A stretch of 64,000 bases of DNA from Actinomycetota bacterium (GTDB lineage: Bacteria; Actinomycetota; AC-67): contig JBBDRM010000085.1 of NCBI GenBank assembly GCA_040905475.1, positions 3,959 to 67,958 on the forward strand, read 5' to 3'. The position numbers were made by a program, and so were the translations under genes. The notes beneath the pieces are model-generated. The model made no database searches, was not told the origin of the DNA, and was given only the letters and a program-made list of their open reading frames with translations. Positions 1 to 64,000 of the stretch are shown here, one piece after another. The number at the start of each line of letters is the position of its first letter. Positions within the stretch are counted from its first letter, which is position 1.

Positions 1-964
1 ACCCGTTCCACCACGTGCTCCATTTCGAGTAGAAGAGGAATGTCGCGATCGCCGACAACGCGAGGACCACAAGGCGCTGCTCGACGGGACTGCGGAGCCG
101 CCTGAGCGCCATCACCGCCCCGACGAATCCGAGGATGAGCACGGGCGAATAGACGAACATCCCTCGCCACCAGCCGAACGAAAGGCCGAACAGGGCGCTC
201 GGCATCTCGGCATCGAAGGCGATCCCCGAATGCGCGTAGCCGCCCGTCAGCCAACTCCCCCAGATCCACCGGTTCTGGATCAGCATGCCGGCCAGGGGCG
301 CCACGCTTCCTAGCGTGAAATAGCCGACGGGACGCTTGCCGCGCACGAGGTAGTAGAGGCCGACGAATGCGAACGTGATCCCCGTCGTCGGCCTGATGAA
401 GGTCGACGACGCGAACGCGAGCCCGGCCACAGCGGGCGCCCGCGGCTTCTCCGAGAAGAGCGCGATGAGGCCTATCAGTTGGAACATCGCGACCGGGGCA
501 TGCTGATACATGGCCATCGACGCCAACGGCCACATCGTCGTGCCGAAACCGAAGACGATCGCTCCGGCGATCGCGAGCCTGCGCTCGACCAGCCGCGACA
601 GGAGCACGTACATAAGGATGATCGCGGCGGCAACGGACGGGATCGCGACGGATGCCTGCAGGAGAGAGGTGGACGCGCCCATGCGCGTGAGCACCGCGAA
701 GATCGGCGCGGCCACCAGGCTGACCCCGACGCCGTAGATGGAGTACAGATGCGACCCGCGCTCACGGGCGAAGTATTCCGTGTCGTTGAAACGCGGATAC
801 CGGTCCAGATCGATGTCCCCATGAAGGACAAGGGCACGGGTCTGGAAGCTGTTGAGCTCGGTATCGGTGATCTGACGGAACGTGTACGTGGCCGCAAGGA
901 ACCCGACCAGGACGACGAACAGGAGCACGAACGCCGAGCGTGGCCGAACCGCCGGCGCTCTCAT
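1..964 (-). CDS. GT-C family integral membrane glycosyltransferase (PMT/ArnT-like). The 3' end runs off the window.
   Basis: ATG at 964 on the minus strand. I translated it by hand as a multi-TM protein (MRAPAVRPRSAFVLLFVVLVG...YSKWSTWWNG) with strongly GC-rich third codon positions. It is not in the ORF track because it crosses the window edge. Confidence 0.45.
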   Translation of the reverse strand, partial: MRAPAVRPRSAFVLLFVVLVGFLAATYTFRQITDTELNSFQTRALVLHGDIDLDRYPRFNDTEYFARERGSHLYSIYGVGVSLVAAPIFAVLTRMGASTSLLQASVAIPSVAAAIILMYVLLSRLVERRLAIAGAIVFGFGTTMWPLASMAMYQHAPVAMFQLIGLIALFSEKPRAPAVAGLAFASSTFIRPTTGITFAFVGLYYLVRGKRPVGYFTLGSVAPLAGMLIQNRWIWGSWLTGGYAHSGIAFDAEMPSALFGLSFGWWRGMFVYSPVLILGFVGAVMALRRLRSPVEQRLVVLALSAIATFLFYSKWSTWWNG

Positions 965-1096
965 CGGAGTGAATCGTATCCGCAGGTCGAGGAGCTGGAT
1001 GGGAGGACGGCCGACCCATATCGCAGAGGGCCCGAACTCCTACAGACGGGGAAAAACCCGCCGATACACTTACTGATCCTTGGGGGTCGGTGATCG

Positions 1097-3313
1097 ATGG
1101 CGCGCACGGTGCGTTCAACTCTTACGCCTACGTCGGCGGCGGGGAAGCTCTTCCTCGCGAGCTTCCTAAGCCTGTTCCTCGAGCTCGCACTCATCCGGTG
1201 GATCCCCGGCACCGTCCACATCGTGGGCTTCTTCACCAACCTCGTCCTGATCGGCAGTTTCCTCGGTTTGGGTATCGGCATGGCCCGCCCCGCCCCCGAG
1301 GGCGATGCCGCCTGGAGGACGTTCTTCCGACTGGCGGTCGTCGTCGGCGTGCTCGGACTGATCCACGTGCTCAACCCCGAGGTGGCTCTCCCCCAAGGCG
1401 GGGATTACGGCCTGAACGAGGCGTTGCTCGACGTGGGCATCTCCATCCCCTTGCCGTTCGTGTTGATCGCGGTGTTCGGGATGGTCGCATGGTCGATGAT
1501 CCCGCTGGGACAACTCGTGGCCTCGCCGTTCGACAAGCTCGAACGGATTCAGGCCTATTCGATCAACATCGGCGGGAGCCTTGCCGGGGTCGTCGCGTTC
1601 TCGATCCTGGCGTGGGCGCAGCTGCCCCCCGAGGTCTGGTTCGCGGTGGGCCTCGGCATCCTGTTCCTGATCGACCGAAGGGTCGGCAATCTGGTCCCTG
1701 CGCTCGTCGTCGTCGCGGTCCTTTTCGCGTTGCTCGTGAGCGACACGAACCGGTTCGCCAACGACGTCAAGTGGTCGCCGTATTACAAGGTCATCACGCG
1801 ACCGGTCGTCGAGGGGGGCACGCTCGACCAGGGATTCGTGATCGACGTAAACGATCAGTTCCTGCTCTCGGGTCTCGATCTACGCCCGGAGGCGTCGCTC
1901 GACATGCGCGCGCCACTCAACGTCGCGGCCGACGTCGAGATGCTCAAGTCCTATTACTCGCTCCCCTTCCAGCTACGGCCGGTGAAGCGAGTGCTCGTGC
2001 TCGGGGCCGGCGCGGGGAACGACGTCGCGGCTGCTCTGCGCAACGGCGTCGAGCACGTGACGGCGGTCGAGATCGATCCGCTCGTGCTGAGCCTCGGGAA
2101 GGCGCACCATCCGGAACGGCCGTACTCCTCCCCCAAGGTCGAGACGGTGCTCAACGACGCCCGCGCCTATCTGAACCGGACGGACGAGAAGTTCGATCTC
2201 ATCATCTTCGCGACGCTCGACGCCCACGGGCTCCTCTCCGGCGCAGCCAACGTGCGCCTCGACAGCTTCGTATACACGCGCGAAAGCCTCGAGTCCGCGA
2301 AGGAGCACCTGACCGACGACGGGCTGCTGGTGCTGTCGTTCGGGCCGTTCCGCGACGACATCCAGCTGCGTCAATACGCCATGGTTCGCTCCTTGTTCGA
2401 GCAGGATCCGATCTATCTGAAGCATACGAACCGTCACCGCACGATCGTCGCAGGAGACATCGACGCCCTGTCCCCGGCGGAATTGCCTTCGGAGTGGCGG
2501 AGGATCACCGACGACGAGATCGCGCGTGACCTCGAGCGCTTCCCGTACGCGTTGCGCCCGGCGACCGACGACTGGCCGCACCTGTACATCCGCGACAAGC
2601 ACGTGCCGACGGAGTACCTCGGCGTGTTCGCCGGCATCCTGTTGCTCTCGCTGCTGCTCGTTCGCCGTAGCTTCCGCGGGACGCGCCGGCTCGATGGGCA
2701 GTTCTTCTTCCTCGGGGCCGGCTTCCTGCTGATGGAGACGAAGAGCGTCACCGAGTACGCGCTTCTCGTCGGCTCGACGTGGCAGACGAACTCGCTGGTG
2801 TTCACCGTCATCTTGACGACCATCCTGGTCGCGAATCTCCTCGTCCTCACGCGCGTGCGCAAGCCACCGATCGGCGCGCTCTACGGTCTCGTGATCGCCA
2901 CGCTGGCGATGACCTACCTATGGCCGATCTCGCGGTGGGGTCTGGCGCCGGGCATCGGCGCGTACGCCGCGGCGGCGGTCTATCTCGGCGTGCCCATCTT
3001 CCTCGCGGCCGTGATCTTCGCTACCGCGTTCCGCAACGTGCGGCTCGGCAGCGAGGCACTCGCCAGCAACCTACTCGGGGCGGTGCTCGGTGGCGTGCTG
3101 GAGTACCTGTCGCTCGCGCTCGGCATCCGCGCGCTCAGCCTTCTCGCAGCCACGATGTACCTCGCTGCGTTCGCGTTCTGGGTGAGGCCTCGACGCCCGA
3201 GCACTCCGGGCCGCGCTCGATCCGTCGTCCGCTCCGCAGCCCACCCTGGCGGATCGGTAGCTCGCGCCACCCCCACACGCCACGCCGGCGCCGTAAGGAT
3301 TCGGCGGCGGTGA
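1097..3313 (+). CDS. Membrane-anchored spermidine-synthase-like protein (polyamine aminopropyltransferase fold fused to multi-TM domains).
   Basis: 738-aa ORF. The N-terminal TM block carries a FLELALIRW-type motif. The central region VLVLGAGAGNDVAAALRNGVEHVTAVEIDP is a class-I SAM/dcSAM-binding fold. Further TM helices sit at the C-terminus. Confidence 0.6.
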   Translation: MARTVRSTLTPTSAAGKLFLASFLSLFLELALIRWIPGTVHIVGFFTNLVLIGSFLGLGIGMARPAPEGDAAWRTFFRLAVVVGVLGLIHVLNPEVALPQGGDYGLNEALLDVGISIPLPFVLIAVFGMVAWSMIPLGQLVASPFDKLERIQAYSINIGGSLAGVVAFSILAWAQLPPEVWFAVGLGILFLIDRRVGNLVPALVVVAVLFALLVSDTNRFANDVKWSPYYKVITRPVVEGGTLDQGFVIDVNDQFLLSGLDLRPEASLDMRAPLNVAADVEMLKSYYSLPFQLRPVKRVLVLGAGAGNDVAAALRNGVEHVTAVEIDPLVLSLGKAHHPERPYSSPKVETVLNDARAYLNRTDEKFDLIIFATLDAHGLLSGAANVRLDSFVYTRESLESAKEHLTDDGLLVLSFGPFRDDIQLRQYAMVRSLFEQDPIYLKHTNRHRTIVAGDIDALSPAELPSEWRRITDDEIARDLERFPYALRPATDDWPHLYIRDKHVPTEYLGVFAGILLLSLLLVRRSFRGTRRLDGQFFFLGAGFLLMETKSVTEYALLVGSTWQTNSLVFTVILTTILVANLLVLTRVRKPPIGALYGLVIATLAMTYLWPISRWGLAPGIGAYAAAAVYLGVPIFLAAVIFATAFRNVRLGSEALASNLLGAVLGGVLEYLSLALGIRALSLLAATMYLAAFAFWVRPRRPSTPGRARSVVRSAAHPGGSVARATPTRHAGAVRIRRR

Positions 3314-4428
3314 CCCCGGCCAGGCGGGTTGCGCTCTCGTGTGCTACAGCGGCCGTCGCCATCAGCGCGGTCGCGGTACTCGCGACCCTTTCCGTTCGGG
3401 ACTGGCGGGTCAGCACGCTCGTACGCATGTCGGCCGAGGAGCCGATGGCCCGGCTCGCCCGCGAGACCGATCCCGGCTTCGCGTTCGTCCACTTCGAGGC
3501 CCACTACGACGGCGTCTACTTCTACGCGATCGCGAACGACCCGTTCGCCCGCGGAGAAGCGCACCGTCTGATCGATGCCGCTCCGTATCGCTACGGCCAC
3601 GCCGGCTACGGCTGGCTCGCATGGATCGTGAGCTTCGGACGGGCGAGCGCGGTGCCGGCGGCACTTCTGGGATTGGGCCTCGCGGGCATGGCGATCGCTG
3701 CGTACGTGTCGAGCCTCCTCGCGCGCGAACTCGGATGGTCCGGCTGGTGGGGGCTCGTCGTCGGGCTCTCGCCCGGAGCGATCTTCGCGGTCACCGTCGA
3801 CACCAGCGAGCCGGTCGCGATGGCGGCGACCGCGCTGGCGCTGCTTGCGTGGACGAGACGCCGGTGGGGATGGGCCGGGATCGCGCTCGTCGCGGCGTGC
3901 TTGATCAAAGAGCCGCTGCTGCTGGTTGCGGCTGGACTCGGCGTTTGGGAAGCGCTGCGCGTGCTGCGGGGGCAGCGCTCTCCCGACCTGCTGCGGCGAG
4001 GGCTCGCGATCGTCGCGGGGCCCGTGAGTTTCGGGGCGTGGGCGATCTATCTGCGAGCCACGTTCGGCGAGTGGCCCTTCAGCCATCCATCGAACGAGTT
4101 CCTGGTATTCCCGTTCACGGGATGGGCGGACAGCCTCCGCAAGGCCGCCGATCTGGCCATGGGGTCTTTCGACCAGTCGCAGATCGGAAACGCCGCCGTG
4201 GCGTTGCTCCCCGTCACCGGCGCGGCGCTGCTGATCGGCATGGTGCGAGCAGGACGGCTGCGGTCCGAGCTGGATCCGATCTTCCTGCTCTACGCGCTGC
4301 TGATCTTCAGCTTGAACTGGCTGGGACTGCTCTACCCGAAGGACCTCATCCGGGAGACGACGATCCCGATGGCCCTCCTCCCGGCGGTGATCGCCTCGGT
4401 CCGCCGGTCCGGGCCCGGGGAGGGATAG
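3310..4428 (+). CDS. Integral membrane protein, possibly an uncharacterised GT-C-like glycosyltransferase.
   Basis: GTG at 3310 overlaps the upstream stop (GTGA). About 10 TM helices. The ORF-track entry 2779..4428 has a spurious 5' extension that overlaps the previous gene. Confidence 0.45.
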   Translation: MTPARRVALSCATAAVAISAVAVLATLSVRDWRVSTLVRMSAEEPMARLARETDPGFAFVHFEAHYDGVYFYAIANDPFARGEAHRLIDAAPYRYGHAGYGWLAWIVSFGRASAVPAALLGLGLAGMAIAAYVSSLLARELGWSGWWGLVVGLSPGAIFAVTVDTSEPVAMAATALALLAWTRRRWGWAGIALVAACLIKEPLLLVAAGLGVWEALRVLRGQRSPDLLRRGLAIVAGPVSFGAWAIYLRATFGEWPFSHPSNEFLVFPFTGWADSLRKAADLAMGSFDQSQIGNAAVALLPVTGAALLIGMVRAGRLRSELDPIFLLYALLIFSLNWLGLLYPKDLIRETTIPMALLPAVIASVRRSGPGEG

Positions 4429-4479
4429 CCGCCTCAGGCCCCGAACCTACCTCGTACGGATCCGGGGGAGGGCGCTCAC

Positions 4480-6750
4480 GTGCCGAAACGAACCTTCATC
4501 GCGGTCGCGCTGATGCTTGCCGCCGTCGCTCCCGCCGCCGCCGACGAGCCGCAGTCGATGAGCGACGCCGACGTGTACGCGAGCGTCGGGGAGACCGAGG
4601 TGGTGCTCGGCAACGCGACCGTCGAGCGCCGCTGGCGGCGAGACGCGCTCGTCACCACCGCGGTCGTCGACAAACGTCCCGGCGGCCGGACGTTGGGCGA
4701 GCATCCCGATTTCTCGCTGCTGCTCGACGGCCTGTCCGTCGCCAGCGACCGCTTCACGATCGAGGACGTGACGCTGTCGACGCTGTCGCGAGGCGGACTC
4801 CGCATGACGTTCTCGCTGACGCTCGCGGGACTCGTCGGATTCGAGCGCGTCGTCGAGGCGTACCCCGGCGTGGCCGGATTCTCGAGCCGCACGACCGTCA
4901 CGCCGCTGTTGCCGCTCGCCGTCTCCGGCTACACGCTCGACGAGGTCGCGGCGGGAGCGGGCCTCACGCCGACGATCCACGCGTTCAGGGCCGGCGCGGA
5001 CTGGCGAGACGAAGGGTGGAGCCCGTTCTCGATCGGCGACGCGCACCTGGGGGACTGGCACGTGTCCGAGACCACAGGCGCCGGACAGGCGCTGAACGCG
5101 CCGGGCGAATGGCTCTCGGCGTCCGGAGCCGACGGTCGCACCGTGTTCATAGTGATGGAGCGGCACGACTACGCCTCCTCGCGCATGGCCTACGAGGGTG
5201 GCACCGCGAGCGCGGTGGTCGACCTATCCCGCGACATCGTCTACACGGGCCCGTTCGAGGAGTCGATCCACGTCGAGAACCCCACTCCCCGGCCGGCCCG
5301 TCACCGCGTTCTCGTTCCGGGCCGCACGGTCGAGCTCGAGCGCGCCTTCACCGGCTTCGGCTCCGACCTCGACGACGAGCCGTGGCAGTTCTACCGCTAC
5401 CTAACCGGCCACCGGCTGATCCCCTATCAGAAGGCGGTCACGTTCAACACGAACCAGGTGGACGACAACGCCATCTCGACCGGCGCCAAGGACGACGTGG
5501 ACTTCGCACGCTTCGAAAAGCTCGCCGACGCGGCGCGAGAGATGGGTGTCGAGACCTTCATATTCGACGACGGCTGGCAGGCGACGTCGGGCGATTGGTG
5601 TCCCGACTCGCCAGACTGTCCCGAGCCGCGCTCGCCGCGGTGGCCACCCCGCTTCCCCGACTCGACCTTCACCGCGGTGCGGCAGGAGCTCGCCGGCGAT
5701 CCTTCGACCGGCGCCGACGACATGGCGCTTGGACTGTGGATGAATCCGATGGAGTACCACCCGGCCTCGGCCGCGTTCGAGAACAGCCCGAGCTGGGCGT
5801 GCCTGCCGGTCGGGCTCGGCACGGGGGTCGTCAACCTCGCGCAGCCCGACGACGGCTCGAACGAGGCCGGGATCGGCGTGTGGAACCCCGAGGCGCTCGG
5901 CCTGCACCCCGATACCCGCGCGCCGACGAGGTTGATCGACTATATCGAGGAACGGATCCTCCGCATGATCGAGTCCTACGGCGCGCGCTACTTCAAGTTC
6001 GACTTCTTGGTGTGGCTCGACTGTCTCGGCGTGGAGCCGGTCGACATGTACGGCTACCGCGAGTCGTTCATCGCGCTTCTCGACCGGCTGCAGGCCGCAC
6101 ACCCCGAGGTGACGTTCCAGATCGACGAGACCAACGACTACCGCCTGTTCCCGTTCGAGTCGGTCGCGCGGGGGCCGTCGTGGTTCCAGAACGGCGGCCC
6201 ACCGACGCCGCAGCTGCTGCACAACATCTGGAACCTGGCGCCGTACGTGCCGGGCTTCTCGCTCGGCCAGCATGCACTCGGAAACGCCGCCGAGATCGAC
6301 GAGCGTGGCATCGACTCACTGATGGCCGCGGCGCTCGGCTCGCACATCACGTTCTGGACCGAGATCGGCGAGCAGCTCAGTCCGGCTGAGCGCGCCCAAG
6401 TGAAGCTGTGGACCGATTTTTACAAGGCGAACCGCGAAGGGCTCGCGACGTTCACCTATCCTCTGCTCGCCGACCCGCTGGCTGAGGGCTGGACGGCATT
6501 GCAGCCCTGGAACCCGGACACAGGGACGGGCTTCCTGCTCGCGTACCGCCAAGGAGCGACCACGGCCACGCAAACGATCGCGCTGCGGGGTGTGCGCGGC
6601 GAGGGTTCGTTCGTCCTGACCGCCCTCGATCCCGCGACCGGAACGCAGTCGGGACTCGGAGCCTTCTCTGCAGACGCGCTGCGAGCAGGGATCGGCGTGA
6701 GCATCGCTCAGCCGTACGGCTACGCGATCGTTCAGATAGTGCCGGCGTAG
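4480..6750 (+). CDS. Secreted glycoside hydrolase, GH36/melibiase-like (alpha-galactosidase family).
   Basis: Signal peptide MPKRTFIAVALMLAAVAPAAA. A FIFDDGWQ motif and a YFKFDFLVWLD (KWD-like) motif are typical of clan GH-D. Confidence 0.45.
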   Translation: MPKRTFIAVALMLAAVAPAAADEPQSMSDADVYASVGETEVVLGNATVERRWRRDALVTTAVVDKRPGGRTLGEHPDFSLLLDGLSVASDRFTIEDVTLSTLSRGGLRMTFSLTLAGLVGFERVVEAYPGVAGFSSRTTVTPLLPLAVSGYTLDEVAAGAGLTPTIHAFRAGADWRDEGWSPFSIGDAHLGDWHVSETTGAGQALNAPGEWLSASGADGRTVFIVMERHDYASSRMAYEGGTASAVVDLSRDIVYTGPFEESIHVENPTPRPARHRVLVPGRTVELERAFTGFGSDLDDEPWQFYRYLTGHRLIPYQKAVTFNTNQVDDNAISTGAKDDVDFARFEKLADAAREMGVETFIFDDGWQATSGDWCPDSPDCPEPRSPRWPPRFPDSTFTAVRQELAGDPSTGADDMALGLWMNPMEYHPASAAFENSPSWACLPVGLGTGVVNLAQPDDGSNEAGIGVWNPEALGLHPDTRAPTRLIDYIEERILRMIESYGARYFKFDFLVWLDCLGVEPVDMYGYRESFIALLDRLQAAHPEVTFQIDETNDYRLFPFESVARGPSWFQNGGPPTPQLLHNIWNLAPYVPGFSLGQHALGNAAEIDERGIDSLMAAALGSHITFWTEIGEQLSPAERAQVKLWTDFYKANREGLATFTYPLLADPLAEGWTALQPWNPDTGTGFLLAYRQGATTATQTIALRGVRGEGSFVLTALDPATGTQSGLGAFSADALRAGIGVSIAQPYGYAIVQIVPA

Positions 6751-6753
6751 CTC

Positions 6754-7578
6754 CTACGCGTTCGGATCCACGCCCAGCAGGCGCTCCCGATTCACGGCCG
6801 TCCGTCCGCGGATGAGTCCGAGCAGCGCCCCCAGCCACGCGAGCAAGCCCAGGAACCACCCGGCCCCCGACGCCCCCAACAGCGATCCGGAGGATTGGCC
6901 GGCCGCCAGCAGGATCAGCGGCAGGGTGATCAAACCCGACGCCTGCTGCGCGGCCGCCGCACTCTTCACCTTCGAAGAAACACGAACGACGAAAGACAGT
7001 GCGAGCGCGATGAACGGAGGCACTATCCAGAACATCAAGAGCCACCAATCGGCGGTCGGGAAGAACCACCCACCGACCTGTGGGCCGACGATGATGTTCA
7101 CGACTAAGGCATAGATGCTGAACCCCACGAGCGTCGTCAAGTAGCCGGGGATGAACGACGCGATCAGCTTGCCGAGGTAGATCTCCCGCTCGTCGGCCGG
7201 TGAATGCGCAAGGAACTCGCCGGTGCCCTTCTCTCGCTCGCCGACGATCGCGTTCGCGGCCACCGCCGAGGAGATCGTCAGGGGAACGACCACCGCGAGC
7301 GGTGCGAACAGGTAGACGGCCATCGCGAACGAGGCTCGCGCGGCCGGCGTGTTCCCGCGAACCGTATCCTGCACGCTCTGCGGGAGGACATCGAGGGTCT
7401 CCCCCACCTTACGGATGATCTCGACGTTCTCCAGACGGGAGATCGTGAACAGCAGCACCGTCGGGATGATCACGAAGAACAGCCCGGCCATGATCATCAT
7501 CGGGATCCAGAAGTCCCTGCTGTCCCGAAGTTGCTTCAGATCGGTGCGAGCGATCACCCACGCGCGGCGCCAATTCAC
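6754..7578 (-). CDS. ABC-2 type transporter permease.
   Basis: Six predicted TM helices. It overlaps the upstream ATPase gene by 4 bp (ATGA). Confidence 0.6.
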   Translation of the reverse strand: MNWRRAWVIARTDLKQLRDSRDFWIPMMIMAGLFFVIIPTVLLFTISRLENVEIIRKVGETLDVLPQSVQDTVRGNTPAARASFAMAVYLFAPLAVVVPLTISSAVAANAIVGEREKGTGEFLAHSPADEREIYLGKLIASFIPGYLTTLVGFSIYALVVNIIVGPQVGGWFFPTADWWLLMFWIVPPFIALALSFVVRVSSKVKSAAAAQQASGLITLPLILLAAGQSSGSLLGASGAGWFLGLLAWLGALLGLIRGRTAVNRERLLGVDPNA

Positions 7579-8537
7579 GATGCGTCCTCCTCGATCTCCG
7601 CGCCGCCGATGTCGACCGAGTCCCCGTGCTCGCCGCGCTGAACCGCGAAGTACAGCTCCTCGAGCGTCGGCGTGCGCGGCTGGACCCGCGTGAGACGCAC
7701 GCCGGCCTTGGCGAGCGCCGCGATGATGTCGGGCACGCGCCCGATCTCGTCCAACTCGACGAGCGCGTGGCCGTTCCGCTCGAAGGACACAACGCCCTTG
7801 AGACGCTCGACCTTGGCGAACAGCCGGTCGCGGTCCTCCGCGTCGAGCAATACCTGAGGGGGCCAGTAGCGAGCGGCGAGCTCGGCCGGTGAGCCGGCGA
7901 CGACGCTGCGGCCGCGTTCCATGATCACGACCTGATCCGCGATCCCTTCAGCCTCGAGCAAGAGGTGGGTGCACATGATGACGGTCTTGCCGGTCGTCGC
8001 CATCCAGTCGATGTGCGCGAGCACGGAACGCGCGGCTTCCGGGTCGAGCCCGGCGGTCGGCTCGTCGAGCAGGAGTAGATCCGGATCGTGCAGGACCGCT
8101 CGCGCGAGGGCGAGGCGGCTCTTCATCCCCGTCGAGTAGCCGCCCACGCGCAGATCGAGCGCGTTGGAGATGCCGAAGCGCTCGGCCGCTTCAGGGATCC
8201 GTCCCTGACCGACGCCGAACAGGTCGGCGGCGTAGCGGAGATTGTCCCGGCCGGTGAGCCGGTCGTAGAGCGCCGGCTTCGCGGAGACCACCCCGCACCG
8301 CTGGCGGACCGCTTCGCCCTGTAGGAGCGGATCCATCCCGAAGACCCGAACCGTCCCGTTCTGCGGCCGGAGCGCGCCGGTGATCAGGCGGACGGCGGTG
8401 GTCTTCCCGGCCCCGTTGGGGCCCACCAGAACGGCCACGGAGCCCGGAGGGGCGACCAGGGTCAACTCGGCTATGGCGAGAACCCGCCCGAACGAGCGGG
8501 CGACGCCTTCTAGCTGGACGACGGGGGTTTCGCTCAC
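7575..8537 (-). CDS. ABC transporter ATP-binding protein.
   Basis: Walker A GPNGAGKTT, the LSGGMKQR-like signature and a Walker B LLLDEPT motif. Confidence 0.8.
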   Translation of the reverse strand: MSETPVVQLEGVARSFGRVLAIAELTLVAPPGSVAVLVGPNGAGKTTAVRLITGALRPQNGTVRVFGMDPLLQGEAVRQRCGVVSAKPALYDRLTGRDNLRYAADLFGVGQGRIPEAAERFGISNALDLRVGGYSTGMKSRLALARAVLHDPDLLLLDEPTAGLDPEAARSVLAHIDWMATTGKTVIMCTHLLLEAEGIADQVVIMERGRSVVAGSPAELAARYWPPQVLLDAEDRDRLFAKVERLKGVVSFERNGHALVELDEIGRVPDIIAALAKAGVRLTRVQPRTPTLEELYFAVQRGEHGDSVDIGGAEIEEDAS

Positions 8538-8628
8538 GCGCAGACGGGTCCTCGGTTCGGGCCTCCGAGCGTACCATCGGCCTCTTAGGGCGGCCTCTCA
8601 AGGGCCGGATCGCCGGAGATTTCGCGTC

Positions 8629-10407
8629 CTAACGGATCAGCAAGACGCCCTGGAGCGGGATCGGGGTGACTCGATCCGGGTCCGGCTGCATGCGCAGGAC
8701 GCCCTGACCGCTCACCTCCAGCCGGAAGGTCACGAACTGGGCCTTGGTCTGGTACTGAAGGCCTTGCCCGGCGAACCGGAAGGGGAAGGCGAAAGGCGTG
8801 AAGAAGGTGCCCTCGATATCGAGCAGAGCCTGCCCCCCGATGAGGTGCTGGGTCTCACGCTCCGACCACAGGGCAAGGTCCTCGAAGAACCCTGCCTCGG
8901 GCGCGATCCACGTGAGACCGCCGCTGCCGGCGCCGAGATCGACGCGACCGTTGTCGACGTACACCATCGTTCGCATCAGGTTCAGCGTCGCGAACGAATC
9001 CTTCTCGAAGTTGCCGACCGCCTGGCTCTGCTCGGTATCGCCCTTGCGGAAGTAAACGTAGCCGTCCCACGACCCCGTTGTATCGGCGCAGGAAGAGACG
9101 TTCACGCAGAGCTTCCCGGTGCTCGATCCGACGTTCACGGTCCCTTCGAACACGACGTTCGAGGGCGCTTGGAAGATGACTTCGTTCGCGAGGTCGAGCT
9201 GGCCGCAGCTCACGTACCAGTTACCAGGAGGTATCACGATGCTCGGCGAGCTCGGTTGGGTCTTGCACGTCGGGAAGTAGGAGTCGGCCGAGGTGAACCC
9301 CGCCGGGATCCCGGTCGCTCCGATCGCGTTTCGAAGATTGTCCATGTGCGGAGCCTCGGTCGCTGCGTCCCGGCAAGGAGCGACCGCCACACCGTAGTAC
9401 GCCGGATAGGAAGACTTGCAGTTGTACCGGTGGTCGATCGGCGCTCGCGTGATGCGATGGCCTGCGATCGGGCGCGGTACCAGCCGGCATCCCGTGACGT
9501 CGATGTCCTCGAAGGCTTGGCCCGGGTTCTGACCCGGCATGAGGGCGAAGCTGAAGATGAGCCCGTTGTTCACGTTGCAGTCGAGCTCGCTGACGCCTCC
9601 GGCCTGGATCTTGGAATTCTGGGTGCCGAACGCATCGATGGAGAAGTCCTGGGTTGCCTGGGTGCACTTCCGCTCCGTGGGGGTGCCGCCGCTCACCTCC
9701 GACGCGCTCGAGTCGACGGTGATGATGCCGGGGAAGTTCCCGACCGGCATGACGAAGACCTTCGCCTGTCCCGAAGCGACCAGGGCCTTACAGCCGGTCG
9801 GATCGAGAAGCACGAGCGAAACGAGGCCGTCCAAACTCTTGCCGGCGGTCGCTCGCGCCACGGCCGGCGGCCTGCTCGTGCCCTGCGTGGCATTGAGGAC
9901 CCCGCCGAACAGGTACGTCCTTGTTCTTTGGACCTCTACGGCGATCCGCTGACAGGGTGAACCGTCGATCGCGACGTCCAGTCGTCCTTGCATGTACGGA
10001 GAGCCATCGGGCACAGGATTGATGATCGTCACCTGATACGGCGGAACTTGCACCACGGCGGCTGTCTCGGGCGTCGTGGCGCCACAGAATGGGACAGAGG
10101 CGAACGCCGCGCACGCGCTGGCCGGGGTCGGTACATTGCCGAGGCCGCGCGTGTTGGCCACGAAGTACTGATAGGCCGCGACGCATCCTCCGTAGGGATT
10201 CCCGCCTCCGACCGGATCGAGGGCCATCGCGCCGGCCATCGCTGCGAAATCCCCCGTCGCCTGACCCGCGCGCGCGTCCGCGCGCAACGCCGCGATGTCG
10301 ATGACCAGGGCCACGAGGGTGAACATCGCGACCAGCAGGACGGTCACGAGCACGGCACTCGCTCCCCGTTCCTCGCCCAAACGAGCGAAGATCCCGCGCC
10401 TGCTCAT
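8629..10407 (-). CDS. TadG-like pilus-assembly or surface protein with an N-terminal TadE-like TM segment.
   Basis: Internal start MSRRGIFARLGEERGASAVLVTVLLVAMFTLVALVIDIA at 10407 forms an ATGA overlap with the upstream gene. It is a large, Cys-containing extracellular protein. The ORF-track 5' extension to 10761 is Arg-rich and overlaps the TadE gene. Confidence 0.5.
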   Translation of the reverse strand: MSRRGIFARLGEERGASAVLVTVLLVAMFTLVALVIDIAALRADARAGQATGDFAAMAGAMALDPVGGGNPYGGCVAAYQYFVANTRGLGNVPTPASACAAFASVPFCGATTPETAAVVQVPPYQVTIINPVPDGSPYMQGRLDVAIDGSPCQRIAVEVQRTRTYLFGGVLNATQGTSRPPAVARATAGKSLDGLVSLVLLDPTGCKALVASGQAKVFVMPVGNFPGIITVDSSASEVSGGTPTERKCTQATQDFSIDAFGTQNSKIQAGGVSELDCNVNNGLIFSFALMPGQNPGQAFEDIDVTGCRLVPRPIAGHRITRAPIDHRYNCKSSYPAYYGVAVAPCRDAATEAPHMDNLRNAIGATGIPAGFTSADSYFPTCKTQPSSPSIVIPPGNWYVSCGQLDLANEVIFQAPSNVVFEGTVNVGSSTGKLCVNVSSCADTTGSWDGYVYFRKGDTEQSQAVGNFEKDSFATLNLMRTMVYVDNGRVDLGAGSGGLTWIAPEAGFFEDLALWSERETQHLIGGQALLDIEGTFFTPFAFPFRFAGQGLQYQTKAQFVTFRLEVSGQGVLRMQPDPDRVTPIPLQGVLLIR

Positions 10408-11012
10408 GACGGCGGCACCGACTCGTAGCGCGCGACCGCCTCCGAGGTGAGCGTGAGATCGGTGCTCCACAGCAAGGCGTCGAATTGCGAGTTGCGCCGC
10501 ACGACGACCTGGACGCGTCGCTCGTTGCCGTCGCTTCCTCGCCCGTCGTCGAAGCACCACGTCGCCGGCGTGCCCGTAGAGCCGTTCGTGTACACGGCGG
10601 CGCCGGCACCAGATTTCTCGCGCTTGCGCGTCTGATCGGTGGACGAGCTGATGGGCGACCCGTACCCGATATAGGCAACGCAGATGTACTGACCCGGCCA
10701 CGTTTCGGCAAGGTCGCCGGCGGCCGAGGCCATAGCGCGTTGGGCCACCGACTCGAACCAAGAGTTCGGGACGCCCGCGCTCCCCGTCGGAAGCGTGGCG
10801 GCGTGGCGGACGCCCTCACGCGCGGCGTCCGTCAGCGCGATCTTCCGCGCGTAGGCCAACCCGCCGGAGAACATCCCGAGCACCACCATCAGCAGCAACG
10901 GGGCCAGGAGGGCGAACTCGACCGCAGAGGCCCCTCGCTCGCTACTGAGGAGTCGTTCTCCTCGGCGGCGGCCGGCAAACGTCGCGTGTGGCGTCCGAGC
11001 CGACATCGGCAC
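10404..11012 (-). CDS. TadE-like pilus-assembly protein.
   Basis: Motif GASAVEFALLAPLLLMVVLGMF is typical of TadE/CpaK. Confidence 0.55.
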   Translation of the reverse strand: MPMSARTPHATFAGRRRGERLLSSERGASAVEFALLAPLLLMVVLGMFSGGLAYARKIALTDAAREGVRHAATLPTGSAGVPNSWFESVAQRAMASAAGDLAETWPGQYICVAYIGYGSPISSSTDQTRKREKSGAGAAVYTNGSTGTPATWCFDDGRGSDGNERRVQVVVRRNSQFDALLWSTDLTLTSEAVARYESVPPS

Positions 11013-11254
11013 ATTCCCCTGCTCTCGAGGACTCGCTTTTCCGCTTCTTCAACGTTCGTCATCCACCGATAGTGACGGCCTTCCCGCTTTCCGTGGGGAC
11101 TGCCGATCTATCGGACGGGACGAAGCGTCGCGAATCCCCCAGGGTTCGTCGACTCCCGTTGTTCTCTCAACGAAACGACCGAACGCAGCAAGTGTCAATG
11201 GCCACACACCAAGTAGTGAGGTTGCCGTGCGTGGCCTTCGCCGCTTCTACCGCT

Positions 11255-12031
11255 TTATCCTGGTCGGCGGCCTATGGCGACGACGCTCTGCCCGAAGGGC
11301 CGGAACCCGATCCGATCGAGGGCCCGGCCGATGGGGACCGCCACCCATTCCGATAGCCGGATCGTCATCCGGGTCAGCCGGGTCCGCCCGAGCAGCCGGA
11401 TGAAGACGAACCACCCGACGGCACCGATCGGGTTGAAGTAGCGGACCTGGTCCACCTCGATCCCGGCGCGGGACATGACCTGCGATAGCTGCCGGCGCGA
11501 ATAGCGGCGCACATGGTGATACCGGCGGTCGAGCTTCCCATAGAGAGCTGCGTGCGCGGGGACGAGGATCGCGATCCTCCCGCCCGGTTTCACGAGGTCG
11601 CGGATCGAGCGCAACGCGGCCTCGTCGTCCTCGATGTGCTCGAGCACGTTCATCGACACCGCCATGTCGAAGGCCTCGCGTCCGGCCAACGTCTCCACCC
11701 GCGAGCGAACGACCTCGACCCCCGGGAGCGCAAGCTTCTCGATGCGATCGGCCAGCCCGCTGTGCGGCTCCACGGCCACCACCTTGGCGGCGCGGGTCGC
11801 GAGGAAACGCGTGAAGTTCCCGCTGCCGGCTCCGACCTCCACGACCGATCCGCCGACCGGCTCGAAGGCCGAGAGCACCCACCGCTGATACCGCACGGCG
11901 CCGGCCAAGAGCTCCAGATCGAACTGCTCGTCGCGCGAGATCTTCTGATCCACGGGCGGGATTGTACGGGCTGAACGGCGAACCTCGGCGCCGACCGGTG
12001 AACCCCTTGTAGGGTCGAACCGTAAGCTCAT
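11255..12031 (-). CDS. Class I SAM-dependent methyltransferase.
   Basis: VVEVGAGSGNFTRFLA glycine-rich SAM motif. Likely start MSLRFDPTRG at 12031. The ORF-track 5' extension overlaps the divergent Calx-beta gene. Confidence 0.7.
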   Translation of the reverse strand: MSLRFDPTRGSPVGAEVRRSARTIPPVDQKISRDEQFDLELLAGAVRYQRWVLSAFEPVGGSVVEVGAGSGNFTRFLATRAAKVVAVEPHSGLADRIEKLALPGVEVVRSRVETLAGREAFDMAVSMNVLEHIEDDEAALRSIRDLVKPGGRIAILVPAHAALYGKLDRRYHHVRRYSRRQLSQVMSRAGIEVDQVRYFNPIGAVGWFVFIRLLGRTRLTRMTIRLSEWVAVPIGRALDRIGFRPFGQSVVAIGRRPG

Positions 12032-12743
12032 GCCGAAGGGGGATGGGAGGGTGATGCGCAGACGATGGATCCTTCCGGTGCTCGCTGCCGCGGTCGTGTT
12101 CGCGCTCCCGATACTCTCCGCGACCGCTGGTTGCCATGCCTTCTCGTTCACGGAAACCACCTACACGGTCAACGAGCAGGCAGAATCAGTAACCCTCACC
12201 GTTGAACGCGACAACAACGTTGCGGACAGCAGCGTTAAATTCCATACGGTCGACGGCACCGCGAAAGCGCCCCAGGACTACAGCCAGGACTCCGGAACGC
12301 TCGAATACACGGGCCAGGATCTCCAGAAACAGTTCCAGATCAACATCGTGGACGACGCCTCGGATGAGCAGAACGAAGTCTTCACCGTCGACCTGGACGG
12401 TGGAAGTGGCTGCGGCGCCGTGAACTTTCAGTACGACACCGCCACGGTGAGGATCCTCGACAACGACGAGAAGCCGATCGCTCAGCCAACGCCGACGCCT
12501 ACCCCGACTCCGAAGCCGACACCGACCAAGACGAGCACTCCGACGCCGAAGCCTTCCACGGCGAGCGCATCGCCCTCGCCGACACCGAGCTCACCCAGCC
12601 CGACCGCGACCGGCTCGCCCATCGCCGCAGCCGGCCCCGGCGACGGGGGGCTGTCCGGCGGAGCGCTGGCCGGCATCGTGGCCGCAACGGTCGCACTCGG
12701 TGGGGTCGCGGCGTTCTGGGTTCGCCGCCGTTTCCTGATCTAA
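12030..12743 (+). CDS. Calx-beta domain cell-surface protein with a Pro/Thr-rich linker and a C-terminal TM anchor.
   Basis: Signal peptide. Calx-beta signature GTAKAPQDY...FTVDL. A PTPTPTPKPTPTK linker. The C-terminus reads GGLSGGALAGIVAATVALGGVAAFWVRRRFLI. Confidence 0.6.
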   Translation: MPKGDGRVMRRRWILPVLAAAVVFALPILSATAGCHAFSFTETTYTVNEQAESVTLTVERDNNVADSSVKFHTVDGTAKAPQDYSQDSGTLEYTGQDLQKQFQINIVDDASDEQNEVFTVDLDGGSGCGAVNFQYDTATVRILDNDEKPIAQPTPTPTPTPKPTPTKTSTPTPKPSTASASPSPTPSSPSPTATGSPIAAAGPGDGGLSGGALAGIVAATVALGGVAAFWVRRRFLI

Positions 12744-12809
12744 CCTTGCTTTTTGGGTCCCCTTCTCCCGTATCCTGAAGGCTCGGGGTCGGGGGCGGGG
12801 GTCCTAACG

Positions 12810-13565
12810 ATGCGAACGAATCGACGGATGCTTGTTTTCCTGGCAGCTTCCGTCGCTGCCCTCTCGCTGGTCCCGGCGGGTCCCGCGTGGGCATGCGGCA
12901 AGGCTTCGTTCTCACCGCAGAGCTACACCGTCGGCGAGAACGACGGTTCCATCACGCTGACGATCGCCTTGGTTCTGAACAACCCCGAGTCACGCACGCG
13001 CACGATCGGTTATCAGACGAAGACGGGAACCGCGAAGAGCGGACAAGACTTCTTCGCTAAGACGGGTTCGGTCACGTTCTCGCCCGGCGACCACTCGAAG
13101 ACGTTCACCGTCAACATCAAGAACGACTCCACGAACGAGCCCACCGAACGCTTCGAAGTCGAGGTCAAACCCGGGCCGACCAACGGCTGCATCGAGCCCG
13201 GCCCCGACGCGACTGTCACGATCCAAGACGACGATCCAAAGCCGAAGCCGTCGCCGACGCGAGACGAAGGATCGGACCCGCCGCCTTCCGATCCCGAGCC
13301 CGATCCGTCCACGGGATCCGCTCCGGATCCGGTCGTTGCCGAGCCGTCGGTCACGGCCTCGGCTTCGCCGACACCCTCGCCCACTCCGTCGACATCCGCA
13401 TCGAGCACCGCGTCACCAGCGGTGTCCGCTTCTGGTTCCTTCGGCAGCGGAGGTGGCCTGTCCGCCTTCGCGCTCGCCGGCATCGCGCTCGGCGCGATCA
13501 CGATCGGTTCGCTCGCGGTGGCCGGGGTGCGCCGGCGATTCCTGGTTACTCAGCCGCCGAGCTGA
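12810..13565 (+). CDS. Calx-beta domain cell-surface protein, tandem paralogue of the previous gene.
   Basis: Start MRTNRRMLVFLAASVAALSLVPAGPAWA (signal peptide). Motif GTAKSGQDF. Same C-terminal anchor ...GIALGAITIGSLAVAGVRRRFLV. Confidence 0.6.
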   Translation: MRTNRRMLVFLAASVAALSLVPAGPAWACGKASFSPQSYTVGENDGSITLTIALVLNNPESRTRTIGYQTKTGTAKSGQDFFAKTGSVTFSPGDHSKTFTVNIKNDSTNEPTERFEVEVKPGPTNGCIEPGPDATVTIQDDDPKPKPSPTRDEGSDPPPSDPEPDPSTGSAPDPVVAEPSVTASASPTPSPTPSTSASSTASPAVSASGSFGSGGGLSAFALAGIALGAITIGSLAVAGVRRRFLVTQPPS

Positions 13566-14622
13566 TCGTCGCCTCGATCTCGCCCTTGCGGGCGTCGAGC
13601 TCGTCCGCGAATCGCTCGTCGGCCGCCGACGCCTCGTCGGGATCGATCGCTGCGAAGTCGATCACGCCCATCTCGGCGTAGGCGCGCTGCACCTTCGGGC
13701 CCCACAGCCCGATGTCCTTGATCGTAGGCACGATCCTCGTGAACAGAAGCTTGCGGAACTCGACCATGATCGGCGCGTTGTCGACGTATTCTTGGAAGTC
13801 CTCGTCCGGGAAGCCGAGCCGCTGCCAAACCTCTGCGGCTTGGAACCGATCGCGCATCAAGAACGAGGCTTCGACGACGAACTCCTCGCGCTCGTCGCGC
13901 TCCCTCTGCGTGAGCTGCGGATAATAGTCCTTGAGCGAGAGGCGGCCGAACGCGACGTGCCGCGCCTCGTCCTGCATCACGTACGCGTTGACCGCGCTCG
14001 CCAGCGGGTTCGCCGAGAAGTCGCGGATCAAGCCGAACGCGGCGAGTGCGAGCCCCTCGATCAGCACCTGCATACCGAGATAGGTGAAGTCCCACCGCGA
14101 GTCGCGGATGACTTGCTCGAGCATCTCCTTGAGCGGATCGGTGATCGGGTACGCGAGCTCGAACTTCTCGTGCAGGAGCCGCGAGTACACCTCGACGTGC
14201 CGGGCCTCGTCGATCACTTGCGTCGCTGCGTAGAACTTCGAGTCGAGGTCCGGCACGGTCTCGACGATCTTCGCGGCGCAGATCAGCGCGCCCTGCTCGC
14301 CGTGAAGGAACTGAGAGATCTGCCAGGCCTGGCCGTGGTGGCGGAGCTCAACGCGTTCCTTCGATGTCATCTTGTTCCACAGATCGGTCCCGTAGATGCC
14401 GAGGTACTCGTCCGCGAGCTCCATCGGGTTCTCGGGATCGAGATCCTGCGACCAATCGATCCGGACCTCGGCATCCCACTGCTTCTGCTTTCCCTTCGAA
14501 TACAACGTGATGAGACGGTCGCGCATCTCGTCGTACTCCCAGTTGAAGACGGTCTCGAAAGAACCGTTGACCGCCCACCCCGTCTGCTCCACCGGAAGCG
14601 TGTAGATGCGCCGCGTCGTCAT
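13546..14622 (-). CDS. Ferritin-like di-iron oxygenase (AurF / p-aminobenzoate N-oxygenase-like family).
   Basis: Two ExxH di-iron motifs (IDEARHVEVY and MQDEARHVAFG) in a protein of about 358 aa. Confidence 0.5.
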   Translation of the reverse strand: MTTRRIYTLPVEQTGWAVNGSFETVFNWEYDEMRDRLITLYSKGKQKQWDAEVRIDWSQDLDPENPMELADEYLGIYGTDLWNKMTSKERVELRHHGQAWQISQFLHGEQGALICAAKIVETVPDLDSKFYAATQVIDEARHVEVYSRLLHEKFELAYPITDPLKEMLEQVIRDSRWDFTYLGMQVLIEGLALAAFGLIRDFSANPLASAVNAYVMQDEARHVAFGRLSLKDYYPQLTQRERDEREEFVVEASFLMRDRFQAAEVWQRLGFPDEDFQEYVDNAPIMVEFRKLLFTRIVPTIKDIGLWGPKVQRAYAEMGVIDFAAIDPDEASAADERFADELDARKGEIEATISSAAE

Positions 14623-15152
14623 GGGGCCCTCCCGCCGTGATCCTCAACGGATGATACCCCGCCTCCGTCGTGGACCTCCTCATATCCCCTGCGCCCAGCC
14701 TCTCTCAACGCTTTCGCTACGGCGCGCCCTTCTTTCGTGATCCGCCGACCGCTCGCGGAAACGAAGTCCGTAAGTCCCTTGGCGTCGAGGTCCCTCAGCG
14801 TTCGGAAGAACCCACCTTGATCGGCCAGGAACGCCGAGCCCGGCGCGTGCCAATAGCCCGTTGGCGTCGACGCCGCGTCGATGAGGAACTCACAGGCGAG
14901 CTCGCTCAAGTCCAAAGCGTCGAGATCGACGTCCGCTTCCGGTTGCCGTCGTCCCGCGCTCGTAACCGGAGCCCGTTCTTCGAACTCGATGATCACGTGC
15001 TCGGGGAGCGGCACCAAGAGAGCGACCATGCGTCCGCGTCTACTCACGACGAACGCCTTCCCGTCGCGTTCCACCTCGTCGATCAACTCTCCAGTCGAGC
15101 GCGAGAGCTCGCGGATCGCCACACACCTCGCGGCCGAGGTCACATCCACCAT
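14619..15152 (-). CDS. Phd/YefM-like N-terminal domain fused to a putative winged-helix C-terminal domain (antitoxin-like regulator).
   Basis: ELSRSTGELIDEVERDGKAFVVSRRGRMVALLVPL matches the Phd/YefM fold. Start MVDVTS at 15152 is preferred over the track start 15194, because it places the TGTCTGACA...TGTCAGACA inverted repeat in the promoter. Paralogue of 43014..43457. Confidence 0.4.
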   Translation of the reverse strand: MVDVTSAARCVAIRELSRSTGELIDEVERDGKAFVVSRRGRMVALLVPLPEHVIIEFEERAPVTSAGRRQPEADVDLDALDLSELACEFLIDAASTPTGYWHAPGSAFLADQGGFFRTLRDLDAKGLTDFVSASGRRITKEGRAVAKALREAGRRGYEEVHDGGGVSSVEDHGGRAP

Positions 15153-15182
15153 TTCGTTCCTCCTCGTGTGTCTCCGAAGGAT

Positions 15183-15213
15183 GTCTGACAACACGACGTC
15201 GTTCTGTCAGACA
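15183..15213. promoter_or_regulatory. Inverted repeat TGTCTGACA-N13-TGTCAGACA upstream of the Phd-like gene.
   Basis: Seen directly. The 9-bp arms are exact reverse complements. Confidence 0.4.
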
Positions 15214-15318
15214 ACGGCGGAGAGTACATGGCCCCACCGACACGGATGAGTATTCCGCGGAGCCGGTTGAGGGCATTGCTACGATGAGCCGGTTCCGCTC
15301 GACCGGGAGGACTCACGC

Positions 15319-16239
15319 ATGCCTGCGGTAGAAGCGCGCGGTCTTGCGAAGCGCTACGGCGACTTCGAGGCCGTGCGCGGGATCGACTTCAGCGCCGAGG
15401 AGCGCACGTGCTCCGGCTTCCTCGGCCCGAACGGGGCCGGGAAGACGACGACGATGCGCATGATCTCGTGCATCTCGCCGCCGAGCGCGGGCACGCTGGA
15501 GGTCCTCGGCATGTCGGTCACGGAGCGCCAGCGCGAGATCAAGGCACGCATGGGCATCGTCCCCCAGGAGAACAACCTGGACGACGAGGTCTCGGTTATC
15601 GAGAACCTCCTGATCTACGCGCGCTACTTCGGGATCCGGGCGCGTCAGGCGGAGCCTCGCGCGACCGAGCTGCTCGAGTTCGTCCAGCTCTCCGACAAGC
15701 GCGACTGGAAGATCCCGCGACTTTCGGGAGGGATGAAGCGGCGGCTGCTGATCGCGCGGGCTCTCATGAACGAGCCGGAGATCCTCATCCTCGACGAGCC
15801 GACGACGGGACTAGACCCCCAGGCGCGACACCTCGTGTGGGAGAAGCTCCGGACGCTCAAGCGCGGCGGCGTTACGTTGATGCTCACGACGCACTACATG
15901 GAAGAGGCCGCGCAGCTCTGCGATCGGGTCGTCATCATGCACGAGGGAAAGATCCTCGTGCAGGGATCCCCGCGCGAGCTGGTCGCCGCGCACACGACCC
16001 GGCAGGTCGTCGAGGTGTTCGAGCCGCCCGAGGAGATCCACGCCGCGCTGACCTCGCTCGACAGTCTCGCGGCGCACGTGGAGCGGCTCGCCGACCGCTG
16101 GATCTTCTACACCGACGACGGCGACGAGATGCTGGGCAAGGTGCGAACGCTCGCGATCGATCCCGGAGCGGTTTGGCTGCGCGGCGGCACCCTCGAGGAC
16201 GTCTTCCTCGCGCTCACCGGAAGGAGGCTCGTGGAATGA
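15319..16239 (+). CDS. ABC transporter ATP-binding protein (DrrA-like ABC-2 exporter).
   Basis: GPNGAGKTTT Walker A, LSGGMKRRL signature, ILILDEPTTGLD Walker B. Confidence 0.8.
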   Translation: MPAVEARGLAKRYGDFEAVRGIDFSAEERTCSGFLGPNGAGKTTTMRMISCISPPSAGTLEVLGMSVTERQREIKARMGIVPQENNLDDEVSVIENLLIYARYFGIRARQAEPRATELLEFVQLSDKRDWKIPRLSGGMKRRLLIARALMNEPEILILDEPTTGLDPQARHLVWEKLRTLKRGGVTLMLTTHYMEEAAQLCDRVVIMHEGKILVQGSPRELVAAHTTRQVVEVFEPPEEIHAALTSLDSLAAHVERLADRWIFYTDDGDEMLGKVRTLAIDPGAVWLRGGTLEDVFLALTGRRLVE

Positions 16240-17009
16240 CGGTGGCCCACGTCTCGCTCGGTCACGCGTGGGGGTACTGGCTGCGGAACTGGGCGATCTT
16301 CAAGCACACCTACCGGCTCAGCCTCCTCGCCTGGTTCATCGAGCCCGTCATCTATCTGGTCGCGATGGGCTTCGGACTCGGCGAGTATCTGGAGCGCGTT
16401 CAAGGCGTCGAGTACATCGATTTCATCGCGCCCGGACTCGTGGCGCTGTCGGTGATGTACGGCGCGACGTTCGAGACCACGTGGAACACGTACTTCAAGA
16501 TGGAGCGCGCGCGCATCTACGACGCGGCCGTCTCCGCACCCCTCAGCGCCGAGGATGTCGCGCTCGGCGAGTCGTTGTGGGGAGCGACGCGCGCGGCCAT
16601 CTACGGCGGTGCCTTCATCGTCATCGCGCTGCCGTTCGGCGTCTTCCATTCCTGGTGGGGGCTCGCGGCACCGGTCGCGCTCGCGCTGGTCGGGCTGATG
16701 TTCGCGGTCCTCGGGCTGACGTTCACGTACTGGATCTCGGTGGTCGACTATCTCTCGTATTACTGGACGCTCTTCCTCACGCCGATGTTCATGTTCTCCG
16801 GCATCTTCTTCCCGCTCGACCGTCTGCCGGGGTGGGTGCAAGCGCTCTCCTGGTGCATGCCGCTTCGACACGCGGTCGACCTCATGCGGGCGCTGCTGGT
16901 CGACGGCGATCCCGGCGCCGCTGCGGGCGCGGCGGCGTGGATCATCGTGCTGACGGGAGGGCTGTTCATCCTTCCGCTCAACCTGCTGCGCCGGCGCCTC
17001 GTGCAGTAG
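16236..17009 (+). CDS. ABC-2 type transporter permease.
   Basis: ATGA overlap with the ATPase gene. Six TM helices. Start MTVAHVSLGH. Confidence 0.7.
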   Translation: MTVAHVSLGHAWGYWLRNWAIFKHTYRLSLLAWFIEPVIYLVAMGFGLGEYLERVQGVEYIDFIAPGLVALSVMYGATFETTWNTYFKMERARIYDAAVSAPLSAEDVALGESLWGATRAAIYGGAFIVIALPFGVFHSWWGLAAPVALALVGLMFAVLGLTFTYWISVVDYLSYYWTLFLTPMFMFSGIFFPLDRLPGWVQALSWCMPLRHAVDLMRALLVDGDPGAAAGAAAWIIVLTGGLFILPLNLLRRRLVQ

Positions 17010-17034
17010 ATCGACCGCCGGGCTAGGTCATCGG

Positions 17035-17907
17035 TCAGGGCCGCAGCGGATGCGCGGGGTCCATCCGCCCGAGCGGCGACGGGACCCCCCGCCGCTCCAG
17101 GACGCGGATCGCGAGCGGCTCCAACAGACCCACAAGCTCCTCGGCCCTGTCCGCCCCGAGCGCGGCGAACGGAGCGACGGCGGTCCGGTCGGTGTCGTGC
17201 TCGATCATCCCGCGGAACTTCCCGCCCGCGTCGGTGAGCATCCCGTCCGTGTCGATGAAGTGGCGCTCCCGGAGCGTTTCCTCCGCGCGCCGCAGGGACG
17301 GCTCGTCCCACGCTCGCGTCATGAAGAAGGCCTCGCGCCGGCGATCGGTGAGCCCCATGTACCCGCAATGGAGGTAGAGGGCTTCGACCGGGCCGACGCC
17401 GTGCCCGACGAGGACGGCGACGTGGCCGTCGCCGCGGAACTCCCGGAGCACGTTCGCCGCGTAGAACAGAGCGGCGAAGGGGTCCTCCGGCCAGGATTTG
17501 GCGGCGTGCGGGGCGGCGATCGGACGACCCTCGGGCGGGCACGCCTCGACGGCCGGACGAAACAGCTCGAGGGCGCGGCCGAGATCCGGGAGGTCGTCTC
17601 CCTCGGCCAGCAGGCGCCGAAGCGTGCGCTCGGCACCCCGCAGCCGGGCCGCGTAGACGTCCTCCGCGGGAGCGATCGACCAGTCCACGCTCTTTCGTAC
17701 GAGCTCCGGGTTGAAGTTGTAGAAGGTTGCAGTGACCAGGTCGGCGGATACTTCGCCCATCGCCGCCGATCGGGAGCAGAAATAGGCGCTCCAGCCATCC
17801 ACGAGGCCGAGTTTCCCGTATTCCTCGAAGGCGTCCGCGCTGAAGAAGTTCATGGAAACCAGGGGCTCGAGCACCGAGAGGAAGCGCCGGGCGTACGGGG
17901 TGGTCAT
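17035..17907 (-). CDS. Conserved hypothetical protein, divergent from whiB.
   Basis: 290-aa ORF with protein-like composition. No motif recognised. Confidence 0.45.
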   Translation of the reverse strand: MTTPYARRFLSVLEPLVSMNFFSADAFEEYGKLGLVDGWSAYFCSRSAAMGEVSADLVTATFYNFNPELVRKSVDWSIAPAEDVYAARLRGAERTLRRLLAEGDDLPDLGRALELFRPAVEACPPEGRPIAAPHAAKSWPEDPFAALFYAANVLREFRGDGHVAVLVGHGVGPVEALYLHCGYMGLTDRRREAFFMTRAWDEPSLRRAEETLRERHFIDTDGMLTDAGGKFRGMIEHDTDRTAVAPFAALGADRAEELVGLLEPLAIRVLERRGVPSPLGRMDPAHPLRP

Positions 17908-18025
17908 GCCCCGGACGATAGCGGACGAACCGCGCGCCGGGCCAAGACGACGGAGGCCGGAAGAAATGCCAGGTCGCCGGCGTTGGAACCGTTGCGTTGT
18001 GTTACCGGCGCCTCATGCGGGAAGG

Positions 18026-18322
18026 ATGGCTTGGATGAGGAGGATCGAGCAGACCGAACGGATCGCGACGGACTACTCCTGGCAAGAGCGCGGCTCCTGC
18101 CGGGGAGTCGACTCTGAGCTGTTCTTCCCGGCCTCTGAGGACGAGGCGATGCCAGGGAAGGCGATCTGCGCGACCTGCCCCGTCCGGCTCGCTTGCCTGG
18201 CTTTCGCGCTCGAGCGCAATGAACGCTTCGGCATCTGGGGTGGTCTGACCGAGCGCGAGCGCGGCCGGCTCTCCCCGACCGCCCGCGAGCAGATCGTCCG
18301 CGAAGCCACCGCCGCGGCTTAA
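18026..18322 (+). CDS. whiB: WhiB-family (Wbl) transcriptional regulator.
   Basis: Four-Cys pattern C-X(n)-C-X2-C-X5-C (GSCRGVD...AICATCPVRLACL) and a C-terminal GIWGG turn. Start at MAWMRR (18026) or MRRIEQ (18035). Confidence 0.8.
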   Translation: MAWMRRIEQTERIATDYSWQERGSCRGVDSELFFPASEDEAMPGKAICATCPVRLACLAFALERNERFGIWGGLTERERGRLSPTAREQIVREATAAA

Positions 18323-18341
18323 CCCCTAAACTGGCGCCCGC

Positions 18342-19559
18342 ATGAGCGGGCCCATCGTCATCGTCGGAGCGAGCCTCACCGGAGGCACCGCTGCCGCAAC
18401 GCTCCGAGAGCAAGGTTTCGACGGTCCCCTCTATCTCATCGGCGCCGAGCCGCGGGCGCCGTACGAGCGGCCGCCGCTCTCGAAGGAGTATCTCCGCGGC
18501 GAGAAGCCCTTCGAGAAGTCCCTCGTGCGGCCGGCCGAGTGGTGGGAAGCCAACGGCGTCGAGACCCGCTTCGGCGCGACCGTCGAACGGGTCGACACCG
18601 CCGCTCGCGAGGTCGTCCTCGTCGGCGGCGAACGGATCGGCTACGACAAGGTTCTGATCGCCACCGGTGTTCGCAACCGGAAGCTCGATGCTCCGGGGGT
18701 CGAGCTGGAAGGCGTGCACTCGCTGCGAACCGTCGAGGACTCCGACCGGATGCGGGCCGACGCCGAACGCGCGAAGCGGGCCGTGGTCGTCGGGATGGGG
18801 TTCATCGGCGCCGAAGTGGCGGCGTCACTCCGCACCCTCGGCCTGGATGTGACGGCGGTCGAGCCGACCCCGACGCCGCTCCATCGCGTTCTCGGCTCCG
18901 AGGTCGGAGGCGCCATCGGCGCGTTGCACGCGGATCACGGTGTGCACATGCGTTTCGAGGACACCGTCGTAGCTCTGGAGGGCTCGACCCGGGTTGAGAC
19001 GGCCGTCACCAAGTCCGGCGCACGGCTCCCGTGCGACATCGTCGTCGTCGGCGTCGGCGTCGAGCCGGTCACCGATCCGGTCGCCGGCACCGACATCGAG
19101 CTGGACAACGGCATCGCCGTCGACGAGCGCTGCCGCACGAACGTCGAGGGCGTCTACGCGGCCGGCGACATCGCGAATCACTTCCACCCGCTGTACGGCC
19201 GCCGCATGCGCGTGGAGCACTGGCAGAACGCCATGCGCCACGGCGCGCACGCCGCGAAAAGCATGCTGGGATCCGAGGAGCCGTACGTCGAGGTGCACTG
19301 GTTCTGGTCCGATCAGTACGACGCCAACATCCAGTACGCCGGCCACCACCGCGAATGGGACTCGCTCGTGATCCGAGGCTCGATCCCCGACCGTTCCTTC
19401 CTGGCCTTCTACGTCAAGGACGGCCTCGTCGACGGGATCGCCGCGCTCAACCGCGGCAAGGAGCTGCGCCGCGCGATGGGGATCATCAGGGCCCGGAAGG
19501 CGGTCGAGGAGTCCGCGCTCCGCGACGAGTCCGTCGACCTCAAGACCCTCGGCGCGTAA
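18342..19559 (+). CDS. FAD-dependent NAD(P)H ferredoxin/rubredoxin reductase-like oxidoreductase.
   Basis: GASLTGG and VVVGMGFIGAEVA dinucleotide-binding motifs. Putidaredoxin-reductase-like architecture. Confidence 0.8.
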   Translation: MSGPIVIVGASLTGGTAAATLREQGFDGPLYLIGAEPRAPYERPPLSKEYLRGEKPFEKSLVRPAEWWEANGVETRFGATVERVDTAAREVVLVGGERIGYDKVLIATGVRNRKLDAPGVELEGVHSLRTVEDSDRMRADAERAKRAVVVGMGFIGAEVAASLRTLGLDVTAVEPTPTPLHRVLGSEVGGAIGALHADHGVHMRFEDTVVALEGSTRVETAVTKSGARLPCDIVVVGVGVEPVTDPVAGTDIELDNGIAVDERCRTNVEGVYAAGDIANHFHPLYGRRMRVEHWQNAMRHGAHAAKSMLGSEEPYVEVHWFWSDQYDANIQYAGHHREWDSLVIRGSIPDRSFLAFYVKDGLVDGIAALNRGKELRRAMGIIRARKAVEESALRDESVDLKTLGA

Positions 19560-19567
19560 CGCGGGCC

Positions 19568-20536
19568 TTAGAACTCCTTGTCCGCCGTGCCGGTCTCGGT
19601 CTTCGACGAAGTCGAGCAAGCATTGCCCGCCCGGTCGGTCGCGGTGGCAGACGGCGTCCAGCTCATGTTCCCGTTGCCCCCGGCCGTGGTCGCCGCGCCG
19701 CTCTGCGTTCCGAGCGTGATCGTGATGGAATTGCCCGACATCACCATCGTCGAAGGCGTGCCGGTGGCGCCGAAGGTGCGGTTCGAGGACGTGTAGTCCC
19801 CCCGGCGGAGATCAACCGAGCCCAGGGGCAGCTGCGCCGCGTTCGAGGAGTTGTAGATCCTGACCGAGTCGCTCCCCAGCCCGAGGAGCCCGTCGTCGTT
19901 CAGGCGCACCACGACGCTGGTCGACAGCCCGTCCCAACCCGACAGGATCGAGTTCGGGTCGATCGGCTCGCTGAACGTGAACGTGATCGCGTCTCCGATA
20001 TCGGCACGACCCACGATGGAACCGCCGTTCGCGGTCTGGATGTCGGACGCTGCCGGGACGGTGTTGTCGACCACGACAGAGAATCCCGCCTGAGTCTTCG
20101 AGTTACCCTCGACGTCGGTCATCGTTACCGTGTACCCGTACGTCCCCTCGCTCAACGTACCGTTCGCAGTCAGCGAGGCGCTGCGCCGGTTGTAGCTCAC
20201 GCCCTCGACGCTGAAGGACCCGGATGCGAGCGCCACCGCGGTCTGGCCGGTGTCGATCGTGGACACGTCGGCGGTAGCGGTGGAAACGCCGCTCGCGGGG
20301 TTTCCACCGTCGGTGATGTTCGCGTAGACGTAGTAAGTGGCACCCTGCTTGATGTAGCCGGCAGAGTACCCGACGGTTTTCGCAACAACGGACTCCGAGG
20401 CGGTCGGCGCCTCCCAGTCGGCCTTGGTCGAGAACGTGTTTCCCGTGACGGGACTCGAGTCGCTGAAGAACGCGAACGCCACTCCTGCCGAAAGGCACAC
20501 CAGAAGCAGCACGAGAAGGATCGCGGCCCGGCGCAC
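19568..20536 (-). CDS. Secreted protein with a SipW-cognate-class signal peptide.
   Basis: N-terminus MRRAAILLVLLLVCLSAGVAFAFFSDSSPVTGNTFSTK matches the A[FY]F[ST]D...NTF..G motif of SipW substrates such as TasA. Confidence 0.55.
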   Translation of the reverse strand: MRRAAILLVLLLVCLSAGVAFAFFSDSSPVTGNTFSTKADWEAPTASESVVAKTVGYSAGYIKQGATYYVYANITDGGNPASGVSTATADVSTIDTGQTAVALASGSFSVEGVSYNRRSASLTANGTLSEGTYGYTVTMTDVEGNSKTQAGFSVVVDNTVPAASDIQTANGGSIVGRADIGDAITFTFSEPIDPNSILSGWDGLSTSVVVRLNDDGLLGLGSDSVRIYNSSNAAQLPLGSVDLRRGDYTSSNRTFGATGTPSTMVMSGNSITITLGTQSGAATTAGGNGNMSWTPSATATDRAGNACSTSSKTETGTADKEF

Positions 20537-20539
20537 GGG

Positions 20540-21151
20540 TCAGCCTCCCGGATCGCTCCCCAGACCCGGCGTACCCCGTACGAGCTGGTAGGTCGTTGTG
20601 GACCAGCCGAAGTCGGTCGAGTCCGACCGGCGGCGGCGGAGTCCGGCACCGACCCGCCGGCTGCGACTCTTCCGGCCCTGGCGATCGATCACCAGACCCA
20701 CGATCGGAATCAAGATGAGTGCCACGCCGCCAAGAGGTGTTCGCGCATAGCGGATCACGTGGCCGGCCAACGGCACGACGTACTCGACGCGGTGTATCCG
20801 CGCGCTGACGACCACACTCTCTGGATCCGGATCGGCATTCGCGTCGCCCTTGGTCGTAAGAGCAACCTGTCCGACCTCGTCGCTGAGGGCGACGACCCGA
20901 TGGGTGACGGTCTCGCTTTCGCCCCGACGTCGAAAGCTGACCACATCTCCGACCGAGACCGCCTTCGCCTCGACGGCTCTCGTCAGCGCGACCGAGCCGA
21001 TGGGGAGCGTGCGCCCCATGCTTCCACTGGCCACGATCAGGGACTCGAAGCCGAACAGGGTCGGGACGAATGAAAGCGCGAGGAGGAAGGTCGCGATCGA
21101 AGCGGCGGCCCACGCGACCAGGCCGAGACCCCAGCCCATCCACTTGCGCAT
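20540..21151 (-). CDS. sipW: Signal peptidase I, archaeal/eukaryotic type (S26B, SipW-like).
   Basis: An N-terminal TM, then the catalytic Ser in SGSMGRTLP, then the TKGDAN motif typical of SipW/S26B. A C-terminal TM follows. Confidence 0.6.
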   Translation of the reverse strand: MRKWMGWGLGLVAWAAASIATFLLALSFVPTLFGFESLIVASGSMGRTLPIGSVALTRAVEAKAVSVGDVVSFRRRGESETVTHRVVALSDEVGQVALTTKGDANADPDPESVVVSARIHRVEYVVPLAGHVIRYARTPLGGVALILIPIVGLVIDRQGRKSRSRRVGAGLRRRRSDSTDFGWSTTTYQLVRGTPGLGSDPGG

Positions 21152-21224
21152 TGCCTCTCCCCCCTAGCGGTCTCGATGTAGCACCCTGGTGGGCTCGCCA
21201 TACCGCGAGCCCATCAGGGAGTTC

Positions 21225-21788
21225 TTACGGGTTGTTGCTCGTCTGCTCGGCGGCGAACGTGAAGGTCGCCGTGGTGGAAAGCCCTTGCAATCCGGTGCCG
21301 GCGCCGGACGGGAGCCGCACCTGGAAGCAGAGGATCTCACTGGTGCTGGCGTCGAGCGTCCGGTCGCCCGCCTGGCTGCCCTGCGCGGCGCTCCCGATCG
21401 CGCCGGCCGTCAGCGTGCTGTCGTAGAGCGACGTCCCGTCGGCGCCGTAGCCGGCGGTCGTGCAGGTCGTCACTCCGGACTTGATCTGCAATTCGAGCCC
21501 GTCCGAGAGCACGGTGCTTCCCGAGATCCCCGTGGACATCGCGTAGCGGAGCTGCAACGTCCCGGCGTTCGAGACGGTAAGCGGCGCGGTGACCGTGTCC
21601 CCGGGAGCCATCGCCGAGAACGTCACGAGCGCGGACGTCGGCGACGTTGAGATGTCTACCGATCCGGTCGTGAAGGTGTTGGCGGCCACGTCTTGCGAGT
21701 CGGTCCAGACCGCCTGCGTGATCGCCCAAGGAGCACCGGCGAGAACGCCTGCGACGAGCAACAGGATGAAGAAGTTTCGGCGGTTCAT
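21225..21788 (-). CDS. TasA/camelysin-like exported protein with a SipW-cognate signal peptide.
   Basis: Start MNRRNFFILLLVAGVLAGAPWAITQAVWTDSQDVAANTFTTGS with a GGGG RBS 8 nt upstream. It carries the same cognate motif as 19568..20536. Confidence 0.55.
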   Translation of the reverse strand: MNRRNFFILLLVAGVLAGAPWAITQAVWTDSQDVAANTFTTGSVDISTSPTSALVTFSAMAPGDTVTAPLTVSNAGTLQLRYAMSTGISGSTVLSDGLELQIKSGVTTCTTAGYGADGTSLYDSTLTAGAIGSAAQGSQAGDRTLDASTSEILCFQVRLPSGAGTGLQGLSTTATFTFAAEQTSNNP

Positions 21789-21987
21789 GAGCTTTGCCCC
21801 TTTTCTAACAAGCAACCCGAGTGAACAACGATTCAGTCCTCGGTTGTCGCTTACCGGTTCTTTAGTTACTGATGGTGCGACCTTCGCAGGCCCCTCGTTC
21901 GGCGCATTCGCTCGTTCGGGCCACGGAAAGTGGGCGGAAACGGCCGCGGGAGGGCTGTGAGGCCCGCGCTATACTCCGCGGACCCGT

Positions 21988-22063
21988 TCCGGGGTGGCGC
22001 AATTGGCAGCGCGGCGGACTGTTAATCCGTAGGTTGCGGGTTCGAGTCCCGCCCCCGGAGCCA
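21988..22063 (+). tRNA. tRNA-Asn (anticodon GTT).
   Basis: Hand-folded cloverleaf. Acceptor stem TCCGGGG/CCCCGGA. D-arm GCGC-AATTGGCA-GCGC. Anticodon loop CTGTTAA. T-arm GCGGG-TTCGAGT-CCCGC. Discriminator G followed by an encoded CCA. Confidence 0.75.
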
Positions 22064-22210
22064 CCGACTACCTGGGTTTTCGCAGGTCACGCCCTTACCC
22101 GACCTCCGACCAACCTCTCCTAGCGCACCCTAGATCGCCCTAGAAATTCGTAGCGACAAGGTCCAAACGAGGTCCACCTCGATGGCTATCCTGGGCGGAT
22201 TTCCTTCCAT

Positions 22211-22948
22211 GTGGAACCGGAACCTCCTGAGCCAGATGCGGGGTCGATCGACGGTCTACTCGGTCTGATCGGGCGACAGCGCGATCTCATCATCGCGGTC
22301 GGTACCGGCGGCCCCGGAATCAAAACCGTCGACGACCAGTACCAAGACCGCCGACGACGCATCGCCGCTGGGCTGGCTCGCCTCGGACTCCCGGAGCCTT
22401 TCCCATGGCGCAGCTTGTGGGACTGGTACGGGTTCTATTCCGCAAACCTAGCCACGTATCAGGAACGACGGGAGCACATCCGCGAGCTCGCCGATACCGT
22501 GCTTCAGGAACTCGAACGACGCCAGACGCAAGCGACGGTCGCCGACTGGGGACAGAGCCAGGAGCCAACGTGGGACTCCCTCGAAGCGCGTCTCACCGGG
22601 CTAAAGACCGAGCTCGACGCGGCTGCGTCTCAGGACGACCTTCAGGACGTGGGTCGCCGTGCGCGCGAGACCATCATCGATGCCGCAAACCTTGTCTTCG
22701 AAGACTCCATGGTTCCGGCCGGGCAAGACGTTCCACCTGCTGGGGACGCGAAGAACCGCATCGGTTATTACATCGCGGCACGAATGACCGGACCAGCACA
22801 CGCCGAACTCCGCTCGGTCGTAAAGAAGACGCTGGAATTGGCGCACAAGGTGACCCATTCGTCAGGCATCACACGGGTCGATGCCTTCGCCGCAGCGCAG
22901 GCGACCGTGCTTGTTGTCCGCACGCTCCAAGAGATCCAGCGCGATTGA
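22211..22948 (+). CDS. Hypothetical protein (island cargo) with a HEPN-like Rx5H motif.
   Basis: GTG start. 245 aa with protein-like composition. C-terminal motif AARMTGPAH (R-x5-H). Confidence 0.4.
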   Translation: MEPEPPEPDAGSIDGLLGLIGRQRDLIIAVGTGGPGIKTVDDQYQDRRRRIAAGLARLGLPEPFPWRSLWDWYGFYSANLATYQERREHIRELADTVLQELERRQTQATVADWGQSQEPTWDSLEARLTGLKTELDAAASQDDLQDVGRRARETIIDAANLVFEDSMVPAGQDVPPAGDAKNRIGYYIAARMTGPAHAELRSVVKKTLELAHKVTHSSGITRVDAFAAAQATVLVVRTLQEIQRD

Positions 22949-22955
22949 CTGAACC

Positions 22956-23978
22956 TCACCCGGCGTCCGCGTCACGGTCGCCCGCGCGGTTGAACATCCC
23001 GTGTGGCCCCCACAACCAGAGCCGCCATTCGCCTTGCTCGATCGGCGTCACCGATTCGCCTTCGGAGTTCTCGCGAATCCAACGCATCCGACCCGGCTTC
23101 ACTCCTTCCGCAAGCGTCAGCGTCACGTCCACTTCGCACACCGCCGGAGCGTTGAAGTCAAGCGCAACGACCTCGAAATGTTGAAGATCGAATCCCTCGA
23201 ACTGGGTCCGTATTTCACCTGCCATCTTGTTCACGGACGACTCGCTGAGTTGACGGGGCACCATCGTGGCCATGCGGCCGAGGTTCTTCTCGCGCCAAGC
23301 CGCGAGGTATCGCGAGGCCGCAACGAAGACCTCGTTGGTTTCAAAACCCGCGTCGCCGGGGCGCACCGTAGATGGCGACCACGCATCGTTGGCTTTCTGT
23401 GCTTCGACGCTCTTGCGAACCTGCGCCAGCGATTCACGCAGTTTCGGCGGCTCCTTCTTCGGCTCCGCTTGTTTCGCCCTGCTCCGCGCCCAGTCCGCCA
23501 CCGCGAACAAGCGATTCCTTGCCTTCGTCGCAACGACGACGTTGTTGTAGTTGACGACCATGCCGTGGACGATTCCGTGGCGCTGAAGTTCCGACATCTC
23601 CTCCGTAACTAGCTTCTTCGTGCTCTTGATGAACGACCGATGCGCATGGCTAAGACCCCGGTGATGGCCCACCACGTCGTCCCACGCGGTCACCTCCTCC
23701 TCGGTACGAGCGTGCAGGCCGCGCCGCTCCGCGTCGACGTCGTTCACGAAACCGTCCATCACCGAAAGGAGAACCAGCGTGGTCGCGTAGAAGCGCCCCT
23801 CCGCGTAGTCCTGGGCCGCGAGGCGCACAAGGTCGAGTCGCGGTTGCATGGCGGGTAGGCTCCGCAGCCGCCCGATCATGAACCCCAACGTGTCGGGGTC
23901 GCGGTAGATCTCGATGAACTTCGCCTCGGCGCGTTCGGGATCGGTTTCCGAATCCAATATGTCCTCGACGACGTCCAT
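22956..23978 (-). CDS. Hypothetical protein (island cargo).
   Basis: Internal start MDVVEDILDSETDPE at 23978. The track ORF extends to 24218 with an Arg/Pro-rich 5' extension. No recognised domain. Confidence 0.4.
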   Translation of the reverse strand: MDVVEDILDSETDPERAEAKFIEIYRDPDTLGFMIGRLRSLPAMQPRLDLVRLAAQDYAEGRFYATTLVLLSVMDGFVNDVDAERRGLHARTEEEVTAWDDVVGHHRGLSHAHRSFIKSTKKLVTEEMSELQRHGIVHGMVVNYNNVVVATKARNRLFAVADWARSRAKQAEPKKEPPKLRESLAQVRKSVEAQKANDAWSPSTVRPGDAGFETNEVFVAASRYLAAWREKNLGRMATMVPRQLSESSVNKMAGEIRTQFEGFDLQHFEVVALDFNAPAVCEVDVTLTLAEGVKPGRMRWIRENSEGESVTPIEQGEWRLWLWGPHGMFNRAGDRDADAG

Positions 23979-24256
23979 GTTTAGCGGGTCAAGGAATCTT
24001 GTCGTCCGCGCGGAACACTGCCGTGTTGGGCTCACCCATTCGTGCCTCCCGGGTACAGCACGCCGGGAACGGGAGCCCCGGGGAAGGGGTATGCGGAGGG
24101 GTCCGCCCCGGGGGGCCCTGGCCACGATCGGTATGAGTGCATTGCCCGGAGGTGCCACCCCCGAATGGGCATTGACTTTTTGTTTTGGCGGGAGCATAGT
24201 CCCGAGGGCGGATACCACCGCAGATCGGAGAGCGCCTCCAAATAGGCGTCGGGGCC

Positions 24257-25054
24257 TTGTCGAAGAGATCTGGATCTCTCCGGGTTCACGCGCTAATGCT
24301 CATACTTGGAGTGCTGGTTGCGTGTGGTCAACCCCAAACCCCGTCGACGGCACCCTCGGCAACCGAGACGGAGGGTACGGATCCCGTTCCTACGTTCCCA
24401 CCCGTCGAACAGGGGGACGGGGAATACCCAATCTACCGGGATCCGCCTGTCCGACTCACTGCGGGGAGATACGACAGCGCCTTGGATTCGCCTGCCGAAC
24501 ATCAGGCCGGTGAACAAGCACAAGAAGCTGACGCATCGAAATCGCGCTTTCAGGGGTGGGTCGCTGGCATCTACGTAGCCCAGTTCCCCGACCCGAAGGA
24601 GGTCCAACTCTTCCCATGTGAGCGCGAAGACGTCGAGGCGCTGGGTCGGCCGAAGGACGAAGATGAGCTTCGCACGAGTCCGTTCTGGTTCGACCCTCCG
24701 TCGTACCTGCCCCCCGGTACCTTCGACTGGACGTATCCAGGAGGCGATGCATGCGGATCCGAGCCGGCATTCGGTATCTGGCGCGAGTTCCTGGTTGATG
24801 GAGGAGCGGAGATTACGATTGGTCGGTCATGGCGGCGCTATTTCCGTGGGGACTTCTCGGAGGACCGCGTGCAGAGCGGCTCGATAAACGGGCTTCCTGC
24901 TGTCATCATTCCCCCCTTCACCGCAGAAGGATATGGGGACTCCCACATCATTGTGCGGGACCCTTCTGGCGGGACGATCCAAGTCAATGGTTTCCAGCTC
25001 CCCTTATCGGAACTCCAGAAGATTGCAGAGGCTCTGGTTAGAGACCTGACCTAA
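24257..25054 (+). CDS. Lipoprotein (island cargo).
   Basis: Signal peptide with lipobox LVAC-G, then a Pro/Thr/Glu-rich linker. Confidence 0.5.
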   Translation: MSKRSGSLRVHALMLILGVLVACGQPQTPSTAPSATETEGTDPVPTFPPVEQGDGEYPIYRDPPVRLTAGRYDSALDSPAEHQAGEQAQEADASKSRFQGWVAGIYVAQFPDPKEVQLFPCEREDVEALGRPKDEDELRTSPFWFDPPSYLPPGTFDWTYPGGDACGSEPAFGIWREFLVDGGAEITIGRSWRRYFRGDFSEDRVQSGSINGLPAVIIPPFTAEGYGDSHIIVRDPSGGTIQVNGFQLPLSELQKIAEALVRDLT

Positions 25055-25078
25055 CCGACCTTCGAAACAGGCAGGGGG

Positions 25079-25787
25079 ATGAAGATGCGGGTGCGCTCAG
25101 TAGTCACGATCGTTGGTGCTCTTCTCCTTTTGGCAACTCTTTCGACGGCGCCAGCCCATGCGTCCCACCTCCGCTGGCTGGACATGAAGCCTCCCCGTGG
25201 GGAGTTACGATGGCGACGCGCACATGAACCAGGGATACCACGATCCAGAGGTCGGTGTGGACTGGGATGACGAAGACGGGGACGGAACCTGCTGCGGCGT
25301 GGGGCGCAACGTTTACTTCAATGCATGGCTCTACCGTGATGCCGCGACCACGCAGACGACGCTTTGGATCACGTACTATCAATCCAATACATCGAATTGC
25401 ACGCGCTTTCGGGCGCGGCTTTACGAGTACACGGATCTGAGTCGGATCATTGGCCACATGAATTATCGCCACGCCTATGTCGACAACCCACAACCAGCCC
25501 ACGGATGCTCGGCCAACTCTGGCGGAATAGCCTGCCGGAACACGGTTGGTCAGATCCAAACCACCACCCAGAGGAATCAATCGGGTGACACATGCGGCTG
25601 GACCGGTCCCCACCTTCACTCCGGCCACGCTACTTCAGTCTGGGGCGACTGGAGTTCGAATGTCGGTTCTCCGCCCGGCGGCATCCCGGCGAATGGTGGC
25701 GGCCCTTGGACATATCACAATCCCGGATATGAGGGCGCGGTTACAGAACGAAGCGTCCAATGGTGTAATCCAGCTGGCACATGCTGA
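25079..25787 (+). pseudogene. Secreted M23 (lysostaphin-like) metallopeptidase-like gene. Its signal-peptide ORF and body ORF are in different frames.
   Basis: ORF 25079..25270 encodes a clean signal peptide, MKMRVRSVVTIVGALLLLATLSTAPAHA. ORF 25197..25787 (frame +1) carries the HxxxD motif RHAYVD and TGPHLHSGH (compare the M23 SxHLH motif). The two frames overlap by about 70 nt, implying a frameshift or sequencing error. Confidence 0.4.
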
Positions 25788-26679
25788 ACCTGGCTGTGGC
25801 TTCTTTCTTGCTGAGACGGAACAGCCCGGCCTCCTCAAGGCCTACAACGACTCGTTCACCCAACGCGTCCAGGTTTGGCGCGTCCATTCGATCCTCCGCC
25901 AGGCCTCCGAGTACGCCGTCGAACAGCGATGGATCGACCTCAACCCAGCAGCGATCAAGCGTTATCACCCGGCTCGGGTAAGGCGTCGCCGCAAGACCAA
26001 GCTCGTTCCCTCGCGGGAACATGTTGAGAAGCTCCTCGCGGCTGCGTACGAGCAGGATGAGTCCTGGGGCTTCTTCGTGTACACGCTGGCCACGCTCGGT
26101 CTTCGCTGCGGCGAGGCGTGCGCGATGCACTGGGAGAACGTCGACTTCGAGACACACGAGGTCGAGATCGAATGGGCCGTCGCTACGCCCAAGACCGGCT
26201 GTCGCGAGCTCGGCCAGATGTTCCTGAAGGAGCCGAAGGTTGGAGAGTCGCGGACCCTGCCCATCGGATCCGAGTACTTCGAACGCGCCGCATCCCTCCG
26301 CAAGGAGGCCGGTCTCGTGTTCCCCAACCCGAAGTCTCGGGAGTCGTTGCGACCCGTTCAGGCCTCATATGGGGCCTGCCCACCGGGTCTTTGGCACCCG
26401 AACGAAGCCACCCGTCGCTTCCGCGCGATGCGGACCGCGATCGGTCTCCCGGCCTACACCCCGCACAGCCTCCGCCATTTCGTGGCGACCCAAGCACTCA
26501 TCAAGATGGAGGGCCGCTCCCTCAACCAGGTCGCCGAGTTCCTGGGTCACAGCCCACGGATGACGCTGGAGCTTTACGGATGGACGCTGGATCGCGAGGC
26601 TCTGAAGCACGTCGGGGAGACGGTGATGACGCTGGTGGACATCGACGGGATATGGCGCCCAGAGACCCGCGATCCTTAG
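25729..26679 (+). CDS. int: Tyrosine-type site-specific integrase/recombinase. The start is uncertain.
   Basis: C-terminal catalytic region ...HSLRHFVATQALIKMEGRSLNQVAEFLGHSPRMTLELYGW holds the R/H-x-x-R/H...Y motifs. An upstream core-binding-like region is present. The track start 25546 overlaps the previous gene, and 25729 (MRARLQ) is the first in-frame ATG inside the recognisable domain. Confidence 0.6.
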   Translation: MRARLQNEASNGVIQLAHAEPGCGFFLAETEQPGLLKAYNDSFTQRVQVWRVHSILRQASEYAVEQRWIDLNPAAIKRYHPARVRRRRKTKLVPSREHVEKLLAAAYEQDESWGFFVYTLATLGLRCGEACAMHWENVDFETHEVEIEWAVATPKTGCRELGQMFLKEPKVGESRTLPIGSEYFERAASLRKEAGLVFPNPKSRESLRPVQASYGACPPGLWHPNEATRRFRAMRTAIGLPAYTPHSLRHFVATQALIKMEGRSLNQVAEFLGHSPRMTLELYGWTLDREALKHVGETVMTLVDIDGIWRPETRDP

Positions 26680-26747
26680 CGATCGAATCGATCGTAGCAA
26701 CCGCTCACTGTTTGGAGCCGGGGGCTCTCTTTCGGGAGAATGCCGGC

Positions 26748-26954
26748 ATGCGATATCGGGTGTTGGTTCGGCTCAAGGCCGACCGGGTCGTCGAGCTCGA
26801 CGCGAAAGACGCCGACGAGGCCTTCCAGAAAGCAGAGGACGCGGCGTTCCCCGGCAGGCACCGGCGCGACAAGGTCAAGACCATGATCGCGCCGGGCTTC
26901 CCCAAGAAGTCCACCAAGCGCAAGACGAAGCCGAGCGTCGGCGTCCCGACCTGA
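26748..26954 (+). CDS. Small hypothetical protein with a Lys-rich tail.
   Basis: ATG with a GGGAGA RBS 8 nt upstream. Its stop is 2 nt before the alkylsulfatase start. Sequence MRYRVLVRLKADRVVELDAKDADEAFQKAEDAAF...KKSTKRKTKP. Confidence 0.3.
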   Translation: MRYRVLVRLKADRVVELDAKDADEAFQKAEDAAFPGRHRRDKVKTMIAPGFPKKSTKRKTKPSVGVPT

Positions 26955-26956
26955 AC

Positions 26957-28237
26957 ATGGGCGAGGACCTGCTCGATATCGCCGACCGCCTCTGGCGGGG
27001 CGACATCGGCATCGAGCAGCGCTTCCCGTTCGCGGCTGGGGGCGAGCGCGCCGAAGTTGCCGACCGGACTCTGTTCACGGCCTCCTTCGCCAACGTCAGC
27101 GCCTTCGACACCGATGAAGGACTCGTCCTGGTCGACACGGGCGCCGTCTTCGTCGCGAAGAGCGTGTTCGACGTGATCAGGACTTGGACGAAGGAGCGTC
27201 TCCACACCGCGGTCTACTCGCACGGCCACGTCGACCACGTGTTCGGCGTGCCGGTGTTCGAGGAGGAGGCCAGGGAGCGCAACCTCCCGATGCCTCGTGT
27301 GGTCGCGCACGAGGCGATGCCGGCACGGTTCGACCGCTACATCCTCACGGCGGGTTTCAACGCCTGGATCAACCGCCGCCAGTTCGGCGTCGACGCGCTC
27401 GAGTGGCCGACCGAGTATCGCTACCCCGACGTGACCTACCGCGACACGCTGATGCTCGACGTAGGCGGCGAACGCTTCGAGCTGCATCACGCGCGCGGCG
27501 AGACCGACGACCACACCTGGACCTGGGTGCCCGGCCGCAAGGTGCTGTGCACCGGCGACTTCATCATCTGGGCGTCGCCGAACGCCGGGAACCCGCAGAA
27601 GGTGCAGCGGTACCCGCGCGACTGGGCGGCCGCGCTTCGAGACATGGCGTCTGTGGGCGCCGAGGTGCTGCTTCCCGGCCACGGCCTCCCGATCGTGGGC
27701 GCGGAGCGGATCCGGACGACGCTGACCGATACGGCCGCGCTGCTCGAGCACCTCCACGACGAGACGGTCCGCATGATGAACGACGGAGCCCGGCTCGACG
27801 AGATCATCCACGCGGTGCGCGCGCCGGAGCACCTCATCACGCGGCCGTACCTGCGCCCGGTCTACGACGATCCGGAGTTCATCGTTCGCAACGTGTGGCG
27901 CCTCTACGGCGGATGGTTCGACGGCAATCCCGCCTCGCTCAAGCCGGCGCCGGAGGCCGCGCTCGCCCGCGAGCTCGCGACGCTCGCCGGCGGCGCGCGC
28001 GTCCTGGCGGAACGCGCCCGGGCGCTCGCGGCGGCAGGTGATCTGCGTCTGGCGGCTCATCTCGCGGAGACGGCATCGCTCGCCGATCCCGGCGACGCGC
28101 AGCTCCACGCGATCCGCGCCGAGGTCTACGAGGCCCGCGTCGCGGCCGAGCCCGCACTGATGGCGAAGGGGATATTCGGCTGGGCGGCGCGCGAGTCGCG
28201 AGCCCGCGCGTCCGAACCACAAGACCCGAGCCGGTAG
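26957..28237 (+). CDS. MBL-fold alkyl/aryl-sulfatase (SdsA1/BDS1-like).
   Basis: HGHVDH metallo-beta-lactamase motif, plus a C-terminal alkylsulfatase dimerisation/SCP2-like region (VWRLYGGWFDGNPASL). Confidence 0.6.
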   Translation: MGEDLLDIADRLWRGDIGIEQRFPFAAGGERAEVADRTLFTASFANVSAFDTDEGLVLVDTGAVFVAKSVFDVIRTWTKERLHTAVYSHGHVDHVFGVPVFEEEARERNLPMPRVVAHEAMPARFDRYILTAGFNAWINRRQFGVDALEWPTEYRYPDVTYRDTLMLDVGGERFELHHARGETDDHTWTWVPGRKVLCTGDFIIWASPNAGNPQKVQRYPRDWAAALRDMASVGAEVLLPGHGLPIVGAERIRTTLTDTAALLEHLHDETVRMMNDGARLDEIIHAVRAPEHLITRPYLRPVYDDPEFIVRNVWRLYGGWFDGNPASLKPAPEAALARELATLAGGARVLAERARALAAAGDLRLAAHLAETASLADPGDAQLHAIRAEVYEARVAAEPALMAKGIFGWAARESRARASEPQDPSR

Positions 28238-28246
28238 CATGGGCGC

Positions 28247-29446
28247 ATGGACCTGACGCCGCTCGCGATCCGCGACGCGACCACGAAGATCCTGCTCGTC
28301 GTCATGGACGGACTGGGCGGCTACGCGGACGCCGAGCACGACACCGAGCTGGAAGAGGCGCTCACCCCTCACCTCGACGCGCTCGCGGCCGAGGGGATCA
28401 CCGGCCTCGTCGAGCCGGTCGGGCCCGGCATCACGCCCGGCTCGGGGCCCGGCCACCTGGCGCTTTTCGGATACGACCCCGAAGAGTTCGAGCTCGGACG
28501 CGGCGCGCTCAGCGCCGCCGGTCTGGAGTTCGACCTCAAACCGGGCGACGTCGCGGCGCGGGGCAACTTCGCAACGATCGCGCCCGACGGGACGATCATC
28601 GACCGGCGCGCCGCTCGCATCCCCGATCCCGAGGCGTCCGTGATCGTCGAGCGTCTCCAGCGCGAGGTGAAGCTCGGCGACGGGGTGGAGGTGTTCTTCG
28701 TCCCCGAGCGCGAGCACCGCGTGCTCGTGGTCCTGCGCGGCGAGGGCCTCGATCCCCGCATAACCGACACCGACCCACAGCGGATCGGCGTTCACCCGCT
28801 CGTATCGATGGCCGCCGAGCCGTCCGCGGATCGCACCGCCGAGTTGATCAACGAGCTGTCGAACCAGGTGCGCGACCTCCTCAGTGGTGGATCGAAAGCC
28901 AACGCGCTTCTGTTGCGCGGATCCGACTCGCTGCGCGAGATGCCGTCGTTCGACGATCGGTACGGGCTGCGCGCGGCCGCCATCGCGATCTATCCGATGT
29001 ACCGCGGGATCGCGAGGATCCTCGGGATGGACGTCCTGGCGCGAACGAAGGATCTCGCCGAGCAGATCGCGGTCGCTCGCGAGGCGTGGGATCGATACGA
29101 CTACTTCTTCCTGCATCACAAGTACACGGACTCCGCGGGAGAAGACGGCGATCGGCGACGCAAGATCGCGGCGATCGAGGACCTCGACCACGTCGTACCG
29201 GAGCTTCGCTCGCTGAACCCCGACGTGATCGTCATCTCCGGGGACCACGCGACGCCGACGCAGATGGCCGCGCACTCGTGGCATCCGGTGCCGACGCTGC
29301 TCTGGTCGACGAAGGGACAGCGCGACGAGGTCGACCGGTTCGGTGAGCGTTGGTGCGCGCGGGGCGCCCTCGGCACCCGCCCGACGAAGACGCTCATGCC
29401 GGTGATGCTCGCGCACGCCGGGCGCCTGCGGAAGTACGGGGCCTAG
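28247..29446 (+). CDS. apgM: 2,3-bisphosphoglycerate-independent phosphoglycerate mutase, archaeal type (ApgM-like, alkaline-phosphatase superfamily).
   Basis: N-terminal ILLVVMDGLGG and C-terminal VISGDHATP metal-binding motifs. About 400 aa. Confidence 0.7.
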   Translation: MDLTPLAIRDATTKILLVVMDGLGGYADAEHDTELEEALTPHLDALAAEGITGLVEPVGPGITPGSGPGHLALFGYDPEEFELGRGALSAAGLEFDLKPGDVAARGNFATIAPDGTIIDRRAARIPDPEASVIVERLQREVKLGDGVEVFFVPEREHRVLVVLRGEGLDPRITDTDPQRIGVHPLVSMAAEPSADRTAELINELSNQVRDLLSGGSKANALLLRGSDSLREMPSFDDRYGLRAAAIAIYPMYRGIARILGMDVLARTKDLAEQIAVAREAWDRYDYFFLHHKYTDSAGEDGDRRRKIAAIEDLDHVVPELRSLNPDVIVISGDHATPTQMAAHSWHPVPTLLWSTKGQRDEVDRFGERWCARGALGTRPTKTLMPVMLAHAGRLRKYGA

Positions 29447-30660
29447 CGCACCATCCCCGGTATCCGGAGCTTCCCACCCGGCGGCACCAGCCAGGCGAAC
29501 AACGCGTAGCCCAGCGCGGGGAACAGCGCGAACGCCGAGGCCGGGCCCGGCCCGACCAGGACCGCCAGTCCGCCGCCGGCGATGCTCGCCAGTGCCTGCC
29601 CGCCGAGCAGCATGCCTTGCAGCAGTCCGAATGCGGTCGCGCGGATGTCCGCGGGCAATCGCGTGCCGACGACGGCGTACGCGGGGATCACCATGGCGAA
29701 CACGACTCCGATCGAGAAGTACCCGGCGGCCGCCCAGTAGTTCGGCGGCTCGATCAGGAACCACAGGATGCCTCCGGCGGTTCCCAGCATGATGACGAGC
29801 GCCGAGGTTCGGAGCAGATCATCCGGCTCGCCCTGGCGGCGCACGAGAACCGACGCGAGGATCGTGCCCACCGGCACCGTCGCGGCCAGGATCCCGATCG
29901 CCGCGTCGCCGTAGCCGCTCAGGTTCTCCCGCACGTACACCACGACGAGCGCTTCCGCGACGATCGCGCACGAGGCACCCACGGTCGCGAGGCCGGCCGC
30001 GCGCCGCAGATACGGGTCGCCCAAGATCGTTCGTGCGCCGGCCTTGAGGCTCGCCCCCACCGAAACGATGGGCCGGCCGACGCGACCCCCGGCGAGGAAT
30101 CCGAGCAACAGAGCCGAAAGCCCGAAGGTCGCCGCGTTGACAACGAGCGCGCCCTCCGCGCCGACGGCGACGACGAGCCCTCCGCCGGCTGTGTATCCGA
30201 GCACGAGCACCACCTGATAGGTGATGTTGCTCAACGCGAGCGCATCGCCGTAGTGCTCCTCGGAGACGACCTCGGGTAAGAAGGCCGCCCGGGCGGCCTC
30301 GAACGGAGGCGTCGCGGCGGCCCCCAAAAACGCCAGCACCAGCAGGAGCCAGGCGGGTTCGACCGCGAGCATCACGAGGAACATGCCGCCGCGAACCAGA
30401 TCGGCGACGATCATGACCGTTCGGCGGGGGAAGCGGTCGCCGAGCGCGGCCAGCGCCTGGCCGAGCCCCACCCAGGGAAGCAGTCCGACGCCCGTCACCG
30501 CCGCGGTGAGCAGCTTCGAGCCGGTCCGGTTGTGCACGAGGACGGCGAGCGCCACCCGTGCCGCCCAGTCCCCGAGCTCGCTGAGGATCTGCGCCGACCA
30601 CAGCAGCCGGAAGTCGCGATGCTGAAGGGCTCGGAACAGGCTGCCCGTCCTTGCGCTCAT
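29443..30660 (-). CDS. MFS transporter.
   Basis: Twelve TM helices. Start MSARTGSLFRALQHRDFRLLW at 30660. The track 5' extension is Ser/Arg-rich. Confidence 0.65.
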   Translation of the reverse strand: MSARTGSLFRALQHRDFRLLWSAQILSELGDWAARVALAVLVHNRTGSKLLTAAVTGVGLLPWVGLGQALAALGDRFPRRTVMIVADLVRGGMFLVMLAVEPAWLLLVLAFLGAAATPPFEAARAAFLPEVVSEEHYGDALALSNITYQVVLVLGYTAGGGLVVAVGAEGALVVNAATFGLSALLLGFLAGGRVGRPIVSVGASLKAGARTILGDPYLRRAAGLATVGASCAIVAEALVVVYVRENLSGYGDAAIGILAATVPVGTILASVLVRRQGEPDDLLRTSALVIMLGTAGGILWFLIEPPNYWAAAGYFSIGVVFAMVIPAYAVVGTRLPADIRATAFGLLQGMLLGGQALASIAGGGLAVLVGPGPASAFALFPALGYALFAWLVPPGGKLRIPGMVR

Positions 30661-30770
30661 CCCCACGTCTCCCGACCCCGTAGTCGATGGTCGCGGTATC
30701 TTCCCACGGGCGGGGCTACTCCCCCGCGAGGCCGGCAGGGACGCGGAGCGCAGACATCGAAGACTCTCGG

Positions 30771-31685
30771 ATGAAGTCGTCGAGTGTGGCACGGCCGGCC
30801 GTGGTTCTGCTCGTCCTTGCCCTCGTGGCCCCGGGACTCGCCGGTGCCGACCATCCGCTGGGCAACATCCCCTGGAGCACCCTGCTACCGCCGCACCCCG
30901 GCGTGACCGCGCCCGCAGACCCCGCGATCCCTTGCGGCGAGCACCCGACGCCGGCGTGCGTCGATCAGGTCATCGACGACATGGTCGTGAACTGGGAACC
31001 ATGGGACGCGTCGTGCGACCCGCGCGCGGTGTTCGCGCTCACCTACCTGCTCACCACCGAGGCGTTCCGCGAGACGATCGAGGACACGGGCTTCTTCCAG
31101 GACAACGACGGCATCATCAACCTCGATCGCGTGTTCGCGGACCTCTTCTTCGCGGCCGTCGACGGCTATGAGAACGGAACCGCCCCGCCGGCATGGAAGG
31201 TCGCGTTCGATGCGGCGACGAGCGGACGCACGAACGCGGTGCAGGATGTCTTCCTCGGCATGAACGCCCACATCCAGCGCGACCTCCCGGTGGCGCTCGC
31301 CGCGGTCGGTCTCGTCCAAGCCGACGGAGCCAGCCGGAAGTCCGATCACGACGCCGTGAACGAGATCCTTTCCGATGTCCTCGACCACATCGAGGACGAG
31401 ATCGGCCGGCTCTACGATCCGATGGTCGCGCTCGCCGACGCGAAACCATCGCCGGTGGACGAGGTGGGAGCCCTCGAGCTGCTCAAGTCATGGCGCGAGG
31501 GCGCGTGGCGGAACGCCGAGCGTCTCACGCTGGCCCGCTCGAACGCAGAGCGAAACGTGGTGATGGCGCAGATCGAGGCCTACTCGACGATCTGGGCGAC
31601 GGTCATCGCGGGCCCGGACTTCAGCTGGTACGAGGCCCGGCGCTTCGCGTACTGCACGGCGGCCCACCAAGCGACGCAGCCGTAG
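30771..31685 (+). CDS. Secreted hypothetical protein.
   Basis: Start MKSSSVARPAVVLLVLALVAPGLAG (signal peptide). Conserved-looking NAHIQRDLP motif. No function assigned. Confidence 0.45.
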   Translation: MKSSSVARPAVVLLVLALVAPGLAGADHPLGNIPWSTLLPPHPGVTAPADPAIPCGEHPTPACVDQVIDDMVVNWEPWDASCDPRAVFALTYLLTTEAFRETIEDTGFFQDNDGIINLDRVFADLFFAAVDGYENGTAPPAWKVAFDAATSGRTNAVQDVFLGMNAHIQRDLPVALAAVGLVQADGASRKSDHDAVNEILSDVLDHIEDEIGRLYDPMVALADAKPSPVDEVGALELLKSWREGAWRNAERLTLARSNAERNVVMAQIEAYSTIWATVIAGPDFSWYEARRFAYCTAAHQATQP

Positions 31686-31724
31686 CGAGCGCGCGTTACG
31701 GCGGGTCCCTGCTTCTCGCGTCGC

Positions 31725-31994
31725 CTAGTTGCTCCAGGTCGACAGCGGCCCGGCCTCGAGCGCGAACGCTGCTTCCCAGACCGCCGCAAGGGCGAGCGGC
31801 CCGATCGAGCCGAGCTCGGCGAGGCGGTCCGTTGCGCTCGGTCCGTATCCCGAATCCGCGATCGTGGTCAGATTCAGGGAGCGCGACGAGACCGCGGGGT
31901 AGGTCCTGGCAGCCGGAGCGAAGGGCTCACCTTGGTAGGAGACGTTGCGCGGCGCGCGGGTGCGGAGCGCCTTCGGTTCCTTCTGCGATCCCAT
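31725..31994 (-). CDS. Possible small protein (89 aa).
   Basis: Third-position GC is about 85%. A GGAGGA RBS lies 4 nt upstream of the ATG. No homology recognised. Confidence 0.3.
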   Translation of the reverse strand: MGSQKEPKALRTRAPRNVSYQGEPFAPAARTYPAVSSRSLNLTTIADSGYGPSATDRLAELGSIGPLALAAVWEAAFALEAGPLSTWSN

Positions 31995-32250
31995 CCGGTC
32001 CTCCGTCGATCCTCGTCGTCCCGGTCGCCCCCGAAAACTGGAGCGAGGCCCCCGTTTCCGGGGGCCTCTCCCTGCAAGGAACCGAGGTCCGGTTCCACCC
32101 CCCGCAGGATGCAGGTACTCCCCCGCTGGTTTCGGAAAGTGCGTGTTGCCTCAGGTATTCCATCGGAAACGAGGGGGCCCTCAACAGTTGCACCTGCTTC
32201 AAACCGAGATGGGACGGATGCACTATTCCGGGGGGTGCTATTCGCCCCCG

Positions 32251-32769
32251 TCAGCCGGTCTGGCGGGCCCGTTCCTCGACCGCGACGCGGAAGGAGCGGA
32301 GGAACGTAGCCATCGTCGCCTCGGTTGCCAGCGATGCGGCCTTCGCGTCCGATAGGTCGATAACGGTGGACGGCAGCGCGTATGAGCCTTCGACCAGCAT
32401 CTCGCACGCGCGGGCCGAGACGCGCCTGACCACGATCCGCCCGGCGTAAGACGACGGAACCCAATGGAAGCCTGCGGTACGCCAGCGCAACGGTACGACG
32501 AGCTCGTCCCGGTCATCACCCGGAACCGCCGGAAGGAGGTCGACCGTGAGCTGCCGGCTCCCCGGGCGCGAGGTCAGGCGAAGGGAGCGTCCGGCGGCCG
32601 CCTCCCCCGCGTGGGTGGCGATCCGCAGGAATGCCACGACCCAGTCGGCCGGCCTGACGGACAAGAGCTCCGCCAGCTCGTCGAACGGCCTGTCGATCCG
32701 TACGGTCCCCGTTGGCGACATCGTTTCCCCGAAGACGCCCGGTGCCGAGGGCACCGAGTCTCCGACCAT
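32251..32769 (-). CDS. Hypothetical protein.
   Basis: 172-aa ORF with protein-like composition. The start could instead be the internal MSPTGTV. Confidence 0.4.
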   Translation of the reverse strand: MVGDSVPSAPGVFGETMSPTGTVRIDRPFDELAELLSVRPADWVVAFLRIATHAGEAAAGRSLRLTSRPGSRQLTVDLLPAVPGDDRDELVVPLRWRTAGFHWVPSSYAGRIVVRRVSARACEMLVEGSYALPSTVIDLSDAKAASLATEATMATFLRSFRVAVEERARQTG

Positions 32770-32829
32770 TGACGCACCCGCGGCCGGGGGCGGCCAGATT
32801 CAGACGCACTATCCGGGGCTAGTACAGAT

Positions 32830-33480
32830 TCAGGCTTGGCGGAGGATGCCCTCACGCACCGCGGTCGCGACCGCCTCGAGCTTGGAGTGAGCGCCCAGTT
32901 TGCCGATCACGTTCTGCACATGGTTGCGCACCGTGTGCAGGCTCAGGACCAAGCGTTCCGCGATCGCCGCGTTCGACAAGCCTTCTGCGAGGAATCTCAA
33001 GATCTCCATCTCGCGGGGGGTCAGATCCACGCCGTGGCCCTGCTCCTTGCGACGGAGGCGAGGCAGGAGCCGCGCCAGCATCGAGGGCGAGATGAGCGCT
33101 TCACCCGAGTGGGCGGCGCGCACGGCGCTCTCGACTTCACCGATCGCCTTGTGCTTGGTGATGAAGCCCGAGCACCCGGCCTCGATCGCGCGAACCAGCA
33201 CCGCCTCGTCGTCGAAGGAAGTGACCATGACGACCTGCACCGACGGAACCTCGGCCTTGATACGTTCCGTCGCCAGCACGCCGTCACCGTCGGGAAGCTC
33301 GTAATCCATGAGGACCACATCGGGCGCGTGCATGCGAACCGCTGCGCACCCCTCTTCAACGGTTCCGGCCGAGGCGATCACTTCGATATCGGACTCGGCC
33401 CCAAGGGCGGCTCGAAGTCCCTGTACGAGCATCTCGTGATCGTCGACGATGACGACGCGGATCGGCAGAGTGGTTTCCAT
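32830..33480 (-). CDS. NarL/LuxR-family response regulator.
   Basis: Start METTLPIRVVIVDDHEMLVQGL holds the receiver Asp pocket. The C-terminal LuxR helix-turn-helix is LTPREMEILRFLAEGLSNAAIAERL. Confidence 0.8.
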   Translation of the reverse strand: METTLPIRVVIVDDHEMLVQGLRAALGAESDIEVIASAGTVEEGCAAVRMHAPDVVLMDYELPDGDGVLATERIKAEVPSVQVVMVTSFDDEAVLVRAIEAGCSGFITKHKAIGEVESAVRAAHSGEALISPSMLARLLPRLRRKEQGHGVDLTPREMEILRFLAEGLSNAAIAERLVLSLHTVRNHVQNVIGKLGAHSKLEAVATAVREGILRQA

Positions 33481-33540
33481 CACCTTGTTTCGTTCGGCTC
33501 GCGGAGTGCGCGAGCGTAGCAGCGGAGAGGCCGCTCTCGG

Positions 33541-35283
33541 TTGCTGAACGGAAAAACCATAGACGAACGGTACACTCTGCGCGTGGTTCCCCCCACACCG
33601 CAAGCTGCCGCCTCCCCCTCGCAGCTGCGGCTCCGCCTCTTGCTGCTCGTTCTGCTTGCGGTGTTGCCCGCGCTGTTGCTCGTCGGGATCAGCGCGATCC
33701 GCAATCGGAACACGCTCGCGGAACAGGTCGAGGAGAACGCGCTTCGGGTTGCCCGTTTGTCGGCAGCCGGCCACGAGGCGGCGATCGAAGGCGCGCGACA
33801 GTTCCTCACCGCGCTCGCGCGTGTCCCGGAGGTGCGGTCGGGCAGCGCATCACGTTGCGAAGCGCTCGTGCGGGACCTCCTCGTGCAGTTCCCGGATTAT
33901 CTGAACTTCGGGCTTGCCGATCTTCCCGACGGCGAGCTCACGTGCAGCGCGGTCCCGGCTCGATCGACCGTGACCGTGAAGGATCGAGCCTATTTCCAGC
34001 GCGCGGTTCAGACAGGTGGGTTCGCCGTCGGCGACTTCCTGATCGGCCGGGTCACCGGACAACCGGCGCTGACGTTCGGGATCCCGGTGCTCGACGACCG
34101 GGGTGGCCCGCGCGCGATCGCGTTCGCGGCGATCTCACTTCAGGTCTTCGAAGACGTCGCCACGAAAGCCGCCTTGCCCGAGGGATCGTCGGTCGTCGTT
34201 GTCGATGGCAAAGGGACCGTTCTCGCGCGCGTTCCCGACCCGCTCGGGCTCGTCGGCAAGACCCTCCCGGAGGAAGCGCTCGTGAAAGCGGTTCTCGCGC
34301 GTCCGCAGGGCACGGTCGAGGTGGCCAGCTTCGACGGCGTGCGCCGGCTCTACGGATTCACGCGCCTGCAGGGCGGCGGTGACGTGTCCGTCGCCGTGGG
34401 CATCTCGAGCGCGGCGGCGTTCGCCGACGTGGATCGCACGTTCTGGTTCGGCGTGACCGGGCTCGCGCTGGTCGGGATCCTGGCAATGATCGCGGCGTGG
34501 TTCTTCGGGAGGGCGTTCGTCGTCCGTCCGGTTACGTCCGCTCTGCGAGGTGAGCGGCAAGCCGTCGAGCGTCTCGAGCAGGTCGATCAGATGCGGACGG
34601 ATTTCGTCTCGATGGTCTCCCACGAGCTTCGCAATCCGCTCGCCACCGTTCGAGGGTTCGGCCAGTTGCTCCGGGATCGGCCCGAGTCGCTCCCCGACGA
34701 GCAACGACATCAAGCCTACGAGGTGATCGTGCGGCAAGTGGACCGCATGGCGTCCCTGATCGACAACGTCCTCGACGTGTCGCGCCTCGAGTCCGACACG
34801 TTCTCCTACGCGTTCGTTGCTTACGAACCGGCGCGACTCCTCGATGAAAGCGCGGAGGAGGCTCGCGGCGCCTGGCGGCAGCACCAGCTCGTCGTCGACT
34901 CGCCCGACGGTCTTCCGACCGCGAAGGGCGACTCCGACCGCTTGAAGCAGGTGCTCCTGAACCTCGTGTCCAACGCCTGCCGCTACTCGGCAGAAGGAAC
35001 CACGGTGACGCTACGCGCGCGGAGCGTCGGCACGAACGTGCGCATCGACGTCGTCGACGAAGGACCCGGCATACCTGCCGAGAGCCTCGCGCTGCTTTTC
35101 CACCGGTTCGCGCGGCTGCGGACTCCAGACGCGCAAAACGTACGCGGCACCGGGCTCGGGCTCTACATCAGCCGTCGCATCGTCGAGGCGCACGGCGGAC
35201 ACATCACGGTCGAGAGCGAGCCGGGCCGCGGGTCGACCTTCTCGGTCGAGGTTCCTATCGACCCACCGCAGCCGGGAACCTAG
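33541..35283 (+). CDS. Sensor histidine kinase with a periplasmic Cache-like domain.
   Basis: Two TM helices flank an extracytoplasmic domain. HisKA H-box SHELRNPL. HATPase motifs DEGPGIP and GTGLGL. Confidence 0.75.
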   Translation: MLNGKTIDERYTLRVVPPTPQAAASPSQLRLRLLLLVLLAVLPALLLVGISAIRNRNTLAEQVEENALRVARLSAAGHEAAIEGARQFLTALARVPEVRSGSASRCEALVRDLLVQFPDYLNFGLADLPDGELTCSAVPARSTVTVKDRAYFQRAVQTGGFAVGDFLIGRVTGQPALTFGIPVLDDRGGPRAIAFAAISLQVFEDVATKAALPEGSSVVVVDGKGTVLARVPDPLGLVGKTLPEEALVKAVLARPQGTVEVASFDGVRRLYGFTRLQGGGDVSVAVGISSAAAFADVDRTFWFGVTGLALVGILAMIAAWFFGRAFVVRPVTSALRGERQAVERLEQVDQMRTDFVSMVSHELRNPLATVRGFGQLLRDRPESLPDEQRHQAYEVIVRQVDRMASLIDNVLDVSRLESDTFSYAFVAYEPARLLDESAEEARGAWRQHQLVVDSPDGLPTAKGDSDRLKQVLLNLVSNACRYSAEGTTVTLRARSVGTNVRIDVVDEGPGIPAESLALLFHRFARLRTPDAQNVRGTGLGLYISRRIVEAHGGHITVESEPGRGSTFSVEVPIDPPQPGT

Positions 35284-36080
35284 CGACGCTTCCTACGTTT
35301 CGGAGCCGGCCGCGGATCCGGGGCCGGGCCGCCTTTCGCCCGGGCCGCCTGCCGCCGATCGCGACGCGGCGCGCGCGAGAGCTTGCGTTCGCGTATCCGC
35401 CCTGCAGCGAACCATCCCGCGCCGATCGCCACCACCGAAGCGCCGGCCGACACCCAAACCCACGGGAACGGCTTCGCGTGGATGGTCTGCGCGGCGACGA
35501 ACACACCCAAGGCGTTGGTTTCGCCGAACACCTGGAGGCTCGCGGCGACGGGCTGCGCGCTGATCTCGATCCAGCCCTCGCCCTCCTGGTGACGAAGCAG
35601 CCGGGTTCCTCCGAGCGCCGAGCGGAGTATCACCGTGCCAGGATTGGCGAGCGCGGCAGGGGCGCCTTCCTTGGCGTAGGTCGCCGTGATCCGGTACGCG
35701 TTGCCGTCGTAACGCACTCCCTCCGGAGGCTCGCCGAACGTGGCCGGATCGAGTGGCCGGATCTCGACCAGCACCGCGATCTCCCCGAGCCGCGGCGTGA
35801 ATGAGCCCTCCCGCAGGGCGATCACCGCTTGACCCTCCGGTGTGATGACCTGGGCGGCCACCGTCCCGATATCGGTCATGGCGGCTTCTTGTTTCGTCCC
35901 CTCCGGCGGGATGTTGCCGGTCGCGAACTCCGGAGGCGGCTTGACCCAGCGGTAGGGTTCGATGGGGAGCGGGCCGCTGTCGTACAGGGGCAGGACCGGA
36001 CCGTTCCCGGCAAGTCCGATCGCGATCACGAGGTAGGCTCCCACTGCGAGGAGCCCCCAGACGAGCCGGCGGGCCCTCAC
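35280..36080 (-). CDS. Membrane-anchored protein: N-terminal TM, extracytoplasmic domain, C-terminal TM and a basic tail.
   Basis: GTG start at 36080 overlaps the stop of the CPBP gene (GTGA). The track 5' extension to 36437 overlaps the CPBP gene. Confidence 0.45.
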   Translation of the reverse strand: MRARRLVWGLLAVGAYLVIAIGLAGNGPVLPLYDSGPLPIEPYRWVKPPPEFATGNIPPEGTKQEAAMTDIGTVAAQVITPEGQAVIALREGSFTPRLGEIAVLVEIRPLDPATFGEPPEGVRYDGNAYRITATYAKEGAPAALANPGTVILRSALGGTRLLRHQEGEGWIEISAQPVAASLQVFGETNALGVFVAAQTIHAKPFPWVWVSAGASVVAIGAGWFAAGRIRERKLSRAPRRDRRQAARAKGGPAPDPRPAPKRRKRR

Positions 36081-36652
36081 AACAACATCAAAACGTTGGC
36101 CGCCGCGTGGGTCACGGCCGGGGCCGTCCACGATCCGGTCGCCCAGCGTTGCCATCCCAAGAGGGATCCGGCGGCAAGATCCACCGGCACGGCTCGCCAT
36201 CCCCAGAAGGTCACGTGCACGATGGCGAACCCGAACGAAGAGCCGGCGAGGGCGAAGGGAACTCCCCAACGCAAGAGCGTCGCGTAGACGAAGCGGCGGA
36301 AGAACGCCTCCTCCGCGACGGCCGCGACGATCGCGGAGCCCAGGAGTACCGCTCCGGGCGGCGGAATGAGGCTCCCGCCCAGCGCACCTCGCGCGATCGC
36401 GAAAGCACCGACCCCGAGCGCGACCGTTGCGCACCATAGGCGCGCGTTTGGCCCGGAGGTGCGTTCGATCGCCAAAGGATGAAGCGCTCCGGCGAGGCCC
36501 ACCACGATCGTGATCGCGGCGAACGCCGGCGAAACCGGGCGCGAGACGAGCGCGATGCAGCCGGCCACGACCGTCAACGCGGCGAGCGCTTCGGTGGGTG
36601 ATGCGGCGCGCGGCCCAGCCGCGAGGGCCGCGCGCACGGCGCCGACCGTCAT
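36077..36652 (-). CDS. CPBP-family intramembrane metalloprotease (CAAX protease / Abi-like).
   Basis: Motifs VAEEAFFRRFV (EExxxR), FGFAIVHV (FxxxH) and THAAANVL (HxxxN/D). Start MTVGAV at 36652. Confidence 0.7.
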   Translation of the reverse strand: MTVGAVRAALAAGPRAASPTEALAALTVVAGCIALVSRPVSPAFAAITIVVGLAGALHPLAIERTSGPNARLWCATVALGVGAFAIARGALGGSLIPPPGAVLLGSAIVAAVAEEAFFRRFVYATLLRWGVPFALAGSSFGFAIVHVTFWGWRAVPVDLAAGSLLGWQRWATGSWTAPAVTHAAANVLMLL

Positions 36653-37068
36653 GCGGCCGTGAAGGAAACGGCCGCGAGCACGCGCGGACTGAACGGGCCG
36701 TGGTCGGCGGCGACGAACTCCACCTGCAACAGATGTTGTCCCGTCGCCACAGCTTTGATGGTCTCGTCGAGGCTGCCGAGCAGCTGAACGACCCTGCCGT
36801 CCAGCAAGAGATGGATGTGGCCCTCGTCCGGGTTCAGGTTCGTTGAAACCTGCGGGACGATACGGCCGCCGGTCAGCGCGATCCGCACCCGCACGTCGCC
36901 TCCTTGGATGACCGCACCGTTCGCCGGCTCCAGGATCGAAACCGTCGCGGTTGAGCTCAGACGCGCGGACTGAGACGGGGTCGGCGCCGGCTCGGGATCC
37001 GAACTCGGACAGGCGGCAAGACCGGCCAGCAGTCCGGCGGCGAGCGCGAAGAAGAGCGGTCGTCTCAT
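36649..37068 (-). CDS. Lipoprotein (DUF4399-like His-rich fold).
   Basis: Lipobox LAGLAAC. HIHLLLDG motif. ATGA overlap with the CPBP gene. Confidence 0.5.
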   Translation of the reverse strand: MRRPLFFALAAGLLAGLAACPSSDPEPAPTPSQSARLSSTATVSILEPANGAVIQGGDVRVRIALTGGRIVPQVSTNLNPDEGHIHLLLDGRVVQLLGSLDETIKAVATGQHLLQVEFVAADHGPFSPRVLAAVSFTAA

Positions 37069-37319
37069 GGCAACAGTCAGGGAGTCTATCGGCCGGATGG
37101 GTCTTTGGTGGGGTCGTCCTCAGCCTCGTCCCCGGCCCCGTTCTGCGCCTCGACATGCTTGCGGCGCAGCTGAAGAACGAAGAAGAAGACGACGGCCGGC
37201 AGGAGCAGGAACAGGATCTCGTCCCACCCGCCGGCGTGTGCGAGCGGCATCACTCCAACCAGTCTAGAGCGGCGATCTCGGAACGGCGCGGTCACTGCGC
37301 GACGCCTAGACTTCAACTC

Positions 37320-38357
37320 ATGCGCAGCGCCGCTCGCCTCCTGTTCATTGCTTTCCTCCTGGTCGCCGCGTGCAGCGGGGACGAGCCGGTCGCCGGACCG
37401 ACGCCGGCCCCCTCGACGGCGACCCCCACGCCGTCCGGCCCGGCCGCGAGTCCGAGCGCACGGACGCCCCGGTTCCAGGAGTACCGCGTCCCCGCCGGCT
37501 CGCATCCACACGACGTCGCGCCGGCCCCCGACGGCACGGTGTGGTACACGGGACAGAACGTCGGCGAGCTCGGCCGGCTCGACCCGGCCAGCGGGAAGGT
37601 CGACCGCATCGAGCTGGGGGCCGGCTCGCGGCCGCACGGCGTCATCGTCGGACCGGACGGCGCGCCGTGGATCACCGATAGCGGGCTGAACGCGATCGTG
37701 CGCGTCGACCCCGCCACCGAGAAGGTCACGGTCTTCCGTCTGCCCGACTCGGCGTCCGACGCCAACCTGAATACGGCGACGTTCGATGCGAACGGCGTCC
37801 TTTGGTTCACCGGTCAGGCCGGCATCTACGGCCGCCTCGACCCGGCGACGAAAGCCATGAAGGTCTTCGACGCGCCGCGCGGGCGCGGTCCGTACGGGAT
37901 CGCGACCACGCCGGCCGGCGACGTCTACTACGCGTCGCTCGCGGGAAGCTACGTCGGGAAGATCGACGTGGCGACCGGGAAGGTGACCGTGCTCGAGCCG
38001 CCGACCAAGGGTCAAGGCGCGCGACGTGTCTGGTCGGACTCCGATGGACTGATCTGGGTGGCCGAGTGGAACGCCGAGCGGCTCGGCATGTACGACCCGG
38101 TCGGCAAGGAGTGGCGCGAGTGGAAGCTCCCCGGGAGCGGACCGATGCCGTACGCGATCTACGTGGACGACCGCGACATCGTCTGGCTCACCGACTTCGG
38201 CTCGAACGCCTTCGTCCGCTTCGACCCTGCAACGGAGAAGTTCACGACGTTCAAGCTGCCGAGTGCCGGTTCCTCGGTGCGCCAGCTCCTGGGACGGCCG
38301 GGCGAGGTGTGGGGCGCGGAGTCCGGTAACGACAAGCTCGTCGTGCTCAGGACCTAG
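37320..38357 (+). CDS. Vgb-like (streptogramin-lyase family) beta-propeller lipoprotein.
   Basis: Start MRSAARLLFIAFLLVAAC (lipobox). Repeated ...G-x-W-[FY]T... blade motifs (GTVWYTGQ, GAPWITDS, GVLWFTGQ, DVYYASL, LIWVAEW, IVWLTDF). Confidence 0.55.
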   Translation: MRSAARLLFIAFLLVAACSGDEPVAGPTPAPSTATPTPSGPAASPSARTPRFQEYRVPAGSHPHDVAPAPDGTVWYTGQNVGELGRLDPASGKVDRIELGAGSRPHGVIVGPDGAPWITDSGLNAIVRVDPATEKVTVFRLPDSASDANLNTATFDANGVLWFTGQAGIYGRLDPATKAMKVFDAPRGRGPYGIATTPAGDVYYASLAGSYVGKIDVATGKVTVLEPPTKGQGARRVWSDSDGLIWVAEWNAERLGMYDPVGKEWREWKLPGSGPMPYAIYVDDRDIVWLTDFGSNAFVRFDPATEKFTTFKLPSAGSSVRQLLGRPGEVWGAESGNDKLVVLRT

Positions 38358-38818
38358 AGCGAGGCGGATACCATCGCGAGCCGCTCGAGGCTCTTCTCCA
38401 TCTTGCGGGCCACCTCGCGGTTGCCCGCGTAGCGCCTCACGAGGCCGCGAACGTGCCCGGCAGGCTCCTGCTGCGAGACCAGGCGCACCAGCGTGCCACC
38501 GCCTTCCGCCTCCAGCCACACGGAGAAGATCGTCTCCGAAGCGAACCGGGGCGCCGGCTTGCCGTTCAGGCGTTCGGCCTCGTGCTTCCATGAAAGCAGG
38601 CGGCCGGGCTCGTACGCGGTCACGACCTGATCGATCTCGGACCGCTTCGCTCCCCACCGTCCGGCGATGCGCTGGCGGCGACCGATCCCGGCGCCTTCGA
38701 GAACCTCTGCCCGCTCGCAGAAGGCGAACCACATCGGCATGCGCCGGACGTCCTCGACGATCGCCCAAACCGCGTCCGGCCGGGCAGGGACCACCGCTTC
38801 TCGCTCGATCTCGATCAC
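38354..38818 (-). CDS. SRPBCC (polyketide cyclase / START-like) family protein.
   Basis: GTG start (VIEIEREAVVPARPDAVWAIVED...). About 154 aa, typical for SRPBCC. Confidence 0.5.
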   Translation of the reverse strand: MIEIEREAVVPARPDAVWAIVEDVRRMPMWFAFCERAEVLEGAGIGRRQRIAGRWGAKRSEIDQVVTAYEPGRLLSWKHEAERLNGKPAPRFASETIFSVWLEAEGGGTLVRLVSQQEPAGHVRGLVRRYAGNREVARKMEKSLERLAMVSASL

Positions 38819-38925
38819 GCGCCCTCCCGGTCGTCGTCTTGTCACGATAGTCCCATCGAAAGCGGCCTTCCCGGAAGCTCCCCGAACCCGGACGGTCCGC
38901 CGGCCGTATCCTTGGCCGGGGATCA

Positions 38926-39456
38926 ATGGAGCCGCAAGTGTTCGCCCTCGATGGGGAAGCCGGGGTCCGCGCCGCGTACCGGGCGCACGGCGCCGAGCTC
39001 TTCGGGTTCGCGCTGCGCGCGCTGAGGGATCCGGGGCTCGCCGAGGAGGCCGTGCAGGAGACGTTCCTGCGGGCGTGGCGAGCCGCCGATCGGTTCGACC
39101 CCGAGATCGCACCGCTGCGCGCCTGGCTGTACTCGATCATCCGCAACGTGGTGGTCGACCTCACCAGAGCGCGCGCGGCACGGCCGCAGATCGTGCAAAG
39201 CCCGACGGTGGTCGACCTCCGCGAGTCGGAGGGCGACCCGTTCGACCGGGCACTCGTCGCGTGGCAGGTCGAGGAGGCGCTGCGCAAGCTCGGCGAGGAC
39301 CACCGGCGCGTGCTGATCGAGACGTACTACCGGGCCAGGCCGTACGCGGAGGTCGCGGCGGAGCTGGGGATCCCCGAGGGGACCGTAAAGAGCCGCGTGT
39401 ACTACGCGCTGCGAGCGCTGCGGCTCACGCTGGAGGAGATGGGGTGGCAGGGATGA
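38926..39456 (+). CDS. ECF-subfamily RNA polymerase sigma-70 factor.
   Basis: Region 2 (ETFLRAWR...RAWLYSIIRNVVVD) and region 4 (YAEVAAELGIPEGTVKSR). Confidence 0.8.
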   Translation: MEPQVFALDGEAGVRAAYRAHGAELFGFALRALRDPGLAEEAVQETFLRAWRAADRFDPEIAPLRAWLYSIIRNVVVDLTRARAARPQIVQSPTVVDLRESEGDPFDRALVAWQVEEALRKLGEDHRRVLIETYYRARPYAEVAAELGIPEGTVKSRVYYALRALRLTLEEMGWQG

Positions 39457-40121
39457 CGACCGAAGGGTGCCGGCCGTGGCGGGAATCGCTCGGCGCATAC
39501 GCGCTCGGCCATCTTCCGACGGACGAACGTACCGCTCTCGAGGCGCACGTCGACGGGTGTGCGGCGTGCGACGCGGAGCTCCGGGAGCTGCGGCCGGTCG
39601 CCGAGGCGTTGCCGGCGGCTGATCCCGCCCACCTGGGCGCGCGTCCGGCTCCGCCGGCCGACCTGGGCGAGCGCGTCGCGGCGAGGATCCGCGCCGAGCA
39701 CAGCTCGCGCGTGCGGCGCCGCTGGAAGATCGCAGTTGCGGGCGTCGCGGCCGCGGCAGTGCTCGTCGCGACGACGCTGACGGTGTCGGCGGTGCTCCGT
39801 GAGGACCGCCCCGACTACGAGGTGTTCCGGTTCCCGGTGCTGCCCGCCGGCGTGGAGGCGAAGGCCTACCTGTACCCGCCCAAGGAGGGGACGCCGGGCG
39901 TCGAGGTGTGGCTCGAAGTGGACGGCCTGGAGCCGGGCGCCCGATACGCGGTCTGGGTCGAGCGGCGTTCGACCGGCGAACGCGTCGGATGCGGGACCTT
40001 CCGCGCGGTGGACGGCGCCGCGCACATCGTCCTGCCTTCTGAGGTCGACCGCGGCGACACCGGAGCCGTCGGCGTCAGCACCGCCGAAGGCGAGTTCGTG
40101 ATGATCGCTCCCGTCACGTAG
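39453..40121 (+). CDS. Anti-sigma factor (zf-HC2 type) with a TM helix and an extracytoplasmic domain.
   Basis: ATGA overlap with the sigma gene. HxxxCxxC motif (EAHVDGCAACD). Single TM (IAVAGVAAAAVLVATTLTV). Confidence 0.65.
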   Translation: MTTEGCRPWRESLGAYALGHLPTDERTALEAHVDGCAACDAELRELRPVAEALPAADPAHLGARPAPPADLGERVAARIRAEHSSRVRRRWKIAVAGVAAAAVLVATTLTVSAVLREDRPDYEVFRFPVLPAGVEAKAYLYPPKEGTPGVEVWLEVDGLEPGARYAVWVERRSTGERVGCGTFRAVDGAAHIVLPSEVDRGDTGAVGVSTAEGEFVMIAPVT

Positions 40122-40132
40122 CCTTCGTCTGG

Positions 40133-41293
40133 ATGGATCTTCGCTACACCGACGAGCAGGAAGCGTTCCGGGCCGAGGTTCGCGCCTGGCTCCGCGCACA
40201 CGTTCCCAAGGAGCGTCTGCCGACCGTCGGCACCCGCGAAGGCTTCGACGCGCATCGCGCCTGGGAGCAGGAGCTCGGCCGCGCCGGGTACGGAGCTCTC
40301 CACTGGCCCGTGGAGTACGGCGGCCGCGGCGCCGACGTCGTGATGACGGCGATCTTCGAGGAGGAGTACGCGATCATCGAGGGTCCCCCGCGCATCACCG
40401 TTCTGGGACGCAACCTCATGGGCCCCACGCTGATGGTCCACGGGACGCCCGAGCAGAAGGACCGGTGGCTGTCGCGGATCCTGTCCGCCGACGACATCTG
40501 GTCGCAGGGTTTCTCCGAGCCCGACGCAGGAAGTGACCTCGCCGGGCTGAAGACGCGCGCCGTTCGCGACGGCGAAGACTTCATCGTCGACGGACAGAAG
40601 ATCTGGACCTCGTACGGAACGTTCTCCGACTGGATCTTCGCCCTCGTCCGGACCGATCCGGAAGCGCCACGCCACGCCGGCATCACGTTCCTCGCGATCG
40701 ACATGCGCTCCCCCGGCGTCGAGGCCCGGCCGCTGGTGCAGGTCGACGGCCGCGCCGGCTTCGCCGAGGTTTTCTTCACCGACGTTCGCGTGCCTGCGAC
40801 GCAGGTGATCGGCGAGGTCAACCGCGGCTGGGACGTCGCGATGGCGACCCTCGGCTTCGAGCGCGACGCCCCGTCCGCGCCCGCCGGCCGCTTCGAGCGC
40901 GACGTCGCCGAGCTGGGCTCGATCGCGCGGGCGCTGGGCCGCGATTCCGACGCAGGCGTCCGGGACACCATCGGGTCGCTGTACGCGCAGGCACTCGCGT
41001 ACCGGTGGCACACGATGCGCACGCTCACCCGGCTCGCGCGCGGCGAGCGGATCGGGCCCGAAGGCTCCGTGACGAAGGTGCTCTGGTCCGAGCTCGAGCG
41101 CGACACGTTCGCCGCCGGACGCGAGCTGCTCGGGCCGTACGGCGAGGTACTCTCGGACGAGGCCCCGCAGACGGACCCGCTCCGCTGGCATTCGAAGTAC
41201 TGGTTCTCGCGGGCCGCGACGATCTACGCCGGGACCAGCGAGATACAGCGCAACATCATCGCCGAGCGCGTGCTCGGCCTCCCTCGGAAGTAG
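40133..41293 (+). CDS. Acyl-CoA dehydrogenase (alpha-type subunit of a putative heteromeric ACAD).
   Basis: ACAD N-terminal, middle and C-terminal domains. Paralogous to 48631..49764. Confidence 0.8.
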   Translation: MDLRYTDEQEAFRAEVRAWLRAHVPKERLPTVGTREGFDAHRAWEQELGRAGYGALHWPVEYGGRGADVVMTAIFEEEYAIIEGPPRITVLGRNLMGPTLMVHGTPEQKDRWLSRILSADDIWSQGFSEPDAGSDLAGLKTRAVRDGEDFIVDGQKIWTSYGTFSDWIFALVRTDPEAPRHAGITFLAIDMRSPGVEARPLVQVDGRAGFAEVFFTDVRVPATQVIGEVNRGWDVAMATLGFERDAPSAPAGRFERDVAELGSIARALGRDSDAGVRDTIGSLYAQALAYRWHTMRTLTRLARGERIGPEGSVTKVLWSELERDTFAAGRELLGPYGEVLSDEAPQTDPLRWHSKYWFSRAATIYAGTSEIQRNIIAERVLGLPRK

Positions 41294-41298
41294 CCGCC

Positions 41299-42264
41299 GT
41301 GGATTTCGATTTCTCTCCCGAGCAGCTGGCCGTCCGCGACCTCGCGCGGGAGCTCTTCGAGAAGGAGTCGCCGCCGTCACGTCTGCGCGAGCTCTGGAGC
41401 GGTGCCGAGCGGGATCGATCGGTCTGGAAGGCGCTCGGCCAGGCGGGCCTGCTCGAGATCACGGACCCGGTCGACCTTGTGCTGGTGCTCGAGGAAGCGG
41501 GGCGCGCAGCGCTGCCCGAACCGATCGCGGAGACACTCGCGATCGCGGCGCCGGTCCTCGCCGAAGCCGGGAGCGATTGGGTCCCGCGCGTCGCGTCGGG
41601 TGAGGCGATCGTGGCCGTCCAGCTCGGCGGCGCGCCGTTCGTCGTCGACGCCGGCGACGCGGATCTGCTGCTGCTGGAGCGCGACGGCGAGCTCCACGCG
41701 CTTCCTCACGATGCGTTCACGGCGACCCCGGTCCAGTCCGACGACAAGGCTCGTCGTCTTTACGCGGTGAACGCGCACACCGGATCCGAGACGCGGATCG
41801 CGGGCGATGCCGGCGTCGCGCTCGATCGCGGAGCGGCAGCCGTGGCGGCGGTCCTCAACGGGATCTCGATGCGCATGCTCGAAATGACGCTGGAGCACGT
41901 CAAGACCCGAGAGCAGTTCGGGAAGCCGGTCGGCTCGTTCCAGGCGGTGAAGCACAAGCTGGCGAGCGCGCACGTGCGTGTGGAATCCGCGCGCGCGGCG
42001 GCCTGGTACGCCGCGTTCGCGATCGGAGCCGGGCTGCCCGACCGCTCGCTCGCGGCGTCGGTCGCCAAGGTCGTCGCCGCCGAGGCCGAGGCCATCGCGA
42101 ACGCTGAAGCGCTGCAGTGCCACGGCGGGATCGGTTTCACCTGGGAGCACGACCTGCACATGTGGATGAAGCGGGGGAAAGCGCTGGAAGCGTCCTTCGG
42201 CACCGCTGCCGAGCATCGCGCGCGCGTCGCGGCTCACGTTCTTTCGGAGCAGGCCGATGCCTGA
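41299..42264 (+). CDS. Acyl-CoA dehydrogenase family protein (beta-type partner subunit).
   Basis: GTG start 6 nt after the upstream stop. A shorter ACAD (321 aa) with the characteristic C-terminal FGKPVGSFQAVKHKLA motif. Confidence 0.7.
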   Translation: MDFDFSPEQLAVRDLARELFEKESPPSRLRELWSGAERDRSVWKALGQAGLLEITDPVDLVLVLEEAGRAALPEPIAETLAIAAPVLAEAGSDWVPRVASGEAIVAVQLGGAPFVVDAGDADLLLLERDGELHALPHDAFTATPVQSDDKARRLYAVNAHTGSETRIAGDAGVALDRGAAAVAAVLNGISMRMLEMTLEHVKTREQFGKPVGSFQAVKHKLASAHVRVESARAAAWYAAFAIGAGLPDRSLAASVAKVVAAEAEAIANAEALQCHGGIGFTWEHDLHMWMKRGKALEASFGTAAEHRARVAAHVLSEQADA

Positions 42265-43033
42265 GGCGCCTCCGTACCCGCCGGGCCGCTCGCTGCTCGA
42301 GGGCAAGACCGTGCTCGTCACCGCGGCCGCAGGAGCGGGCATCGGGTTCGCGACCGCGAAACGCTGCCTCGAGGAGGGCGCCCGCGTGGTCCTCTCCGAC
42401 AAGCACGAGCGGCGTCTGGTGGAGGCGTCCGATCGGCTGGCCGAACTCGGACGGGTCGCCTGCTCGATCCCTTGCGATGTCACATCACAGGACGATGTCG
42501 ACCGGTTGTTCCGCGGAGCCATCGAGGCGACCGGCGGGCTCGACGTCGTCGTGAACAACGCCGGGCTCGGCGGTACGAAGGACATCGCCGAGATGACCGA
42601 CGACGAATGGGCCGTCGTGATCGACATCTCTTTGAACGGAACCTTCCGGTGCACGCGAGCGGCGCTGCAGCACATGATCCCTCGGGGCGGCGGCGTGATC
42701 GTGAACCTCGGGTCGATCCTCGGCTGGCGAGCGCAGGCCGGACAGGGGCACTACGCGGCCGCGAAGGCCGGCGTCATGGCACTGACCCGAGCCGCCGCTA
42801 TGGAGGCAGCGCCGCACAACGTCCGCGTGAACTGCGTGGCGCCCTCGTTCGCGGAGACGCCGTTCCTGTCGAAAGTGGTCGCGGAGGAGACGCTGGCCGA
42901 GCTCCGCGCCCGCGAGGCGTTCGGCCGGGCGGCCGAGCCGTGGGAGGTCGCCAACGTGATCGTCTTCCTCGCGAGCGACTACTCCTCGTACATGACCGGA
43001 GAGGTCGTCTCGGTCAGCGCGCAACACCCCTAG
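42257..43033 (+). CDS. SDR-family oxidoreductase.
   Basis: Cofactor motif TAAAGAGIG. NAG motif. Y-x3-K (YAAAKAG). Confidence 0.8.
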   Translation: MPEAPPYPPGRSLLEGKTVLVTAAAGAGIGFATAKRCLEEGARVVLSDKHERRLVEASDRLAELGRVACSIPCDVTSQDDVDRLFRGAIEATGGLDVVVNNAGLGGTKDIAEMTDDEWAVVIDISLNGTFRCTRAALQHMIPRGGGVIVNLGSILGWRAQAGQGHYAAAKAGVMALTRAAAMEAAPHNVRVNCVAPSFAETPFLSKVVAEETLAELRAREAFGRAAEPWEVANVIVFLASDYSSYMTGEVVSVSAQHP

Positions 43034-43457
43034 CGGCGACCATCCCTCGGGCGGTGACCTTCCAGCCGCCGCCCGCCCTGCTCTCGATCAGATCACGATC
43101 CTCGAGCCTGTGTCGCGGGCCGTGCATCCGCATCTCTTCCGTATCTCGCGGCATCCACCAATGCGGCGTCACAGCGGCGATCTCGACGAGCATGAAGCGC
43201 TCCGCTTCCTCGAGCTCCGCGATCTCCTCGTCGGAGACCTCGCTGACGAGCGCAGCCGTGCCCGTGAACCGAGGCGCAACGTGGACGCGTTCGAAGTCGC
43301 CGGGAACGTAGTCCTCGGGGATAGGCCCCAGATATGCGACCGCGCGCCCGAACCTGCTGATCACAACGCAGCGCCCGCTGCGCTCCACCTCGTCGAGCAA
43401 CGCCGCCGCGTGGCGGCCCAACTCCCGACTCGTCACTCCTCGTGTTACGTCTCCCAT
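43014..43457 (-). CDS. Phd/YefM-like N-terminal domain fused to a putative winged-helix domain. Paralogue of 14619..15152.
   Basis: ELGRHAAALLDEVERSGRCVVISRFGRAVAYLGPIPE is a Phd/YefM-like fold. The C-terminal GGWKVTARGMVAARGV parallels GRRITKEGRAVAKAL in the paralogue. Confidence 0.45.
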   Translation of the reverse strand: MGDVTRGVTSRELGRHAAALLDEVERSGRCVVISRFGRAVAYLGPIPEDYVPGDFERVHVAPRFTGTAALVSEVSDEEIAELEEAERFMLVEIAAVTPHWWMPRDTEEMRMHGPRHRLEDRDLIESRAGGGWKVTARGMVAARGVAR

Positions 43458-43492
43458 GACTGCCTCCTGCGCGTGCCTGCCATGCCTGACGT

Positions 43493-43517
43493 GCCTGACA
43501 TGGCAGGCATGTCAGGC
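43493..43517. promoter_or_regulatory. Inverted repeat GCCTGACATG-N5-CATGTCAGGC, about 36 nt upstream of the Phd-like gene.
   Basis: Seen directly. It is flanked by direct repeats GTGCCTG[CA]CATG. Confidence 0.4.
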
Positions 43518-43581
43518 TCAGGATCGAGAGTACGTCGCGGGTGTGACAGCTACGCGCCGCGCCGAGCTCGGGTTGAAAAAC

Positions 43582-43595
43582 TAGAACGTGTTCTA
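43582..43595. promoter_or_regulatory. KstR-type (TetR-family) operator-like palindrome TAGAACGTGTTCTA.
   Basis: Exact match to the TnnAACnnGTTnnA palindrome reported for mycobacterial KstR. It lies 14 nt upstream of the ATG of the LLM oxidoreductase gene. Confidence 0.5.
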
Positions 43596-43608
43596 TAGGG
43601 TGAGGCGC

Positions 43609-44730
43609 ATGGAATTCGGCATCTTCTTGCAGGGCCATGTGGCCGCGCGGAGCCTCGCCAAAGACCCCAACTTCGAGCACACCTCGCTCATGAACGACGT
43701 CGCGCTCGCGAAAGCCGCCGACGATTCGGGGTTCAAGTACATCTGGGTCTCCGAGCACCACTTCCTCGACGAATATTCGCACACGTCGGCGTCCGAGGTT
43801 TTCCTCGCCTACCTGGCCGGCGTCACGCAGCGGATCCACCTCGGCTCGGCGATCTGGAACATCTCCCCCGCCGTCAACCATCCCATCCGGGTGGCAGAGC
43901 GCGTGGCGATGATGGATCACGTCTCCGACGGCCGGTTCGAGTTCGGCGTCGGGCGCGGAGCCGGTTCGCACGAGGTGACCGGCTTCATGATCGAGAGCAC
44001 CGACGCCACGAAAGCGATGTTCGAGGAGACGTTCAAGGAGTTCGCGAAGATGTGGCGCCAGAACGAGTACTCGTTCAAGGGCGACTACTTCGAGGTTCCC
44101 CCGCGCAATGTCCTGCCGAAGCCCTGGCGCAAGCCGCACCCACCGATCTGGCAGGCGGCCGGCAACCCGCCGACCTACGAGAAGGCCGCGCGGTCGGGCG
44201 TCGGCGCGATCGGGTTCAACTTCTCGGCGGCGAAGGCGATGGCGCCCGTGGTCGAGGCGTACAAGAAGGCGATCCCCCAAGCCGAGCCGATCGGGGACTA
44301 CGTCAACGACAACGTGATGATCACGAACTCGGTCGTGTGCCTCGAGGACGGCCGAAAGGCGCGCGAGGTCGCCGCCGGGATGGGGAGCGGCCGCCTCCAG
44401 AGCCTCGTCTTCCGCTACCACGACACGTTCCCGAAGCCCGAGCACGTCCCGGCCTGGCCGAAGACGCTCCCCGAGCCCGACCTCGAGCAGGTCGAGTGGC
44501 GGGTCAAAGAGGGCTACATGCTCTGCGGTGACCCGGACGAGGTGCTCGAGCAGGTGCGCAAGTACGAGAGCGTGGGCTGCGACCAGGTCGTGTTCGGGCT
44601 ACCGATCTCGATGCCGATCGAGGCCGCGATCGAAACGGTCCGTCTCTTCGGCAAGCACGTCATCCCGAAGCTCGACCCCGACCCGGTCCACCGCACCACG
44701 CGCTTCCGCGACGCAGCGGCCGGCGCCTAG
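43609..44730 (+). CDS. LLM-class (luciferase-like) flavin/F420-dependent oxidoreductase.
   Basis: Start MEFGIFLQG with an AGGGTGAGG RBS. LLM motifs throughout. The track start (GTG at 43588) lies inside the operator. Confidence 0.75.
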   Translation: MEFGIFLQGHVAARSLAKDPNFEHTSLMNDVALAKAADDSGFKYIWVSEHHFLDEYSHTSASEVFLAYLAGVTQRIHLGSAIWNISPAVNHPIRVAERVAMMDHVSDGRFEFGVGRGAGSHEVTGFMIESTDATKAMFEETFKEFAKMWRQNEYSFKGDYFEVPPRNVLPKPWRKPHPPIWQAAGNPPTYEKAARSGVGAIGFNFSAAKAMAPVVEAYKKAIPQAEPIGDYVNDNVMITNSVVCLEDGRKAREVAAGMGSGRLQSLVFRYHDTFPKPEHVPAWPKTLPEPDLEQVEWRVKEGYMLCGDPDEVLEQVRKYESVGCDQVVFGLPISMPIEAAIETVRLFGKHVIPKLDPDPVHRTTRFRDAAAGA

Positions 44731-44732
44731 CT

Positions 44733-46115
44733 CTACTTCGACGGCTTGATGTTCTGGTTGAACCGGAACAGGTTCTCCGGGTCGTACTGGGCCTTGATCT
44801 CCGCCAGCCGGTCGTAGTTCTCCTTGCCGTACGCGGCGACGATCCGGTCCTCGCCCTCGTTCCCGATGAAGTTCAGGTACACGCCCTCGGAAGCGAACGA
44901 TCTCATGTCCTTATTGAAGCCGCGCGCCCAGTTCCTCCAGAAGTCATCGTCCGCCGCGTCCGGCCAAACCGCGAACGGGTGGGTGAGCCACGGCGTCTTG
45001 CGGCGCGCCATCGGGGTCTCGTCCGGGGATACCCGAGCGACCGCGCCACCCCACGGGAAGAAAGCCAGCTGCGAAGGCGACGGCTTCATCTGACGGCCGT
45101 ACTCGACGAACTTGTCGATCGCCGCATCGGGGAACGAGTCGTGGTACGCGGCGGTCCAGTAGTTCCGGTGGCCCGGCGGATCGTCCAGCATCTTGTTGAA
45201 CTCGGAATAGGGCGCCGGCATCACGAGCTCGACGTCGCGGCTTCCGAACTCGAGGATCGAAGCCATCACTTTCCTGCCTTCTTCGGGGTCGCCGAACCAA
45301 ATGCCGAGCACGCCGGTCAAGATCGTGCCCTGAAGGTTTTCGGGGACGATCCCTTCCATGGGTGGGCCGGTCAGGAACACGCATCCGCCGCCCAGCTCGT
45401 CGGGAGCGTCCGCGGCGAAATCGCGGTAGTTGCGGATGACTTCCTCGGCCTTCTCGGGCGTGTACATCAGTAGCCCGACGAGGATCTCCGTCATGGGGTC
45501 CAGGCGGAACTCGAGCTGGGTAGCGACGCCGAAGTTGCCGCCGCCGCCGCGCAGCGCCCAGAACAGGTCGGGGTTCTCGTCGGCGCTCGCGCGAACCCGT
45601 GAGCCGTCCGCGGTGACGAGCTCGGCGGACACCAGCCGGTCACACGCCAGGCCCATCTTTCGCTCGGCCCAACCGGAGCCGCCGTTCAGGGTCAGACCGG
45701 CGACCCCCGTCGTCGAGACCCGGCCGCCGGTGGTTGCCAGGCCGTGCTCGGCGGTTGCCGCGTCCAGCTCGCCCCAGATCGCGCCGCCACCCACGCGCGC
45801 GACGCGCTTGTCGGGATCGACGACGACCTCGTTCAAGCCGCGGAGGTCGAGCAGGATCGCGTCGTCGGCGATCGACATGCCGGCCACACTGTGTCCGCCG
45901 TTGCGGACCGTGAGATCCACACCAGTGTCGCGCGCAAGGGCGATGACCGCGGCGACGTCGTCGGCGTCCGTGGCTTTGGCGATCAGGGCCGGCTTGCGAT
46001 CGATCATCGAGTTGAAGATGGCCCGGCTGTCGTCGTACGCGGCGTCGCCCGGGACGACCGTGGTGCCTTTGAACTTCTTGCCGAAGGCCTTGAGCGCTGC
46101 AGCGTCGATCGCCAT
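44733..46115 (-). CDS. FAD-linked oxidase (PCMH-type FAD-binding, BBE / 6-hydroxy-D-nicotine oxidase-like).
   Basis: FAD-binding domain motifs (RNGGHSVAG, GGGNFGV) and a C-terminal BBE-like region. Confidence 0.75.
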   Translation of the reverse strand: MAIDAAALKAFGKKFKGTTVVPGDAAYDDSRAIFNSMIDRKPALIAKATDADDVAAVIALARDTGVDLTVRNGGHSVAGMSIADDAILLDLRGLNEVVVDPDKRVARVGGGAIWGELDAATAEHGLATTGGRVSTTGVAGLTLNGGSGWAERKMGLACDRLVSAELVTADGSRVRASADENPDLFWALRGGGGNFGVATQLEFRLDPMTEILVGLLMYTPEKAEEVIRNYRDFAADAPDELGGGCVFLTGPPMEGIVPENLQGTILTGVLGIWFGDPEEGRKVMASILEFGSRDVELVMPAPYSEFNKMLDDPPGHRNYWTAAYHDSFPDAAIDKFVEYGRQMKPSPSQLAFFPWGGAVARVSPDETPMARRKTPWLTHPFAVWPDAADDDFWRNWARGFNKDMRSFASEGVYLNFIGNEGEDRIVAAYGKENYDRLAEIKAQYDPENLFRFNQNIKPSK

Positions 46116-46128
46116 CGAGATCCCCTCC

Positions 46129-47643
46129 TCAGAGCATCGTCCGGAGCGCCTTGCGGTCGATCTTTCCGACCGGCGTCAGCGGGACGGCCGGCACGATGTT
46201 CACCACCCGCGGGTACTTGTAGCCACCGATCTTGCCCTTGGTGAAGGCGATCAGCTCCTCCGGCGTCACCTCCGCCCCCGGGTTCAGCGAAACGAACGCG
46301 ACGACCTCCTCGCCGAGCTTGGGGTCCTTGCGCCCGACGACCCCGGCGAGCGCGACCGCCGGGTGCTCGAGGAGGCAATCCTCGACGTCGCGGGGGAAGA
46401 CGTTGAAGCCGCCCCGGATGATCAGGTCCTTCTTGCGGTCGACGATCTTCAGATAGCCGTCCTCGTCGAACGTGCCGATGTCTCCGGTGTAGAGCCAGCC
46501 GTCCTTCAGGGTCGAGGCCGTCGCCTCGGGCGCCTTCCAGTAGCCCTGCATGACCCCGGGCGAGCGCGTCGTCACCTCACCGGGCTCGCCCGGCGCCGAC
46601 GGGGACCCGTCGTCGTTGCGCAGCACGACCTCGTAGCCGGGGATCACCTTGCCGACGGTCCCGAGCTTGGGGGCGTCGGGCGGATTCACCGAGATCACCG
46701 CGCCCGACTCCGTGCAGCCGTATCCCTCGCAGATCTTGACACCCGGGACGCGCCGCAGGAACTCCGCCGCGATCTCGGGAGCGAGCGGGGCCGCGCCGGA
46801 GGTTAGGTATCGCAGGGACGACAGGTCGTACTCCTCGAGCGGCTGGCCGAGCAGGATCTGGATCATCGACGGCACGACCGTCCCGCGCTGCACCTTCATG
46901 TCCTGGCTGAGACGCAGCCACTCGACCGGATCGAACCACTTCATCAAGATGCCCTCGCCGGGCTCCACGCTGTGCAGCGAGACGACGCTCACGATGAGCC
47001 CGAACGAGTGCGACAGCGGCAGCGGCACGAGCACGCGCGCGACGCCGGGGACGAACGAGGCCTCGTTGGCGGACTTCCCGCAGTACCAGAGGTTCTCGTG
47101 CGAGAGCATCACACCTTTGGCGCGCCCGGTCGTGCCTCCCGTGTACATCAGCGCCGCGAGATCGGAGTCGTCGCGGAGCACGATCTCGCCGGGCGCGGCG
47201 TCCTCGAGGGATCCCAATGAGATCACGCCGTCCTGCTCGGGCCCGAGCGAGATGATCCACTTCAGCGTCGAGACGCCCTCGGCGGCTTTGCGCACGTTGT
47301 CGAGGAACTCGGGGGTCGTGACGATCGCGGTGGCTTCCGAGTCCTCGAGGATCCGCCGGACCTCGTCGGGCGGGAGAAGGAAGATCAGCGGGGTAATCGC
47401 GGCGCCGGCGCTCCATAGCCCGCCGTAGACGATCCCGACCTCGGGACAGTTCGCCATGAGGACGGCCACCCGATCGCCGGGCGCGATCCCGAGCTCCCTG
47501 AAGCCGGTGCTGAGCTTTCGGGAGCGCTCGAAGAACTCGCCGGAGCGGTACCACTTGCCCTCGAAGAACAGCGACTCGCGATCGCCGTGCCGCTCGAACG
47601 ACTGCTCGCCGAGACGCGCCAGATTGTGTTCGCCCTTGGCCAT
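46129..47643 (-). CDS. fadD: Long-chain fatty-acid-CoA ligase (AMP-binding).
   Basis: Start MAKGEH with an AAGGGGAGGG RBS. AMP-binding motifs YTGGTTGRAKGV and GYGCTE. Confidence 0.8.
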   Translation of the reverse strand: MAKGEHNLARLGEQSFERHGDRESLFFEGKWYRSGEFFERSRKLSTGFRELGIAPGDRVAVLMANCPEVGIVYGGLWSAGAAITPLIFLLPPDEVRRILEDSEATAIVTTPEFLDNVRKAAEGVSTLKWIISLGPEQDGVISLGSLEDAAPGEIVLRDDSDLAALMYTGGTTGRAKGVMLSHENLWYCGKSANEASFVPGVARVLVPLPLSHSFGLIVSVVSLHSVEPGEGILMKWFDPVEWLRLSQDMKVQRGTVVPSMIQILLGQPLEEYDLSSLRYLTSGAAPLAPEIAAEFLRRVPGVKICEGYGCTESGAVISVNPPDAPKLGTVGKVIPGYEVVLRNDDGSPSAPGEPGEVTTRSPGVMQGYWKAPEATASTLKDGWLYTGDIGTFDEDGYLKIVDRKKDLIIRGGFNVFPRDVEDCLLEHPAVALAGVVGRKDPKLGEEVVAFVSLNPGAEVTPEELIAFTKGKIGGYKYPRVVNIVPAVPLTPVGKIDRKALRTML

Positions 47644-47680
47644 GTGCGACCGCCCTCCCCTTGATCGAGGTAGGGACAGG

Positions 47681-48625
47681 CTACAGAGCGATGCGCTCCC
47701 GGTGCCATGCGGCGGTGCCCCAGGCATGCGCGAGCGCCGTCGCCTTGTTGAGCCACAGATGCAGATCGTGCTCGTGGGTGTAGCCGATCGCGCCGTGCAC
47801 CTGGAGCGACGCGCGACACGCGTTCATCGCCGCGTCGGACGCATAAGACTTAGCCATCGAGACGTACCGCGAGCGCTGCTCGTCGCCGGTCGCGACCGAC
47901 CAGGCAGCCCGATACACGAGCGGCCGGGCGAACTCGAGCCCGAGCAGCGCGTCGGCGAGCAGGTGCTTGACCGCCTGGAACGAGCCGATCGGCTTGCCGA
48001 ACTGGTGACGCTCCTTCGCGTACGTCGCACCCAACTCGATGACGCGGGCGGCGATCCCGCACAGGACGGCCGCAGCCGCGAGGGCTCCCCGGTCGAACGC
48101 CGCGTCGTCGATCCCGGCGCCGTCGAATGCGAACAGGCGCCGGGTGGCGTCGATCGACGGGAGCCGCTCGAGGTGCAGATCGCTCGGCAGGACCGGGCCG
48201 TTCGGGGTCAGGATCAGGTCCGCGACATGCGCGTCGGCCAGCGTCACGCCGCTCATCGCGACGGTCAGGATCGCGTCGCCCGCCGCCACCCGCGGCAGCC
48301 ACTCCCGGGCGAGATCGCCCCCGATCGCGCGCAGCATCGGAACGCCGACGGCGGCCGTCTCGAGCAGCGGTTCGGGCAGCGCGGCACGCCCCGCCTCTTC
48401 CAGCAGGAGCACGAGGTCGATCTCCTCTCCGCCGAGGCCGCCGAATTCCTCGGGCACGGTGAGCCCGACAACGCCGAGCCCGGCGAGGCCCTTCCACAGC
48501 TTCGGCGAGCGGCCGGTCGGATCCGTCGTCATCGCGCGCACGTGCTCGGGCGGACACTCCTTCGCCAGGAAGTCGCGAACGGCGCGCTGGAACGCGCGCT
48601 GCTCGTCGGTGAACGTGAAGCGCAT
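47681..48625 (-). CDS. Acyl-CoA dehydrogenase family protein (beta-type partner).
   Basis: Start MRFTFTDEQRAF, 6 nt after the upstream stop. 314 aa. FGKPIGSFQAVKHLLA motif. Confidence 0.7.
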   Translation of the reverse strand: MRFTFTDEQRAFQRAVRDFLAKECPPEHVRAMTTDPTGRSPKLWKGLAGLGVVGLTVPEEFGGLGGEEIDLVLLLEEAGRAALPEPLLETAAVGVPMLRAIGGDLAREWLPRVAAGDAILTVAMSGVTLADAHVADLILTPNGPVLPSDLHLERLPSIDATRRLFAFDGAGIDDAAFDRGALAAAAVLCGIAARVIELGATYAKERHQFGKPIGSFQAVKHLLADALLGLEFARPLVYRAAWSVATGDEQRSRYVSMAKSYASDAAMNACRASLQVHGAIGYTHEHDLHLWLNKATALAHAWGTAAWHRERIAL

Positions 48626-48630
48626 CGCCC

Positions 48631-49764
48631 TCAGCCTCGGGGGAGGCCGAGCACGCGCTCGGCGACGATGTTGCGCTGGATCTCGTTCGTGCCGGCGTAG
48701 ATCGGCCCGGCGAGCGAGAACAGGAACCCGTCGGTCCACGGCCCGGCCAACTCGGCTTCCTCGCCGAGCACGGACAACGCGGTTCGATGCATGCGCTGAT
48801 CCATCTCGGACCAGAAGATCTTGTTCAGGCTCGTCTCGGCGCCGACCTCGCCGCCGGCCAGGAAATGCGAGACGGTCCAGTAGGTGTGCAGCCGGTACGC
48901 CTCGGTGTCGGTGACCGCGCGGGAAACCTCGTCGCGTAGGGACGCCGGGAGCGCAGCCGCGCGGGACCTATACAGCTTCACGAGCCGGGCGGCGGTCGCC
49001 ATGAAACGGCCCGGCGAGCGGAGCACCACGCCGCGCTCGAACCCGGTCGTCGACATCGCGATCTTCCAGCCCTCGCCGCGCCCGCCGAGCGTGTTGGCAA
49101 CCGGAACCTGCACGTCGTCGAGGAAGACTTCCGCGAAGCCCGCCTCGCCGTCGAGCTGCGCGATCGGACGGACCGTGACGCCGGGCGCGTCGAGCGGCAC
49201 GAGGAGGTAGGACAGCCCGCGATGCCGTTCCGAGCCGGGCTCGGTCCGGAAGATGCCGAACATCCAGTCGGCGAACGCTCCGCGCGAGCACCACGTCTTC
49301 TGCCCGCTCAGAACCCACTCGTCCCCGTCGAGCGTCGCGCGCGAGGTCAGCGACGCCAGGTCGCTCCCCGAGTTCGGCTCCGACCAGCCTTGGCACCAGA
49401 CCTCGTCGGACCGCGCGATCTTCGGCAGGTACCGCGCCTTCTGCTCGGGCGTCCCAAACTCGAGCAGCACCGGCCCGAGCAAGAAGATCCCGTTCTGATT
49501 CACGCGGCCCGGCGCGCCGGAGCCCCAGTACTCCTCCTCGAAGATCAGCCATTCGATGAGCCCGGCGCCGCGACCGCCGTACTCCTCGGGCCAGTTGACG
49601 ACCGCCCAACCGGCGTCGGCGAGGCGTCGCTCCCACTCGCGGTGCGCTTCGAAGCCTTCGGCGGTGTCGAACGACGGCAGTGGCTCGCGCGGGACGTTCG
49701 CAGAAAGCCAGGCGCGCGCCTCCGAGCGGAAGGCGTCCTGGGCCGGGGTGAAGGAAAGGTCCAC
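48631..49764 (-). CDS. Acyl-CoA dehydrogenase (alpha-type).
   Basis: GTG start. N-terminus MDLSFTPAQDAFRSEARAWLSANVP is paralogous to 40133..41293. Confidence 0.8.
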   Translation of the reverse strand: MDLSFTPAQDAFRSEARAWLSANVPREPLPSFDTAEGFEAHREWERRLADAGWAVVNWPEEYGGRGAGLIEWLIFEEEYWGSGAPGRVNQNGIFLLGPVLLEFGTPEQKARYLPKIARSDEVWCQGWSEPNSGSDLASLTSRATLDGDEWVLSGQKTWCSRGAFADWMFGIFRTEPGSERHRGLSYLLVPLDAPGVTVRPIAQLDGEAGFAEVFLDDVQVPVANTLGGRGEGWKIAMSTTGFERGVVLRSPGRFMATAARLVKLYRSRAAALPASLRDEVSRAVTDTEAYRLHTYWTVSHFLAGGEVGAETSLNKIFWSEMDQRMHRTALSVLGEEAELAGPWTDGFLFSLAGPIYAGTNEIQRNIVAERVLGLPRG

Positions 49765-49778
49765 GGGAGGCTAGAGTG

Positions 49779-49799
49779 TATCTGACGGGTCGTCAGATA
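49779..49799. promoter_or_regulatory. 21-bp perfect palindrome TATCTGACG-GGT-CGTCAGATA (candidate repressor operator).
   Basis: Seen directly, in the divergent promoter region between the ACAD gene (minus, start 49764) and the DUF1326 gene. Its core TCTGACGGGTCGTCAGA is repeated at 52317..52333. Confidence 0.5.
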
Positions 49800-49879
49800 C
49801 CTTCGGGCGTCCGCTCGACCGGCGCCTCTACTCGGTCGTATGGTTGGAAGGGCACGGGCGACCGAGGGAGGCGCAGATC

Positions 49880-50461
49880 ATGGCCTACACCATCAAGGGC
49901 GAGTACGTCGTCACCTGCAACTGCAATCTGATCTGTCCCTGCGGTGTCGACGGAACACCTACGTCGAAGGACGGCCAATGCCACGGCGGGCAGGTGCTCC
50001 ATGTCGCCGAGGGGACCAAGGATGGCGTCGACCTCGCCGGCGTCGACATCGGCTGGGTGTACCACATCCCCGGCAACGTAACGGGGGGAAATTGGACCAT
50101 GGTGCTCGTTCTCGACCCGAGCGTCTCCGACGAGCAAGTGAAAGCGGTCGAAGACATCATCCAGGGCAAGGACGGCGGACCGTTCGCAGACTTCGCGCCG
50201 CTGATCGGCACCTTCAAACCGACAGAACGCGCCCCAGTCTCGTTCACCGGCGGTAAAGAAGCGAAGGGCTCGATCGGTTCGAGCTCATTGGGCTTCACGC
50301 CCGTCCTCGGTGCGGACGGGAACCCGACGACCATCAAGAACGCGATGTTCGGATTCGCGCCCGAGTACGAGATCGGCAAGGGATCCGGCTCGGTCACGGC
50401 CGGGGGCATCTCGTACGACGCGATCTACGGCGAGCACGCGGCCTTCGAGTTCGCCAGCTAG
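49880..50461 (+). CDS. DUF1326-family protein.
   Basis: Start MAYTIKGEYVVTCNCNLICPC with a GAGGGAGG RBS. Cys cluster typical of DUF1326. Confidence 0.55.
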   Translation: MAYTIKGEYVVTCNCNLICPCGVDGTPTSKDGQCHGGQVLHVAEGTKDGVDLAGVDIGWVYHIPGNVTGGNWTMVLVLDPSVSDEQVKAVEDIIQGKDGGPFADFAPLIGTFKPTERAPVSFTGGKEAKGSIGSSSLGFTPVLGADGNPTTIKNAMFGFAPEYEIGKGSGSVTAGGISYDAIYGEHAAFEFAS

Positions 50462-50521
50462 GACGACGCCACAGCGTTACCCCGCGCTAGCATCTCCGGG
50501 CGCTCGACCGGGGAGGCTGTC

Positions 50522-51586
50522 ATGACGTATCGCGTCATCCAATGGAGCACGGGGAACGTCGGCCGTTACGCGCTTCGCGGGATCATCAACCATCCAGAGC
50601 TCGATCTCGTCGGGCTCTGGGTGCACTCCGAGAAGAAGGCCGGCATGGATGCCGGCGAGCTGGCCGGCGTTGGGCCCGTCGGCGTCATCGCGACCAACGA
50701 CGCCGAGGCGCTCCTCGCGCTCGACGCCGACGTCGTCGTCTACAACGCGACCGGCGACCTCCGTCCGCACGAGGCGGTCGAGGACACCGTCCGCATCCTC
50801 GATTCCGGCAAGAACGTCGTCGGAACGGCTTTGGTCCCGATGGTCTACCCGCCGAGCGCGCCCGAGCAGATGCGCGACCCGATCCAGGAGGCGTGCCTGC
50901 GGAACAACGTGTCGTGCTTCACGTCGGGCATCGACCCCGGCGTCGCGAACGACCTGCTGCCGCTCGTGATCACGGGGCTCGCCGAGCGGATCGACTCGGT
51001 GCGCGTGCAGGAGATCCTCAACTACGCGACCTACGACCAGCCCGAGGTGCTCTTCCACACTATGGGCTTCGCGAAGCCGCTCGATCACACGCCCATCCTT
51101 CTCCTGCCTGGCGTGCTGTCGCTCGCGTGGGGCTGCATCGTCAACGTCATCGCCGCCGGACTCGGCGTCGAGCTCGACGAGATCCGCGAGGTCGTCGTCG
51201 AGAAGGTCCCCGCGCCCGAGACGTTCGAGGTCCCCTCGGGAACCGTCGAGAAGGGCACGATGGCGGGATTGCGGTTCGAGATCCAAGGCATCGTCGGCGG
51301 CGAGGTGCGCATCGTCGTCGAGCACATCACCCGCCTGCGCGAGGACATCGCGCCGCACTGGCCGCCGCCGCCGGGCAAAGGCGGCTACAAGGTGCGCCTC
51401 GAGGGGTCGCCGACGATCACGCTGACCCTCGAGATGGAAGGCGACGGCGGCGACGAGAACTCGGGCGGATTGATCGTGACGGCCACGCGGCTGCTGAACT
51501 CGATCCCGGCCGTCGTGAACGCGCCGCCGGGCGTCCTGAGCGCCCTCGATCTGCCGCTGATCACGGGCAAAGGCTTGATGCGCTGA
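50522..51586 (+). CDS. NAD(P)-binding oxidoreductase, DapB-like (dihydrodipicolinate-reductase-like N-terminal fold).
   Basis: VIQWSTGNVGRYALRGII Rossmann motif. Confidence 0.5.
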   Translation: MTYRVIQWSTGNVGRYALRGIINHPELDLVGLWVHSEKKAGMDAGELAGVGPVGVIATNDAEALLALDADVVVYNATGDLRPHEAVEDTVRILDSGKNVVGTALVPMVYPPSAPEQMRDPIQEACLRNNVSCFTSGIDPGVANDLLPLVITGLAERIDSVRVQEILNYATYDQPEVLFHTMGFAKPLDHTPILLLPGVLSLAWGCIVNVIAAGLGVELDEIREVVVEKVPAPETFEVPSGTVEKGTMAGLRFEIQGIVGGEVRIVVEHITRLREDIAPHWPPPPGKGGYKVRLEGSPTITLTLEMEGDGGDENSGGLIVTATRLLNSIPAVVNAPPGVLSALDLPLITGKGLMR

Positions 51587-51603
51587 CCACCGGTCCCCGC
51601 CGC

Positions 51604-52005
51604 TTAGTGCGGATGATGGATCTTGAGCGGCGAATGCCGCGCGATCATGTCGAAGTCGCGGTCGTTGTGGAGGATCTCCGCTCCGGCGCGGATCGCTGGG
51701 ACGGCGACGAGACAGTCGGTCATCCCCCGCAACGTCTCCCCTGCCCGGCGGCACGACTGGAAGATGTATGCCGCGGCTTCGAAGTCGGCGAGGCCCGCAA
51801 GCGTGAGCATGGGGAGGTTGACGAGCCGCTCGCGGAGCACGCCCCGAGGAGGTCCCGGTTCCGCGCCTGCGAGAAGCTCCATCACGACGATCTCGGTGAC
51901 CGCCACCTGCACGTCGCGCGCAAACAAGCGCTCGAGTGCACGCCCAGCCGGGTGATCCGTGCCGCGAAGATGTTCGATCCACGCGGAGCTGTCGGCGACG
52001 ATCAC
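51604..52005 (-). CDS. vapC: PIN-domain toxin VapC.
   Basis: GTG start overlaps the vapB stop. PIN acidic residues (VADSSAW...E...D...NDRDF). Confidence 0.7.
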   Translation of the reverse strand: MIVADSSAWIEHLRGTDHPAGRALERLFARDVQVAVTEIVVMELLAGAEPGPPRGVLRERLVNLPMLTLAGLADFEAAAYIFQSCRRAGETLRGMTDCLVAVPAIRAGAEILHNDRDFDMIARHSPLKIHHPH

Positions 52006-52223
52006 TTCTTAGGGTGTGCTCGGCCGCGGATCTCGTCCAGGTCCCCCGGCCAGCCCATCCCTTGCAAGTCGAGCATGTCGCGCGGTCGGTACCGGCGTTT
52101 CCCGACGAGCGATTCCAGCGCGAACTGAACGGCCGCCCGCTTGGTCGGCAGGTCGTAGAGCTTCATGACCTTGGCCACCAGCTCATCGTCGATCACGATG
52201 TTCGTTCGCCCCATGATCTGCAT
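52002..52223 (-). CDS. vapB: VapB-family antitoxin.
   Basis: Start MQIMGRTNIVIDDELVAKVMKLYDL with a GAGGTG RBS. The track start 52280 lacks an RBS. Confidence 0.6.
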   Translation of the reverse strand: MQIMGRTNIVIDDELVAKVMKLYDLPTKRAAVQFALESLVGKRRYRPRDMLDLQGMGWPGDLDEIRGRAHPKK

Positions 52224-52316
52224 GATACACCTCGATACACATCGCCCTTCCTGGTAGGCGAGCCTATGGCCCTGGATCATGGAGTCCAGAGCAGCAACCA
52301 GCGCGATCGGTTGAAA

Positions 52317-52333
52317 TCTGACGGGTCGTCAGA
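52317..52333. promoter_or_regulatory. Second copy of the palindrome TCTGACGGGTCGTCAGA.
   Basis: Seen directly. It lies 13 nt upstream of the GTG start of the DUF35 / SCP2-thiolase / thiolase operon and is divergent from vapBC. Confidence 0.5.
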
Positions 52334-52345
52334 AAGAATGACGAC

Positions 52346-52783
52346 GTGCCCGAAGCCCCTTCCATCACCCCGGCTCCTGCCGTCGACGGCTGGTTCACCA
52401 CCGGCGCCGATCCGCACCTGATCGGCGTCCGCTGTCCGGCCTGCGGGACGTACGCGTTCCCGCCCGAGATCTTCTCCTGCCCGAACCCGCGGTGCGGGTC
52501 CTCGGACCTCGAGCGCGTGGCGCTGTCGCGTCGAGGCCGGGTCTGGTCGTTCTCGGTCAACCACTACGCCGCTCCCCCGCCGGCGCTATCCCCCGAGCCG
52601 TTCGAGCCGTACGCGGTCGCCGCGGTCGAGCTGCCCGAGGAGCGGATAGTTGTGCTCGGTCGCGTGGCCGACGGCGTCGCCTTGGATGAGCTCCAGATCG
52701 GCTCCGAGATGGAGATCGTCGTCGAGCCGATCATCCCGGGCGCCGACGAGCTCGTCTGGAAATGGAAGCCGGTGGGAGCTTGA
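52346..52783 (+). CDS. DUF35 OB-fold / Zn-ribbon protein (thiolase/aldolase partner subunit).
   Basis: Zn-ribbon CPACG...CPNPRCGS followed by an OB-fold. Immediately followed by an SCP2-type thiolase-like gene. Confidence 0.7.
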   Translation: MPEAPSITPAPAVDGWFTTGADPHLIGVRCPACGTYAFPPEIFSCPNPRCGSSDLERVALSRRGRVWSFSVNHYAAPPPALSPEPFEPYAVAAVELPEERIVVLGRVADGVALDELQIGSEMEIVVEPIIPGADELVWKWKPVGA

Positions 52784-53973
52784 GCGCGGGTCGCGTCGCG
52801 GTCGCCGGCGTTGGGATGCACCCCTGGGGCAAGTGGGGGAACAACTTCGTCTCGTACGGCGTCGTCGCGGCGCGCGCGGCGCTGGCAGACGCGGGCATCG
52901 AGTGGACCGACGTCCAGTTCATCGCGGGCGGCGAGACGGTGCGCAACGGCTACCCCGGCTACGTCGCCGGGGCGACCTTCGCGCAGGCGCTCGGCTGGTC
53001 GGGCGCGCAGGTCGCGACCTGCTACGCCGCGTGCGCATCGGGCGCGCAGGCGATCGACGTCGCGCGAGCGCGGATCCTTGCGGGGCTGTGCGACGTCGCA
53101 TTGGTGGTCGGATCGGACACCACGCCCCGAGGCTTCCTCGCGCCGTCGGGCGGCGAGCGGCGGACGGATCTCGACTGGCTGCGGTTCCGTCTCGTCGGGG
53201 CCACCAACCCGACGTACTTCGCGCTGTACGCGCGCCGGCGCATGGAGCTATACGGCGAGACCGAGGCCGACTGGGCGCAAGTGAAGGTCAAGAACGCGCG
53301 GCATGGGTTGAACAACCCGAACGCCCGCTACCGCAAGGAGGTCTCTGCGGACGAGGTGCTCGCGAGCGCGATGGTCTCCGACCCGCTGCGGCTGCTTCAG
53401 ATCTGCACGACCTCCGACGGCGCCGCGGCCGTGGTCCTCACATCGCTCGAGTACGCGAAGCGGCACGGGGTCCCAGACCCGGTCAAGGTCGCGGCCGTGT
53501 CGACGGTCACGCCGACCTACCCGCAGACGGCCATCGAGATGCCGTATCTATCGACCGACTCGGCGGCCGCCGTCGCGCCTCCCGAACGCCTGTTCCGCGA
53601 CGCGATCGCCCACGCGGCGCTGGAAGAAGCGGGTATCGGGCCCGAGGATCTCTCGCTCGCGGAAGTTTATGACCTATCCACGGCGTTGGAACTTGATTGG
53701 TACGAGAACATCGGCCTGTGCAAGGAGGGCGAGGCTGCGCGGCTGCTGCACGACGGCGACACGACGCTCGGCGGGCGCGTGCCGGTGAACCCGAGCGGCG
53801 GTCTGGCATGCTTCGGCGAGGCGGTTCCCGCACAGGCGATCGCGCAGGTGTGCGAGGTGACCTGGCAGCTTCGCGGGCAGGCCGAGGGCAGACAGGTGGC
53901 GAATGCAAACGTGGGACTGACCATCAACCAGGGGCTGTTCGGACACGGCTCCTCCGTGATCTGTGTGAGGTGA
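52762..53973 (+). CDS. Thiolase-like lipid-transfer protein (SCP-x / Ltp-type).
   Basis: RVAVAGVGMHPWGK N-terminus and an active-site Cys region (CYAACASG). Overlaps the DUF35 gene by 22 nt. Confidence 0.7.
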   Translation: MEAGGSLSAGRVAVAGVGMHPWGKWGNNFVSYGVVAARAALADAGIEWTDVQFIAGGETVRNGYPGYVAGATFAQALGWSGAQVATCYAACASGAQAIDVARARILAGLCDVALVVGSDTTPRGFLAPSGGERRTDLDWLRFRLVGATNPTYFALYARRRMELYGETEADWAQVKVKNARHGLNNPNARYRKEVSADEVLASAMVSDPLRLLQICTTSDGAAAVVLTSLEYAKRHGVPDPVKVAAVSTVTPTYPQTAIEMPYLSTDSAAAVAPPERLFRDAIAHAALEEAGIGPEDLSLAEVYDLSTALELDWYENIGLCKEGEAARLLHDGDTTLGGRVPVNPSGGLACFGEAVPAQAIAQVCEVTWQLRGQAEGRQVANANVGLTINQGLFGHGSSVICVR

Positions 53974-53976
53974 GCG

Positions 53977-55125
53977 ATGGCTGAGGCATACATCATCGAC
54001 GCGGCGCGTACGGCGGTCGGCAAGCGCGGCGGCGCGCTCTCGAAGGTGCACCCCGCCGACCTGGGCGCACACATCCTGAAAGCGATCGTCGAGCGCAGCG
54101 GCGTGGACCCGAACACGGTCGACGACGTCATCTTCGGCTGCATCGACCAGGTCGGCCCGCAGGCCGGCGACATCGCGCGCACCTCTTGGCTCGCGGCCGG
54201 GTTCCCCGAGGACGTGCCCGGCGTCACGATCGACCGCCAATGCGGCTCCTCGCAGCAGGCGGTTCACTTCGCGGCACAGGCCGTGATGAGCGGGACGATG
54301 GACGTCGTGATCGCCGGCGGTGTCCAGAACATGTCGCTGATCCCGATCGGCTCGGCCGGACGCGTCGGCAAGGACATGGAGCTCCCACACACCTTCCACG
54401 GGTCCGAGGGATGGGTGAAGCGCTACAACACCGAACCCGTCAGCCAGTTCTACGCCGCCGAGAAGATCGCGGAGAAGTGGAACATCAGCCGCCGGGACAT
54501 GGAAGAGTTCGCGCTCGAGTCGCACACCCGGGCTCGCCGCGCGCAGGCCGAAGGACGGTTCGACCGCGAGATCGTGCCGTTCGGCGAGTTCACGGTGGAC
54601 GAGGGCCCGCGCGACACCTCGCTCGAGAAGATGGCTTCGCTGGATCTACTGCCCGGCGCGAAGACGCTGACCGCGGCGGTCTCGTCGCCGACCAACGACG
54701 CGGCGTCGGCGGTCCTCATCGCGAACGAGGCGGCGGTCAAGCGGAACGGCTGGACGCCGCGCGCGCGCGTCCACTTCCTCGGCGTCCGCGGCGCCGATCC
54801 GATCTACATGCTCACCGCGCCGATCAACGCGACGTTCCACGCGCTCGAGAAGACCGGCATGTCGCTCGACGACATCGACCTGGTCGAGATCAACGAGGCG
54901 TTCGCGCCGGTCGTGCTCGCGTGGCAGAAGGAGACGGGGGCCGACCTGGGTCGCGTCAACGTGAACGGCGGCGCGATCGCGCTGGGTCACCCGATCGGCG
55001 CGACCGGGACGCGACTGATGACGACGCTGCTGCACGAGCTCGAGCGGTCGGGCGGCCGCTACGGGCTCCAGACGATGTGCGAGGGCGGCGGCCAGGCGAA
55101 CGCCACGATCATCGAACGCCTCTAG
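53977..55125 (+). CDS. fadA: Acetyl-CoA C-acyltransferase (thiolase II, FadA-like).
   Basis: IIDAARTAVGKRGG. Catalytic Cys in QCGSSQQA. NVNGGAIALGHPIGATG. CEGGG. Confidence 0.85.
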   Translation: MAEAYIIDAARTAVGKRGGALSKVHPADLGAHILKAIVERSGVDPNTVDDVIFGCIDQVGPQAGDIARTSWLAAGFPEDVPGVTIDRQCGSSQQAVHFAAQAVMSGTMDVVIAGGVQNMSLIPIGSAGRVGKDMELPHTFHGSEGWVKRYNTEPVSQFYAAEKIAEKWNISRRDMEEFALESHTRARRAQAEGRFDREIVPFGEFTVDEGPRDTSLEKMASLDLLPGAKTLTAAVSSPTNDAASAVLIANEAAVKRNGWTPRARVHFLGVRGADPIYMLTAPINATFHALEKTGMSLDDIDLVEINEAFAPVVLAWQKETGADLGRVNVNGGAIALGHPIGATGTRLMTTLLHELERSGGRYGLQTMCEGGGQANATIIERL

Positions 55126-55129
55126 CGCG

Positions 55130-55582
55130 ATGCCGGCCGTTCCCGCGCGCGTCTCGTTCGTCACGATCGGCGCGCACGACCTGGCCGCGCTGCGCGCCTT
55201 CTACGCGGGGCTGGGCTGGCGTGAGGCGATCTCGACCGATGGCTTCGCGGCGTTCGAGACCGGTGGAGCGATCCTCGGGCTCTTCCCGATCGAGGAGCTG
55301 ATCACCGACGCGAAGCTCGAGGTCTCGACGGAGCGCCCGGCATTTCGCGGCGTGACGCTGGCGATCAACGTGGAGTCGGCCGAGCGGGTCGACGAGACGC
55401 TCGACAACGCCCGGGACGCCGGCGCGATGATCCTGAAGGAGGGGACGACCGCCGAATGGGGCGGCCGTTCGGGTTACTTCGCCGACCCCGAGGGCAACAT
55501 CTGGGAGGTCGCGTGGATGCCGGGCTCGTGGTTCGACCCGAACGGCGGGCTCGTCCTGCCGGAACCTGAGCCCTCGGGGTGA
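55130..55582 (+). CDS. VOC-family protein (glyoxalase / bleomycin-resistance fold).
   Basis: VSFVTIGAHDLAALRAFYAGLGW...DPEGNIWEV. Confidence 0.7.
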   Translation: MPAVPARVSFVTIGAHDLAALRAFYAGLGWREAISTDGFAAFETGGAILGLFPIEELITDAKLEVSTERPAFRGVTLAINVESAERVDETLDNARDAGAMILKEGTTAEWGGRSGYFADPEGNIWEVAWMPGSWFDPNGGLVLPEPEPSG

Positions 55583-55595
55583 GCGTCGTCCCAAT

Positions 55596-55635
55596 GGTGA
55601 CTGTCATGACAGACATGTCTGTCATGTCTGTCACC
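55596..55635. repeat. 40-bp composite palindrome GGTGAC TGTCATGACAGACATGTCTGTCATGTCTGTCACC between convergent genes.
   Basis: Contains the perfect 18-bp palindrome TGACAGACATGTCTGTCA (55607..55624) and nested GTCATGAC / GACATGTC units. Confidence 0.45.
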
Positions 55636-55648
55636 TTCGTGGGACGGC

Positions 55649-57070
55649 TCAGGCGCGGTCGGCGGCCTTCAGCAGCTCATCGAGGGATCCATGCAGGCCG
55701 TCGGTGATCCGGTGAACATCGGGGAGCAGCGACGTGCACGAGATCGCTGCGAAGTTCATCTGGTCGATGTAGCTCCACACGGTGACGTTCAAGCCTATGC
55801 CCTCGAGGATCGGACCGACCGAGTAGAGCGCCGCGAGCTTCGCCCCGGCGATGTACAGAGGGGCGCGCGGCCCGGGCACGTTCGAGACGACCAGGTTGAT
55901 CGGCGGCCGATGCTTCGCCGCCAGCCCGCGGCGCGAGTAGGTACGCATGAACCAGTTGAACGGCCGAGGCGGCGCATACTCGAGCCAGCTCGCCATCGTG
56001 TCGGCACCCAGGATGTTCTGCACGATCTTCGCTTCCTTCGTGATCTCGTGGATCGCGCGCAAGCGTTCGACGGGGTCGGCGATGTCGGTACACAGCGAGG
56101 TGAACATGTTCGAGACCTTGTTTCCACCCAGCCGCGCCACGTCGTCGGGCTTGTCGGTGGCGACCGGAACGCCGGCGATCAAGGGCCGGTCGAGCCTCTC
56201 GCCGCGCTCCGCGAGGTAGCGCCGCACCGAGCTGCCGACGACGTCGAGGACGACGTCGTTGAGCGTGACGTCGAACGCGGTCTTGACCCGCTTGAAGTCG
56301 TCGAGAGCGAGCGAGGTCGTCGCGAAGGCGCGGCTCGCAGAGAGTGGCCCGTTGAACGAGGTTCTCGGCGCGTCGCGGATCGGGCGGGGCGGCCGGATCG
56401 TGGTCTGCTCGCGGTGACGCGCGAGGGCCTTCGCGCCGGCGCGAGTGCGCTTATACAGGGCAGGAACCAGTCGCAACGCCGCTCGCTTGTCGCTCCGGCC
56501 GGAGCGCGCAAGCGCTCGCGCGTCGGGGATCGGCTCGCCGCTCCACGGCTCGGCTGGAGGCTCCGGGTCGGCCGGCTCAGGGTCGACGCTGAGCACGTTC
56601 GCGAGAAGGGCGGCCGCGGCAACGCCGTCGGCGGCCGCGTGGTGGATCTTCGCGACGAACGCGACGTGGCCGTCCTCCAGTCCCTCGAGCGCCCACAGCT
56701 CCCAGAGCGGCTTGTCGCGGTCGAGTTGCGAGCTCGCGATCTTCCCGATGATCGCATCCATCTCCCGCGCGCCGCCGGGGGCCGGAACCGTCGTGCGCTT
56801 GAGATGCTTGTCGAGCGAGAAGTTGGGATCCTCGATCCACACCGGGTGGTGGATGCCCCGGGGAAGATCCACGATCCGCCGGCGGAACGGTGGAAGCAGG
56901 TGAAGACGCTTGGCGAGCTCCTCGCGGAAGCGCTCGAACGAGTAACCGCCGGGGACGTTGACCGGATCGATGACGCCGATCTTGAGCGTGTGCATGTGGA
57001 GCGTGGGCGTCTCCATGTAGAGGAAGCCCGCGTCCAGACCCGTCATGCGCTCCACGAGCGTCAGTGTCAC
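55649..57070 (-). CDS. Wax ester synthase / diacylglycerol acyltransferase (WS/DGAT).
   Basis: Catalytic HHxxxDG motif (HHAAADG). About 473 aa. Confidence 0.8.
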   Translation of the reverse strand: MTLTLVERMTGLDAGFLYMETPTLHMHTLKIGVIDPVNVPGGYSFERFREELAKRLHLLPPFRRRIVDLPRGIHHPVWIEDPNFSLDKHLKRTTVPAPGGAREMDAIIGKIASSQLDRDKPLWELWALEGLEDGHVAFVAKIHHAAADGVAAAALLANVLSVDPEPADPEPPAEPWSGEPIPDARALARSGRSDKRAALRLVPALYKRTRAGAKALARHREQTTIRPPRPIRDAPRTSFNGPLSASRAFATTSLALDDFKRVKTAFDVTLNDVVLDVVGSSVRRYLAERGERLDRPLIAGVPVATDKPDDVARLGGNKVSNMFTSLCTDIADPVERLRAIHEITKEAKIVQNILGADTMASWLEYAPPRPFNWFMRTYSRRGLAAKHRPPINLVVSNVPGPRAPLYIAGAKLAALYSVGPILEGIGLNVTVWSYIDQMNFAAISCTSLLPDVHRITDGLHGSLDELLKAADRA

Positions 57071-58167
57071 ACAATGCCGGGCGCCGTGGAAAGGCCCGGG
57101 CGTTGAGCGTCGAAAGCTTGATCTCGCGCGCGCGCCGGGACGTTGACGAGGGTCTGGTTCCGTCGTGCCAACTCGCGCTCGCGCGCGGCGGCGAGCTCAT
57201 CGCGTTCGAGACCATCGGCGAAGCGAGCGCCGCGAGCCGGTACACGATCTTCTCGGTGACCAAAGCGCTCGTCGCCGCCGCGGTATGGCGGCTCGTGGGC
57301 GACGGGAAGCTACGCTACGAGGAGCGCGTCGCGGACCTGGTCCCCGAGTTCGACGCGAACGGCAAACGCTCGGTCATCGTGGATCACCTGCTGCTCCACA
57401 CGGCCGGGTTCCCTCGGGCCCCGATGCGGCCCGAGGAGGGTGCGGTGCGCGAGGGTCGCCTCGCGCGGTTCGCGACCTGGCGGCTCGACCGGGAGCCGGG
57501 GACCAGCACCGAGTATCACCCCACCGCCGCGCACTGGGTTCTCGCCGAGCTGATCGAATGCGTCTCGGGTCAAGACTTCCGAACGTTCGTGACCGCGACG
57601 GCCGACGGCGCATTGACGCTGGGCTCCGGCGATGCATTGGACCTGGAGATCGGCGGGGATCCGGCGGACATCGGGACCGTGGAGCGTGGTGACGGCGACA
57701 CGCTCGTGATCCCAGAGATCAGCGGCGATCTCTTGCTCCGCTACAACGAGCCGGCCGTACGTGCCGCCGGGGTCCCGGGAGCCGGAGCGACCGGGACCGC
57801 CGCGGATGTCGCTCTGTTCTTCCAAACGTTGCTCCACAACCCGGGTGAGCAGTGGAACCCCGAGGTACTCGCCGACGGCACCGGCGTCGTTCGCAACGCG
57901 ATGCCCGACCCGTACACGCGGGTCGCGGCGAACCGGACCCGAGGCGTCGTCCTGGCCGGCGGCGACGGGTTCGAGTCGCTGCGTGGGTTCGGGCCCGGCG
58001 TCTCGCCTCGGGCGTTCGCGAGCCCGGGGCTCGGCGGGCAGGTGGCGTGGGCCGACCCCGAGTCTGGACTGAGCTTCGCCTACCTCACGAACGGGCTCGA
58101 CGCGGATCTGGTGCGCGCGTTCCGTCGCTCGATCTCGCTGTCGAAGCTCGCCGCGGCCGTTCGCTGA
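57064..58167 (+). CDS. Serine hydrolase (class C beta-lactamase / esterase family).
   Basis: S-x-x-K motif FSVTKAL. Confidence 0.7.
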   Translation: MSHNAGRRGKARALSVESLISRARRDVDEGLVPSCQLALARGGELIAFETIGEASAASRYTIFSVTKALVAAAVWRLVGDGKLRYEERVADLVPEFDANGKRSVIVDHLLLHTAGFPRAPMRPEEGAVREGRLARFATWRLDREPGTSTEYHPTAAHWVLAELIECVSGQDFRTFVTATADGALTLGSGDALDLEIGGDPADIGTVERGDGDTLVIPEISGDLLLRYNEPAVRAAGVPGAGATGTAADVALFFQTLLHNPGEQWNPEVLADGTGVVRNAMPDPYTRVAANRTRGVVLAGGDGFESLRGFGPGVSPRAFASPGLGGQVAWADPESGLSFAYLTNGLDADLVRAFRRSISLSKLAAAVR

Positions 58168-58253
58168 GGGTCTTCATGGAGAAGAGCAGGCTTTCGGCGG
58201 GCTGCCGGGGGGAAGGTTGGCGCCCGACACATCGAGATCCTCGCGGGGAAGAG

Positions 58254-58853
58254 CTAGCGTTCGGAATCTTCTCTTTCCGCATCGTCGTAAAGCGACTCGA
58301 TACGACGATCGGGGACGAGCCACATCAGGGCGACGAACACGTAGAGGCCCACCGACACCCAGCGGCTCACGAACGCGAACGCGATCGCGACGGAATAGAG
58401 CAGCGGAGAGGCCTTCCCCTTGCGGTCTTTTCCCAGCGCCGCCTTGAGGGCCGAGTCCGGGCCGTGCGCGGAGAGGATCTGACCCTGAAGGATGTAGTAC
58501 GCGATCGCGGACAGGAGCAGGACGATCCCGTAGGCAGCCACCGGCGCCGATGCGAACTCGTTCCCCATCCAGCCGGTGACGAACGGTGTCAGCGAGAGCC
58601 AGAAAAGCAAGTGGATGTTCGCCCACAAGATCCTTCCGTTCACGCGCTTCGTCGCTTGGATCAGATGATGATGGTTGCTCCAGTAGATGCCGAGGAACAC
58701 GAAGCTCAGCGCGAACGTGAGGAACTCAGAGCGCATCTCTGTCAGCGCATTCCATCCCGCCTCATCCATCGGCGGGGTGAGCTCCAGCACCATGATCGTC
58801 ATGATGATCGCGATGACCGCATCGCTGAACGCCTCGAGCCGGGCCGTCGTCAT
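58254..58853 (-). CDS. TMEM175-family (DUF1211) potassium-channel-like membrane protein.
   Basis: RLEAFSDAVIAIIMTIMVLEL signature helix. Start MTTARLEAF at 58853. Confidence 0.6.
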   Translation of the reverse strand: MTTARLEAFSDAVIAIIMTIMVLELTPPMDEAGWNALTEMRSEFLTFALSFVFLGIYWSNHHHLIQATKRVNGRILWANIHLLFWLSLTPFVTGWMGNEFASAPVAAYGIVLLLSAIAYYILQGQILSAHGPDSALKAALGKDRKGKASPLLYSVAIAFAFVSRWVSVGLYVFVALMWLVPDRRIESLYDDAEREDSER

Positions 58854-59002
58854 CAGAACGAAAGCATAGACCGAAGCGGCAATCCCAAGAAGCGCGCGGA
58901 GCGCTCCACCTCGGCACTGAGCGCGCTGCGGTCCTTGTAGGCGATGAAGTACTCGTCGCACGGGGGAAGCAGATGCACCAGGGGCTCCTTCAACAGCCGC
59001 CC

Positions 59003-59347
59003 CTACAACGCGAGCGCGAGCCGAAGCCCTGCGTCCACTTGGTCAACGACCCGCTTCGGAATCGACCGCACCTTCCTCGTGAGGAATCTCTTGTCGATCG
59101 TGATCACTTGGGAAACGTTCGCGACAGAAGTCTTCGGCAGACCACTCTCGCGTCGGCTGAGCAGCACGTTTCCGGGAGCTTCCGCGAGTCGCGTTGAGGA
59201 AGTCACGATGACCGCCAGGATCGTCTGGATGCGACTGCGATTGAATGCATCGGATTGGACGACGAGCACCGGCCTCGAGTACCCGGGCTCGGAGGCGCGA
59301 GGGTCTGGGAGCGTCGCCCACCAGATCTCGCCGCGGCGGATCACCAC
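59003..59347 (-). CDS. mazF: MazF/PemK-family endoribonuclease toxin.
   Basis: RGEIWWATL...RPVLVVQSD...VITIDK. Confidence 0.75.
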   Translation of the reverse strand: MVIRRGEIWWATLPDPRASEPGYSRPVLVVQSDAFNRSRIQTILAVIVTSSTRLAEAPGNVLLSRRESGLPKTSVANVSQVITIDKRFLTRKVRSIPKRVVDQVDAGLRLALAL

Positions 59348-59577
59348 TCCCCGGGCTCCACCGAAGCACTCTGGAGCTGCGCGTCGCCAGGCTCCAGCTC
59401 GGACGCCGTTTCCGAGTACAGCGCGTCGAGCGCCGCGGTCACACCATCGTCTCGATGGTCGTCCACGAACCGCCCGAGTGCACGGGCGTAGAGCTCGCTC
59501 CGCGAGACACCCAGGCGTCGAGCCAAACGCTCGGCCGCGTCGAAGAGCTCGTCGCCGAGCGAGATCGCCGTCTTCAT
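59341..59577 (-). CDS. Antitoxin (RHH/MazE-like), the upstream partner of mazF.
   Basis: Start MKTAISLGDELFDAAERLARRLGVSRSELYARAL. Overlaps the toxin gene by 7 nt. Confidence 0.55.
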   Translation of the reverse strand: MKTAISLGDELFDAAERLARRLGVSRSELYARALGRFVDDHRDDGVTAALDALYSETASELEPGDAQLQSASVEPGEW

Positions 59578-59584
59578 CGGGAAA

Positions 59585-59602
59585 GTATAACCACAGTTAT
59601 AC
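59585..59602. promoter_or_regulatory. Inverted repeat GTATAAC-CACA-GTTATAC in the mazEF promoter region.
   Basis: Seen directly, 8-25 nt upstream of the antitoxin ATG. Confidence 0.45.
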
Positions 59603-59644
59603 CGGTGAGTCCAGAGCGACCTTCGTCGCGATCGCTCCCCCCGC

Positions 59645-60901
59645 CTAGCAGGCGGCCGCGCGCCCCAGCAGCAGCGCGCGCTCGCGGACGTTGAGGGTGA
59701 GCGACGCGGCGCGCTCGAACTCCGCGCGAGCTTCGTCGAAACGGCCGAGCTTGGCCAGGAGGTCACCGCGAACGCTCGGCAAGAGGTGGTAGCCCTTCAG
59801 AGCCGGCTCCTCGGTCAGCGCGTCCACGACCTCGAGGCCCGCCGCAGGACCGAACGCCATCCCAACCGCCACCGCGCGATTCAGCTCGACGACCGGCGAC
59901 GGCGTGATCTGAGCAAGCGCTGCGTAGAGCGCCGCTATCCGGGGCCAGTCCGTCTCCTCGGGAGTGCGCGCTCTCGCGTGACACGCCGCGATCGCCGCCT
60001 GCAGCGCGTACGGACCGCTCGCGCCGCCGAGTTCCTCGGCGCGGTCGAGCGCCGCGAGACCGCGACGGATGAGGAGCTGATCCCAGCGCGCACGGTCTTG
60101 ATCGAGCAATAAGATCGGCTCTCCCGCCGGCCCGGTGCGCGCCCGCAAACGCGACGCTTGGATCTCCATCAGGGCGACGAGGCCGTGCACCTCCGGTTCC
60201 TTCGATGCCAGCCCGGCCAGGATCCGGCCGAGACGAAGAGCGTCCTCGCAGAGCGCCGGCCGCACCCAGTCCTCGCCTGCGGTCGCCGAGTAGCCCTCGT
60301 TGAAGATGAGGTAGACAACCTCGAGCACCGACGAAAGGCGGGGTGCTAGCTCGTCGCCGCTCGGGACCTCGAACGGGACGTGCTCGTCGGCGAGGGTCCG
60401 CTTGGCGCGAACGATCCGCTGCGCGACCGTCGGCTCAGGAACCAGGAACGCCCGCGCGATCTCCTCGGTCGTCAGACCGCCGAGCAACCGGAGCGTGAGC
60501 GCGACACGCGCTTCCGTGGAGAGCACCGGATGGCATGCGGTGAACACCAGCCGGAGGAGGTCGTCACCGATGTCGTCGTCGATCGCGGCGTCGAGGTCCG
60601 CCTCGCCCGTCTCCTGCCGGATAGCGATCTCGTTACCGAGCTCCTCGCGTTTCCGTTCGAGGCGCTCGTTGCGGCGGAACAGGTCGATCGCACGGTGCTT
60701 CGCGGTGGCCATGAGCCATGCTCCAGGGTTGTCCGGGATCCCCGACTCCGGCCAGCGCTCGAGCGCCGCGACGAGCGCGTCCTGCGCGAGATCCTCGGCG
60801 ACGCCGACGTCGCGGACCATGCGTGCGAGGCCGGCGATGAGCTTGGCGGACTCGATCCGCCAGACCGCATCGATGGCACGACGTGGATCGGGAGCCGTCA
60901 C
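59645..60901 (-). CDS. ECF42-like sigma factor with a C-terminal TPR-like extension.
   Basis: Sigma regions 2 and 4, plus an extension of about 200 aa. It is encoded downstream of two DGPF/YciI-like genes, the context described for group ECF42. Confidence 0.7.
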   Translation of the reverse strand: MTAPDPRRAIDAVWRIESAKLIAGLARMVRDVGVAEDLAQDALVAALERWPESGIPDNPGAWLMATAKHRAIDLFRRNERLERKREELGNEIAIRQETGEADLDAAIDDDIGDDLLRLVFTACHPVLSTEARVALTLRLLGGLTTEEIARAFLVPEPTVAQRIVRAKRTLADEHVPFEVPSGDELAPRLSSVLEVVYLIFNEGYSATAGEDWVRPALCEDALRLGRILAGLASKEPEVHGLVALMEIQASRLRARTGPAGEPILLLDQDRARWDQLLIRRGLAALDRAEELGGASGPYALQAAIAACHARARTPEETDWPRIAALYAALAQITPSPVVELNRAVAVGMAFGPAAGLEVVDALTEEPALKGYHLLPSVRGDLLAKLGRFDEARAEFERAASLTLNVRERALLLGRAAAC

Positions 60902-60955
60902 GGCTCCCGATCACACCATCTCCGATCAGCCGGAGCAAAGCCGGCGCGTTTGTGG

Positions 60956-61393
60956 CTACCGCTGTGTGACTTTGCTCTGCAGCTCGTCGCGAAGGGCCTG
61001 CTCGCGCGCGGCCGCCTCGGCCGGGAACACGTCCTCGGGGAAGTCGTTCGCTTCGAACAGCGGGCGGATCTCGGACTCACCCTCGCCGATCGCTGCGGCG
61101 AAGCGCTCGCTCCACTTCAGGCACACCTCCCAGGACGGGAAGTCGGCGAGGACATACCCGGCGATCAGTTCCTTCGTCTCGGTGAACGGGCCGTCGATCA
61201 CCTTGACGATCTTCCCGCCGGAGATCTTCAGGCGCTTGCCTTCAGAGCTCGGCTTGAGCCCGTCCGCAAGGATCAGGTGGCCCGCCTTGGCCATATCCTC
61301 CATGAGCTCACCCATCGCCGCGTACTCTTCCGGCTTCCCCAGGACCCCCGCCTCGGAGTCCTCCGTCGCCTTGACCATCATCAGGAATCGCAT
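60956..61393 (-). CDS. YciI-like (DGPF-motif) protein.
   Basis: MRFLMMVKA...VIDGPFTETKELIAGYVL. Confidence 0.7.
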   Translation of the reverse strand: MRFLMMVKATEDSEAGVLGKPEEYAAMGELMEDMAKAGHLILADGLKPSSEGKRLKISGGKIVKVIDGPFTETKELIAGYVLADFPSWEVCLKWSERFAAAIGEGESEIRPLFEANDFPEDVFPAEAAAREQALRDELQSKVTQR

Positions 61394-61424
61394 CGTCTTC
61401 TCCCTTGGGTTCGAGTTGGCCGCT

Positions 61425-61853
61425 TCAGCGCTGTGTGCTCTCCGTCAACTTCCGTACGCGCTCCTCTTGTTCCCGAAGTTCGGGCGTGAGTACCTCGCCG
61501 AAGTCGTCCGCCTCGAATACCTGGCGGATCTCGATCTCAGACTCACCGGGCATGGGGTTGGGGGCGCGCTTCACCCATTCGATCGCCTCTTCCTTCGACT
61601 TCACCTCGAAGATCCAGAAGCCGGCAACCAGTTCCTTCGTCTCGGAGAAGGGCCCGTCGATCACGGTGCGCTTGTCGCCGGAGAACCTGACGCGGGCGCC
61701 TTTGGAGCTCGGCTGGAGTCCTTCGCCCGCGAGCATCACGCCGGCCTTGGCCAGCTCTTCGTTGTATTTGCCCATCGCGGCAAGGAGCTCCTCGCTGGGG
61801 AGAACGCCGGCCTCGGAGTCCTTTTCTGCCTTGACCATGACCATGAATCGCAT
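61425..61853 (-). CDS. YciI-like (DGPF-motif) protein, tandem paralogue.
   Basis: MRFMVMVKA...VIDGPFSETKELVAGFWI. Confidence 0.7.
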   Translation of the reverse strand: MRFMVMVKAEKDSEAGVLPSEELLAAMGKYNEELAKAGVMLAGEGLQPSSKGARVRFSGDKRTVIDGPFSETKELVAGFWIFEVKSKEEAIEWVKRAPNPMPGESEIEIRQVFEADDFGEVLTPELREQEERVRKLTESTQR

Positions 61854-61993
61854 CGCGGTCCCCTCCTTGTTTGCCCTGGTCCAGAGCTCGGTTCCGGACC
61901 TTCCGACCTGCCTTCTACCCCTACGACGAACGGGTCGCCGCGAAATCGACAGACCGCACCGATCTTTTTCGGGTCGCCGGCAAACGCCCCGAT

Positions 61994-62881
61994 CTAGTCT
62001 CCGATCGCGATCTCTTGGCGCCAGGTCGGGATCTCGTAGCCGAGCAGCTCGAAGAGCCGCTGGTTGTGCTCGGCGTAGCGGTTGTAGAGAAGCTTCCGAG
62101 CTCCTGCCGTCTCCTCCGCATGCACGCGAACGCCAGAGTACGTAAGCGGTCCGTCGAACGCCTGGATGCCGAGGAACCGACAGATCTCGTCGAGCGCACG
62201 GGTCGTGTGTTCAGTGGCGTCCTCGCCGGTCAGCTGACCTTCGAGCCGGCTCTCGCGCAAGCTCCCGCGGTCGATCGTGGCAGCGCTCGCGTCGGTCACG
62301 CTGATCAGCACCCGGTCGCGTGGGAAGTACGGTCGGATGTTCTCGCGGAGGTGCTTGGCGTAGAAGCCGCGGTCGAGCATGCGGCGGCCGCGAAGTGGGT
62401 CGCCGAGGATGTGCTTGCGCACGTAGTCCTCGTCTATCCGGTCGGCGACCGGGAGGGTGCCGCTCCGCATCCGGTGGTTGATCTCCGACAGCAGCCGCGC
62501 TACCGGCTCGCGGAGGAGCACGATGATCTTGGCGTTCGGAAGGACCCGATGGAGTCGGCGCATGAAGCGGTTCGTGCGCATGTACTCCGGGGTCTTCTCG
62601 CCGCAAATCTTCCCGGCCCCGTCCCGGAAGTGCGCGCGGTACCAGTCCAAGCCCTCGTGCCAGTGCTCGTTGAAGAACCGCACCTCGCGCCGAGGCATGA
62701 AGATCCTGGGATGCTGCTTTAGGTTCCCGGCGAGCGAGGTTGTCCCCGCCTTCGACGCACCCACGATCACGAAATCTGGGAGCGGGCCCGCCGCGGCGGA
62801 GCCCATAGGGGGACGGACGTCGCTCAGGCGATTGCGAACCTCGCGAACCACCTCCGCTCTCGTAGAGCGGAGGATACTCAC
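61994..62881 (-). CDS. PAPS-dependent sulfotransferase-family protein.
   Basis: GTG start. 5'-PSB loop VIVGASKAGTTSL. 3'-PB region REPVARLLS. Confidence 0.65.
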   Translation of the reverse strand: MSILRSTRAEVVREVRNRLSDVRPPMGSAAAGPLPDFVIVGASKAGTTSLAGNLKQHPRIFMPRREVRFFNEHWHEGLDWYRAHFRDGAGKICGEKTPEYMRTNRFMRRLHRVLPNAKIIVLLREPVARLLSEINHRMRSGTLPVADRIDEDYVRKHILGDPLRGRRMLDRGFYAKHLRENIRPYFPRDRVLISVTDASAATIDRGSLRESRLEGQLTGEDATEHTTRALDEICRFLGIQAFDGPLTYSGVRVHAEETAGARKLLYNRYAEHNQRLFELLGYEIPTWRQEIAIGD

Positions 62882-62917
62882 GACGCCGGCGAATGATACT
62901 GCGGCGCCGAGGCCATC

Positions 62918-62940
62918 TAACGACCCTGCGGCTCATCGGC
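62918..62940. repeat. Left copy of the 23-bp direct repeat TAACGACCCTGCGGCTCATCGGC.
   Basis: Identical copy at 63663..63685. The pair brackets the higBA module. Confidence 0.6.
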
Positions 62941-63005
62941 CGCGATAACCGCGAAGCGGGGACGCGGTCCGTTCCAGCCGCGCGTTATGCCGCGTTGCGC
63001 CATCA

Positions 63006-63296
63006 TTAGACCGTCAAGGATTCTCTGACTGCATCGGGATGTGTGGCGGCGACGCGGAGCAGAGCCCGGGCAGGGCCTTCGGGACGCCGGCGGCCCTGTT
63101 CCCAGTTCTGGAGCGTCGCGACGCTCACGCCGATCATGAAGGCGAACTCGGGCTGGGATAACCCGAGTCGAGTCCGGATCTTCCGCACTTGAGCGGGTCG
63201 AAACTCGAACCGCCGCGACGGAGCCTTCACGCCGCGCCGAATCTTTCCAGCCTCCCGGACGCTCGCGATCAGTTCCTCGAATTCGTTCGCCTTCAC
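63006..63296 (-). CDS. higA: HigA-like HTH (XRE-family) antitoxin.
   Basis: HTH LGLSQPEFAFMIGVSVATLQNWEQGRR. It lies downstream of the toxin gene, which is HigBA order. Confidence 0.7.
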   Translation of the reverse strand: MKANEFEELIASVREAGKIRRGVKAPSRRFEFRPAQVRKIRTRLGLSQPEFAFMIGVSVATLQNWEQGRRRPEGPARALLRVAATHPDAVRESLTV

Positions 63297-63610
63297 TTCA
63301 GTTCCTCCCGGACAACACGCCCCAACGTCTTGATCTGCGCTGCTGTGAGGTCATCCTGTCGCGTCTTCTCGAACAGGTAGATCATGTACAACCGATCTGC
63401 GGCTCGATCCCAGTAGTACAGAACGCGAAGGCTCCCACGCTTTCCCCGGCCGGGCTGATTCCAACGCACCTTCCGTAGTCCACCAGCCCCTCGGATCACC
63501 GCTCCCTGATCCGGCCGAAGGACCAGCGCTAGTTGGAGCCGCCGGATCTCCTCATCAGGAAGAAGAGAGCAGATGAGCCTTGTGAAGATGGAGGTTTCAA
63601 CGACAACCAC
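63293..63610 (-). CDS. higB: HigB/RelE-ParE-superfamily toxin.
   Basis: GTG start. ...LRVLYYWDRAADRLYMIYLFEKT... is typical of HigB-like killer proteins. ATGA-type overlap with higA. Confidence 0.7.
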   Translation of the reverse strand: MVVVETSIFTRLICSLLPDEEIRRLQLALVLRPDQGAVIRGAGGLRKVRWNQPGRGKRGSLRVLYYWDRAADRLYMIYLFEKTRQDDLTAAQIKTLGRVVREELK

Positions 63611-63617
63611 AAGTTAC

Positions 63618-63636
63618 TATACGCCATTGGCGTATA
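63618..63636. promoter_or_regulatory. Perfect 19-bp palindrome TATACGCCA-T-TGGCGTATA (candidate higBA operator).
   Basis: Seen directly, 8 nt upstream of the higB start. Confidence 0.5.
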
Positions 63637-63662
63637 GTGGTCAAGACCGAATGCCAGGGGCT

Positions 63663-63685
63663 TAACGACCCTGCGGCTCATCGGC
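63663..63685. repeat. Right copy of the 23-bp direct repeat TAACGACCCTGCGGCTCATCGGC.
   Basis: Identical to 62918..62940. Confidence 0.6.
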
Positions 63686-63779
63686 GCCGAGCCGCACTTG
63701 CGCGGCCGATGTCCGTTAGCAGCCGCGAGTTAACTCGTCCGAACTAATGGCTCGATCAACCGGAGTCACCACCGGGCTT

Positions 63780-63820
<41 letters not shown>

Positions 63821-64000
63821 CTACCGGAGTGGTCGCATTTCGAGAACGTACCGCCGACGGGTAGGACTAGCAAGGTTGGCCCGCTTCAGTGCTTAGGAAT
63901 CGCTGACGCGCCGCGGTGTGCGAGGCGCGCCTGTGCGCACTCGCATAACACCGGGAGCATCAGAAGCACCGACGCGCCGACGCCCCAGAGGCGAACTCGG

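Follow-up and report, generated by a model that had tools for sequence, protein, structure and literature searches.

An immobilised patchwork island probably lies 3′ of tRNA-Asn in an Actinomycetota genome

Within the 64,000-nucleotide stretch analysed here (the window), the segment from ~22076 to 26738 is an insertion just 3′ of a tRNA-Asn gene, and it is probably what is left of a small tyrosine-integrase element, now immobilised. It would be a patchwork made up of three independent cargo units plus a crippled integrase. The first unit, gene A, appears to be an intact stand-alone gene for a protein of HEPN-like fold, of a family that seems to ride on islands, plasmids and restriction-modification neighbourhoods. 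The second would be gene B, a stand-alone RNxxxH-motif gene whose 5′ end is lost, and the third, genes C and D, a recombinase-less two-gene cassette for a surface lipoprotein and a predicted secreted zinc peptidase of M23A-like fold. We regard this explanation, taken as a whole, as probable. The original prediction, of a tRNA-linked acquired island with a working C–D pair, holds for the acquisition but probably not for an intact element or a functional pair.

Insertion site and composition

The tRNA-Asn, previously folded by hand, is identified by ARAGORN as tRNA-Asn (anticodon GTT) at 21988–22063 on the + strand. It is the left anchor of the insertion, and its 76 nt are identical to those of the closest relative, L008 (alignment A6). 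By blastn, 21216–22075 of the window corresponds to L008 24–883 and colinearity stops at 22075, though a fainter similarity may run on to ~22110 in alignment A6; the left junction zone is placed at 22064–22115. The right junction zone (26680–26738) has no copy of the tRNA 3′ end, and colinearity with L008 is back at 26739 and extends to 33695. The first native gene past the island is a 69-aa open reading frame, orf69 (26745–26954, + strand, GC3 0.90), which is kept beside a gene for an MBL/alkyl-sulfatase-like protein in relatives.

L008 has an empty site: ~75 nt separate its tRNA-Asn from orf69 and the MBL gene, compared with 4663 nt in the window and 850 nt in L007. The linkage of tRNA-Asn and MBL gene is kept in L007 and L011. 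L011 has partial copies of the tRNA 3′ end stacked at the locus, and the site is therefore taken to be an integration hotspot. The lower GC first noted at the tRNA is borne out, at 0.620 for 22076–26738 against 0.678 in the remaining window, and the island is the lowest-GC 4.66-kb stretch of the window, ~3 sd under the mean. GC3 is 0.64 in genes C and D, 0.70–0.80 in A, B and the integrase, and 0.87–0.90 in the flanking native genes. Two copies of CCCTAGA, at 22128 and 22138 (22128–22144, + strand, 10 nt apart), lie upstream of gene A; as had been noticed, they are next to the tRNA, and they are the sole two within the 64-kb window.

The comparison with relatives was proposed at the outset as the way to define attL and attR. 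It yielded the empty site but no att repeats. No copy of the tRNA 3′ end, allowing up to 3 mismatches, was found in the whole window, and a search for shared k-mers of at least 10 nt revealed no att repeats at the right junction (none of at least 12 nt nearby). Thus tRNA adjacency, an empty site in relatives and deviating composition are all as in a tRNA-linked integrative island, while flanking direct repeats (attL/attR, with a duplicated tRNA 3′ end) are lacking. That absence is the one point in favour of the segment being ancestral, with its low GC a matter of local variation. However, this is scarcely conceivable. L008 and L007 have empty sites with otherwise colinear flanks, a comparison that refutes ancestry, the cargo genes are in 0 of 80 orthologous loci, and GC3 is lowered by 0.1–0.25. 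Finding the same genes in orthologous genomes, at native GC and without an integrase, had been named beforehand as the result that would speak for ancestry, and acquisition came through that test.

The integrase remnant

A tyrosine integrase at the end of the segment had been predicted, and the open reading frame ending at 26679 matches PF00589 (E 2e-11) and PHROG_1 (E 2e-30). It runs from ATG 25729 (25729–26679, + strand, at most 316 aa), overlaps the end of gene D by 59 nt and has the catalytic R, HxxR, H and Y all present. Similarity to phage integrases begins at ~25774. In tblastn comparisons, two phage integrases, of 370 and 393 aa, are matched from residue 95 and residue 127 onwards, respectively, and upstream of the matched part at most 15–26 residues are available in the window. 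The protein thus appears to be short of ~80–100 N-terminal residues, as judged against distant phage integrases only (28–30% identity). Xer-like recombinases as short as ~300 aa exist. The catalytic domain is retained, and the N-terminal DNA-binding part would have been lost.

Genes A and B

Gene A (22211–22948, + strand) is intact and encodes a 245-aa protein of an unnamed family found mainly in Actinobacteria. Its product has two helical domains in the predicted structure, one of which has a four-helix HEPN-like fold. The Rx4–6H motif that defines the HEPN catalytic site (PMC3710099) is not present, as Arg is absent 4–6 residues before the only invariant His of the family, H216, which lies within KVTH. 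The invariant basic residues are R149, R150, R152, R201 and R237. Nearest in the HEPN superfamily are minimal HEPN/UPF0332 proteins and HepT toxins (2hsb, 1wwp, 3mfn, 5yep, 7ae2, 8xdj). In A, unlike these, an invariant TH and the helix RRxRE take the place of Rx4–6H; A also carries an additional N-terminal four-helix domain and is without an MNT partner or a Pfam HEPN match. A Pfam scan of 44 family members gave noise only, the family profile had no match among PDB sequences, and no member was found in IMG/VR viral contigs. Homologues are present on actinobacterial plasmids. Their neighbourhoods are enriched for integrases, relaxases, type I restriction-modification, ResIII, Eco57I, PLD and GmrSD genes, and 5 of 56 loci have a tRNA directly upstream, as does L004. 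When 195 neighbouring open reading frames were clustered, no family occurred in more than 4 loci, so that no conserved partner gene emerged. A may well act on RNA or nucleotides in biological conflicts, as an Abi- or toxin-type protein with a non-canonical active site.

Gene B (22956–24059, − strand) was first seen as a protein of about 340 aa and turns out to be a 5′-truncated copy of a ~415-aa family with 586 homologues of about that length. The open reading frame has 340 codons from ATG 23978, and family homology extends to ~24059. The family-conserved N-terminal ~60–70 residues are missing from the window in every frame. GTG 24218, which would give a 420-aa product, was considered as the true start and rejected because the added stretch is without similarity to the conserved N-terminus of the family. 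Among 47 sequences, R209, G211, H214 and G215 are invariant, with the consensus ELYRNGIVHG. The window copy reads ELQRHGIVHG, which preserves the family's RxGIVHG (Rx4H) invariant and, as in HEPN proteins, has a polar residue after R; assignment of B to HEPN is suggested by this motif only. The C-terminal region has weak NTF2-like matches, and weak MecA_N and DUF4440 matches occur in some members; apart from these weak matches, a Pfam scan of the 47 members gave noise only. No match was found between the family profile and PDB sequences, or to B in IMG/VR viral contigs. B homologues are present on actinobacterial plasmids, and their neighbours include MNT-HEPN, SIR2_2, PIN and Mrr genes.

A and B were at first described as divergent. 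In fact they converge tail to tail, at 22948 and 22956, and 7 nt separate the two stop codons. This adjacency, together with the HEPN link of both (A by predicted fold, B by motif), might suggest a two-gene defence or toxin–antitoxin system that is the real cargo of the island, and in the metagenomic locus L093 the gene after an A homologue encodes a distant B-like protein (E 6e-15). But such a system is very unlikely. A convergent pair is not an operon, B is truncated in the window, and co-occurrence elsewhere, proposed as a check on the pair, was seen only in L093 when ~30 A-family loci with flanking sequence were compared. No A homologue adjoins the B homologues of L002, L003, L171 and L173, and the genes convergent with B in L003 and pVAPN1572 bear no relation to A (they were considered as distant A relatives and rejected after comparison). 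The two families are themselves unrelated by hhalign. An undescribed defence module had also been anticipated in this region; PADLOC reports no known or candidate defence system, with sub-threshold noise only (E 0.005 and 0.08).

The lipoprotein–peptidase cassette

Gene C (24257–25054, + strand) encodes 265 aa, or 252 aa from an alternative start. It had been called a lipoprotein, rightly to judge from its signal peptide and lipobox LVAC, with Cys at residue 23 (…LILGVLVAC|GQP; homologues have LLAAC|A and TLVAC|G). By eye, this agrees with the bacterial pattern of a signal peptide followed by [LVI][ASTVI][GAS]C. No Pfam or PDB match was found for C (4 family members scanned, and a single-sequence PDB search). 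C homologues are immediately upstream of D homologues in L006 (52%), L088/L089 (58%) and L176 (41%). The pair thus occurs in four other contexts, every one with unrelated flanks, and in five lineages altogether.

Gene D is split, as had been noticed. Its 5′ part (25079–25196, + strand) was delimited by three-frame translation against L006 and comprises the start codon, the codons of the signal peptide (MKMRVRSVVTIVGALLLLATLSTAPAHA) and those of the first mature residues. At its end is a run of C at 25193–25196 with one C too many, and the resulting frameshift puts the signal peptide in a different reading frame from the 3′ part (25197–25787, + strand), which encodes the M23-like metallopeptidase domain (H-x6-D, YRH, GPHLH). 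Intact homologues of 229–233 aa bridge the break, and that of L006 reads KPPVGSYDGD across it.

The metal site was initially given as HxxxD. The only literal instance, HAYVD, does not belong to the conserved metal motif; what is invariant in the family is H-x6-D (GYHDPEVGVD), followed by YRH and then HLH. In 86 family members H52, D59, H129, H176 and H178 (P0242 numbering) are invariant or nearly so, and the window copy retains all of them (GYH…GVD, YRH, GPHLH). On motif grounds D would be an M23 peptidase, having H(x)nD, HxH and a further His ~30–50 residues before HxH, as the family is defined (PMC9662197), and the model predicts an M23/LytM β-sheet fold of M23A-like type. There is no match to Pfam PF01551 in 8 close or 86 distant members, the Pfam scan of the 86 yielded noise only, and the 86-sequence profile matches neither PDB M23 chains nor any other PDB sequence. 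Nearest are the M23A peptidases pseudoalterin (6ik4), LasA/staphylolysin (3it5) and β-lytic protease. The H and D residues are separated by x6 in gene D, by x12 in LasA and by x3 in LytM. The D family also differs from M23A in having an invariant DWDDEDGxGTCC segment, in being actinobacterial and always paired with a lipoprotein, and, in the window, in being frameshifted.

The D family is rare: at 90% identity it accounts for 8 of 5.8 billion clusters, and at 50% identity 87 of 1.84 billion representatives match its profile. JGI metagenome contigs gave pattern matches only, with no relative confirmed, and D was found on no plasmid. None of the cargo had initially matched a nameable family, and this stands for Pfam, NCBIfam, PHROGs and PADLOC.

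Could the frameshift be harmless, whether as a sequencing artefact, through bypass by ribosomal frameshifting or by restart at GTG 25197, and the cassette functional? The catalytic residues of D are intact, GTG 25197 falls exactly on the V of the conserved PPVGS, and D of L088/L089 is broken too, within two codons of the position of the break in the window, which could mean a recoding or phase-variable site. Still, this is unlikely. The extra C is identical in a second, independent assembly, though both assemblies may share reads. Programmed frameshifting was rejected because the shift that would restore one broken lineage runs opposite to that required in the other, and a slippery heptamer is absent from both. 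A peptidase restarted at GTG 25197 would be cysteine-rich, have no signal peptide and be stuck in the cytoplasm.

A related proposal, that C and D are a bacteriolysin and its immunity protein, has to be considered at two levels. For the island itself it would mean an intact integrative element, with D a working secreted bacteriolysin directed against competitor peptidoglycan and C the immunity protein of the producer. The M23A-like fold, the full set of catalytic residues and the signal peptide of D are consistent with this, as are the position of C immediately upstream of D in all five lineages and the dockerin or TSP3 extracellular modules of some members of the wider D family. But in the window the signal peptide and the catalytic domain are in different frames, no att sites are left and the integrase appears truncated, so that this reading is quite unlikely. 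The arrangement does resemble lysostaphin/Lif and zoocin A/Zif, where a secreted M23-fold enzyme is linked to a second gene. For M23 bacteriolysins, the known immunity factors are FemABX-like enzymes of the cytoplasm, which modify the cross-bridge of the peptidoglycan (cited in PMC9662197). In contrast, C is a surface lipoprotein without similarity to FemABX-type immunity factors or to any family, and linkage by itself does not tell immunity from a chaperone, anchor, inhibitor or substrate role. For the cassette in general, it can tentatively be suggested, as a possibility we doubt rather than favour, that C–D is an undescribed recombinase-less actinobacterial antagonism cassette, in which D would be a secreted, highly divergent M23A-like bacteriolysin that C, as a dedicated surface lipoprotein, neutralises at the wall of the producer, and the breakage of D at its signal-peptide junction in two lineages would reflect the cost of the toxin.

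Origin of the island

C–D sits exactly between B and the integrase, flanked by the truncated 5′ end of the one and the apparently truncated 5′ end of the other. In the decayed-patchwork explanation, its arrival, or a linked deletion, would have removed the 5′ ends of both, and a later slip adding one C would have inactivated D. The insertion with its boundaries, the frameshift, the truncations (for the integrase, as judged above against distant phage integrases), the folds assigned to A and D and the linkage of C to D come directly from the analysis. We infer this role of C–D from the geometry and GC3, and two separate deletions would look alike; the order of events is likewise reconstructed, as are all the biochemical functions suggested above. 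Excision would no longer be possible because no att repeats remain.

The broken genes look recent or partly functional: the M23 residues of D and the catalytic residues of the integrase are intact, and B retains an uninterrupted open reading frame of 340–420 codons. Given these intact residues and the open frame of B, some expression, or read-through of the D frameshift, may occur.

With its insertion on the 3′ side of a tRNA gene, distal integrase, lower GC and absence from relatives, the island resembles tRNA-targeting integrative islets and actinomycete integrative elements with phage-like tyrosine integrases, and pSAM2-type elements may be comparable. Unlike these, it has no excisionase, no replication or transfer genes and no second copy of the tRNA 3′ end; its integrase appears to lack the N-terminal domain, and part of the cargo has become pseudogenes. 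Decayed islets of this tRNA-linked kind are common.

Significance

The island can probably no longer move or deploy its own peptidase, and it is of little weight in itself. Its value is as a pointer to three families, the rare one of D and those of A and B, that are unnamed in Pfam, NCBIfam, PHROGs and PADLOC. B belongs to a large family with an RNxxxH motif. The A family appears to be a widespread actinobacterial HEPN-like protein with a non-canonical motif, present on plasmids and islands and beside restriction systems. If C–D were a lysin–immunity pair, immunity of the C type would be a new principle for M23 bacteriolysins, whose known factors are FemABX-like, and the cassette would be a possible source of lytic enzymes against actinobacterial walls.

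The island and its genes

The single tRNA gene in the window, tRNA-Asn(GTT), was placed by ARAGORN at 21988–22063 on the + strand, where the original prediction had it at the left end of a lower-GC island. GC content is 0.58–0.65 at about 21750–26700 and 0.66–0.73 in the flanks. For 22076–26738 it is 0.620 compared with 0.678 for the rest of the window, the lowest of any 4.66-kb stretch there and about 3 standard deviations under the mean. GC3 is 0.64–0.80 in island genes and 0.87–0.90 in flanking genes, with the island minimum, 0.64, in the pair formed by genes C and D.

Following the tRNA are gene A, of HEPN-like fold (22211–22948, +, 245 aa), gene B (22956–23978, −, 340 aa counted from ATG), the lipoprotein gene C (24257–25054, +, with a signal peptide and the lipobox LVAC) and the secreted peptidase gene D, whose signal-peptide ORF (+) starts at 25079 and runs out of frame into the main ORF (25197–25787, +). 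The integrase ORF (+) ends at 26679 and, as expected, has a tyrosine-recombinase catalytic domain (PF00589, E 2e-11; PHROG_1, E 2e-30). No match to A, B, C or D was found in Pfam, NCBIfam, PHROGs or PADLOC, in keeping with the earlier failure to name a family for the cargo. A and B, which had been described as a divergent pair, are convergent. Proteins identical to both are on record from an Actinomycetota MAG (locus tags WEB06_09010 and WEB06_09015).

The CCCTAGA repeat that had been noticed near the tRNA is present in two copies only in the window, at 22128 and 22138, 10 nts apart between the tRNA and gene A. In a region that has few other CTAG sites, the pair (22128–22144) may serve as an operator or may once have been an arm site of the integrase.

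Acquisition at the tRNA-Asn junction

With the flanking MBL/alkyl-sulfatase-like protein (26957–28237) as query and one genome per species, 80 orthologous loci were obtained. In the closest relative, L008 (about 88% nucleotide identity), tRNA-Asn is followed by about 75 nts and then by the same small ORF (orf69, 26745–26954, +) and the MBL gene. Window 21216–22075 aligns with 24–883 of L008 and 26739–33695 with 959–7895. As colinearity breaks off and resumes at these points, the insertion is ~22076–26738, 4.66 kb. Another relative, L007 (83% protein identity), has 850 nts in its place. In L011, tRNA-Asn (7725–7800) is followed by partial copies of the tRNA 3′ end at 8486–8517 (32 nts, 97%) and 9302–9363 (63 nts, 90%), and then by orf69 and the MBL gene. 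These copies are stacked att remnants, which marks the junction as a hotspot of repeated integration in this clade. Relatives of A, B, C, D or the integrase occur at none of the 80 orthologous loci. Since no orthologous genome holds the same genes at native GC, the segment was acquired, as had been proposed.

The left flank of the tRNA (19568–21815, −) is a SipW/TasA-type cluster, here in an actinobacterial MAG. Its products are an S26 (SipW-like) signal peptidase and two secreted proteins, one with a Big_13 Ig-like domain and the other similar to Peptidase_M73/camelysin (TasA-like). The L008 contig stops at the tRNA-proximal end of this cluster, the M73 gene, and is colinear with the window at least for that part (21216–22075). 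At the right junction (26712–26740), the − strand reads GAGCCCCCGGCTCCAAAC; this resembles the tRNA-Asn 3′ end together with the downstream bases of L008 in inverted orientation, a likeness that may be due to chance. The same nucleotides can pair as a small hairpin, GGAGCC-GGG-GGCTC, with TTTC after it, and this may be the terminator of the integrase gene.

Decay of the element

That the element is degraded is shown by four findings. There is no att repeat: no second copy of the tRNA 3′ end is present in the window at up to 3 mismatches, and no k-mer of at least 12 nts is shared with it near the right junction. Gene B is truncated at its 5′ end. Its homologues are about 415 aa long with a conserved N-terminal ~60–70 residues that are missing from the window in all frames, and family homology begins at about 24000–24059. 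The integrase, with its catalytic R, HxxR, H and Y all readable, appears to be N-terminally short in comparison with distant phage integrases: it aligns from residue 95 of the 370-aa Thermus phage Cumys integrase and from residue 127 of the 393-aa one of Mycobacterium phage ZM2. Upstream of this homology there is room for just 15–26 residues, in a stretch shared with the conserved 3′ end of D. Lastly, D is frameshifted. Intact homologues (229–233 aa) have KPPVGSYDGD where the window has AAG CCT CCC C GTG GGG AGT, with one surplus C in the run at 25193–25196. A Logan contig (L001, run SRR27977661) is 100% identical over window 22035–26495, surplus C included, though the two assemblies may share reads. 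This contig breaks off within the tRNA T-arm and within the integrase 3′ region, at what seem to be branch points of the assembly graph; these would point to further tRNA-Asn copies or to related integrases in the sample.

Genes A and B

The canonical Rx4-6H motif (as defined in PMC3710099) is absent from gene A. Its invariant residues are Q145, D146, G148, R149, R150, R152, E153, R201, T215, H216, Q230, T232 and R237. The genomic context of A points to mobile and defence-related DNA. A tRNA is directly upstream on the same strand at 5 of the 56 loci with enough upstream sequence, from 80 metagenomic loci (Lys three times, Pro and Thr), and an Agromyces islet has tRNA-Gln and an integrase fragment. 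The neighbouring ORFs (120, from 25 loci) most often belong to the Pfam families ResIII, Phage_integrase, DUF3644, type I R-M HsdR and N6_Mtase, Eco57I, YgjP-like, Peptidase_M78, relaxases and PLDc_2. No partner gene of A is conserved. One genomic locus has a GmrSD gene about 5.6 kb away. Homologues of A are on plasmids of Dietzia, Prescottella, Rhodococcus, Clavibacter, Kocuria, Arthrobacter, Mycobacterium, Rhizobium and Haliscomenobacter, and absent from IMG/VR viral contigs.

The B family (586 matches) has the invariant motif ELYRNGIVHG, an Rx4H with N after the R that may mark B as a HEPN protein. It also has many further invariant polar residues and, in some members, weak NTF2-like matches in the C-terminal part. 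Its homologues occur in a tRNA-Ser-adjacent islet with MNT-HEPN and SIR2_2 genes (L003), with PIN and a sigma factor (L002), in a Streptomyces region of many hypothetical genes, Mrr_cat and Lsr2 (L171/L172), near PIN (L173), and on plasmids of Streptomyces, Rhodococcus, Prescottella and Acidovorax.

A and B do not co-occur. Gene A is near B homologues at none of the B loci. The only other A/B-like adjacency among about 30 A loci with flanks is metagenomic (L093, 2497–4732), where an A homologue is followed by an overlapping ORF of 471 aa; the middle of this ORF matches the profile of the B family (E 6e-15), as a distant B-like neighbour.

On Dietzia plasmid pDK313-83 (L178, 4222–5723) the A homologue and a YfbU-family gene overlap by 4 nts at the start of the former. 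On the P. equi virulence plasmid pVAPN1572 (L177, 5004–8309) another YfbU gene is 1.3 kb away from the B homologue. There is also one YfbU match among the metagenomic neighbours of A.

The C-D cassette

The D family is very small: it accounts for 8 clusters out of 5.8 billion, and a profile search of 1.84 billion representatives gave 87. None of its members has a sequence match in Pfam or PDB. Among 86 members W51, H52, D59, C105, H129, C170, H176 and H178 (P0242 numbering) are invariant or nearly so. The motif order is H(x)6D, a His and HxH. M23 is defined by the same order, and its H-to-D spacing ranges from 3 to 12 residues (PMC9662197). The assignment of D as M23-like and frameshifted stands, with the first metal motif corrected from HxxxD to H-x6-D.

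The predicted linkage of the lipoprotein to D was borne out. A C homologue is directly upstream of the D homologue in every readable context: L006 (C 52%, D 61% identity), L088/L089 (58% and 71%) and L176 (41% and 43%). As C always directly precedes D while the flanking genes differ from locus to locus, C-D is a self-contained two-gene cassette. C has no family match and no PDB match, and does not resemble the FemABX-type immunity factors of lysostaphin and zoocin. Within the window, B and the integrase have their shortened 5′ ends on either side of the cassette, which is exactly between them; the missing parts of both would have been lost when it arrived or through a deletion that came with it.

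D is broken at almost the same spot in two lineages, by independent frameshifts no more than two codons apart at the junction of signal peptide and mature domain. In the window (25185–25200) the surplus C is in a C-run just ahead of VGSYDGD, and in L088 (1385–1415) and L089 (575–605) there is a 2-nt gain or 1-nt loss two codons beyond the position of the window's break. No slippery heptamer is present at the breaks in the window or L088/L089, and the shifts required are opposite in direction. A restart at GTG 25197 would fall exactly on the conserved V, without the signal peptide.

The islet at tRNA-Asn is real and was acquired horizontally, and it has since become immobilised and in part pseudogenised; a working defence or antagonism module at the locus was an over-optimistic expectation. 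Only A and C look intact, and the biochemical functions of the island genes are putative. The islet is a patchwork of three unrelated accessory units rather than one coherent module, and its most interesting part is C-D, a rare unannotated M23A-like enzyme with its obligate lipoprotein partner.

Follow-up and report, generated by a model that had tools for sequence, protein, structure and literature searches.

A predicted HEPN-like fold protein and a truncated R-x4-H protein as separate cargo of a probable tRNA-Asn island in an Actinomycetota genome

HEPN domains carry an R-x4-6-H motif in which the residue after the arginine is usually N, D or H, and a conserved acidic residue in helix 2 usually lies close to it (PMC3710099). 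Helices 2 and 3 are often separated by an insert. The motif itself varies among families: the Parep1/8 HEPN families keep the H and have lost the R, for which other conserved basic residues might substitute, and the H is displaced in AF0298 and AbiV (PMC3710099). The abortive-infection proteins Abi2/AbiD/AbiF, AbiJ, AbiU2 and AbiV are solitary, occur in mobile-element or restriction-modification contexts, and combine the HEPN domain with variable extra domains (PMC3710099). Other HEPN domains described structurally belong to the HEPN-T/PF05168 type, such as AF0298 (2hsb), TTHA0636 (1wwp) and the HEPN domain of sacsin (3o10), or to the MNT-HEPN toxins (5yep, 7ae2, 8xdj).

The window analysed here is a stretch of 64,000 nucleotides from an Actinomycetota MAG. 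The locus of interest comprises two neighbouring genes, A and B, on what is probably a small integrated island next to a tRNA gene. Its main features are listed below.

21988..22063, + strand: tRNA-Asn (GTT) gene predicted by ARAGORN, the probable integration site and left edge of the island
22064..26700, no strand: probable remnant of an integrated island, about 4.6 kb long, recognised by composition, tRNA and integrase
22211-22948, + strand: gene A, 245 aa, GTG start
22956-23978, - strand: gene B, 340 aa, inside a longer ORF extending without a stop to a GTG at 24218
~25732..26679, + strand: integrase of the tyrosine recombinase type, far end of the island, PF00589, E 2e-11

Both genes lie where an earlier note on this DNA had placed them, and their NCBI counterparts, WEB06_09010 and WEB06_09015, are identical to them. 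The note had described the genes as divergent and as a HEPN protein with its partner. The orientation is the opposite: A and B stand tail to tail, with 7 nt between their stop codons, so they do not form one operon and are not co-transcribed. The explanation we prefer, with a probability of about 0.6, is that A and B are unrelated single-gene cargo on a decayed tRNA-Asn island and form no system, A being a proposed HEPN-type effector.

By analogy, A and B would most plausibly work like the single-gene HEPN Abi proteins, from which they differ in having no profile match in Pfam or PADLOC and, for A, in lacking the motif arginine. Compared with the PF05168-type domains and the MNT-HEPN toxins, A shows no detectable sequence relationship, no conserved Rx4-6H and no adjacent MNT nucleotidyltransferase, has an extra N-terminal four-helix domain, and carries its candidate arginine (R152) on helix 2. 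The nearest parallel for the site is Parep1/8, where the His is likewise kept and the motif Arg missing (PMC3710099); however, Parep1/8 proteins are archaeal, whereas the A family belongs to bacteria (Actinomycetota, Chloroflexota and beyond) and differs in architecture. B differs from other members of the NTF2-like/SnoaL/ketosteroid-isomerase-like superfamily in that its domain of this kind is fused to a helical domain of about 250 residues with an R-x4-H motif. No description of a HEPN and NTF2 fusion was found in the literature.

The integrase-bearing island proposed in the earlier note is borne out by a tRNA gene at its border, an integrase and an atypical composition. GC is about 0.62 in the island and 0.665 and 0.69 in the two flanks. 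At third codon positions, island genes have a GC3 of 0.64-0.79 (0.78 for the integrase) and flanking genes 0.87-0.90. Gene A begins 148 nt downstream of the tRNA-Asn gene and is followed by B, a lipoprotein-like ORF, a secreted-protein ORF and the integrase. An independent Logan contig of 4461 nt, broken at both ends, corresponds to window positions 22035-26495 and yields the same gene calls, with the integrase beginning at the same ATG. Searches for a second tRNA-Asn 3' end found none, either elsewhere in the window with up to 3 mismatches allowed or, as an exact repeat of at least 12 nt, in the roughly 15 kb downstream; a promoter and terminator scan gave nothing above shuffle expectation. 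With its tRNA-Asn gene, far-end tyrosine integrase and atypical codon composition, the locus resembles tRNA islands that carry defence or toxin-antitoxin cargo. It departs from typical ones in having no detectable att repeat and in containing a truncated B, and for these two reasons the island looks like a remnant.

Elsewhere, A-bearing islands show clear repeats of the tRNA 3' end, with AbiE and Fic among their cargo. Three such islands are flanked by these repeats, of 4.8 kb (L007), 7 kb (L009) and 3.7 kb (L016). The first also holds a short integrase, and the second carries, besides A, an IS481 transposase, AbiEi/AbiEii, a PRiA4_ORF3-like gene and Fic. In four loci an A homologue follows a tRNA gene at a distance of about 100-300 nt (tRNA-Pro in L006 and L012, tRNA-Gln in L009 and L011); in L007 and L016 the distance is 1-2 kb. 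A is the first gene after the tRNA gene in some other genomes. A role for A as an excision or maintenance factor, suggested by the adjoining att-side tRNA, was rejected as the main explanation, as most of the 40 A loci have no tRNA nearby. To our knowledge, a 245-aa HEPN-fold protein is also unlike known excision factors.

The A family is large. A word-indexed search returned 260 homologous clusters (90% identity) at E<=1e-3, all annotated as hypothetical and devoid of Pfam domains, and a full profile search returned 1603 representatives (50% identity) at the same threshold, 881 of which reach 1e-10. Conservation was read from 120 homologues and from a wider alignment of 149 sequences, made up of the window protein and 148 representatives at 50% identity. 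The features of A are as follows.

22247..22543, + strand: N-terminal four-helix domain of A, residues 13-111 (helices 13-31, 37-57, 69-79 and 83-111)
22571..22942, + strand: C-terminal HEPN-like domain of A, residues 121-244, from the AF2 model
22664..22669, + strand: R152-E153, candidate active-site pair on helix 2 of the HEPN-like domain
22781-22801, + strand: RMTGPAH, residues 191-197 of A, a non-conserved chance string and not a functional motif
22856..22858, + strand: His216, closing helix 3 at its C-terminus, where the HEPN catalytic His canonically lies

The AF2 model of A, built on the 120-sequence alignment (mean pLDDT 94.7), is all-helical and has two domains. The C-terminal one consists of helix 1 (121-137), helix 2 (141-162), an insert helix (180-191), helix 3 (195-216) and helix 4 (222-244), which is the four-helix up-down arrangement of a HEPN bundle with an insert between helices 2 and 3. 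Structures matched by A include 1wwp, 1ufb, 1wol, the HEPN toxins 8xdj, 5yep and 7ae2, and HI0074, with AbiA, Csm6 and Csx1 lower in the ranking. About 113 residues of A align with HEPN structures; this alignment probably belongs to the C-terminal domain, the only one that can supply so many residues.

His216, the last residue of helix 3, is H in 120/120 homologues and in 134/141 sequences of the wider family, and R152 and E153 are both invariant among the 120 homologues and present in 135/147 and 127/147 of the wider family, respectively. His216 and E153 (the latter within helix 141-162) match the placement given in PMC3710099 for the HEPN His and for the acidic residue of helix 2, respectively. 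D179 and K181 are also strictly conserved, as is R201 (120/120, and conserved in the wider family too), and the N-terminal domain has W72, R86 and R87 conserved across the wider family. From the helix topology of the model, R152, E153 and His216 are predicted to cluster as a single site. The usual arginine is missing from it: 5-7 residues ahead of His216 the alignment mostly has D, L and A, and no conserved Rx4-6H exists anywhere in A.

The HEPN assignment of A is therefore a model-based one, resting on fold and residue placement and not on sequence homology. Searches of A against Pfam, NCBIfam, PHROGs and PADLOC gave no consistent or significant family match, and none of 22 A-family members had a HEPN match in Pfam at E<=1. 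A match to the PADLOC 'C3a181 diadenylate cyclase' (E 0.005) was a singleton among 120 family members and was dismissed as chance; one to Pfam LAL_C2 (E 0.0025, below the gathering score) was likewise a singleton. The A and B family profiles found no relatives among PDB sequences. Comparison of the A domains by hhalign with an alignment of PF05168 built in this analysis, the sole HEPN family compared, gave probabilities of 0.2-0.5%, an uninformative result given how far HEPN families have diverged from one another.

The earlier note had reached a HEPN-like label for A by another route, from an Rx5H string near its C-terminus. The label suits the fold, yet the string was the wrong basis for it and the supposed pair does not exist. 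RMTGPAH is indeed present at residues 191-197, but A contains 23 Arg and 4 His, and shuffled versions of A contain R-x4-6-H 1.08 times on average, with at least one occurrence in 68% of shuffles. The motif is not conserved among homologues: the R191 column is R in 61/120 and the H197 column is H in 41/120, falling to 22/142 and 33/141 in the wider family. In the AF2 model the string covers the end of the insert helix and the next loop, between helices 2 and 3, and not the end of helix 3, which is the place of the HEPN motif. Its shuffle frequency, lack of conservation and position in the wrong part of the fold mark it as a chance match. In an Arg-rich actinobacterial protein, one short Rx5H string thus carries no information.

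The gene with an invariant HEPN-type motif is B, the supposed partner, and not A. B has the following features.

23013..23372, - strand: C-terminal NTF2-like (SnoaL / ketosteroid-isomerase-like) alpha+beta domain of B
23562..23582, - strand: RHGIVHG (R133-H-G-I-V-H138-G139) of B, a HEPN-type R-x4-H motif
23979..24059, - strand: in-frame remnant of the older B coding sequence (GRHEWV...FLDPLN, about residues 63-77 of P0122), found by tblastn

The 586 homologues of B are nearly all 390-425 aa long, the normal family length being about 400-420 aa. They share the signature R-[N/H]-G-I-V-H-G, in which R, G, H and G are each present in 120/120 members and the motif R is followed by N in 78 members and by H in the other 42. 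The signature agrees with the HEPN rule of Rx4-6H with a polar N, D or H after the R (PMC3710099). The R-x4-H is followed by a loop and then by the last long helix of a helical domain of about 250 residues, which is fused to the NTF2-like domain, an alpha+beta cone. Foldseek comparison of the B model with the PDB gave NTF2-like matches only, among the matches listed. B had no significant family match in Pfam, NCBIfam, PHROGs or PADLOC, and no HEPN family occurred among the Pfam matches listed for 120 B members. Three of the 120 members weakly matched Cas13d in PADLOC (E 0.013), which is a hint at best. By hhalign, the B domains reached a probability of 2% or less with the PF05168 alignment, which is uninformative for the same reason as in A.

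The window copy of B is 5'-truncated and lacks the first ~65-77 residues of the family. Its residue 1 aligns with residue 78 of the family member P0122, and nearly all of 80 metagenome B loci match the family from residues 1-12 onwards. Upstream of the annotated start, tblastn detects family homology in frame only back to about 24059 (about P0122 residue 63), a remnant that is probably no longer translated. The ORF extension to 24218 shows no codon periodicity and is unrelated to the family beyond about 24059. The missing N-terminus was sought in the other frames and elsewhere in the window and is absent, which rules out a frameshift and points to a deletion. What has been lost corresponds, in a modelled full-length relative, to a confidently predicted two-helix hairpin (helices 17-35 and 38-68; block-mean pLDDT about 85-98). 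Window B retains every family-invariant residue downstream of the break, so the truncation is recent or tolerated. The 340-aa form is present in two assemblies, and PGAP made no pseudogene call. Nonetheless, window B is probably impaired or inactive, a loss of function that we infer only.

The idea that A is a HEPN RNase toxin and that B, as its antitoxin, sensor or co-effector, completes a two-gene system of the abortive-infection or toxin kind draws on the adjacency of the genes on an integrase island and on the HEPN fold in A. It is largely refuted by co-occurrence counts and retains only a very slight probability. No B homologue lies within 10 kb of an A homologue in any of 40 genome loci, and the 84 B loci, 657 kb in all, contain no A homologue; each family occurs alone in many differing contexts. 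At the DNA level, the closest relative of A (82% aa identity) resembles the window within gene A alone: downstream of A it has a different sequence, a palindrome and the apparent start of another + strand gene, and B does not adjoin it. The convergent arrangement, which precludes co-transcription, and the truncation of B also speak against a joint system, and the two family profiles are unrelated by hhalign (probability 0.2%). Clustering of all neighbouring ORFs revealed no broadly conserved neighbour for either family, the sole recurrent one being an 81-aa ORF directly after A in seven Microbacteriaceae loci and absent from the window. A and B are thus very probably not a pair and are independent island cargo. 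Both families are cargo of integrative or conjugative elements and often sit beside defence genes, which can explain why they came to stand side by side here by chance.

What A itself does is less certain. The main alternative is that it is a non-catalytic HEPN-fold module, ligand- or nucleotide-binding or regulatory, serving a purpose other than RNA cleavage, for which sacsin HEPN and the C-terminal domains of nucleotidyltransferases are models. The loss of the Arg of the catalytic motif fits this possibility, to which we give a minority share. However, the polar residues H216, R152, E153, D179 and K181 are strictly conserved at the canonical site, which argues for chemistry or specific binding there, and alternative basic or His residues could replace lost ones in HEPN families (PMC3710099). 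No nucleotidyltransferase appears among the neighbour families listed for A homologues either; an MNT nucleotidyltransferase is found neither beside A in the window nor among the 25 families listed for 141 A-homologue neighbours. A further view makes B alone the true HEPN-type nuclease, the window copy being functional from the internal ATG at 23978 and A an unrelated accessory gene. The invariant R-[N/H]-x3-H-G, the intact residues downstream of the break and the annotation as a normal gene favour it. Against it stand the retention of the N-terminal ~77 residues in nearly all of the 80 metagenomic homologues, the confident modelling of the lost hairpin and the lack of HEPN support for the B helical domain in the fold search, and it is improbable. 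Somewhat less so, though still unlikely, is that A and B are ordinary hitch-hiking accessory genes with no part in conflict, and that their defence neighbourhood merely reflects carriage on islands. Neither family was found in IMG/VR, the PADLOC-DB v2 system models gave only scattered weak singleton matches, and the contexts are heterogeneous, all of which would suit such passengers. The HEPN fold in A, the motif signature in B and the recurrence beside Abi, restriction-modification, BREX and toxin-antitoxin genes and tRNA integration sites argue otherwise, as do the variable N- or C-terminal extensions (about 110 or 180 aa) of distant A relatives, which are typical of conflict proteins. Pfam recognises nothing in these extensions except two fusions to integrase domains.

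Besides the islands described above, A homologues are found near integrases, IS110, IS481 and Mutator transposases, ThiF+JAB, HTH+Peptidase_M78 and TrwC relaxase genes. B homologues neighbour TrwC relaxases, Mrr_cat, NA-iREase1, BrxL, DNA methylases, ArdA and ResIII, as well as PNKP ligase, CHAT, DUF4411, Uma2 and an MNT/HEPN pair, and several B loci have a tRNA or tmRNA gene close by.

In the explanation preferred here, A would most likely be a stand-alone HEPN-type effector that targets RNA and arrests growth without a partner, in the manner of single-protein HEPN abortive-infection genes. Its HEPN-fold effector domain would be restrained by its own N-terminal helical domain until some trigger freed it, and His216, R152 and E153 would form the active site. 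Proteins of the B family would combine an R-x4-H nuclease-like helical domain with an NTF2-like domain for sensing or oligomerisation. Each gene would be independently mobile, the two having met on the small island beside tRNA-Asn. The predicted folds, the conservation patterns, the absence of co-occurrence, the truncation and the mobile setting are results of the analysis; RNase activity and a defence role for A and B we only infer. A candidate defence or toxin role is plausible, and a HEPN-type effector or defence role, taken as a specific claim, is tentative and has less than even odds.

The two-gene system once proposed for this locus can be dropped. Neither family has a counterpart in the copies of Pfam, NCBIfam, PHROGs and PADLOC that were searched, and A and B are uncharacterised members of kinds already known, a HEPN-fold family and tRNA-island cargo. 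Should either be a true stand-alone defence gene or toxin, it would add one more family to the HEPN/abortive-infection catalogue, possibly with a variant active-site geometry, and no new kind of system. A more ambitious interpretation, which we consider rather doubtful, is that A represents a large HEPN-fold effector family outside Pfam with a rearranged site, and B a second new solitary family of NTF2-controlled R-x4-H nucleases. The rearranged site would have its His in the canonical place and take Arg and Glu from helix 2. Under the same interpretation, A proteins would be single-gene anti-phage or addiction modules that recurrently stand first after the tRNA in small integrative islands.

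Besides A (the gene with a HEPN-like C-terminal domain) and its 5'-truncated neighbor B, the probable decayed island in the window carries further ORFs:

24257-25054, + strand: 265-aa ORF whose signal sequence (…LILGVLVACGQ…) is of the lipoprotein type
25079-25270, + strand: short ORF with a clear signal peptide (MKMRVRSVVTIVGALLLLATLSTAPAHAS)
25197-25787, + strand: 196-aa ORF, overlapping the short ORF in a different frame

The 265-aa ORF is oriented divergently from B, and its GC3 of 0.64 is the lowest in the island. It returned no match in Pfam, NCBIfam, PHROGs, or PADLOC. A family match was likewise absent for the 196-aa ORF. The overlapping pair at 25079-25787 may represent a frameshifted gene for a secreted protein, which, if so, is consistent with decay of the island. 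An independent Logan assembly (run SRR27977661) contains a contig that corresponds to window positions 22035-26495; it begins in the 3' portion of the tRNA gene and stops within the integrase. A possible reason for these breaks is that the assembly graph branches at the edges of the island, owing to repeats or to island-free variants.

In a Microbacterium sp. locus (L016, 8104-11830), a homologue of A resides in a 3.7-kb islet that lies between two direct copies of the tRNA-Asn 3' end, at least 40 nt long. The islet also encodes three unknown ORFs of 294, 81, and 143 aa. An integrase-family match is absent from the three ORFs scanned, and the islet may be non-autonomous. An 81-aa ORF is conserved about 10 nt 3' of the A homologue in seven Microbacteriaceae loci (L006-L011 and L016), and an ORF of about 295 aa is conserved 5' of the homologue in L007 and L016. 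Together with the A homologue, these ORFs may form a lineage-specific three-gene module. Neither neighbor ORF has a Pfam match, and neither is present in the window. In L045, the sequence 3' of the closest A relative (3611-3700) contains a perfect palindrome (GTATACACAGAATGTGTATAC) followed by an apparent ORF start (MTMVVSARDLRTRAAEVL…), whose predicted N-terminus resembles that of a Phd/YefM-type antitoxin.

Homologues of B also lie near tmRNA and tRNA genes. In L042, a tRNA-Ser precedes a B homologue by about 900 nt, and another locus carries the following gene:

L044, 9427-9791: tmRNA gene, following a B homologue at a distance of about 220 nt

Thus, B too occurs at classic integration hot spots.

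Outside the island, three features of the window were considered:

26705-29764, - strand: 1019-aa ORF, overlapping in antisense the + strand ORFs at 26957-28237 and at 28247-29446
19568-21815, - strand: three-gene cluster with family matches, directly left of tRNA-Asn
17852-18322, + strand: ORF whose end reads …CRGVDSELFFP…AICATCPVRLACLAFAL…GIWGG

Because the + strand ORF at 26957-28237 has a GC3 of 0.90, the 1019-aa ORF is almost certainly an artefact of high GC rather than a real gene. The cluster encodes a camelysin/TasA-like protein (Peptidase_M73), a type I signal peptidase (Peptidase_S26), and a bacterial Ig-like (Big_13) protein, and is similar to a TasA/SipW-type secretion cluster. The ORF at 17852-18322 is a candidate WhiB-family regulator, which would agree with an actinobacterial host.

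Follow-up and report, generated by a model that had tools for sequence, protein, structure and literature searches.

The closest described counterpart of the site studied here is the operator of KstR, the TetR-family repressor (Rv3574/MSMEG_6042) of mycobacteria, Rhodococcus, and Nocardia. Kendall 2007 defined its motif as TAGAAC(N2)GTTCTA, or TnnAACnnGTTnnA, first described the regulon as one of "lipid degradation," and reported that the motif partly overlaps the -10 element in the kstR promoter (PMC1995591). KstR of Mycobacterium tuberculosis binds 29-bp probes as a dimer, and EMSA was positive for the site in the Rv0940c promoter, ATTAGAACGTGTTCTAATTT, as well as for a site beside Rv3520c (PMC1995591). 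In Mycobacterium smegmatis the motif instance in the kstR promoter, within the MSMEG_6041/6042 intergenic region, reads ACTAGAACGTGTTCTAATAG, and in mycobacteria fadE34 and kstR are laid out divergently (PMC1995591). KstR-type regulation beyond the mycolic-acid group is not new, since phytosterol-responsive KstR and KstR2 regulons lying in recognizable steroid clusters have already been predicted in Nocardioides simplex (PMC7807495).

Here, we analyze a 64-kb stretch of DNA (the window) from an uncultured lineage of Actinomycetota, in which an earlier note had pointed to a KstR-type palindrome before the gene of an LLM (luciferase-like) oxidoreductase. The palindrome is very probably the operator of a KstR-family TetR encoded outside the window, which would repress the single LLM gene by promoter occlusion. 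More surprising than the KstR box itself is a second operator, which belongs to the neighboring operons.

An Exact KstR Box at the Start of an LLM Gene

The half-sites TAGAAC and GTTCTA of TAGAACGTGTTCTA are perfect inverted repeats around a central GT that is not self-complementary, and read in the same frame as ATTAGAACGTGTTCTAATTT and ACTAGAACGTGTTCTAATAG the window has AACTAGAACGTGTTCTATAG. The exact fit to TnnAACnnGTTnnA claimed in the earlier note was confirmed. The site is the sole match in the window, where 0.08 are expected by chance and 8 of 100 shuffles contained at least one; a search with the fuller consensus TAGAACNNGTTCTA, one mismatch allowed, likewise gave this site alone in the window and none in 100 shuffles. 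Other candidate KstR boxes in the window are weak, with two to four mismatches, and mostly intragenic, and none lies before another operon. The box is intergenic, and the gap from its end (43595) to the LLM ATG (43609) is 13 nt and not the 14 nt given earlier. The same start (MEFGIF...) is conserved in all LLM orthologues. We rejected the idea that the palindrome acts as a hairpin or terminator, as its folding energy is no better than that of shuffles (z = -0.19) and no terminator was called there.

The gene downstream is an LLM oxidoreductase, as the note had it (Table 1), and the gene 3' of it is convergent, so the box can control the LLM gene only. No NCBIfam LLM subfamily model reached its cut-off, the best being TIGR03619 with 112 bits vs. 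167, and the Rv3520c-type model gave 52 bits vs. 335. Of Rv0940c and Rv3520c, only the latter is confirmed as LLM class, by NCBIfam model name. The nearest relatives of the window protein, up to 96% identical, all come from uncultured "Actinomycetota bacterium" assemblies, and identities to LLM proteins of Acidimicrobiia, Catenulispora, Frankia, and Streptomyces are 53-65%.

Upstream of the box lies a divergent ORF of 147 aa (GC3 0.80-0.83). Homologues of it are absent from all related loci, and the window itself has a single paralogue (14979-15152). The ORF is lineage-specific and probably lies outside the KstR unit. As a candidate regulator of the operator it was rejected, having no homologue in the relatives that retain the box.

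Table 1. Features of the window and boxes before related LLM genes. Positions are those of the window; for the related loci (L numbers), the box position is relative to the start of the LLM orthologue.
Feature	Position	Strand	Remarks
ECF sigma	38926-39456	+	
Anti-sigma	39453-40121	+	
ACAD alpha1	40133-41293	+	Pfam; 386 aa
ACAD beta1	41299-42264	+	Pfam; 321 aa
SDR	42257-43033	+	Pfam
ORF	43014-43457	-	147 aa; weak Phd/YefM-like N-terminus, PF02604 E 6e-4, below cut-off
Putative -35-like hexamer TTGAAA	43573-43578	+	Within conserved island GGGTTGAAAAACTAGAACGTGTTCTATA
Predicted KstR-type operator	43582-43595	.	TAGAACGTGTTCTA; 6-bp inverted half-sites, 2-bp center
Putative -10-like hexamer TAGGGT (TAnnnT)	43596-43601	+	Read from sequence; abuts operator
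LLM (luciferase-like) oxidoreductase	43609-44730	+	373 aa; PF00296, E 9e-51; monocistronic
ACAD alpha2-ACAD beta2-FadD-FAD/BBE oxidase operon	44733-49764	-	Behind second operator BOX2
FAD/BBE oxidase (FAD_binding_4/BBE)	44733-46115	-	Pfam
FadD	46129-47727	-	Pfam
ACAD beta2	47681-48625	-	Pfam; 314 aa
ACAD alpha2	48631-49764	-	Pfam; 377 aa
BOX2 copy 1	49781-49797	.	TCTGACGGGTCGTCAGA; between ACAD alpha2 (-) and DUF1326 (+)
DUF1326	49844-50461	+	
DapB-like	50522-51586	+	
PIN toxin + partner	51604-52280	-	
BOX2 copy 2	52317-52333	.	Identical 17-mer; 12 nt before DUF35 GTG (52346)
DUF35	52346-52783	+	Pfam; GTG start
SCP2-type thiolase	52780-53973	+	Pfam
Thiolase	53977-55125	+	Pfam
Glyoxalase	55130-55582	+	
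WS/DGAT	55649-57070	-	
Box in L001	-58		LLM identity 96%
Box in L002	-76		LLM identity 92%
Box in L004	-72		LLM identity 78%
Box in L005	-28		LLM identity 77%
Box in L009	-64		LLM identity 74%
Box in L020	-35		LLM identity 56%
Box in L054	-36		LLM identity 54%
Box in L074 (Frankia)	-249		LLM identity 54%

Two hexamers read by eye suggest that the box lies inside the LLM promoter. TTGAAA and TAGGGT, the latter of the TAnnnT form, are spaced 17 nt apart by AAC and the 14-bp box, and are followed by 7 nt and then the ATG. A scan for sigma-70 consensus promoters, which demands at least four of six matches to TATAAT in the second hexamer, called no promoter at the box; TAGGGT has three. The ATG only 7 nt downstream of TAGGGT makes a leaderless LLM mRNA likely, with its start at or beside ATG 43609. 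The arrangement of TAGGGT, 7 nt, and ATG is identical in the related locus L005, and L020 has TAGGCT, 6 nt, and GTG. At the same 17-nt spacing, the -10 position is taken by TATCCT in L002 and GATAAT in L009. L004 and L081 have a TTGACC -35 hexamer that shares bases with the 3' end of the box, and TACGCT follows 18 nt later. Whatever the promoter layout among those compared, a dimer on the box would stand in the way of the polymerase. For the window, we propose that a TetR dimer would bind the 14-bp site, which together with the three preceding bases would fill the spacer between TTGAAA and TAGGGT, so that the bound repressor would block RNA polymerase at the LLM promoter. A repressor acting like KstR would then leave the DNA on binding an acyl-CoA thioester from the early breakdown of a bulky lipid.

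KstR-Family Regulators in Related Contigs

The window holds no TetR gene, in agreement with the earlier note: a tblastn search with a KstR-like protein reached a best E of 0.46, an HMM of the HTH region, covering the first 75 aa of some 80 KstR-like proteins, found nothing better than E 1.8 in the six-frame translation, and TetR_N had no match among the about 50 window ORFs scanned with Pfam. The suggestion that the regulator is encoded elsewhere is supported by related contigs that pair boxes with KstR-family TetR genes. In L081 (GCA_054638955.1), a 180-kb contig with an LLM 80% identical to that of the window, a gene with TetR_N and TetR_C_20 domains (46-627) lies 10 kb from the LLM gene. 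The four boxes of this contig precede the TetR gene (19), an SDR-aldehyde dehydrogenase-LLM operon (1699), an SDR and ACAD pair (5617), and the LLM orthologue (9930). In L163 (GCA_975419715.1; LLM 76%), TGCAACAGGTTCTA lies between the divergent ACAD and TetR genes, and 9 kb from the TetR is the LLM orthologue, behind TAGAACGTGTTTCA. Among the closest homologues of the L081 TetR (L083-L092, L163-L165), a TetR gene divergent from an ACAD gene with a box in between was found in L083, L086, L089, L090, L092, and L163-L165, the ACAD being about 370-396 aa long; FadE34 is a larger, fused protein.

The recurrence of the box as a regulon is seen in these relatives, in L081 and in the TetR-anchored contigs, and the window has one site. 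Across 80 metagenome loci anchored on such TetR genes (534 kb), we counted 69 strict boxes vs. 0.8 expected, an about 86-fold enrichment. Where homologues were mapped, the boxes lay at the starts of ACAD-TetR operons and of FadD, aldehyde dehydrogenase, thiolase, and LLM genes, and the 14-mer of the window occurs verbatim in many of the loci.

The best solved structure for the L081 TetR is KstR of M. tuberculosis (E 1.5e-25, residues 10-192), followed by a Rhodococcus-type TetR (2.6e-22) and then a drop to 5e-8. Its best NCBIfam match is "cholesterol catabolism transcriptional regulator KstR" (NF033703) with 144 bits vs. a cut-off of 280, and its identity to M. tuberculosis KstR is 34% overall and about 72% in the HTH region, with GTLYRYFPSK conserved. 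Given the 144 of 280 bits and the 34% identity, we regard the TetR of the relatives as a member of the KstR family and not as a proven equivalent. In L081, L163, and L083-L092 the protein combines TetR_N with the KstR-type C-terminal domain PF17925. This domain is weakly conserved in comparison with KstR, and the ligand may differ from that of KstR.

Enzymes of the Cluster and Their Possible Substrate

The G+C content of the window is 64-71%, and genes were therefore called by third-position G+C; they were named with Pfam and NCBIfam. Pfam recovered the whole inventory of neighbors listed in the earlier note, namely two adjacent ACAD pairs, FadD, SDR, an FAD oxidase, and a DUF35/SCP2-thiolase/thiolase set. 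The implied link of the box to this 15-kb cluster was not supported: the LLM gene, which is monocistronic, is the only one behind the box, and two operons carry the second operator described below. The first ACAD pair and the SDR (40133-43033) lie upstream of the box, have none before them, and start 11 nt after the anti-sigma gene.

The alpha subunits have three Pfam domains each; the beta subunits, some 60 aa shorter, have no match to the middle domain. The earlier note had called the pairs alpha/beta and proposed a check of the beta subunits for lost FAD-contact residues; in both, an 18-aa deletion removes the SEPxxGSD loop. The alpha subunits retain a Glu aligned with residue 247 of 4X28_A, which we take to be the catalytic base. 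The alpha subunits match Tcur3483 and ChsE4 (4X28_A) with E values from 1e-49 to 1e-54, and the next structures come only at about 1e-34: the best solved structures are Tcur3483 and 4X28_A for alpha1 (about 1e-54) and 4X28_A for alpha2 (2e-49). Those of beta1 are Tcur3481 (2e-24) and 4X28_D, and the best NCBIfam model of the beta subunits, IpdE2, stays below cut-off. As judged from these features, the alpha/beta assignment holds for both pairs, and an alpha2beta2 assembly is predicted.

With both Cys85 (ACASG) and Cys344 (ACFG) retained, the SCP2-type thiolase looks like a thiolase and not like an aldolase of Ltp2 type; in the 6OK1 work, Ltp2 reportedly is without these catalytic cysteines. 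Its best structures are 6HSJ, an SCP2 type-1 thiolase (8e-53), and BbsB (6e-48), and Ltp2 (6OK1) comes only twelfth (4e-26), so the side-chain aldolase architecture suggested earlier did not stand. The protein reached the NCBIfam model PRK06059 "lipid-transfer protein" with 707 bits vs. a cut-off of 424, and the thiolase reached PRK07801 with 663 bits vs. 591.

A steroid substrate, also suggested earlier, was not supported in this lineage of uncultured Actinomycetota, which is not Mycobacterium: ring-opening families (KshA-type Rieske oxygenase, KstD, HsaA-D) and ipdAB/echA20 were absent among the scanned window ORFs. Behind the orthologous cluster of L081 come an ECH, two CoA-transferase subunits, and an NMO-type reductase, an order that presumably resembles the echA20-ipdAB-ipdC of steroid ring C/D breakdown. 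A gene set ordered in this way is also present in L140/L144, and because of these sets the lineage may have part of a steroid pathway.

It is quite possible, a little short of an even chance, that the repressor at this site is a KstR-family paralogue sensing ordinary or branched fatty acyl-CoAs, so that the regulon would serve general lipid catabolism and storage and the steroid label would be inherited from mycobacteria. This is suggested by what lies beside the boxes of the KstR-anchored contigs, namely genes for FadD, single ACADs, aldehyde dehydrogenase, SDR, thiolase, and LLM, by WS/DGAT genes and an ABC importer of branched-chain type in the same loci, by the absence of KshA, KstD, and HsaC type families from any gene table or Pfam scan, and by a regulator below the KstR equivalog cut-off. 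Against it stand the alpha/beta ACADs, whose nearest solved relatives, ChsE4-ChsE5 and Tcur3481/3483, are steroid enzymes, and the presumed echA20-ipdAB-ipdC likeness behind the L081 cluster. The name first given to the mycobacterial regulon, lipid degradation, fits the broader substrate (PMC1995591). The question bears on the substrate only and not on the mechanism of the operator.

Conservation of the Site before LLM Orthologues

In 80 loci anchored on LLM orthologues (1.44 Mb), there are 15 near-consensus sites, 8 of which lie upstream of the LLM orthologue, 7 of these within 80 nt (Table 1). L081 and L163 likewise have a box upstream of the LLM orthologue, and none was found before the orthologues of L003, L006-L008, and L010 (69-78% identity). 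In an alignment of seven promoters, the island GGGTTGAAAAACTAGAACGTGTTCTATA is common to the window, L001, L002, and L009, and the flanks diverge. Within the same four loci the block TTGAA[AG]-N3-TAGAACGTGTTCTA is kept and the leader varies in length. Among the aligned promoters, some have a leader of about 45-60 nt that is absent in the window and L005. The gene order of ACAD pair, SDR, box, and LLM is also found in L005, L081, and L163.

These data bear on the reading of the palindrome as a chance match, a relic, or a core-promoter sequence, with no repressor acting on it in the source organism. The single site of the window, with no regulator visible there, and the orthologous promoters without a box would agree with it; yet no such site is expected by chance, the box is kept while the leader shifts from about 13 to about 60 nt, and the palindrome recurs before unrelated genes near KstR-like genes with the enrichment given above. 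We consider this reading very improbable. That a regulator of another family recognizes GAAC-N2-GTTC is less probable still, as the actinobacterial LexA box, GAAC-N4-GTTC, has a spacer of 4 nt, not 2 nt, and the regulator gene adjoining the boxes is a KstR-type TetR in every related contig examined.

The KstR-type operator proposed in the earlier note is thus supported by its conservation before LLM orthologues, by its co-occurrence with KstR-family TetR genes that carry boxes themselves, and by the positive EMSA of the identical 14-mer with KstR of M. tuberculosis; in the source organism, too, a regulator of this family would be expected to bind it. A well-studied mycobacterial repressor-operator pair would then extend, with the operator sequence unchanged, to abundant uncultured soil Actinomycetota. 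The box would give a handle for predicting from sequence the lipid or sterol-like catabolic regulons of uncultured Actinomycetota.

A Second Operator in the Neighboring Operons

The ACAD-alpha2 and DUF35/thiolase operons carry not the KstR box but another operator, BOX2, a 17-bp palindrome of the form TCTGACG-N3-CGTCAGA (TCTGACGGGTCGTCAGA). The second copy is flanked by TTGAAA and AAGAAT. Both positions, before ACAD alpha2 and before DUF35, are occupied in L002 and L009, and L005 and L010 have BOX2 at the ACAD-alpha2 position; in L005 DUF35 directly follows the DapB-like gene. The strict core CTGACG-N3-CGTCAG occurs 128 times in the LLM-anchored loci vs. 0.2 expected. The LLM orthologues of Streptomyces are preceded by BOX2, often in two copies, and not by the KstR box, and BOX2 is also found there before FadD, SCP2-thiolase, amidohydrolase, second LLM, and SDR genes. 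In L145, L146, and L148 the KstR box and BOX2 are adjacent.

The half-sites of BOX2 are almost invariant, with occasional single-base changes, and the center is free to vary, which suits a protein site better than a stem in RNA, where one would expect paired changes on both arms. Among the genes around BOX2 in Streptomyces (L024), L002, L005, and L009, Pfam gave no clear regulator candidate, the only regulator-like genes being a SARP/NB-ARC/TPR protein and a distant MarR-like ORF, and clustering of all ORFs downstream of BOX2 returned enzymes and no regulators. In the literature on half-sites, Mce3R, mycobacterial TetR motifs, and Nocardioides motifs, we found no match to BOX2. The KstR-like TetRs were rejected as its binder, their HTH being nearly invariant whichever type of box is in the locus. 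The conservation of BOX2 reaches from uncultured Actinomycetota to Streptomyces, and no described regulator was found for it.

Tentatively, and as a rather doubtful proposal, the locus could be seen as a mosaic of two interleaved repressor regulons between which the LLM family has moved across lineages, BOX2 marking a large, unnamed catabolic regulon. The corresponding split is between the uncultured lineage, with the KstR box, and Streptomyces, with BOX2. If the mosaic reading were true, the unnamed regulon would be one of lipid or alicyclic-acid catabolism. In L144, BOX2 precedes an SDR-ECH-CoA transferase-NMO operon, and for this reason BOX2 is perhaps the functional counterpart of KstR2 in these lineages. 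The locus illustrates how gene-cluster context can mislead: one gene belongs to a KstR-type regulon and its neighbors are under another operator.

Comparison with Known Systems

The window ACAD pairs share with ChsE4-ChsE5 (FadE26-FadE27; 4X28) and with Tcur3481-Tcur3483 (6WY8/6WY9) the adjacent pair of a full-length alpha and a short beta subunit without the loop. From the alpha2beta2 ACADs IpdE2 and PimC/PimD of NCBIfam they differ by scores far below the equivalog cut-offs, 141-244 bits vs. 450-624. With the Ltp2-ChsH2(DUF35) aldolase (6OK1), the locus has in common a DUF35 gene followed by a gene of the SCP2-thiolase fold, but the window protein, with both cysteines, is nearer to 6HSJ and BbsB than to Ltp2; the DUF35/SCP2-thiolase resembles the DUF35-thiolase pairs of BbsAB or of the archaeal thiolase complex. 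The regulons of Nocardioides simplex are likewise outside the mycolic-acid actinobacteria; they are steroid-linked, whereas any sterol link of the window locus would be hypothetical.

The KstR system differs from the one described here in several respects. The host of the window belongs to an uncultured, nonmycobacterial lineage of Actinomycetota, the regulator of its relatives is 34% identical to KstR and below the NCBI equivalog cut-off, the LLM protein is outside the Rv3520c subfamily, ring-degrading genes are not in view, and the neighboring operons are under BOX2. On the other hand, the 14-mer is identical to that of the Rv0940c site and to the core of the M. smegmatis kstR site, and the box would take the same position, just upstream of and abutting the putative -10 hexamer. 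The relatives, too, have a putatively autoregulated TetR gene opposite a divergent ACAD gene, and the targets are, in both, catabolic genes of lipid type including LLM-class oxidoreductases.

A second operator and its reach

Besides the KstR-type box, a 14-bp palindrome, the locus carries a second palindromic and strongly conserved operator, BOX2 (TCTGACG-N3-CGTCAGA), which is also present in the related loci L002, L005, L009 and L010 (L-numbers denote related contig loci anchored on LLM orthologues or KstR-family TetR genes). In L021–L080 it lies upstream of the LLM (luciferase-like) oxidoreductase orthologues, and the Streptomyces genes behind it encode LLM, FadD, SCP2-thiolase, amidohydrolase and SDR. 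Across the LLM-anchored loci, we counted 128 strict cores (CTGACG-N3-CGTCAG) against 0.2 expected. Neither the Pfam domains of genes around BOX2 in Streptomyces L024 and in the uncultured relatives L002, L005 and L009 nor literature searches yielded a regulator for it. Because the two box types adjoin in the same intergenic regions of L145, L146 and L148, their arrangement suggests that certain promoters there are under dual control.

Features of the window and of related loci
Feature	Location	Remark
BOX2	window 49781-49797	ahead of ACAD-alpha2/FadD operon
BOX2	window 52317-52333	ahead of DUF35/thiolase operon
KstR-type box + BOX2, one intergenic region	L145:1862-1893	
KstR-type box + BOX2, one intergenic region	L146:3688-3719	
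KstR-type box + BOX2, shared intergenic regions	L148:2846-2899 and 7083-7114	
ECF sigma factor + zf-HC2 anti-sigma gene	window 38926-40133	end 11 nt ahead of ACAD alpha1
147-aa ORF, weak Phd/YefM-antitoxin-like N-terminus	window 43014-43457 (-)	
Paralogous ORF, weak Phd/YefM-antitoxin-like N-terminus	window 14619-15194 (-)	
Nested inverted repeats TGCCTGCCATG/CATGGCAGGCA and GCCTGACATG/CATGTCAGGC	window 43474-43517	directly upstream of divergent 147-aa ORF
PIN-domain toxin gene + small upstream partner	window 51604-52280 (-)	
Operon SDR, ECH, two CoA-transferase subunits, NMO-type reductase; last gene KstR-family TetR	L144:5179-10534	
Same gene content, same last gene	L140:901-5812	

Promoters and neighboring genes

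The closest relative, L001, has a leader of ~45 nt with a Shine–Dalgarno sequence (1578-1621) that is missing from the window (43596-43608). The -10-like hexamer therefore lies 7 nt from the ATG, and the window LLM is apparently a formerly leadered gene turned leaderless. In L003, whose LLM orthologue has no box, 14 nt rather than 2 separate the half-sites GAGAAC and GTTCTC (470-507), which may represent a disrupted operator. A box-like site with two mismatches, TGGTACGGGTTCTA, occurs at window 22424 within a 1-kb noncoding gap; the surrounding stretch (~10400-26000) has a lower G+C (0.61-0.65) and TadE-like, Calx-beta, signal-peptidase-like and camelysin-like genes.

As the gap is only 11 nt, the first ACAD pair and the SDR may be cotranscribed with the sigma and anti-sigma genes; the L081 counterparts of these enzyme genes have a KstR-type box in front of them in place of this gene pair. 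The PIN toxin and its partner form an insertion that separates the DapB-like gene from the DUF35 operon, at a spot holding other genes or none in relatives. The box-adjoining 147-aa ORF and its paralogue share 52% identity over 59 aa, and no homologue of the former was found in any related locus; in L001, whose LLM is 96% identical, the SDR–LLM spacer has a sequence unlike that of the window. The adjacent inverted repeats contain CTGAC[GA] half-sites with a spacing unlike BOX2 and may form the ORF's own operator.

The SDR of the L144 and L140 operon is 68% identical to that of the window. Ahead of the L144 operon, we found three BOX2 sites and no KstR box. In both loci, the gene order resembles echA20-ipdAB-ipdC.

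Follow-up and report, generated by a model that had tools for sequence, protein, structure and literature searches.

A conserved inverted repeat at two promoters of an Actinomycetota catabolic cluster is a probable operator of a TetR_C_38-family repressor

Two copies of a 17-bp inverted repeat, TCTGACGGGTCGTCAGA, lie at promoters of a catabolic gene cluster in the stretch of Actinomycetota DNA analysed here (the window, 64 kb). From sequence comparison we conclude, with a probability of about 0.8, that both copies are operators of a homodimeric TetR_C_38 (PF19352) repressor encoded elsewhere in the genome. The two exact matches, the sole ones in the window, are on the forward strand and are annotated, without strand, as predicted operators on the basis of exact match and conservation: site 1 (49781-49797) in the intergenic region between the divergent ACAD-alpha (-) and DUF1326 (+) genes, and site 2 (52317-52333) as the 17-bp spacer of the predicted DUF35 promoter. 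Each copy consists of 7-bp arms, TCTGACG and CGTCAGA, around the 3-nt centre GGT, which has the same orientation in both. The centre is asymmetric, so that the description "perfect palindrome" in the first-pass annotation applies to the arms only; the 21-bp extension that it reported at site 1 is present (TATCTGACG..CGTCAGATA, 49779-49799; full sequence TATCTGACGGGTCGTCAGATA). TetR operators are typically palindromes of 17-19 bp with half-sites of about 7 bp, and the 17-mer, an inverted repeat within the 14-19 bp range with two equivalent half-sites, has this form. When up to three mismatches were allowed, none of 100 dinucleotide shuffles of the window attained the observed motif count, and the relaxed core CTGAC-N7-GTCAG found the same two sites only, versus 0.22 expected. 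The recurrence of an exact 17-mer at two promoter-proximal positions was thus confirmed, with gaps of 16 nt from site 1 to the ACAD-alpha GTG (49764, minus strand) and 12 nt from site 2 to the DUF35 GTG (52346) rather than the 15 and 13 nt given earlier.

Site 1 faces, on the minus strand, the genes for ACAD alpha (48631-49764) and ACAD beta (47681-48739), both assigned by Pfam, which form target operon 1 (47681..49764); an AMP-dependent ligase gene (46129-47727) follows on the same strand, and this gene order was also found in the related locus L003. On the plus strand, the site is followed by genes for DUF1326 (49880-50461) and a DapB/DAP_DH-like, 2,4-diaminopentanoate-dehydrogenase-like oxidoreductase (50522-51586), both identified with Pfam and NCBIfam. 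A vapBC module recognised by Pfam comes next on the minus strand, with the PIN-domain vapC at 51604-52005 and vapB at 52002-52280 (longest ORF; the real start is probably near 52226). Site 2 precedes target operon 2 (52346..55125, plus strand), which comprises genes for DUF35 (52346-52783, Pfam), an Ltp-type thiolase-like protein (52762-53973, Pfam; PRK06059 'lipid-transfer protein' in NCBIfam) and a thiolase (53977-55125, Pfam and NCBIfam).

The predicted promoter of operon 2 (52311..52339, plus strand) has the -35 hexamer TTGAAA at 52311-52316 and the -10 hexamer AAGAAT at 52334-52339, and site 2 is exactly its 17-bp spacer. It is the sole sigma-70-like match in 49650-52450, versus 0.2 expected. 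Because the DUF35 GTG begins 6 nt past AAGAAT, the transcript is probably leaderless. At site 1, a putative -10 hexamer, TACACT (49775..49780, minus strand), abuts the ACAD-facing end of the site, 10 nt ahead of the GTG; its position holds TAAACT in L003 and TACACT in L004. Both sites coincide with or adjoin core elements of predicted promoters, of which the -10 elements are weak matches. The repeat was also considered as an ECF-sigma promoter, but its symmetry and the equivalence of its arms are at odds with a -35/-10 pair, and this reading was dropped.

The filling of the promoter spacer by site 2 fits repression. In the mechanism that we infer, each HTH of the dimer would read one half-site of aTCTGACGs-n-sCGTCAGAt, and a repressor on site 2 would exclude RNA polymerase from the DUF35-Ltp-thiolase promoter. 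Site 1 abuts TACACT of the ACAD operon and would also cover the region where the divergent DUF1326/DapB-like transcript is expected to begin, and one site could thereby shut both directions. By analogy with KstR, KstR2 and FadR-type TetR proteins, the repressor may be released by an acyl-CoA pathway intermediate; the ligand of KstR (Rv3574) and KstR2 (Rv3557c) is a CoA thioester.

We then compared the window with related loci; an identical fragment is present in the Logan run SRR27977661. In L003, L004 and L005 (protein identity 88%, 81% and 78%), the arms recur unchanged 15-18 nt ahead of the ACAD ortholog, while the flanks and the centre varied. At site 2, the block GGTTGAAA-palindrome-AAsAATGA was invariant in L003 and L004, which keep both the -35 and the -10 hexamer of the DUF35 promoter, and the sequence further upstream was unrelated. 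This conservation at orthologous positions amid diverged flanks, together with the placement of site 2 in a sigma-70-type spacer, bears out the reading of the repeat as a promoter-proximal operator.

The vapBC module lies between the two copies, which are identical down to the asymmetric centre and share one orientation, and a VapB protein binds palindromes within the promoter of its own module. The copies might therefore be direct repeats left by insertion of the 2.5-kb DUF1326-DapB-vapBC segment or of vapBC alone, or the palindrome might be a VapB operator. L004, however, has both sites and lacks vapBC, which refutes an insertion-duplication origin of site 2 and also speaks against an antitoxin operator, as does the absence of a toxin-antitoxin module next to site 1 in the window. 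The two copies have unrelated flanks, which share one extra base at most, and many motif loci had no vapBC in the stretch examined. No vapBC was found at the corresponding place in L004, L005 or a 94%-identity JGI contig, all of which have DUF1326, DapB-like and DUF35-Ltp-thiolase genes contiguously; in L003, other toxin-antitoxin modules are inserted where the window has vapBC. By this comparison of gene orders, DUF1326 and the DapB-like gene are the ancestral first genes of the DUF35-Ltp-thiolase operon, and vapBC, absent from L004, is a later, lineage-specific insertion into it, upstream of an internal promoter and outside the regulatory unit. Both forms of the vapBC explanation are thus highly improbable. 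The first-pass annotation was right in placing vapBC between the sites, but the module has no part in the regulatory design.

We next scanned 185,579 species genomes for the motif; the figures given here are for the matches listed, which come in no known order, and genes in the fetched loci were called with a rough GC3-based caller. At least 120 motif loci were obtained, with 98 from Actinomycetota among the matches listed. Among these same matches, 66 of 99 Actinomycetota sites were intergenic and 56 of 99 lay within 150 nt of a start codon, mostly at 3-50 nt, compared with 6 intergenic sites of 22 outside Actinomycetota. The families beside the listed sites were ACAD, luciferase-like monooxygenase, Ltp/DUF35, amidohydrolase, SDR, CoA-transferase and AMP-ligase/CoA-ligase. 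In several Streptomyces loci an Ltp-type gene family begins just downstream of the site, and Ltp proteins 70-75% identical occur close to motif sites in Streptomyces. Complete genomes with the motif include those of Aquihabitans sp. G128 (NZ_CP077604.1) and Streptomyces sp. NBC_00829 (NZ_CP108867.1). These comparisons indicate that the 17-mer is a genuine regulatory element of the DNA, kept in lineages from Streptomyces to Acidimicrobiia.

A dispersed REP- or MITE-like palindromic repeat, or an RNA or DNA hairpin (a terminator, a processing site or a 5'-UTR element), could also account for a repeated palindrome, and some observations lean that way. The region of site 1 gives a strong RNA fold (z = -5.8), site 2 of L004 is situated between two genes of one operon, and in the Actinomadura locus L046 a related long palindrome just past a stop codon carries symmetric C-to-T changes within its 16-bp arms, which a pure half-site model does not require. 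Against a dispersed repeat, which would show many copies, mostly outside promoters and with conserved flanks, stand the two copies in 64 kb, their unrelated flanks and the promoter-proximal placement of the sites beside coherent gene families; the proportions of intergenic and start-proximal sites among the matches listed likewise run counter to the REP-like family that had been named as the outcome that would overturn the operator claim. As to a hairpin, neither site is followed by a T-run or was called as a terminator, no Rfam match was found, and the fold of site 2 was not significant and used other pairings. Arm changes in degenerate sites were one-sided in 103 cases versus 8 compensated, and the motif sequence itself, beyond its pairing, is kept across classes. 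We consider a repeat or hairpin origin very unlikely.

The link to TetR_C_38 came from loci that carry such a gene. In L046, five variants of the motif occur within 3 kb around the TetR_C_38 gene, one of them overlapping its start codon. Around 80 metagenomic TetR_C_38 homologs, 54 sites with at most two mismatches were found in 467 kb, versus 1.1 in shuffles, and at 13 of the 80 loci a site lay 48-161 nt upstream of the TetR start. In three further loci, L209, L210 and L211, of which one comes from an Acidimicrobiales MAG, an operon with the TetR_C_38 gene as its last member has an exact site at its promoter, and L128 has a one-mismatch site in the promoter region of its TetR-containing operon. 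In all of these (L046, L128, L209, L210, L211 and the 13 metagenomic loci), the site occupies the promoter of the TetR gene itself or of its operon, as in autoregulation. L210 also carries a one-mismatch site 2 nt upstream of its DUF35-Ltp-thiolase operon. The consensus profile aTCTGACGs-n-sCGTCAGAt was built from 57 such regulator-anchored sites, and the HTH sequence VIDVAR.AGTSPATFYQYF is invariant among TetR_C_38 proteins at 37% overall identity. In relatives, the TetR gene stands behind AMP-dependent ligase and SDR genes in one operon, which suggests that the ligand may be the product of that ligase.

Most loci of the genome scan, among the matches listed, had no TetR gene within the 8-kb block, so the TetR_C_38 link rests on the regulator-anchored statistics. 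Moreover, TetR_C_38 genes are members of operons with these types of catabolic gene, and co-occurrence alone therefore cannot separate regulator from target. Both points favour an operator of some other DNA-binding protein, be it another TetR or a regulator of the GntR, IclR or MarR type, with TetR_C_38 genes as mere members of the regulon. However, no other transcription-factor family recurs near the sites in the loci listed; the small recurrent neighbours in the at least 120 loci, screened as possible regulators, were a membrane protein, NUDIX, GNAT, M15 peptidase, PNPOx and isochorismatase, with no transcription factors. The sites over or upstream of the TetR start in many lineages follow the usual autoregulation pattern, the invariant recognition helix accompanies an invariant operator, and the format of the motif is typical of TetR operators. 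We therefore regard a different regulator as unlikely, at perhaps a small fraction of the weight given to TetR_C_38.

The regulator had been placed outside the window, and our searches agree. No TetR gene was found in the window by iterated local HMM or by tblastn with five TetR_C_38 proteins. Pfam analysis of about 40 window ORFs identified as regulators ECF sigma factors (38926-39456; 59645-60901) and a histidine kinase (33541-35283), and local seed searches, the sole screen for some ORFs in 1-28 kb, contributed a single LuxR-type response regulator (about 32830-33774, minus strand) but again no TetR. The tblastn matches at 55.6-56.2 kb (best E = 0.003) were rejected as noise, as they overlap an intact WS/DGAT gene in inconsistent frames.

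The predicted TetR_C_38 system resembles KstR and KstR2 of the mycobacterial and rhodococcal cholesterol regulons, which are TetR repressors with many short palindromic operators, often at divergent promoters, and ACAD, Ltp, DUF35, thiolase and CoA-ligase genes as targets. The operators differ: TCTGACG-N3-CGTCAGA here versus TnnAACnnGTTnnA for KstR and AnCAAGnnCTTGnT for KstR2. Both sites differ in sequence from the KstR box and were rejected as such; one perfect KstR-type box, TAGAACGTGTTCTA, at 43582-43595 elsewhere in the cluster, is the sole match of that type in the window. Together with the association of the present motif with TetR_C_38, this upholds the proposal of a second regulon distinct from that of KstR. 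An orthologous monooxygenase gene has the present motif in Streptomyces and a KstR box in the window cluster. No close homology links the candidate regulator to KstR or KstR2: the best PDB match of the L046 TetR was EthR, over the HTH only (E = 2.6e-5), and its match list contained no KstR or KstR2 structure.

No published operator for the TetR_C_38 family was found in the literature, and a search with the motif sequence string returned primer noise only. KstR3 (Mn_4965) of Mycolicibacterium neoaurum represses the atf1-chsH4-chsE6-kstR3 'HBC' operon in a study that reports no operator (PMC10398937). Compared by operon gene content, it is a TetR repressor in an operon with Ltp-type aldolase/thiolase, DUF35 and ACAD genes, the gene types that flank TetR_C_38 genes and the motif, with a different gene order. 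The 'KstR3' of Nocardioides and Saccharopolyspora papers denotes cholate-cluster regulators, and the motif there is a different palindrome, TCCCGGTSACCGGGA. A gene for a PQQ-repeat Ser/Thr kinase is found two genes away from the Streptomyces TetR_C_38 orthologs (L126, L127); they are equated by synteny only with SCO4421 of Streptomyces coelicolor, a TetR regulator close to afsK (SCO4423) that is reported to be upregulated during development and to have no mutant phenotype, with no operator or regulon described (PMC3878966).

The Mce3R regulon of M. tuberculosis also includes an ACAD pair, a luciferase-like monooxygenase and an SDR. An Mce3R-like double TetR was dropped as the regulator because the published Mce3R operator is an asymmetric site of 25 bp, and because double-TetR genes lie near (2.6 kb from) the sites at only 2 of the 120 loci listed (L073, L121). 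Mce3R binds its non-palindromic sites as a pseudo-dimer (PMC11667970), unlike the symmetric 17-mer described here.

On balance, and with rather less confidence than in the operators themselves, we favour an undescribed phylum-wide regulon in which one TetR_C_38 repressor, from a family that apparently includes SCO4421 and possibly M. neoaurum KstR3, acts through an operator that is near-invariant from Streptomyces to Acidimicrobiia. Its target would be a conserved beta-oxidation module of the branched, alicyclic or steroid-side-chain type (ACAD alpha/beta, DUF35-Ltp-thiolase, luciferase-like monooxygenase, amidohydrolases and CoA ligases), in parallel to KstR or replacing KstR in some lineages. 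For lipid- or steroid-like catabolic genes that occur widely in Actinomycetota of soil, freshwater and wastewater, the finding supplies an explicit operator sequence together with a candidate family of regulators, and it proposes a function, open to testing, for a TetR subfamily so far represented only by a C-terminal domain entry in Pfam. Regulon members in genomes and MAGs can be predicted from the motif, and inducible promoters or biosensors could be designed from it once the ligand is known. The finding also indicates that two different TetR regulons can meet in a single catabolic cluster.

We confirmed that the identical 17-mer TCTGACGGGTCGTCAGA is present at 49781-49797 (site 1) and 52317-52333 (site 2), two promoter-proximal positions, as the first-pass annotation had observed; no third copy was found in the whole 64-kb window. 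When as many as three mismatches were allowed, the observed count was reached by 0 of 100 dinucleotide-preserving shuffles, and the relaxed core CTGAC-N7-GTCAG returned only the same two sites in the window (0.22 expected). The 17-mer is an inverted repeat whose arms span 7 bp and reach 9 bp at site 1 (TATCTGACG/CGTCAGATA), and it is not the perfect palindrome originally described because its 3-nt centre, GGT, is asymmetric. Pfam assignments placed an ACAD alpha/beta pair and an AMP-dependent ligase gene leftwards from site 1, and DUF1326 and a DapB/2,4-diaminopentanoate-dehydrogenase-like gene rightwards from it. The minus strand carries a vapBC module at 51604-52280, and site 2 sits 12 nt ahead of the DUF35 GTG; Ltp and then thiolase come after DUF35.

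The only promoter-scanner match in 49650-52450 was TTGAAA (52311-52316) and AAGAAT (52334-52339) with a 17-bp spacer (0.2 expected), and this spacer is exactly the site 2 palindrome. The DUF35 GTG follows the -10 by only 6 nt, so its transcript is probably leaderless; no Shine-Dalgarno sequence was visible before this GTG. On the ACAD strand, site 1 directly adjoins TACACT, which stands 9-10 nt from the start codon; on the DUF1326 strand, the site is preceded by TAGAGT (49772-49777), which would place the DUF1326 transcript start inside the site. A dimer bound to either site would block RNA polymerase, the usual mode of action of TetR repressors.

The window derives from an uncultured actinomycete; the sole exact match was a 1.6-kb Logan contig, and ACAD-alpha orthologs with 95-68% identity were abundant in metagenomes and Actinomycetota MAGs. 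We read three relatives on long contigs, namely L003, L004 and L005 (88%, 81% and 78% ACAD-alpha identity, respectively). The TCTGACG/CGTCAGA arms were located 15-18 nt upstream of the ACAD start in all three, within diverged intergenic surroundings. In L003 and L004, a second copy lay 12-14 nt upstream of DUF35 in an invariant block, GGTTGAAA-palindrome-AAsAATGA, preceded by unrelated sequence. Both promoter hexamers are conserved in these two relatives, and the hexamer abutting site 1 was TAAACT in L003 and TACACT in L004. The rare GGT/ACC centre, in direct orientation, is common to both window sites and both L003 sites (5159-5175 and 9969-9985), and homogenisation or gene conversion may have acted on the pair; in L004 and L005 the site 1 centre is the symmetric GAC, which gives a perfect 8+1+8 palindrome.

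In L004, which has no vapBC, the site comes directly after the DapB-like gene and DUF35 comes next; vapBC is also absent from L005 and from a 94%-identity JGI contig. Because these contigs lack the module, we infer that (DUF1326)-DapB-like-DUF35-Ltp-thiolase ancestrally formed a single operon running divergently from the ACAD pair, and that vapBC was inserted later, upstream of an internal promoter. The corresponding L003 interval (5171-9953) contains four PIN-domain genes, one DUF6364 gene, a VapB and, at 6838-7188, an extra DUF35 copy that is truncated. The interval from the ACAD promoter to DUF35 is a toxin-antitoxin insertion hot spot, with several insertions in L003, one vapBC in the window and none in L004 or L005. 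Two explanations, that the insertion produced the two copies and that the copies are VapB operators, were refuted by L004, where the site stands before DUF35 and vapBC is absent. Elsewhere in the window, 22000-26000 has a G+C of 0.61-0.63, versus 0.65-0.71 in the remainder, and ORFs with weak third-position GC bias, and may be acquired DNA; the one ORF tested from it (22211-22948) had no Pfam match.

A scan for TCTGACGNNNCGTCAGA in one genome per species yielded at least 120 loci. Taxon groups were taken from record names. Among the matches listed, about 50 loci came from Streptomyces and allied cultured actinomycetes, 32 from Acidimicrobiia, 16 from other actinobacterial MAGs and 22 from non-Actinomycetota. 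A REP-like dispersed repeat would lie mostly outside promoters, as the first-pass annotation had pointed out. The results showed that, among the matches listed, 66 of 99 actinobacterial sites were intergenic and 56 of 99 had a start codon no more than 150 nt away, mostly at 3-50 nt, with gene starts taken from a rough GC3-based caller; only 6 of 22 non-Actinomycetota sites were intergenic. Genes running away from the sites in these listed matches formed a coherent set comprising ACADs (12), a luciferase-like monooxygenase (12, at a conserved Streptomyces locus), Ltp with or without DUF35 (7), amidohydrolases, SDRs, a family III CoA-transferase, Zn-dependent dehydrogenases and AMP-ligases. In Streptomyces loci, Ltp genes near motif sites shared 70-75% identity with the window Ltp. 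Since most of the listed actinobacterial sites are intergenic, many are near starts and they adjoin coherent gene families, the distribution is that of a predicted regulon operator rather than of a dispersed repeat.

We then considered whether the element acts as a protein site or a nucleic-acid structure. A profile of 57 regulator-anchored sites gave the consensus aTCTGACGs-n-sCGTCAGAt, and at its unbiased positions an additional A/T pair flanks the 17-mer (about 70% each) and the centre reads S-N-S. Across 73 degenerate sites, 103 arm changes were one-sided versus only 8 compensated. No terminator was called at site 1 or site 2, the element had no Rfam match, and the RNA fold of site 2 was not significant and used pairings other than the palindrome's. 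These results favour a putative protein that reads the half-site sequence.

The regulator had been placed outside the window, and consistently, an iterated TetR HMM detected no TetR gene in the window and tblastn of it with five TetR_C_38 proteins gave no credible match. Among the matches listed, most 8-kb blocks around sites lacked a transcription factor gene, and the HMM identified only six TetR genes. Three of these, from three lineages (L021, L024 and L046), belong to one subfamily with an N-terminus of the form DGRVxGRR...TRQRLLD...AGTSPATFYQYF. In the Actinomadura xylanilytica locus L046, five variants of the motif surround the TetR gene within 3 kb: one over the TetR start codon; one over the start codon of the following gene, which encodes an ADP-forming acyl-CoA ligase; one inside a longer palindrome 3' of the TetR stop codon; and two before an amidohydrolase gene. 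The longer palindrome, GCGCTTGTATCTGATGcccCATCAGATACAAGCGC (5064-5098), has perfect 16-bp arms and lies ~60 nt after the stop codon; its core resembles the operator, yet both arms have symmetric C-to-T changes, and it may serve as a terminator, represent a further type of site, or do both. The L046 protein contains Pfam TetR_N and TetR_C_38 (PF19352), and its best PDB match was EthR over the HTH only (E = 2.6e-5); it is therefore no close homolog of KstR or KstR2.

Orthologs of this protein at 57-60% identity occur throughout Streptomyces, and the HTH was invariant in an alignment whose most distant member is 37% identical. A 1-mismatch site lies between a divergent enoyl-CoA hydratase gene and an SDR-TetR operon in Yinghuangia (L128), and about 43 nt ahead of a neighbouring Ltp gene in two Streptomyces loci (L126, L127). 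In 80 metagenomic loci anchored on TetR_C_38 homologs (467 kb), we found 54 sites at up to two mismatches versus 1.1 in shuffles; 13 of the 80 had a site 48-161 nt upstream of the TetR start, and many others 2.3-4.8 kb upstream. A divergent branch includes the Acidimicrobiales MAG protein P0336; an exact site occurs in locus L078. In L209, L210 and L211, the TetR gene is last in a conserved AMP-ligase-SDR-TetR operon, with an exact site in the promoter region in 3/3; in L210, a further site with one mismatch stands 2 nt before the DUF35-Ltp-thiolase operon, the same target as site 2 of the window. Because ortholog neighbourhoods, anchored loci and divergent-branch operons all carry sites, a TetR_C_38 protein is the predicted cognate regulator of the 17-mer, with a probability of roughly 0.8. 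An acyl-CoA would release this repressor, by analogy with KstR, KstR2 and FadR-type precedents and because AMP-ligase genes are co-transcribed with the regulator. A WS/DGAT wax-ester/triacylglycerol synthase gene (55649-57070) stands beside the DUF35-Ltp-thiolase operon, is kept in L003, L004 and L005, and also occurs near the TetR_C_38 gene in L210; this placement hints that the catabolic module is tied to storage-lipid metabolism.

The KstR and KstR2 regulons operate in a similar way to the one proposed here, but the present element does not belong to them: its sequence differs from the KstR consensus, and a separate perfect KstR-type box, TAGAACGTGTTCTA, occurs once in the window (43582-43595; 0.08 expected), overlapping the GTG of a luciferase-like monooxygenase gene (43588-44730). 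A second regulon distinct from KstR, as first proposed, is thus supported, and so is the overall interpretation, with minor corrections. Streptomyces relatives of the monooxygenase (about 55% identical) carry a TCTGACG box instead of the KstR box, which suggests a putative swap of regulators between lineages. An ECF sigma factor gene (38926-39456) adjoins a second ACAD-pair/SDR/monooxygenase operon (ACAD 40133-41293, SDR 42257-43033), as in L004 (17727-18916), where a zf-HC2/RskA anti-sigma gene is added; it is a possible further layer of cluster control.

Mce3R binds a 25-bp asymmetric site (PMC11667970), unlike this inverted-repeat 17-mer. Mce3R-like double-TetR proteins, 85% identical to each other, were encoded 2.6 kb from exact sites in two Actinomycetota/Acidimicrobiales MAG loci, L073 (1617-2927) and L121 (about 300-1500). 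In M. neoaurum, the operon repressed by KstR3 encodes the repressor itself together with an Ltp-type protein, a DUF35 protein and an ACAD, and the paper on it gives no operator (PMC10398937). Synteny with an afsK-like kinase suggests that SCO4421 represents the TetR_C_38 subfamily in S. coelicolor; published work describes it as lacking a phenotype and having no known function (PMC3878966). In the openly accessible literature searched, this operator was nowhere described, and the operator-regulator pair appears undescribed so far. The element is a predicted operator of a TetR-type catabolic regulon, a known kind, and the predicted pair is conserved across two classes of Actinomycetota.
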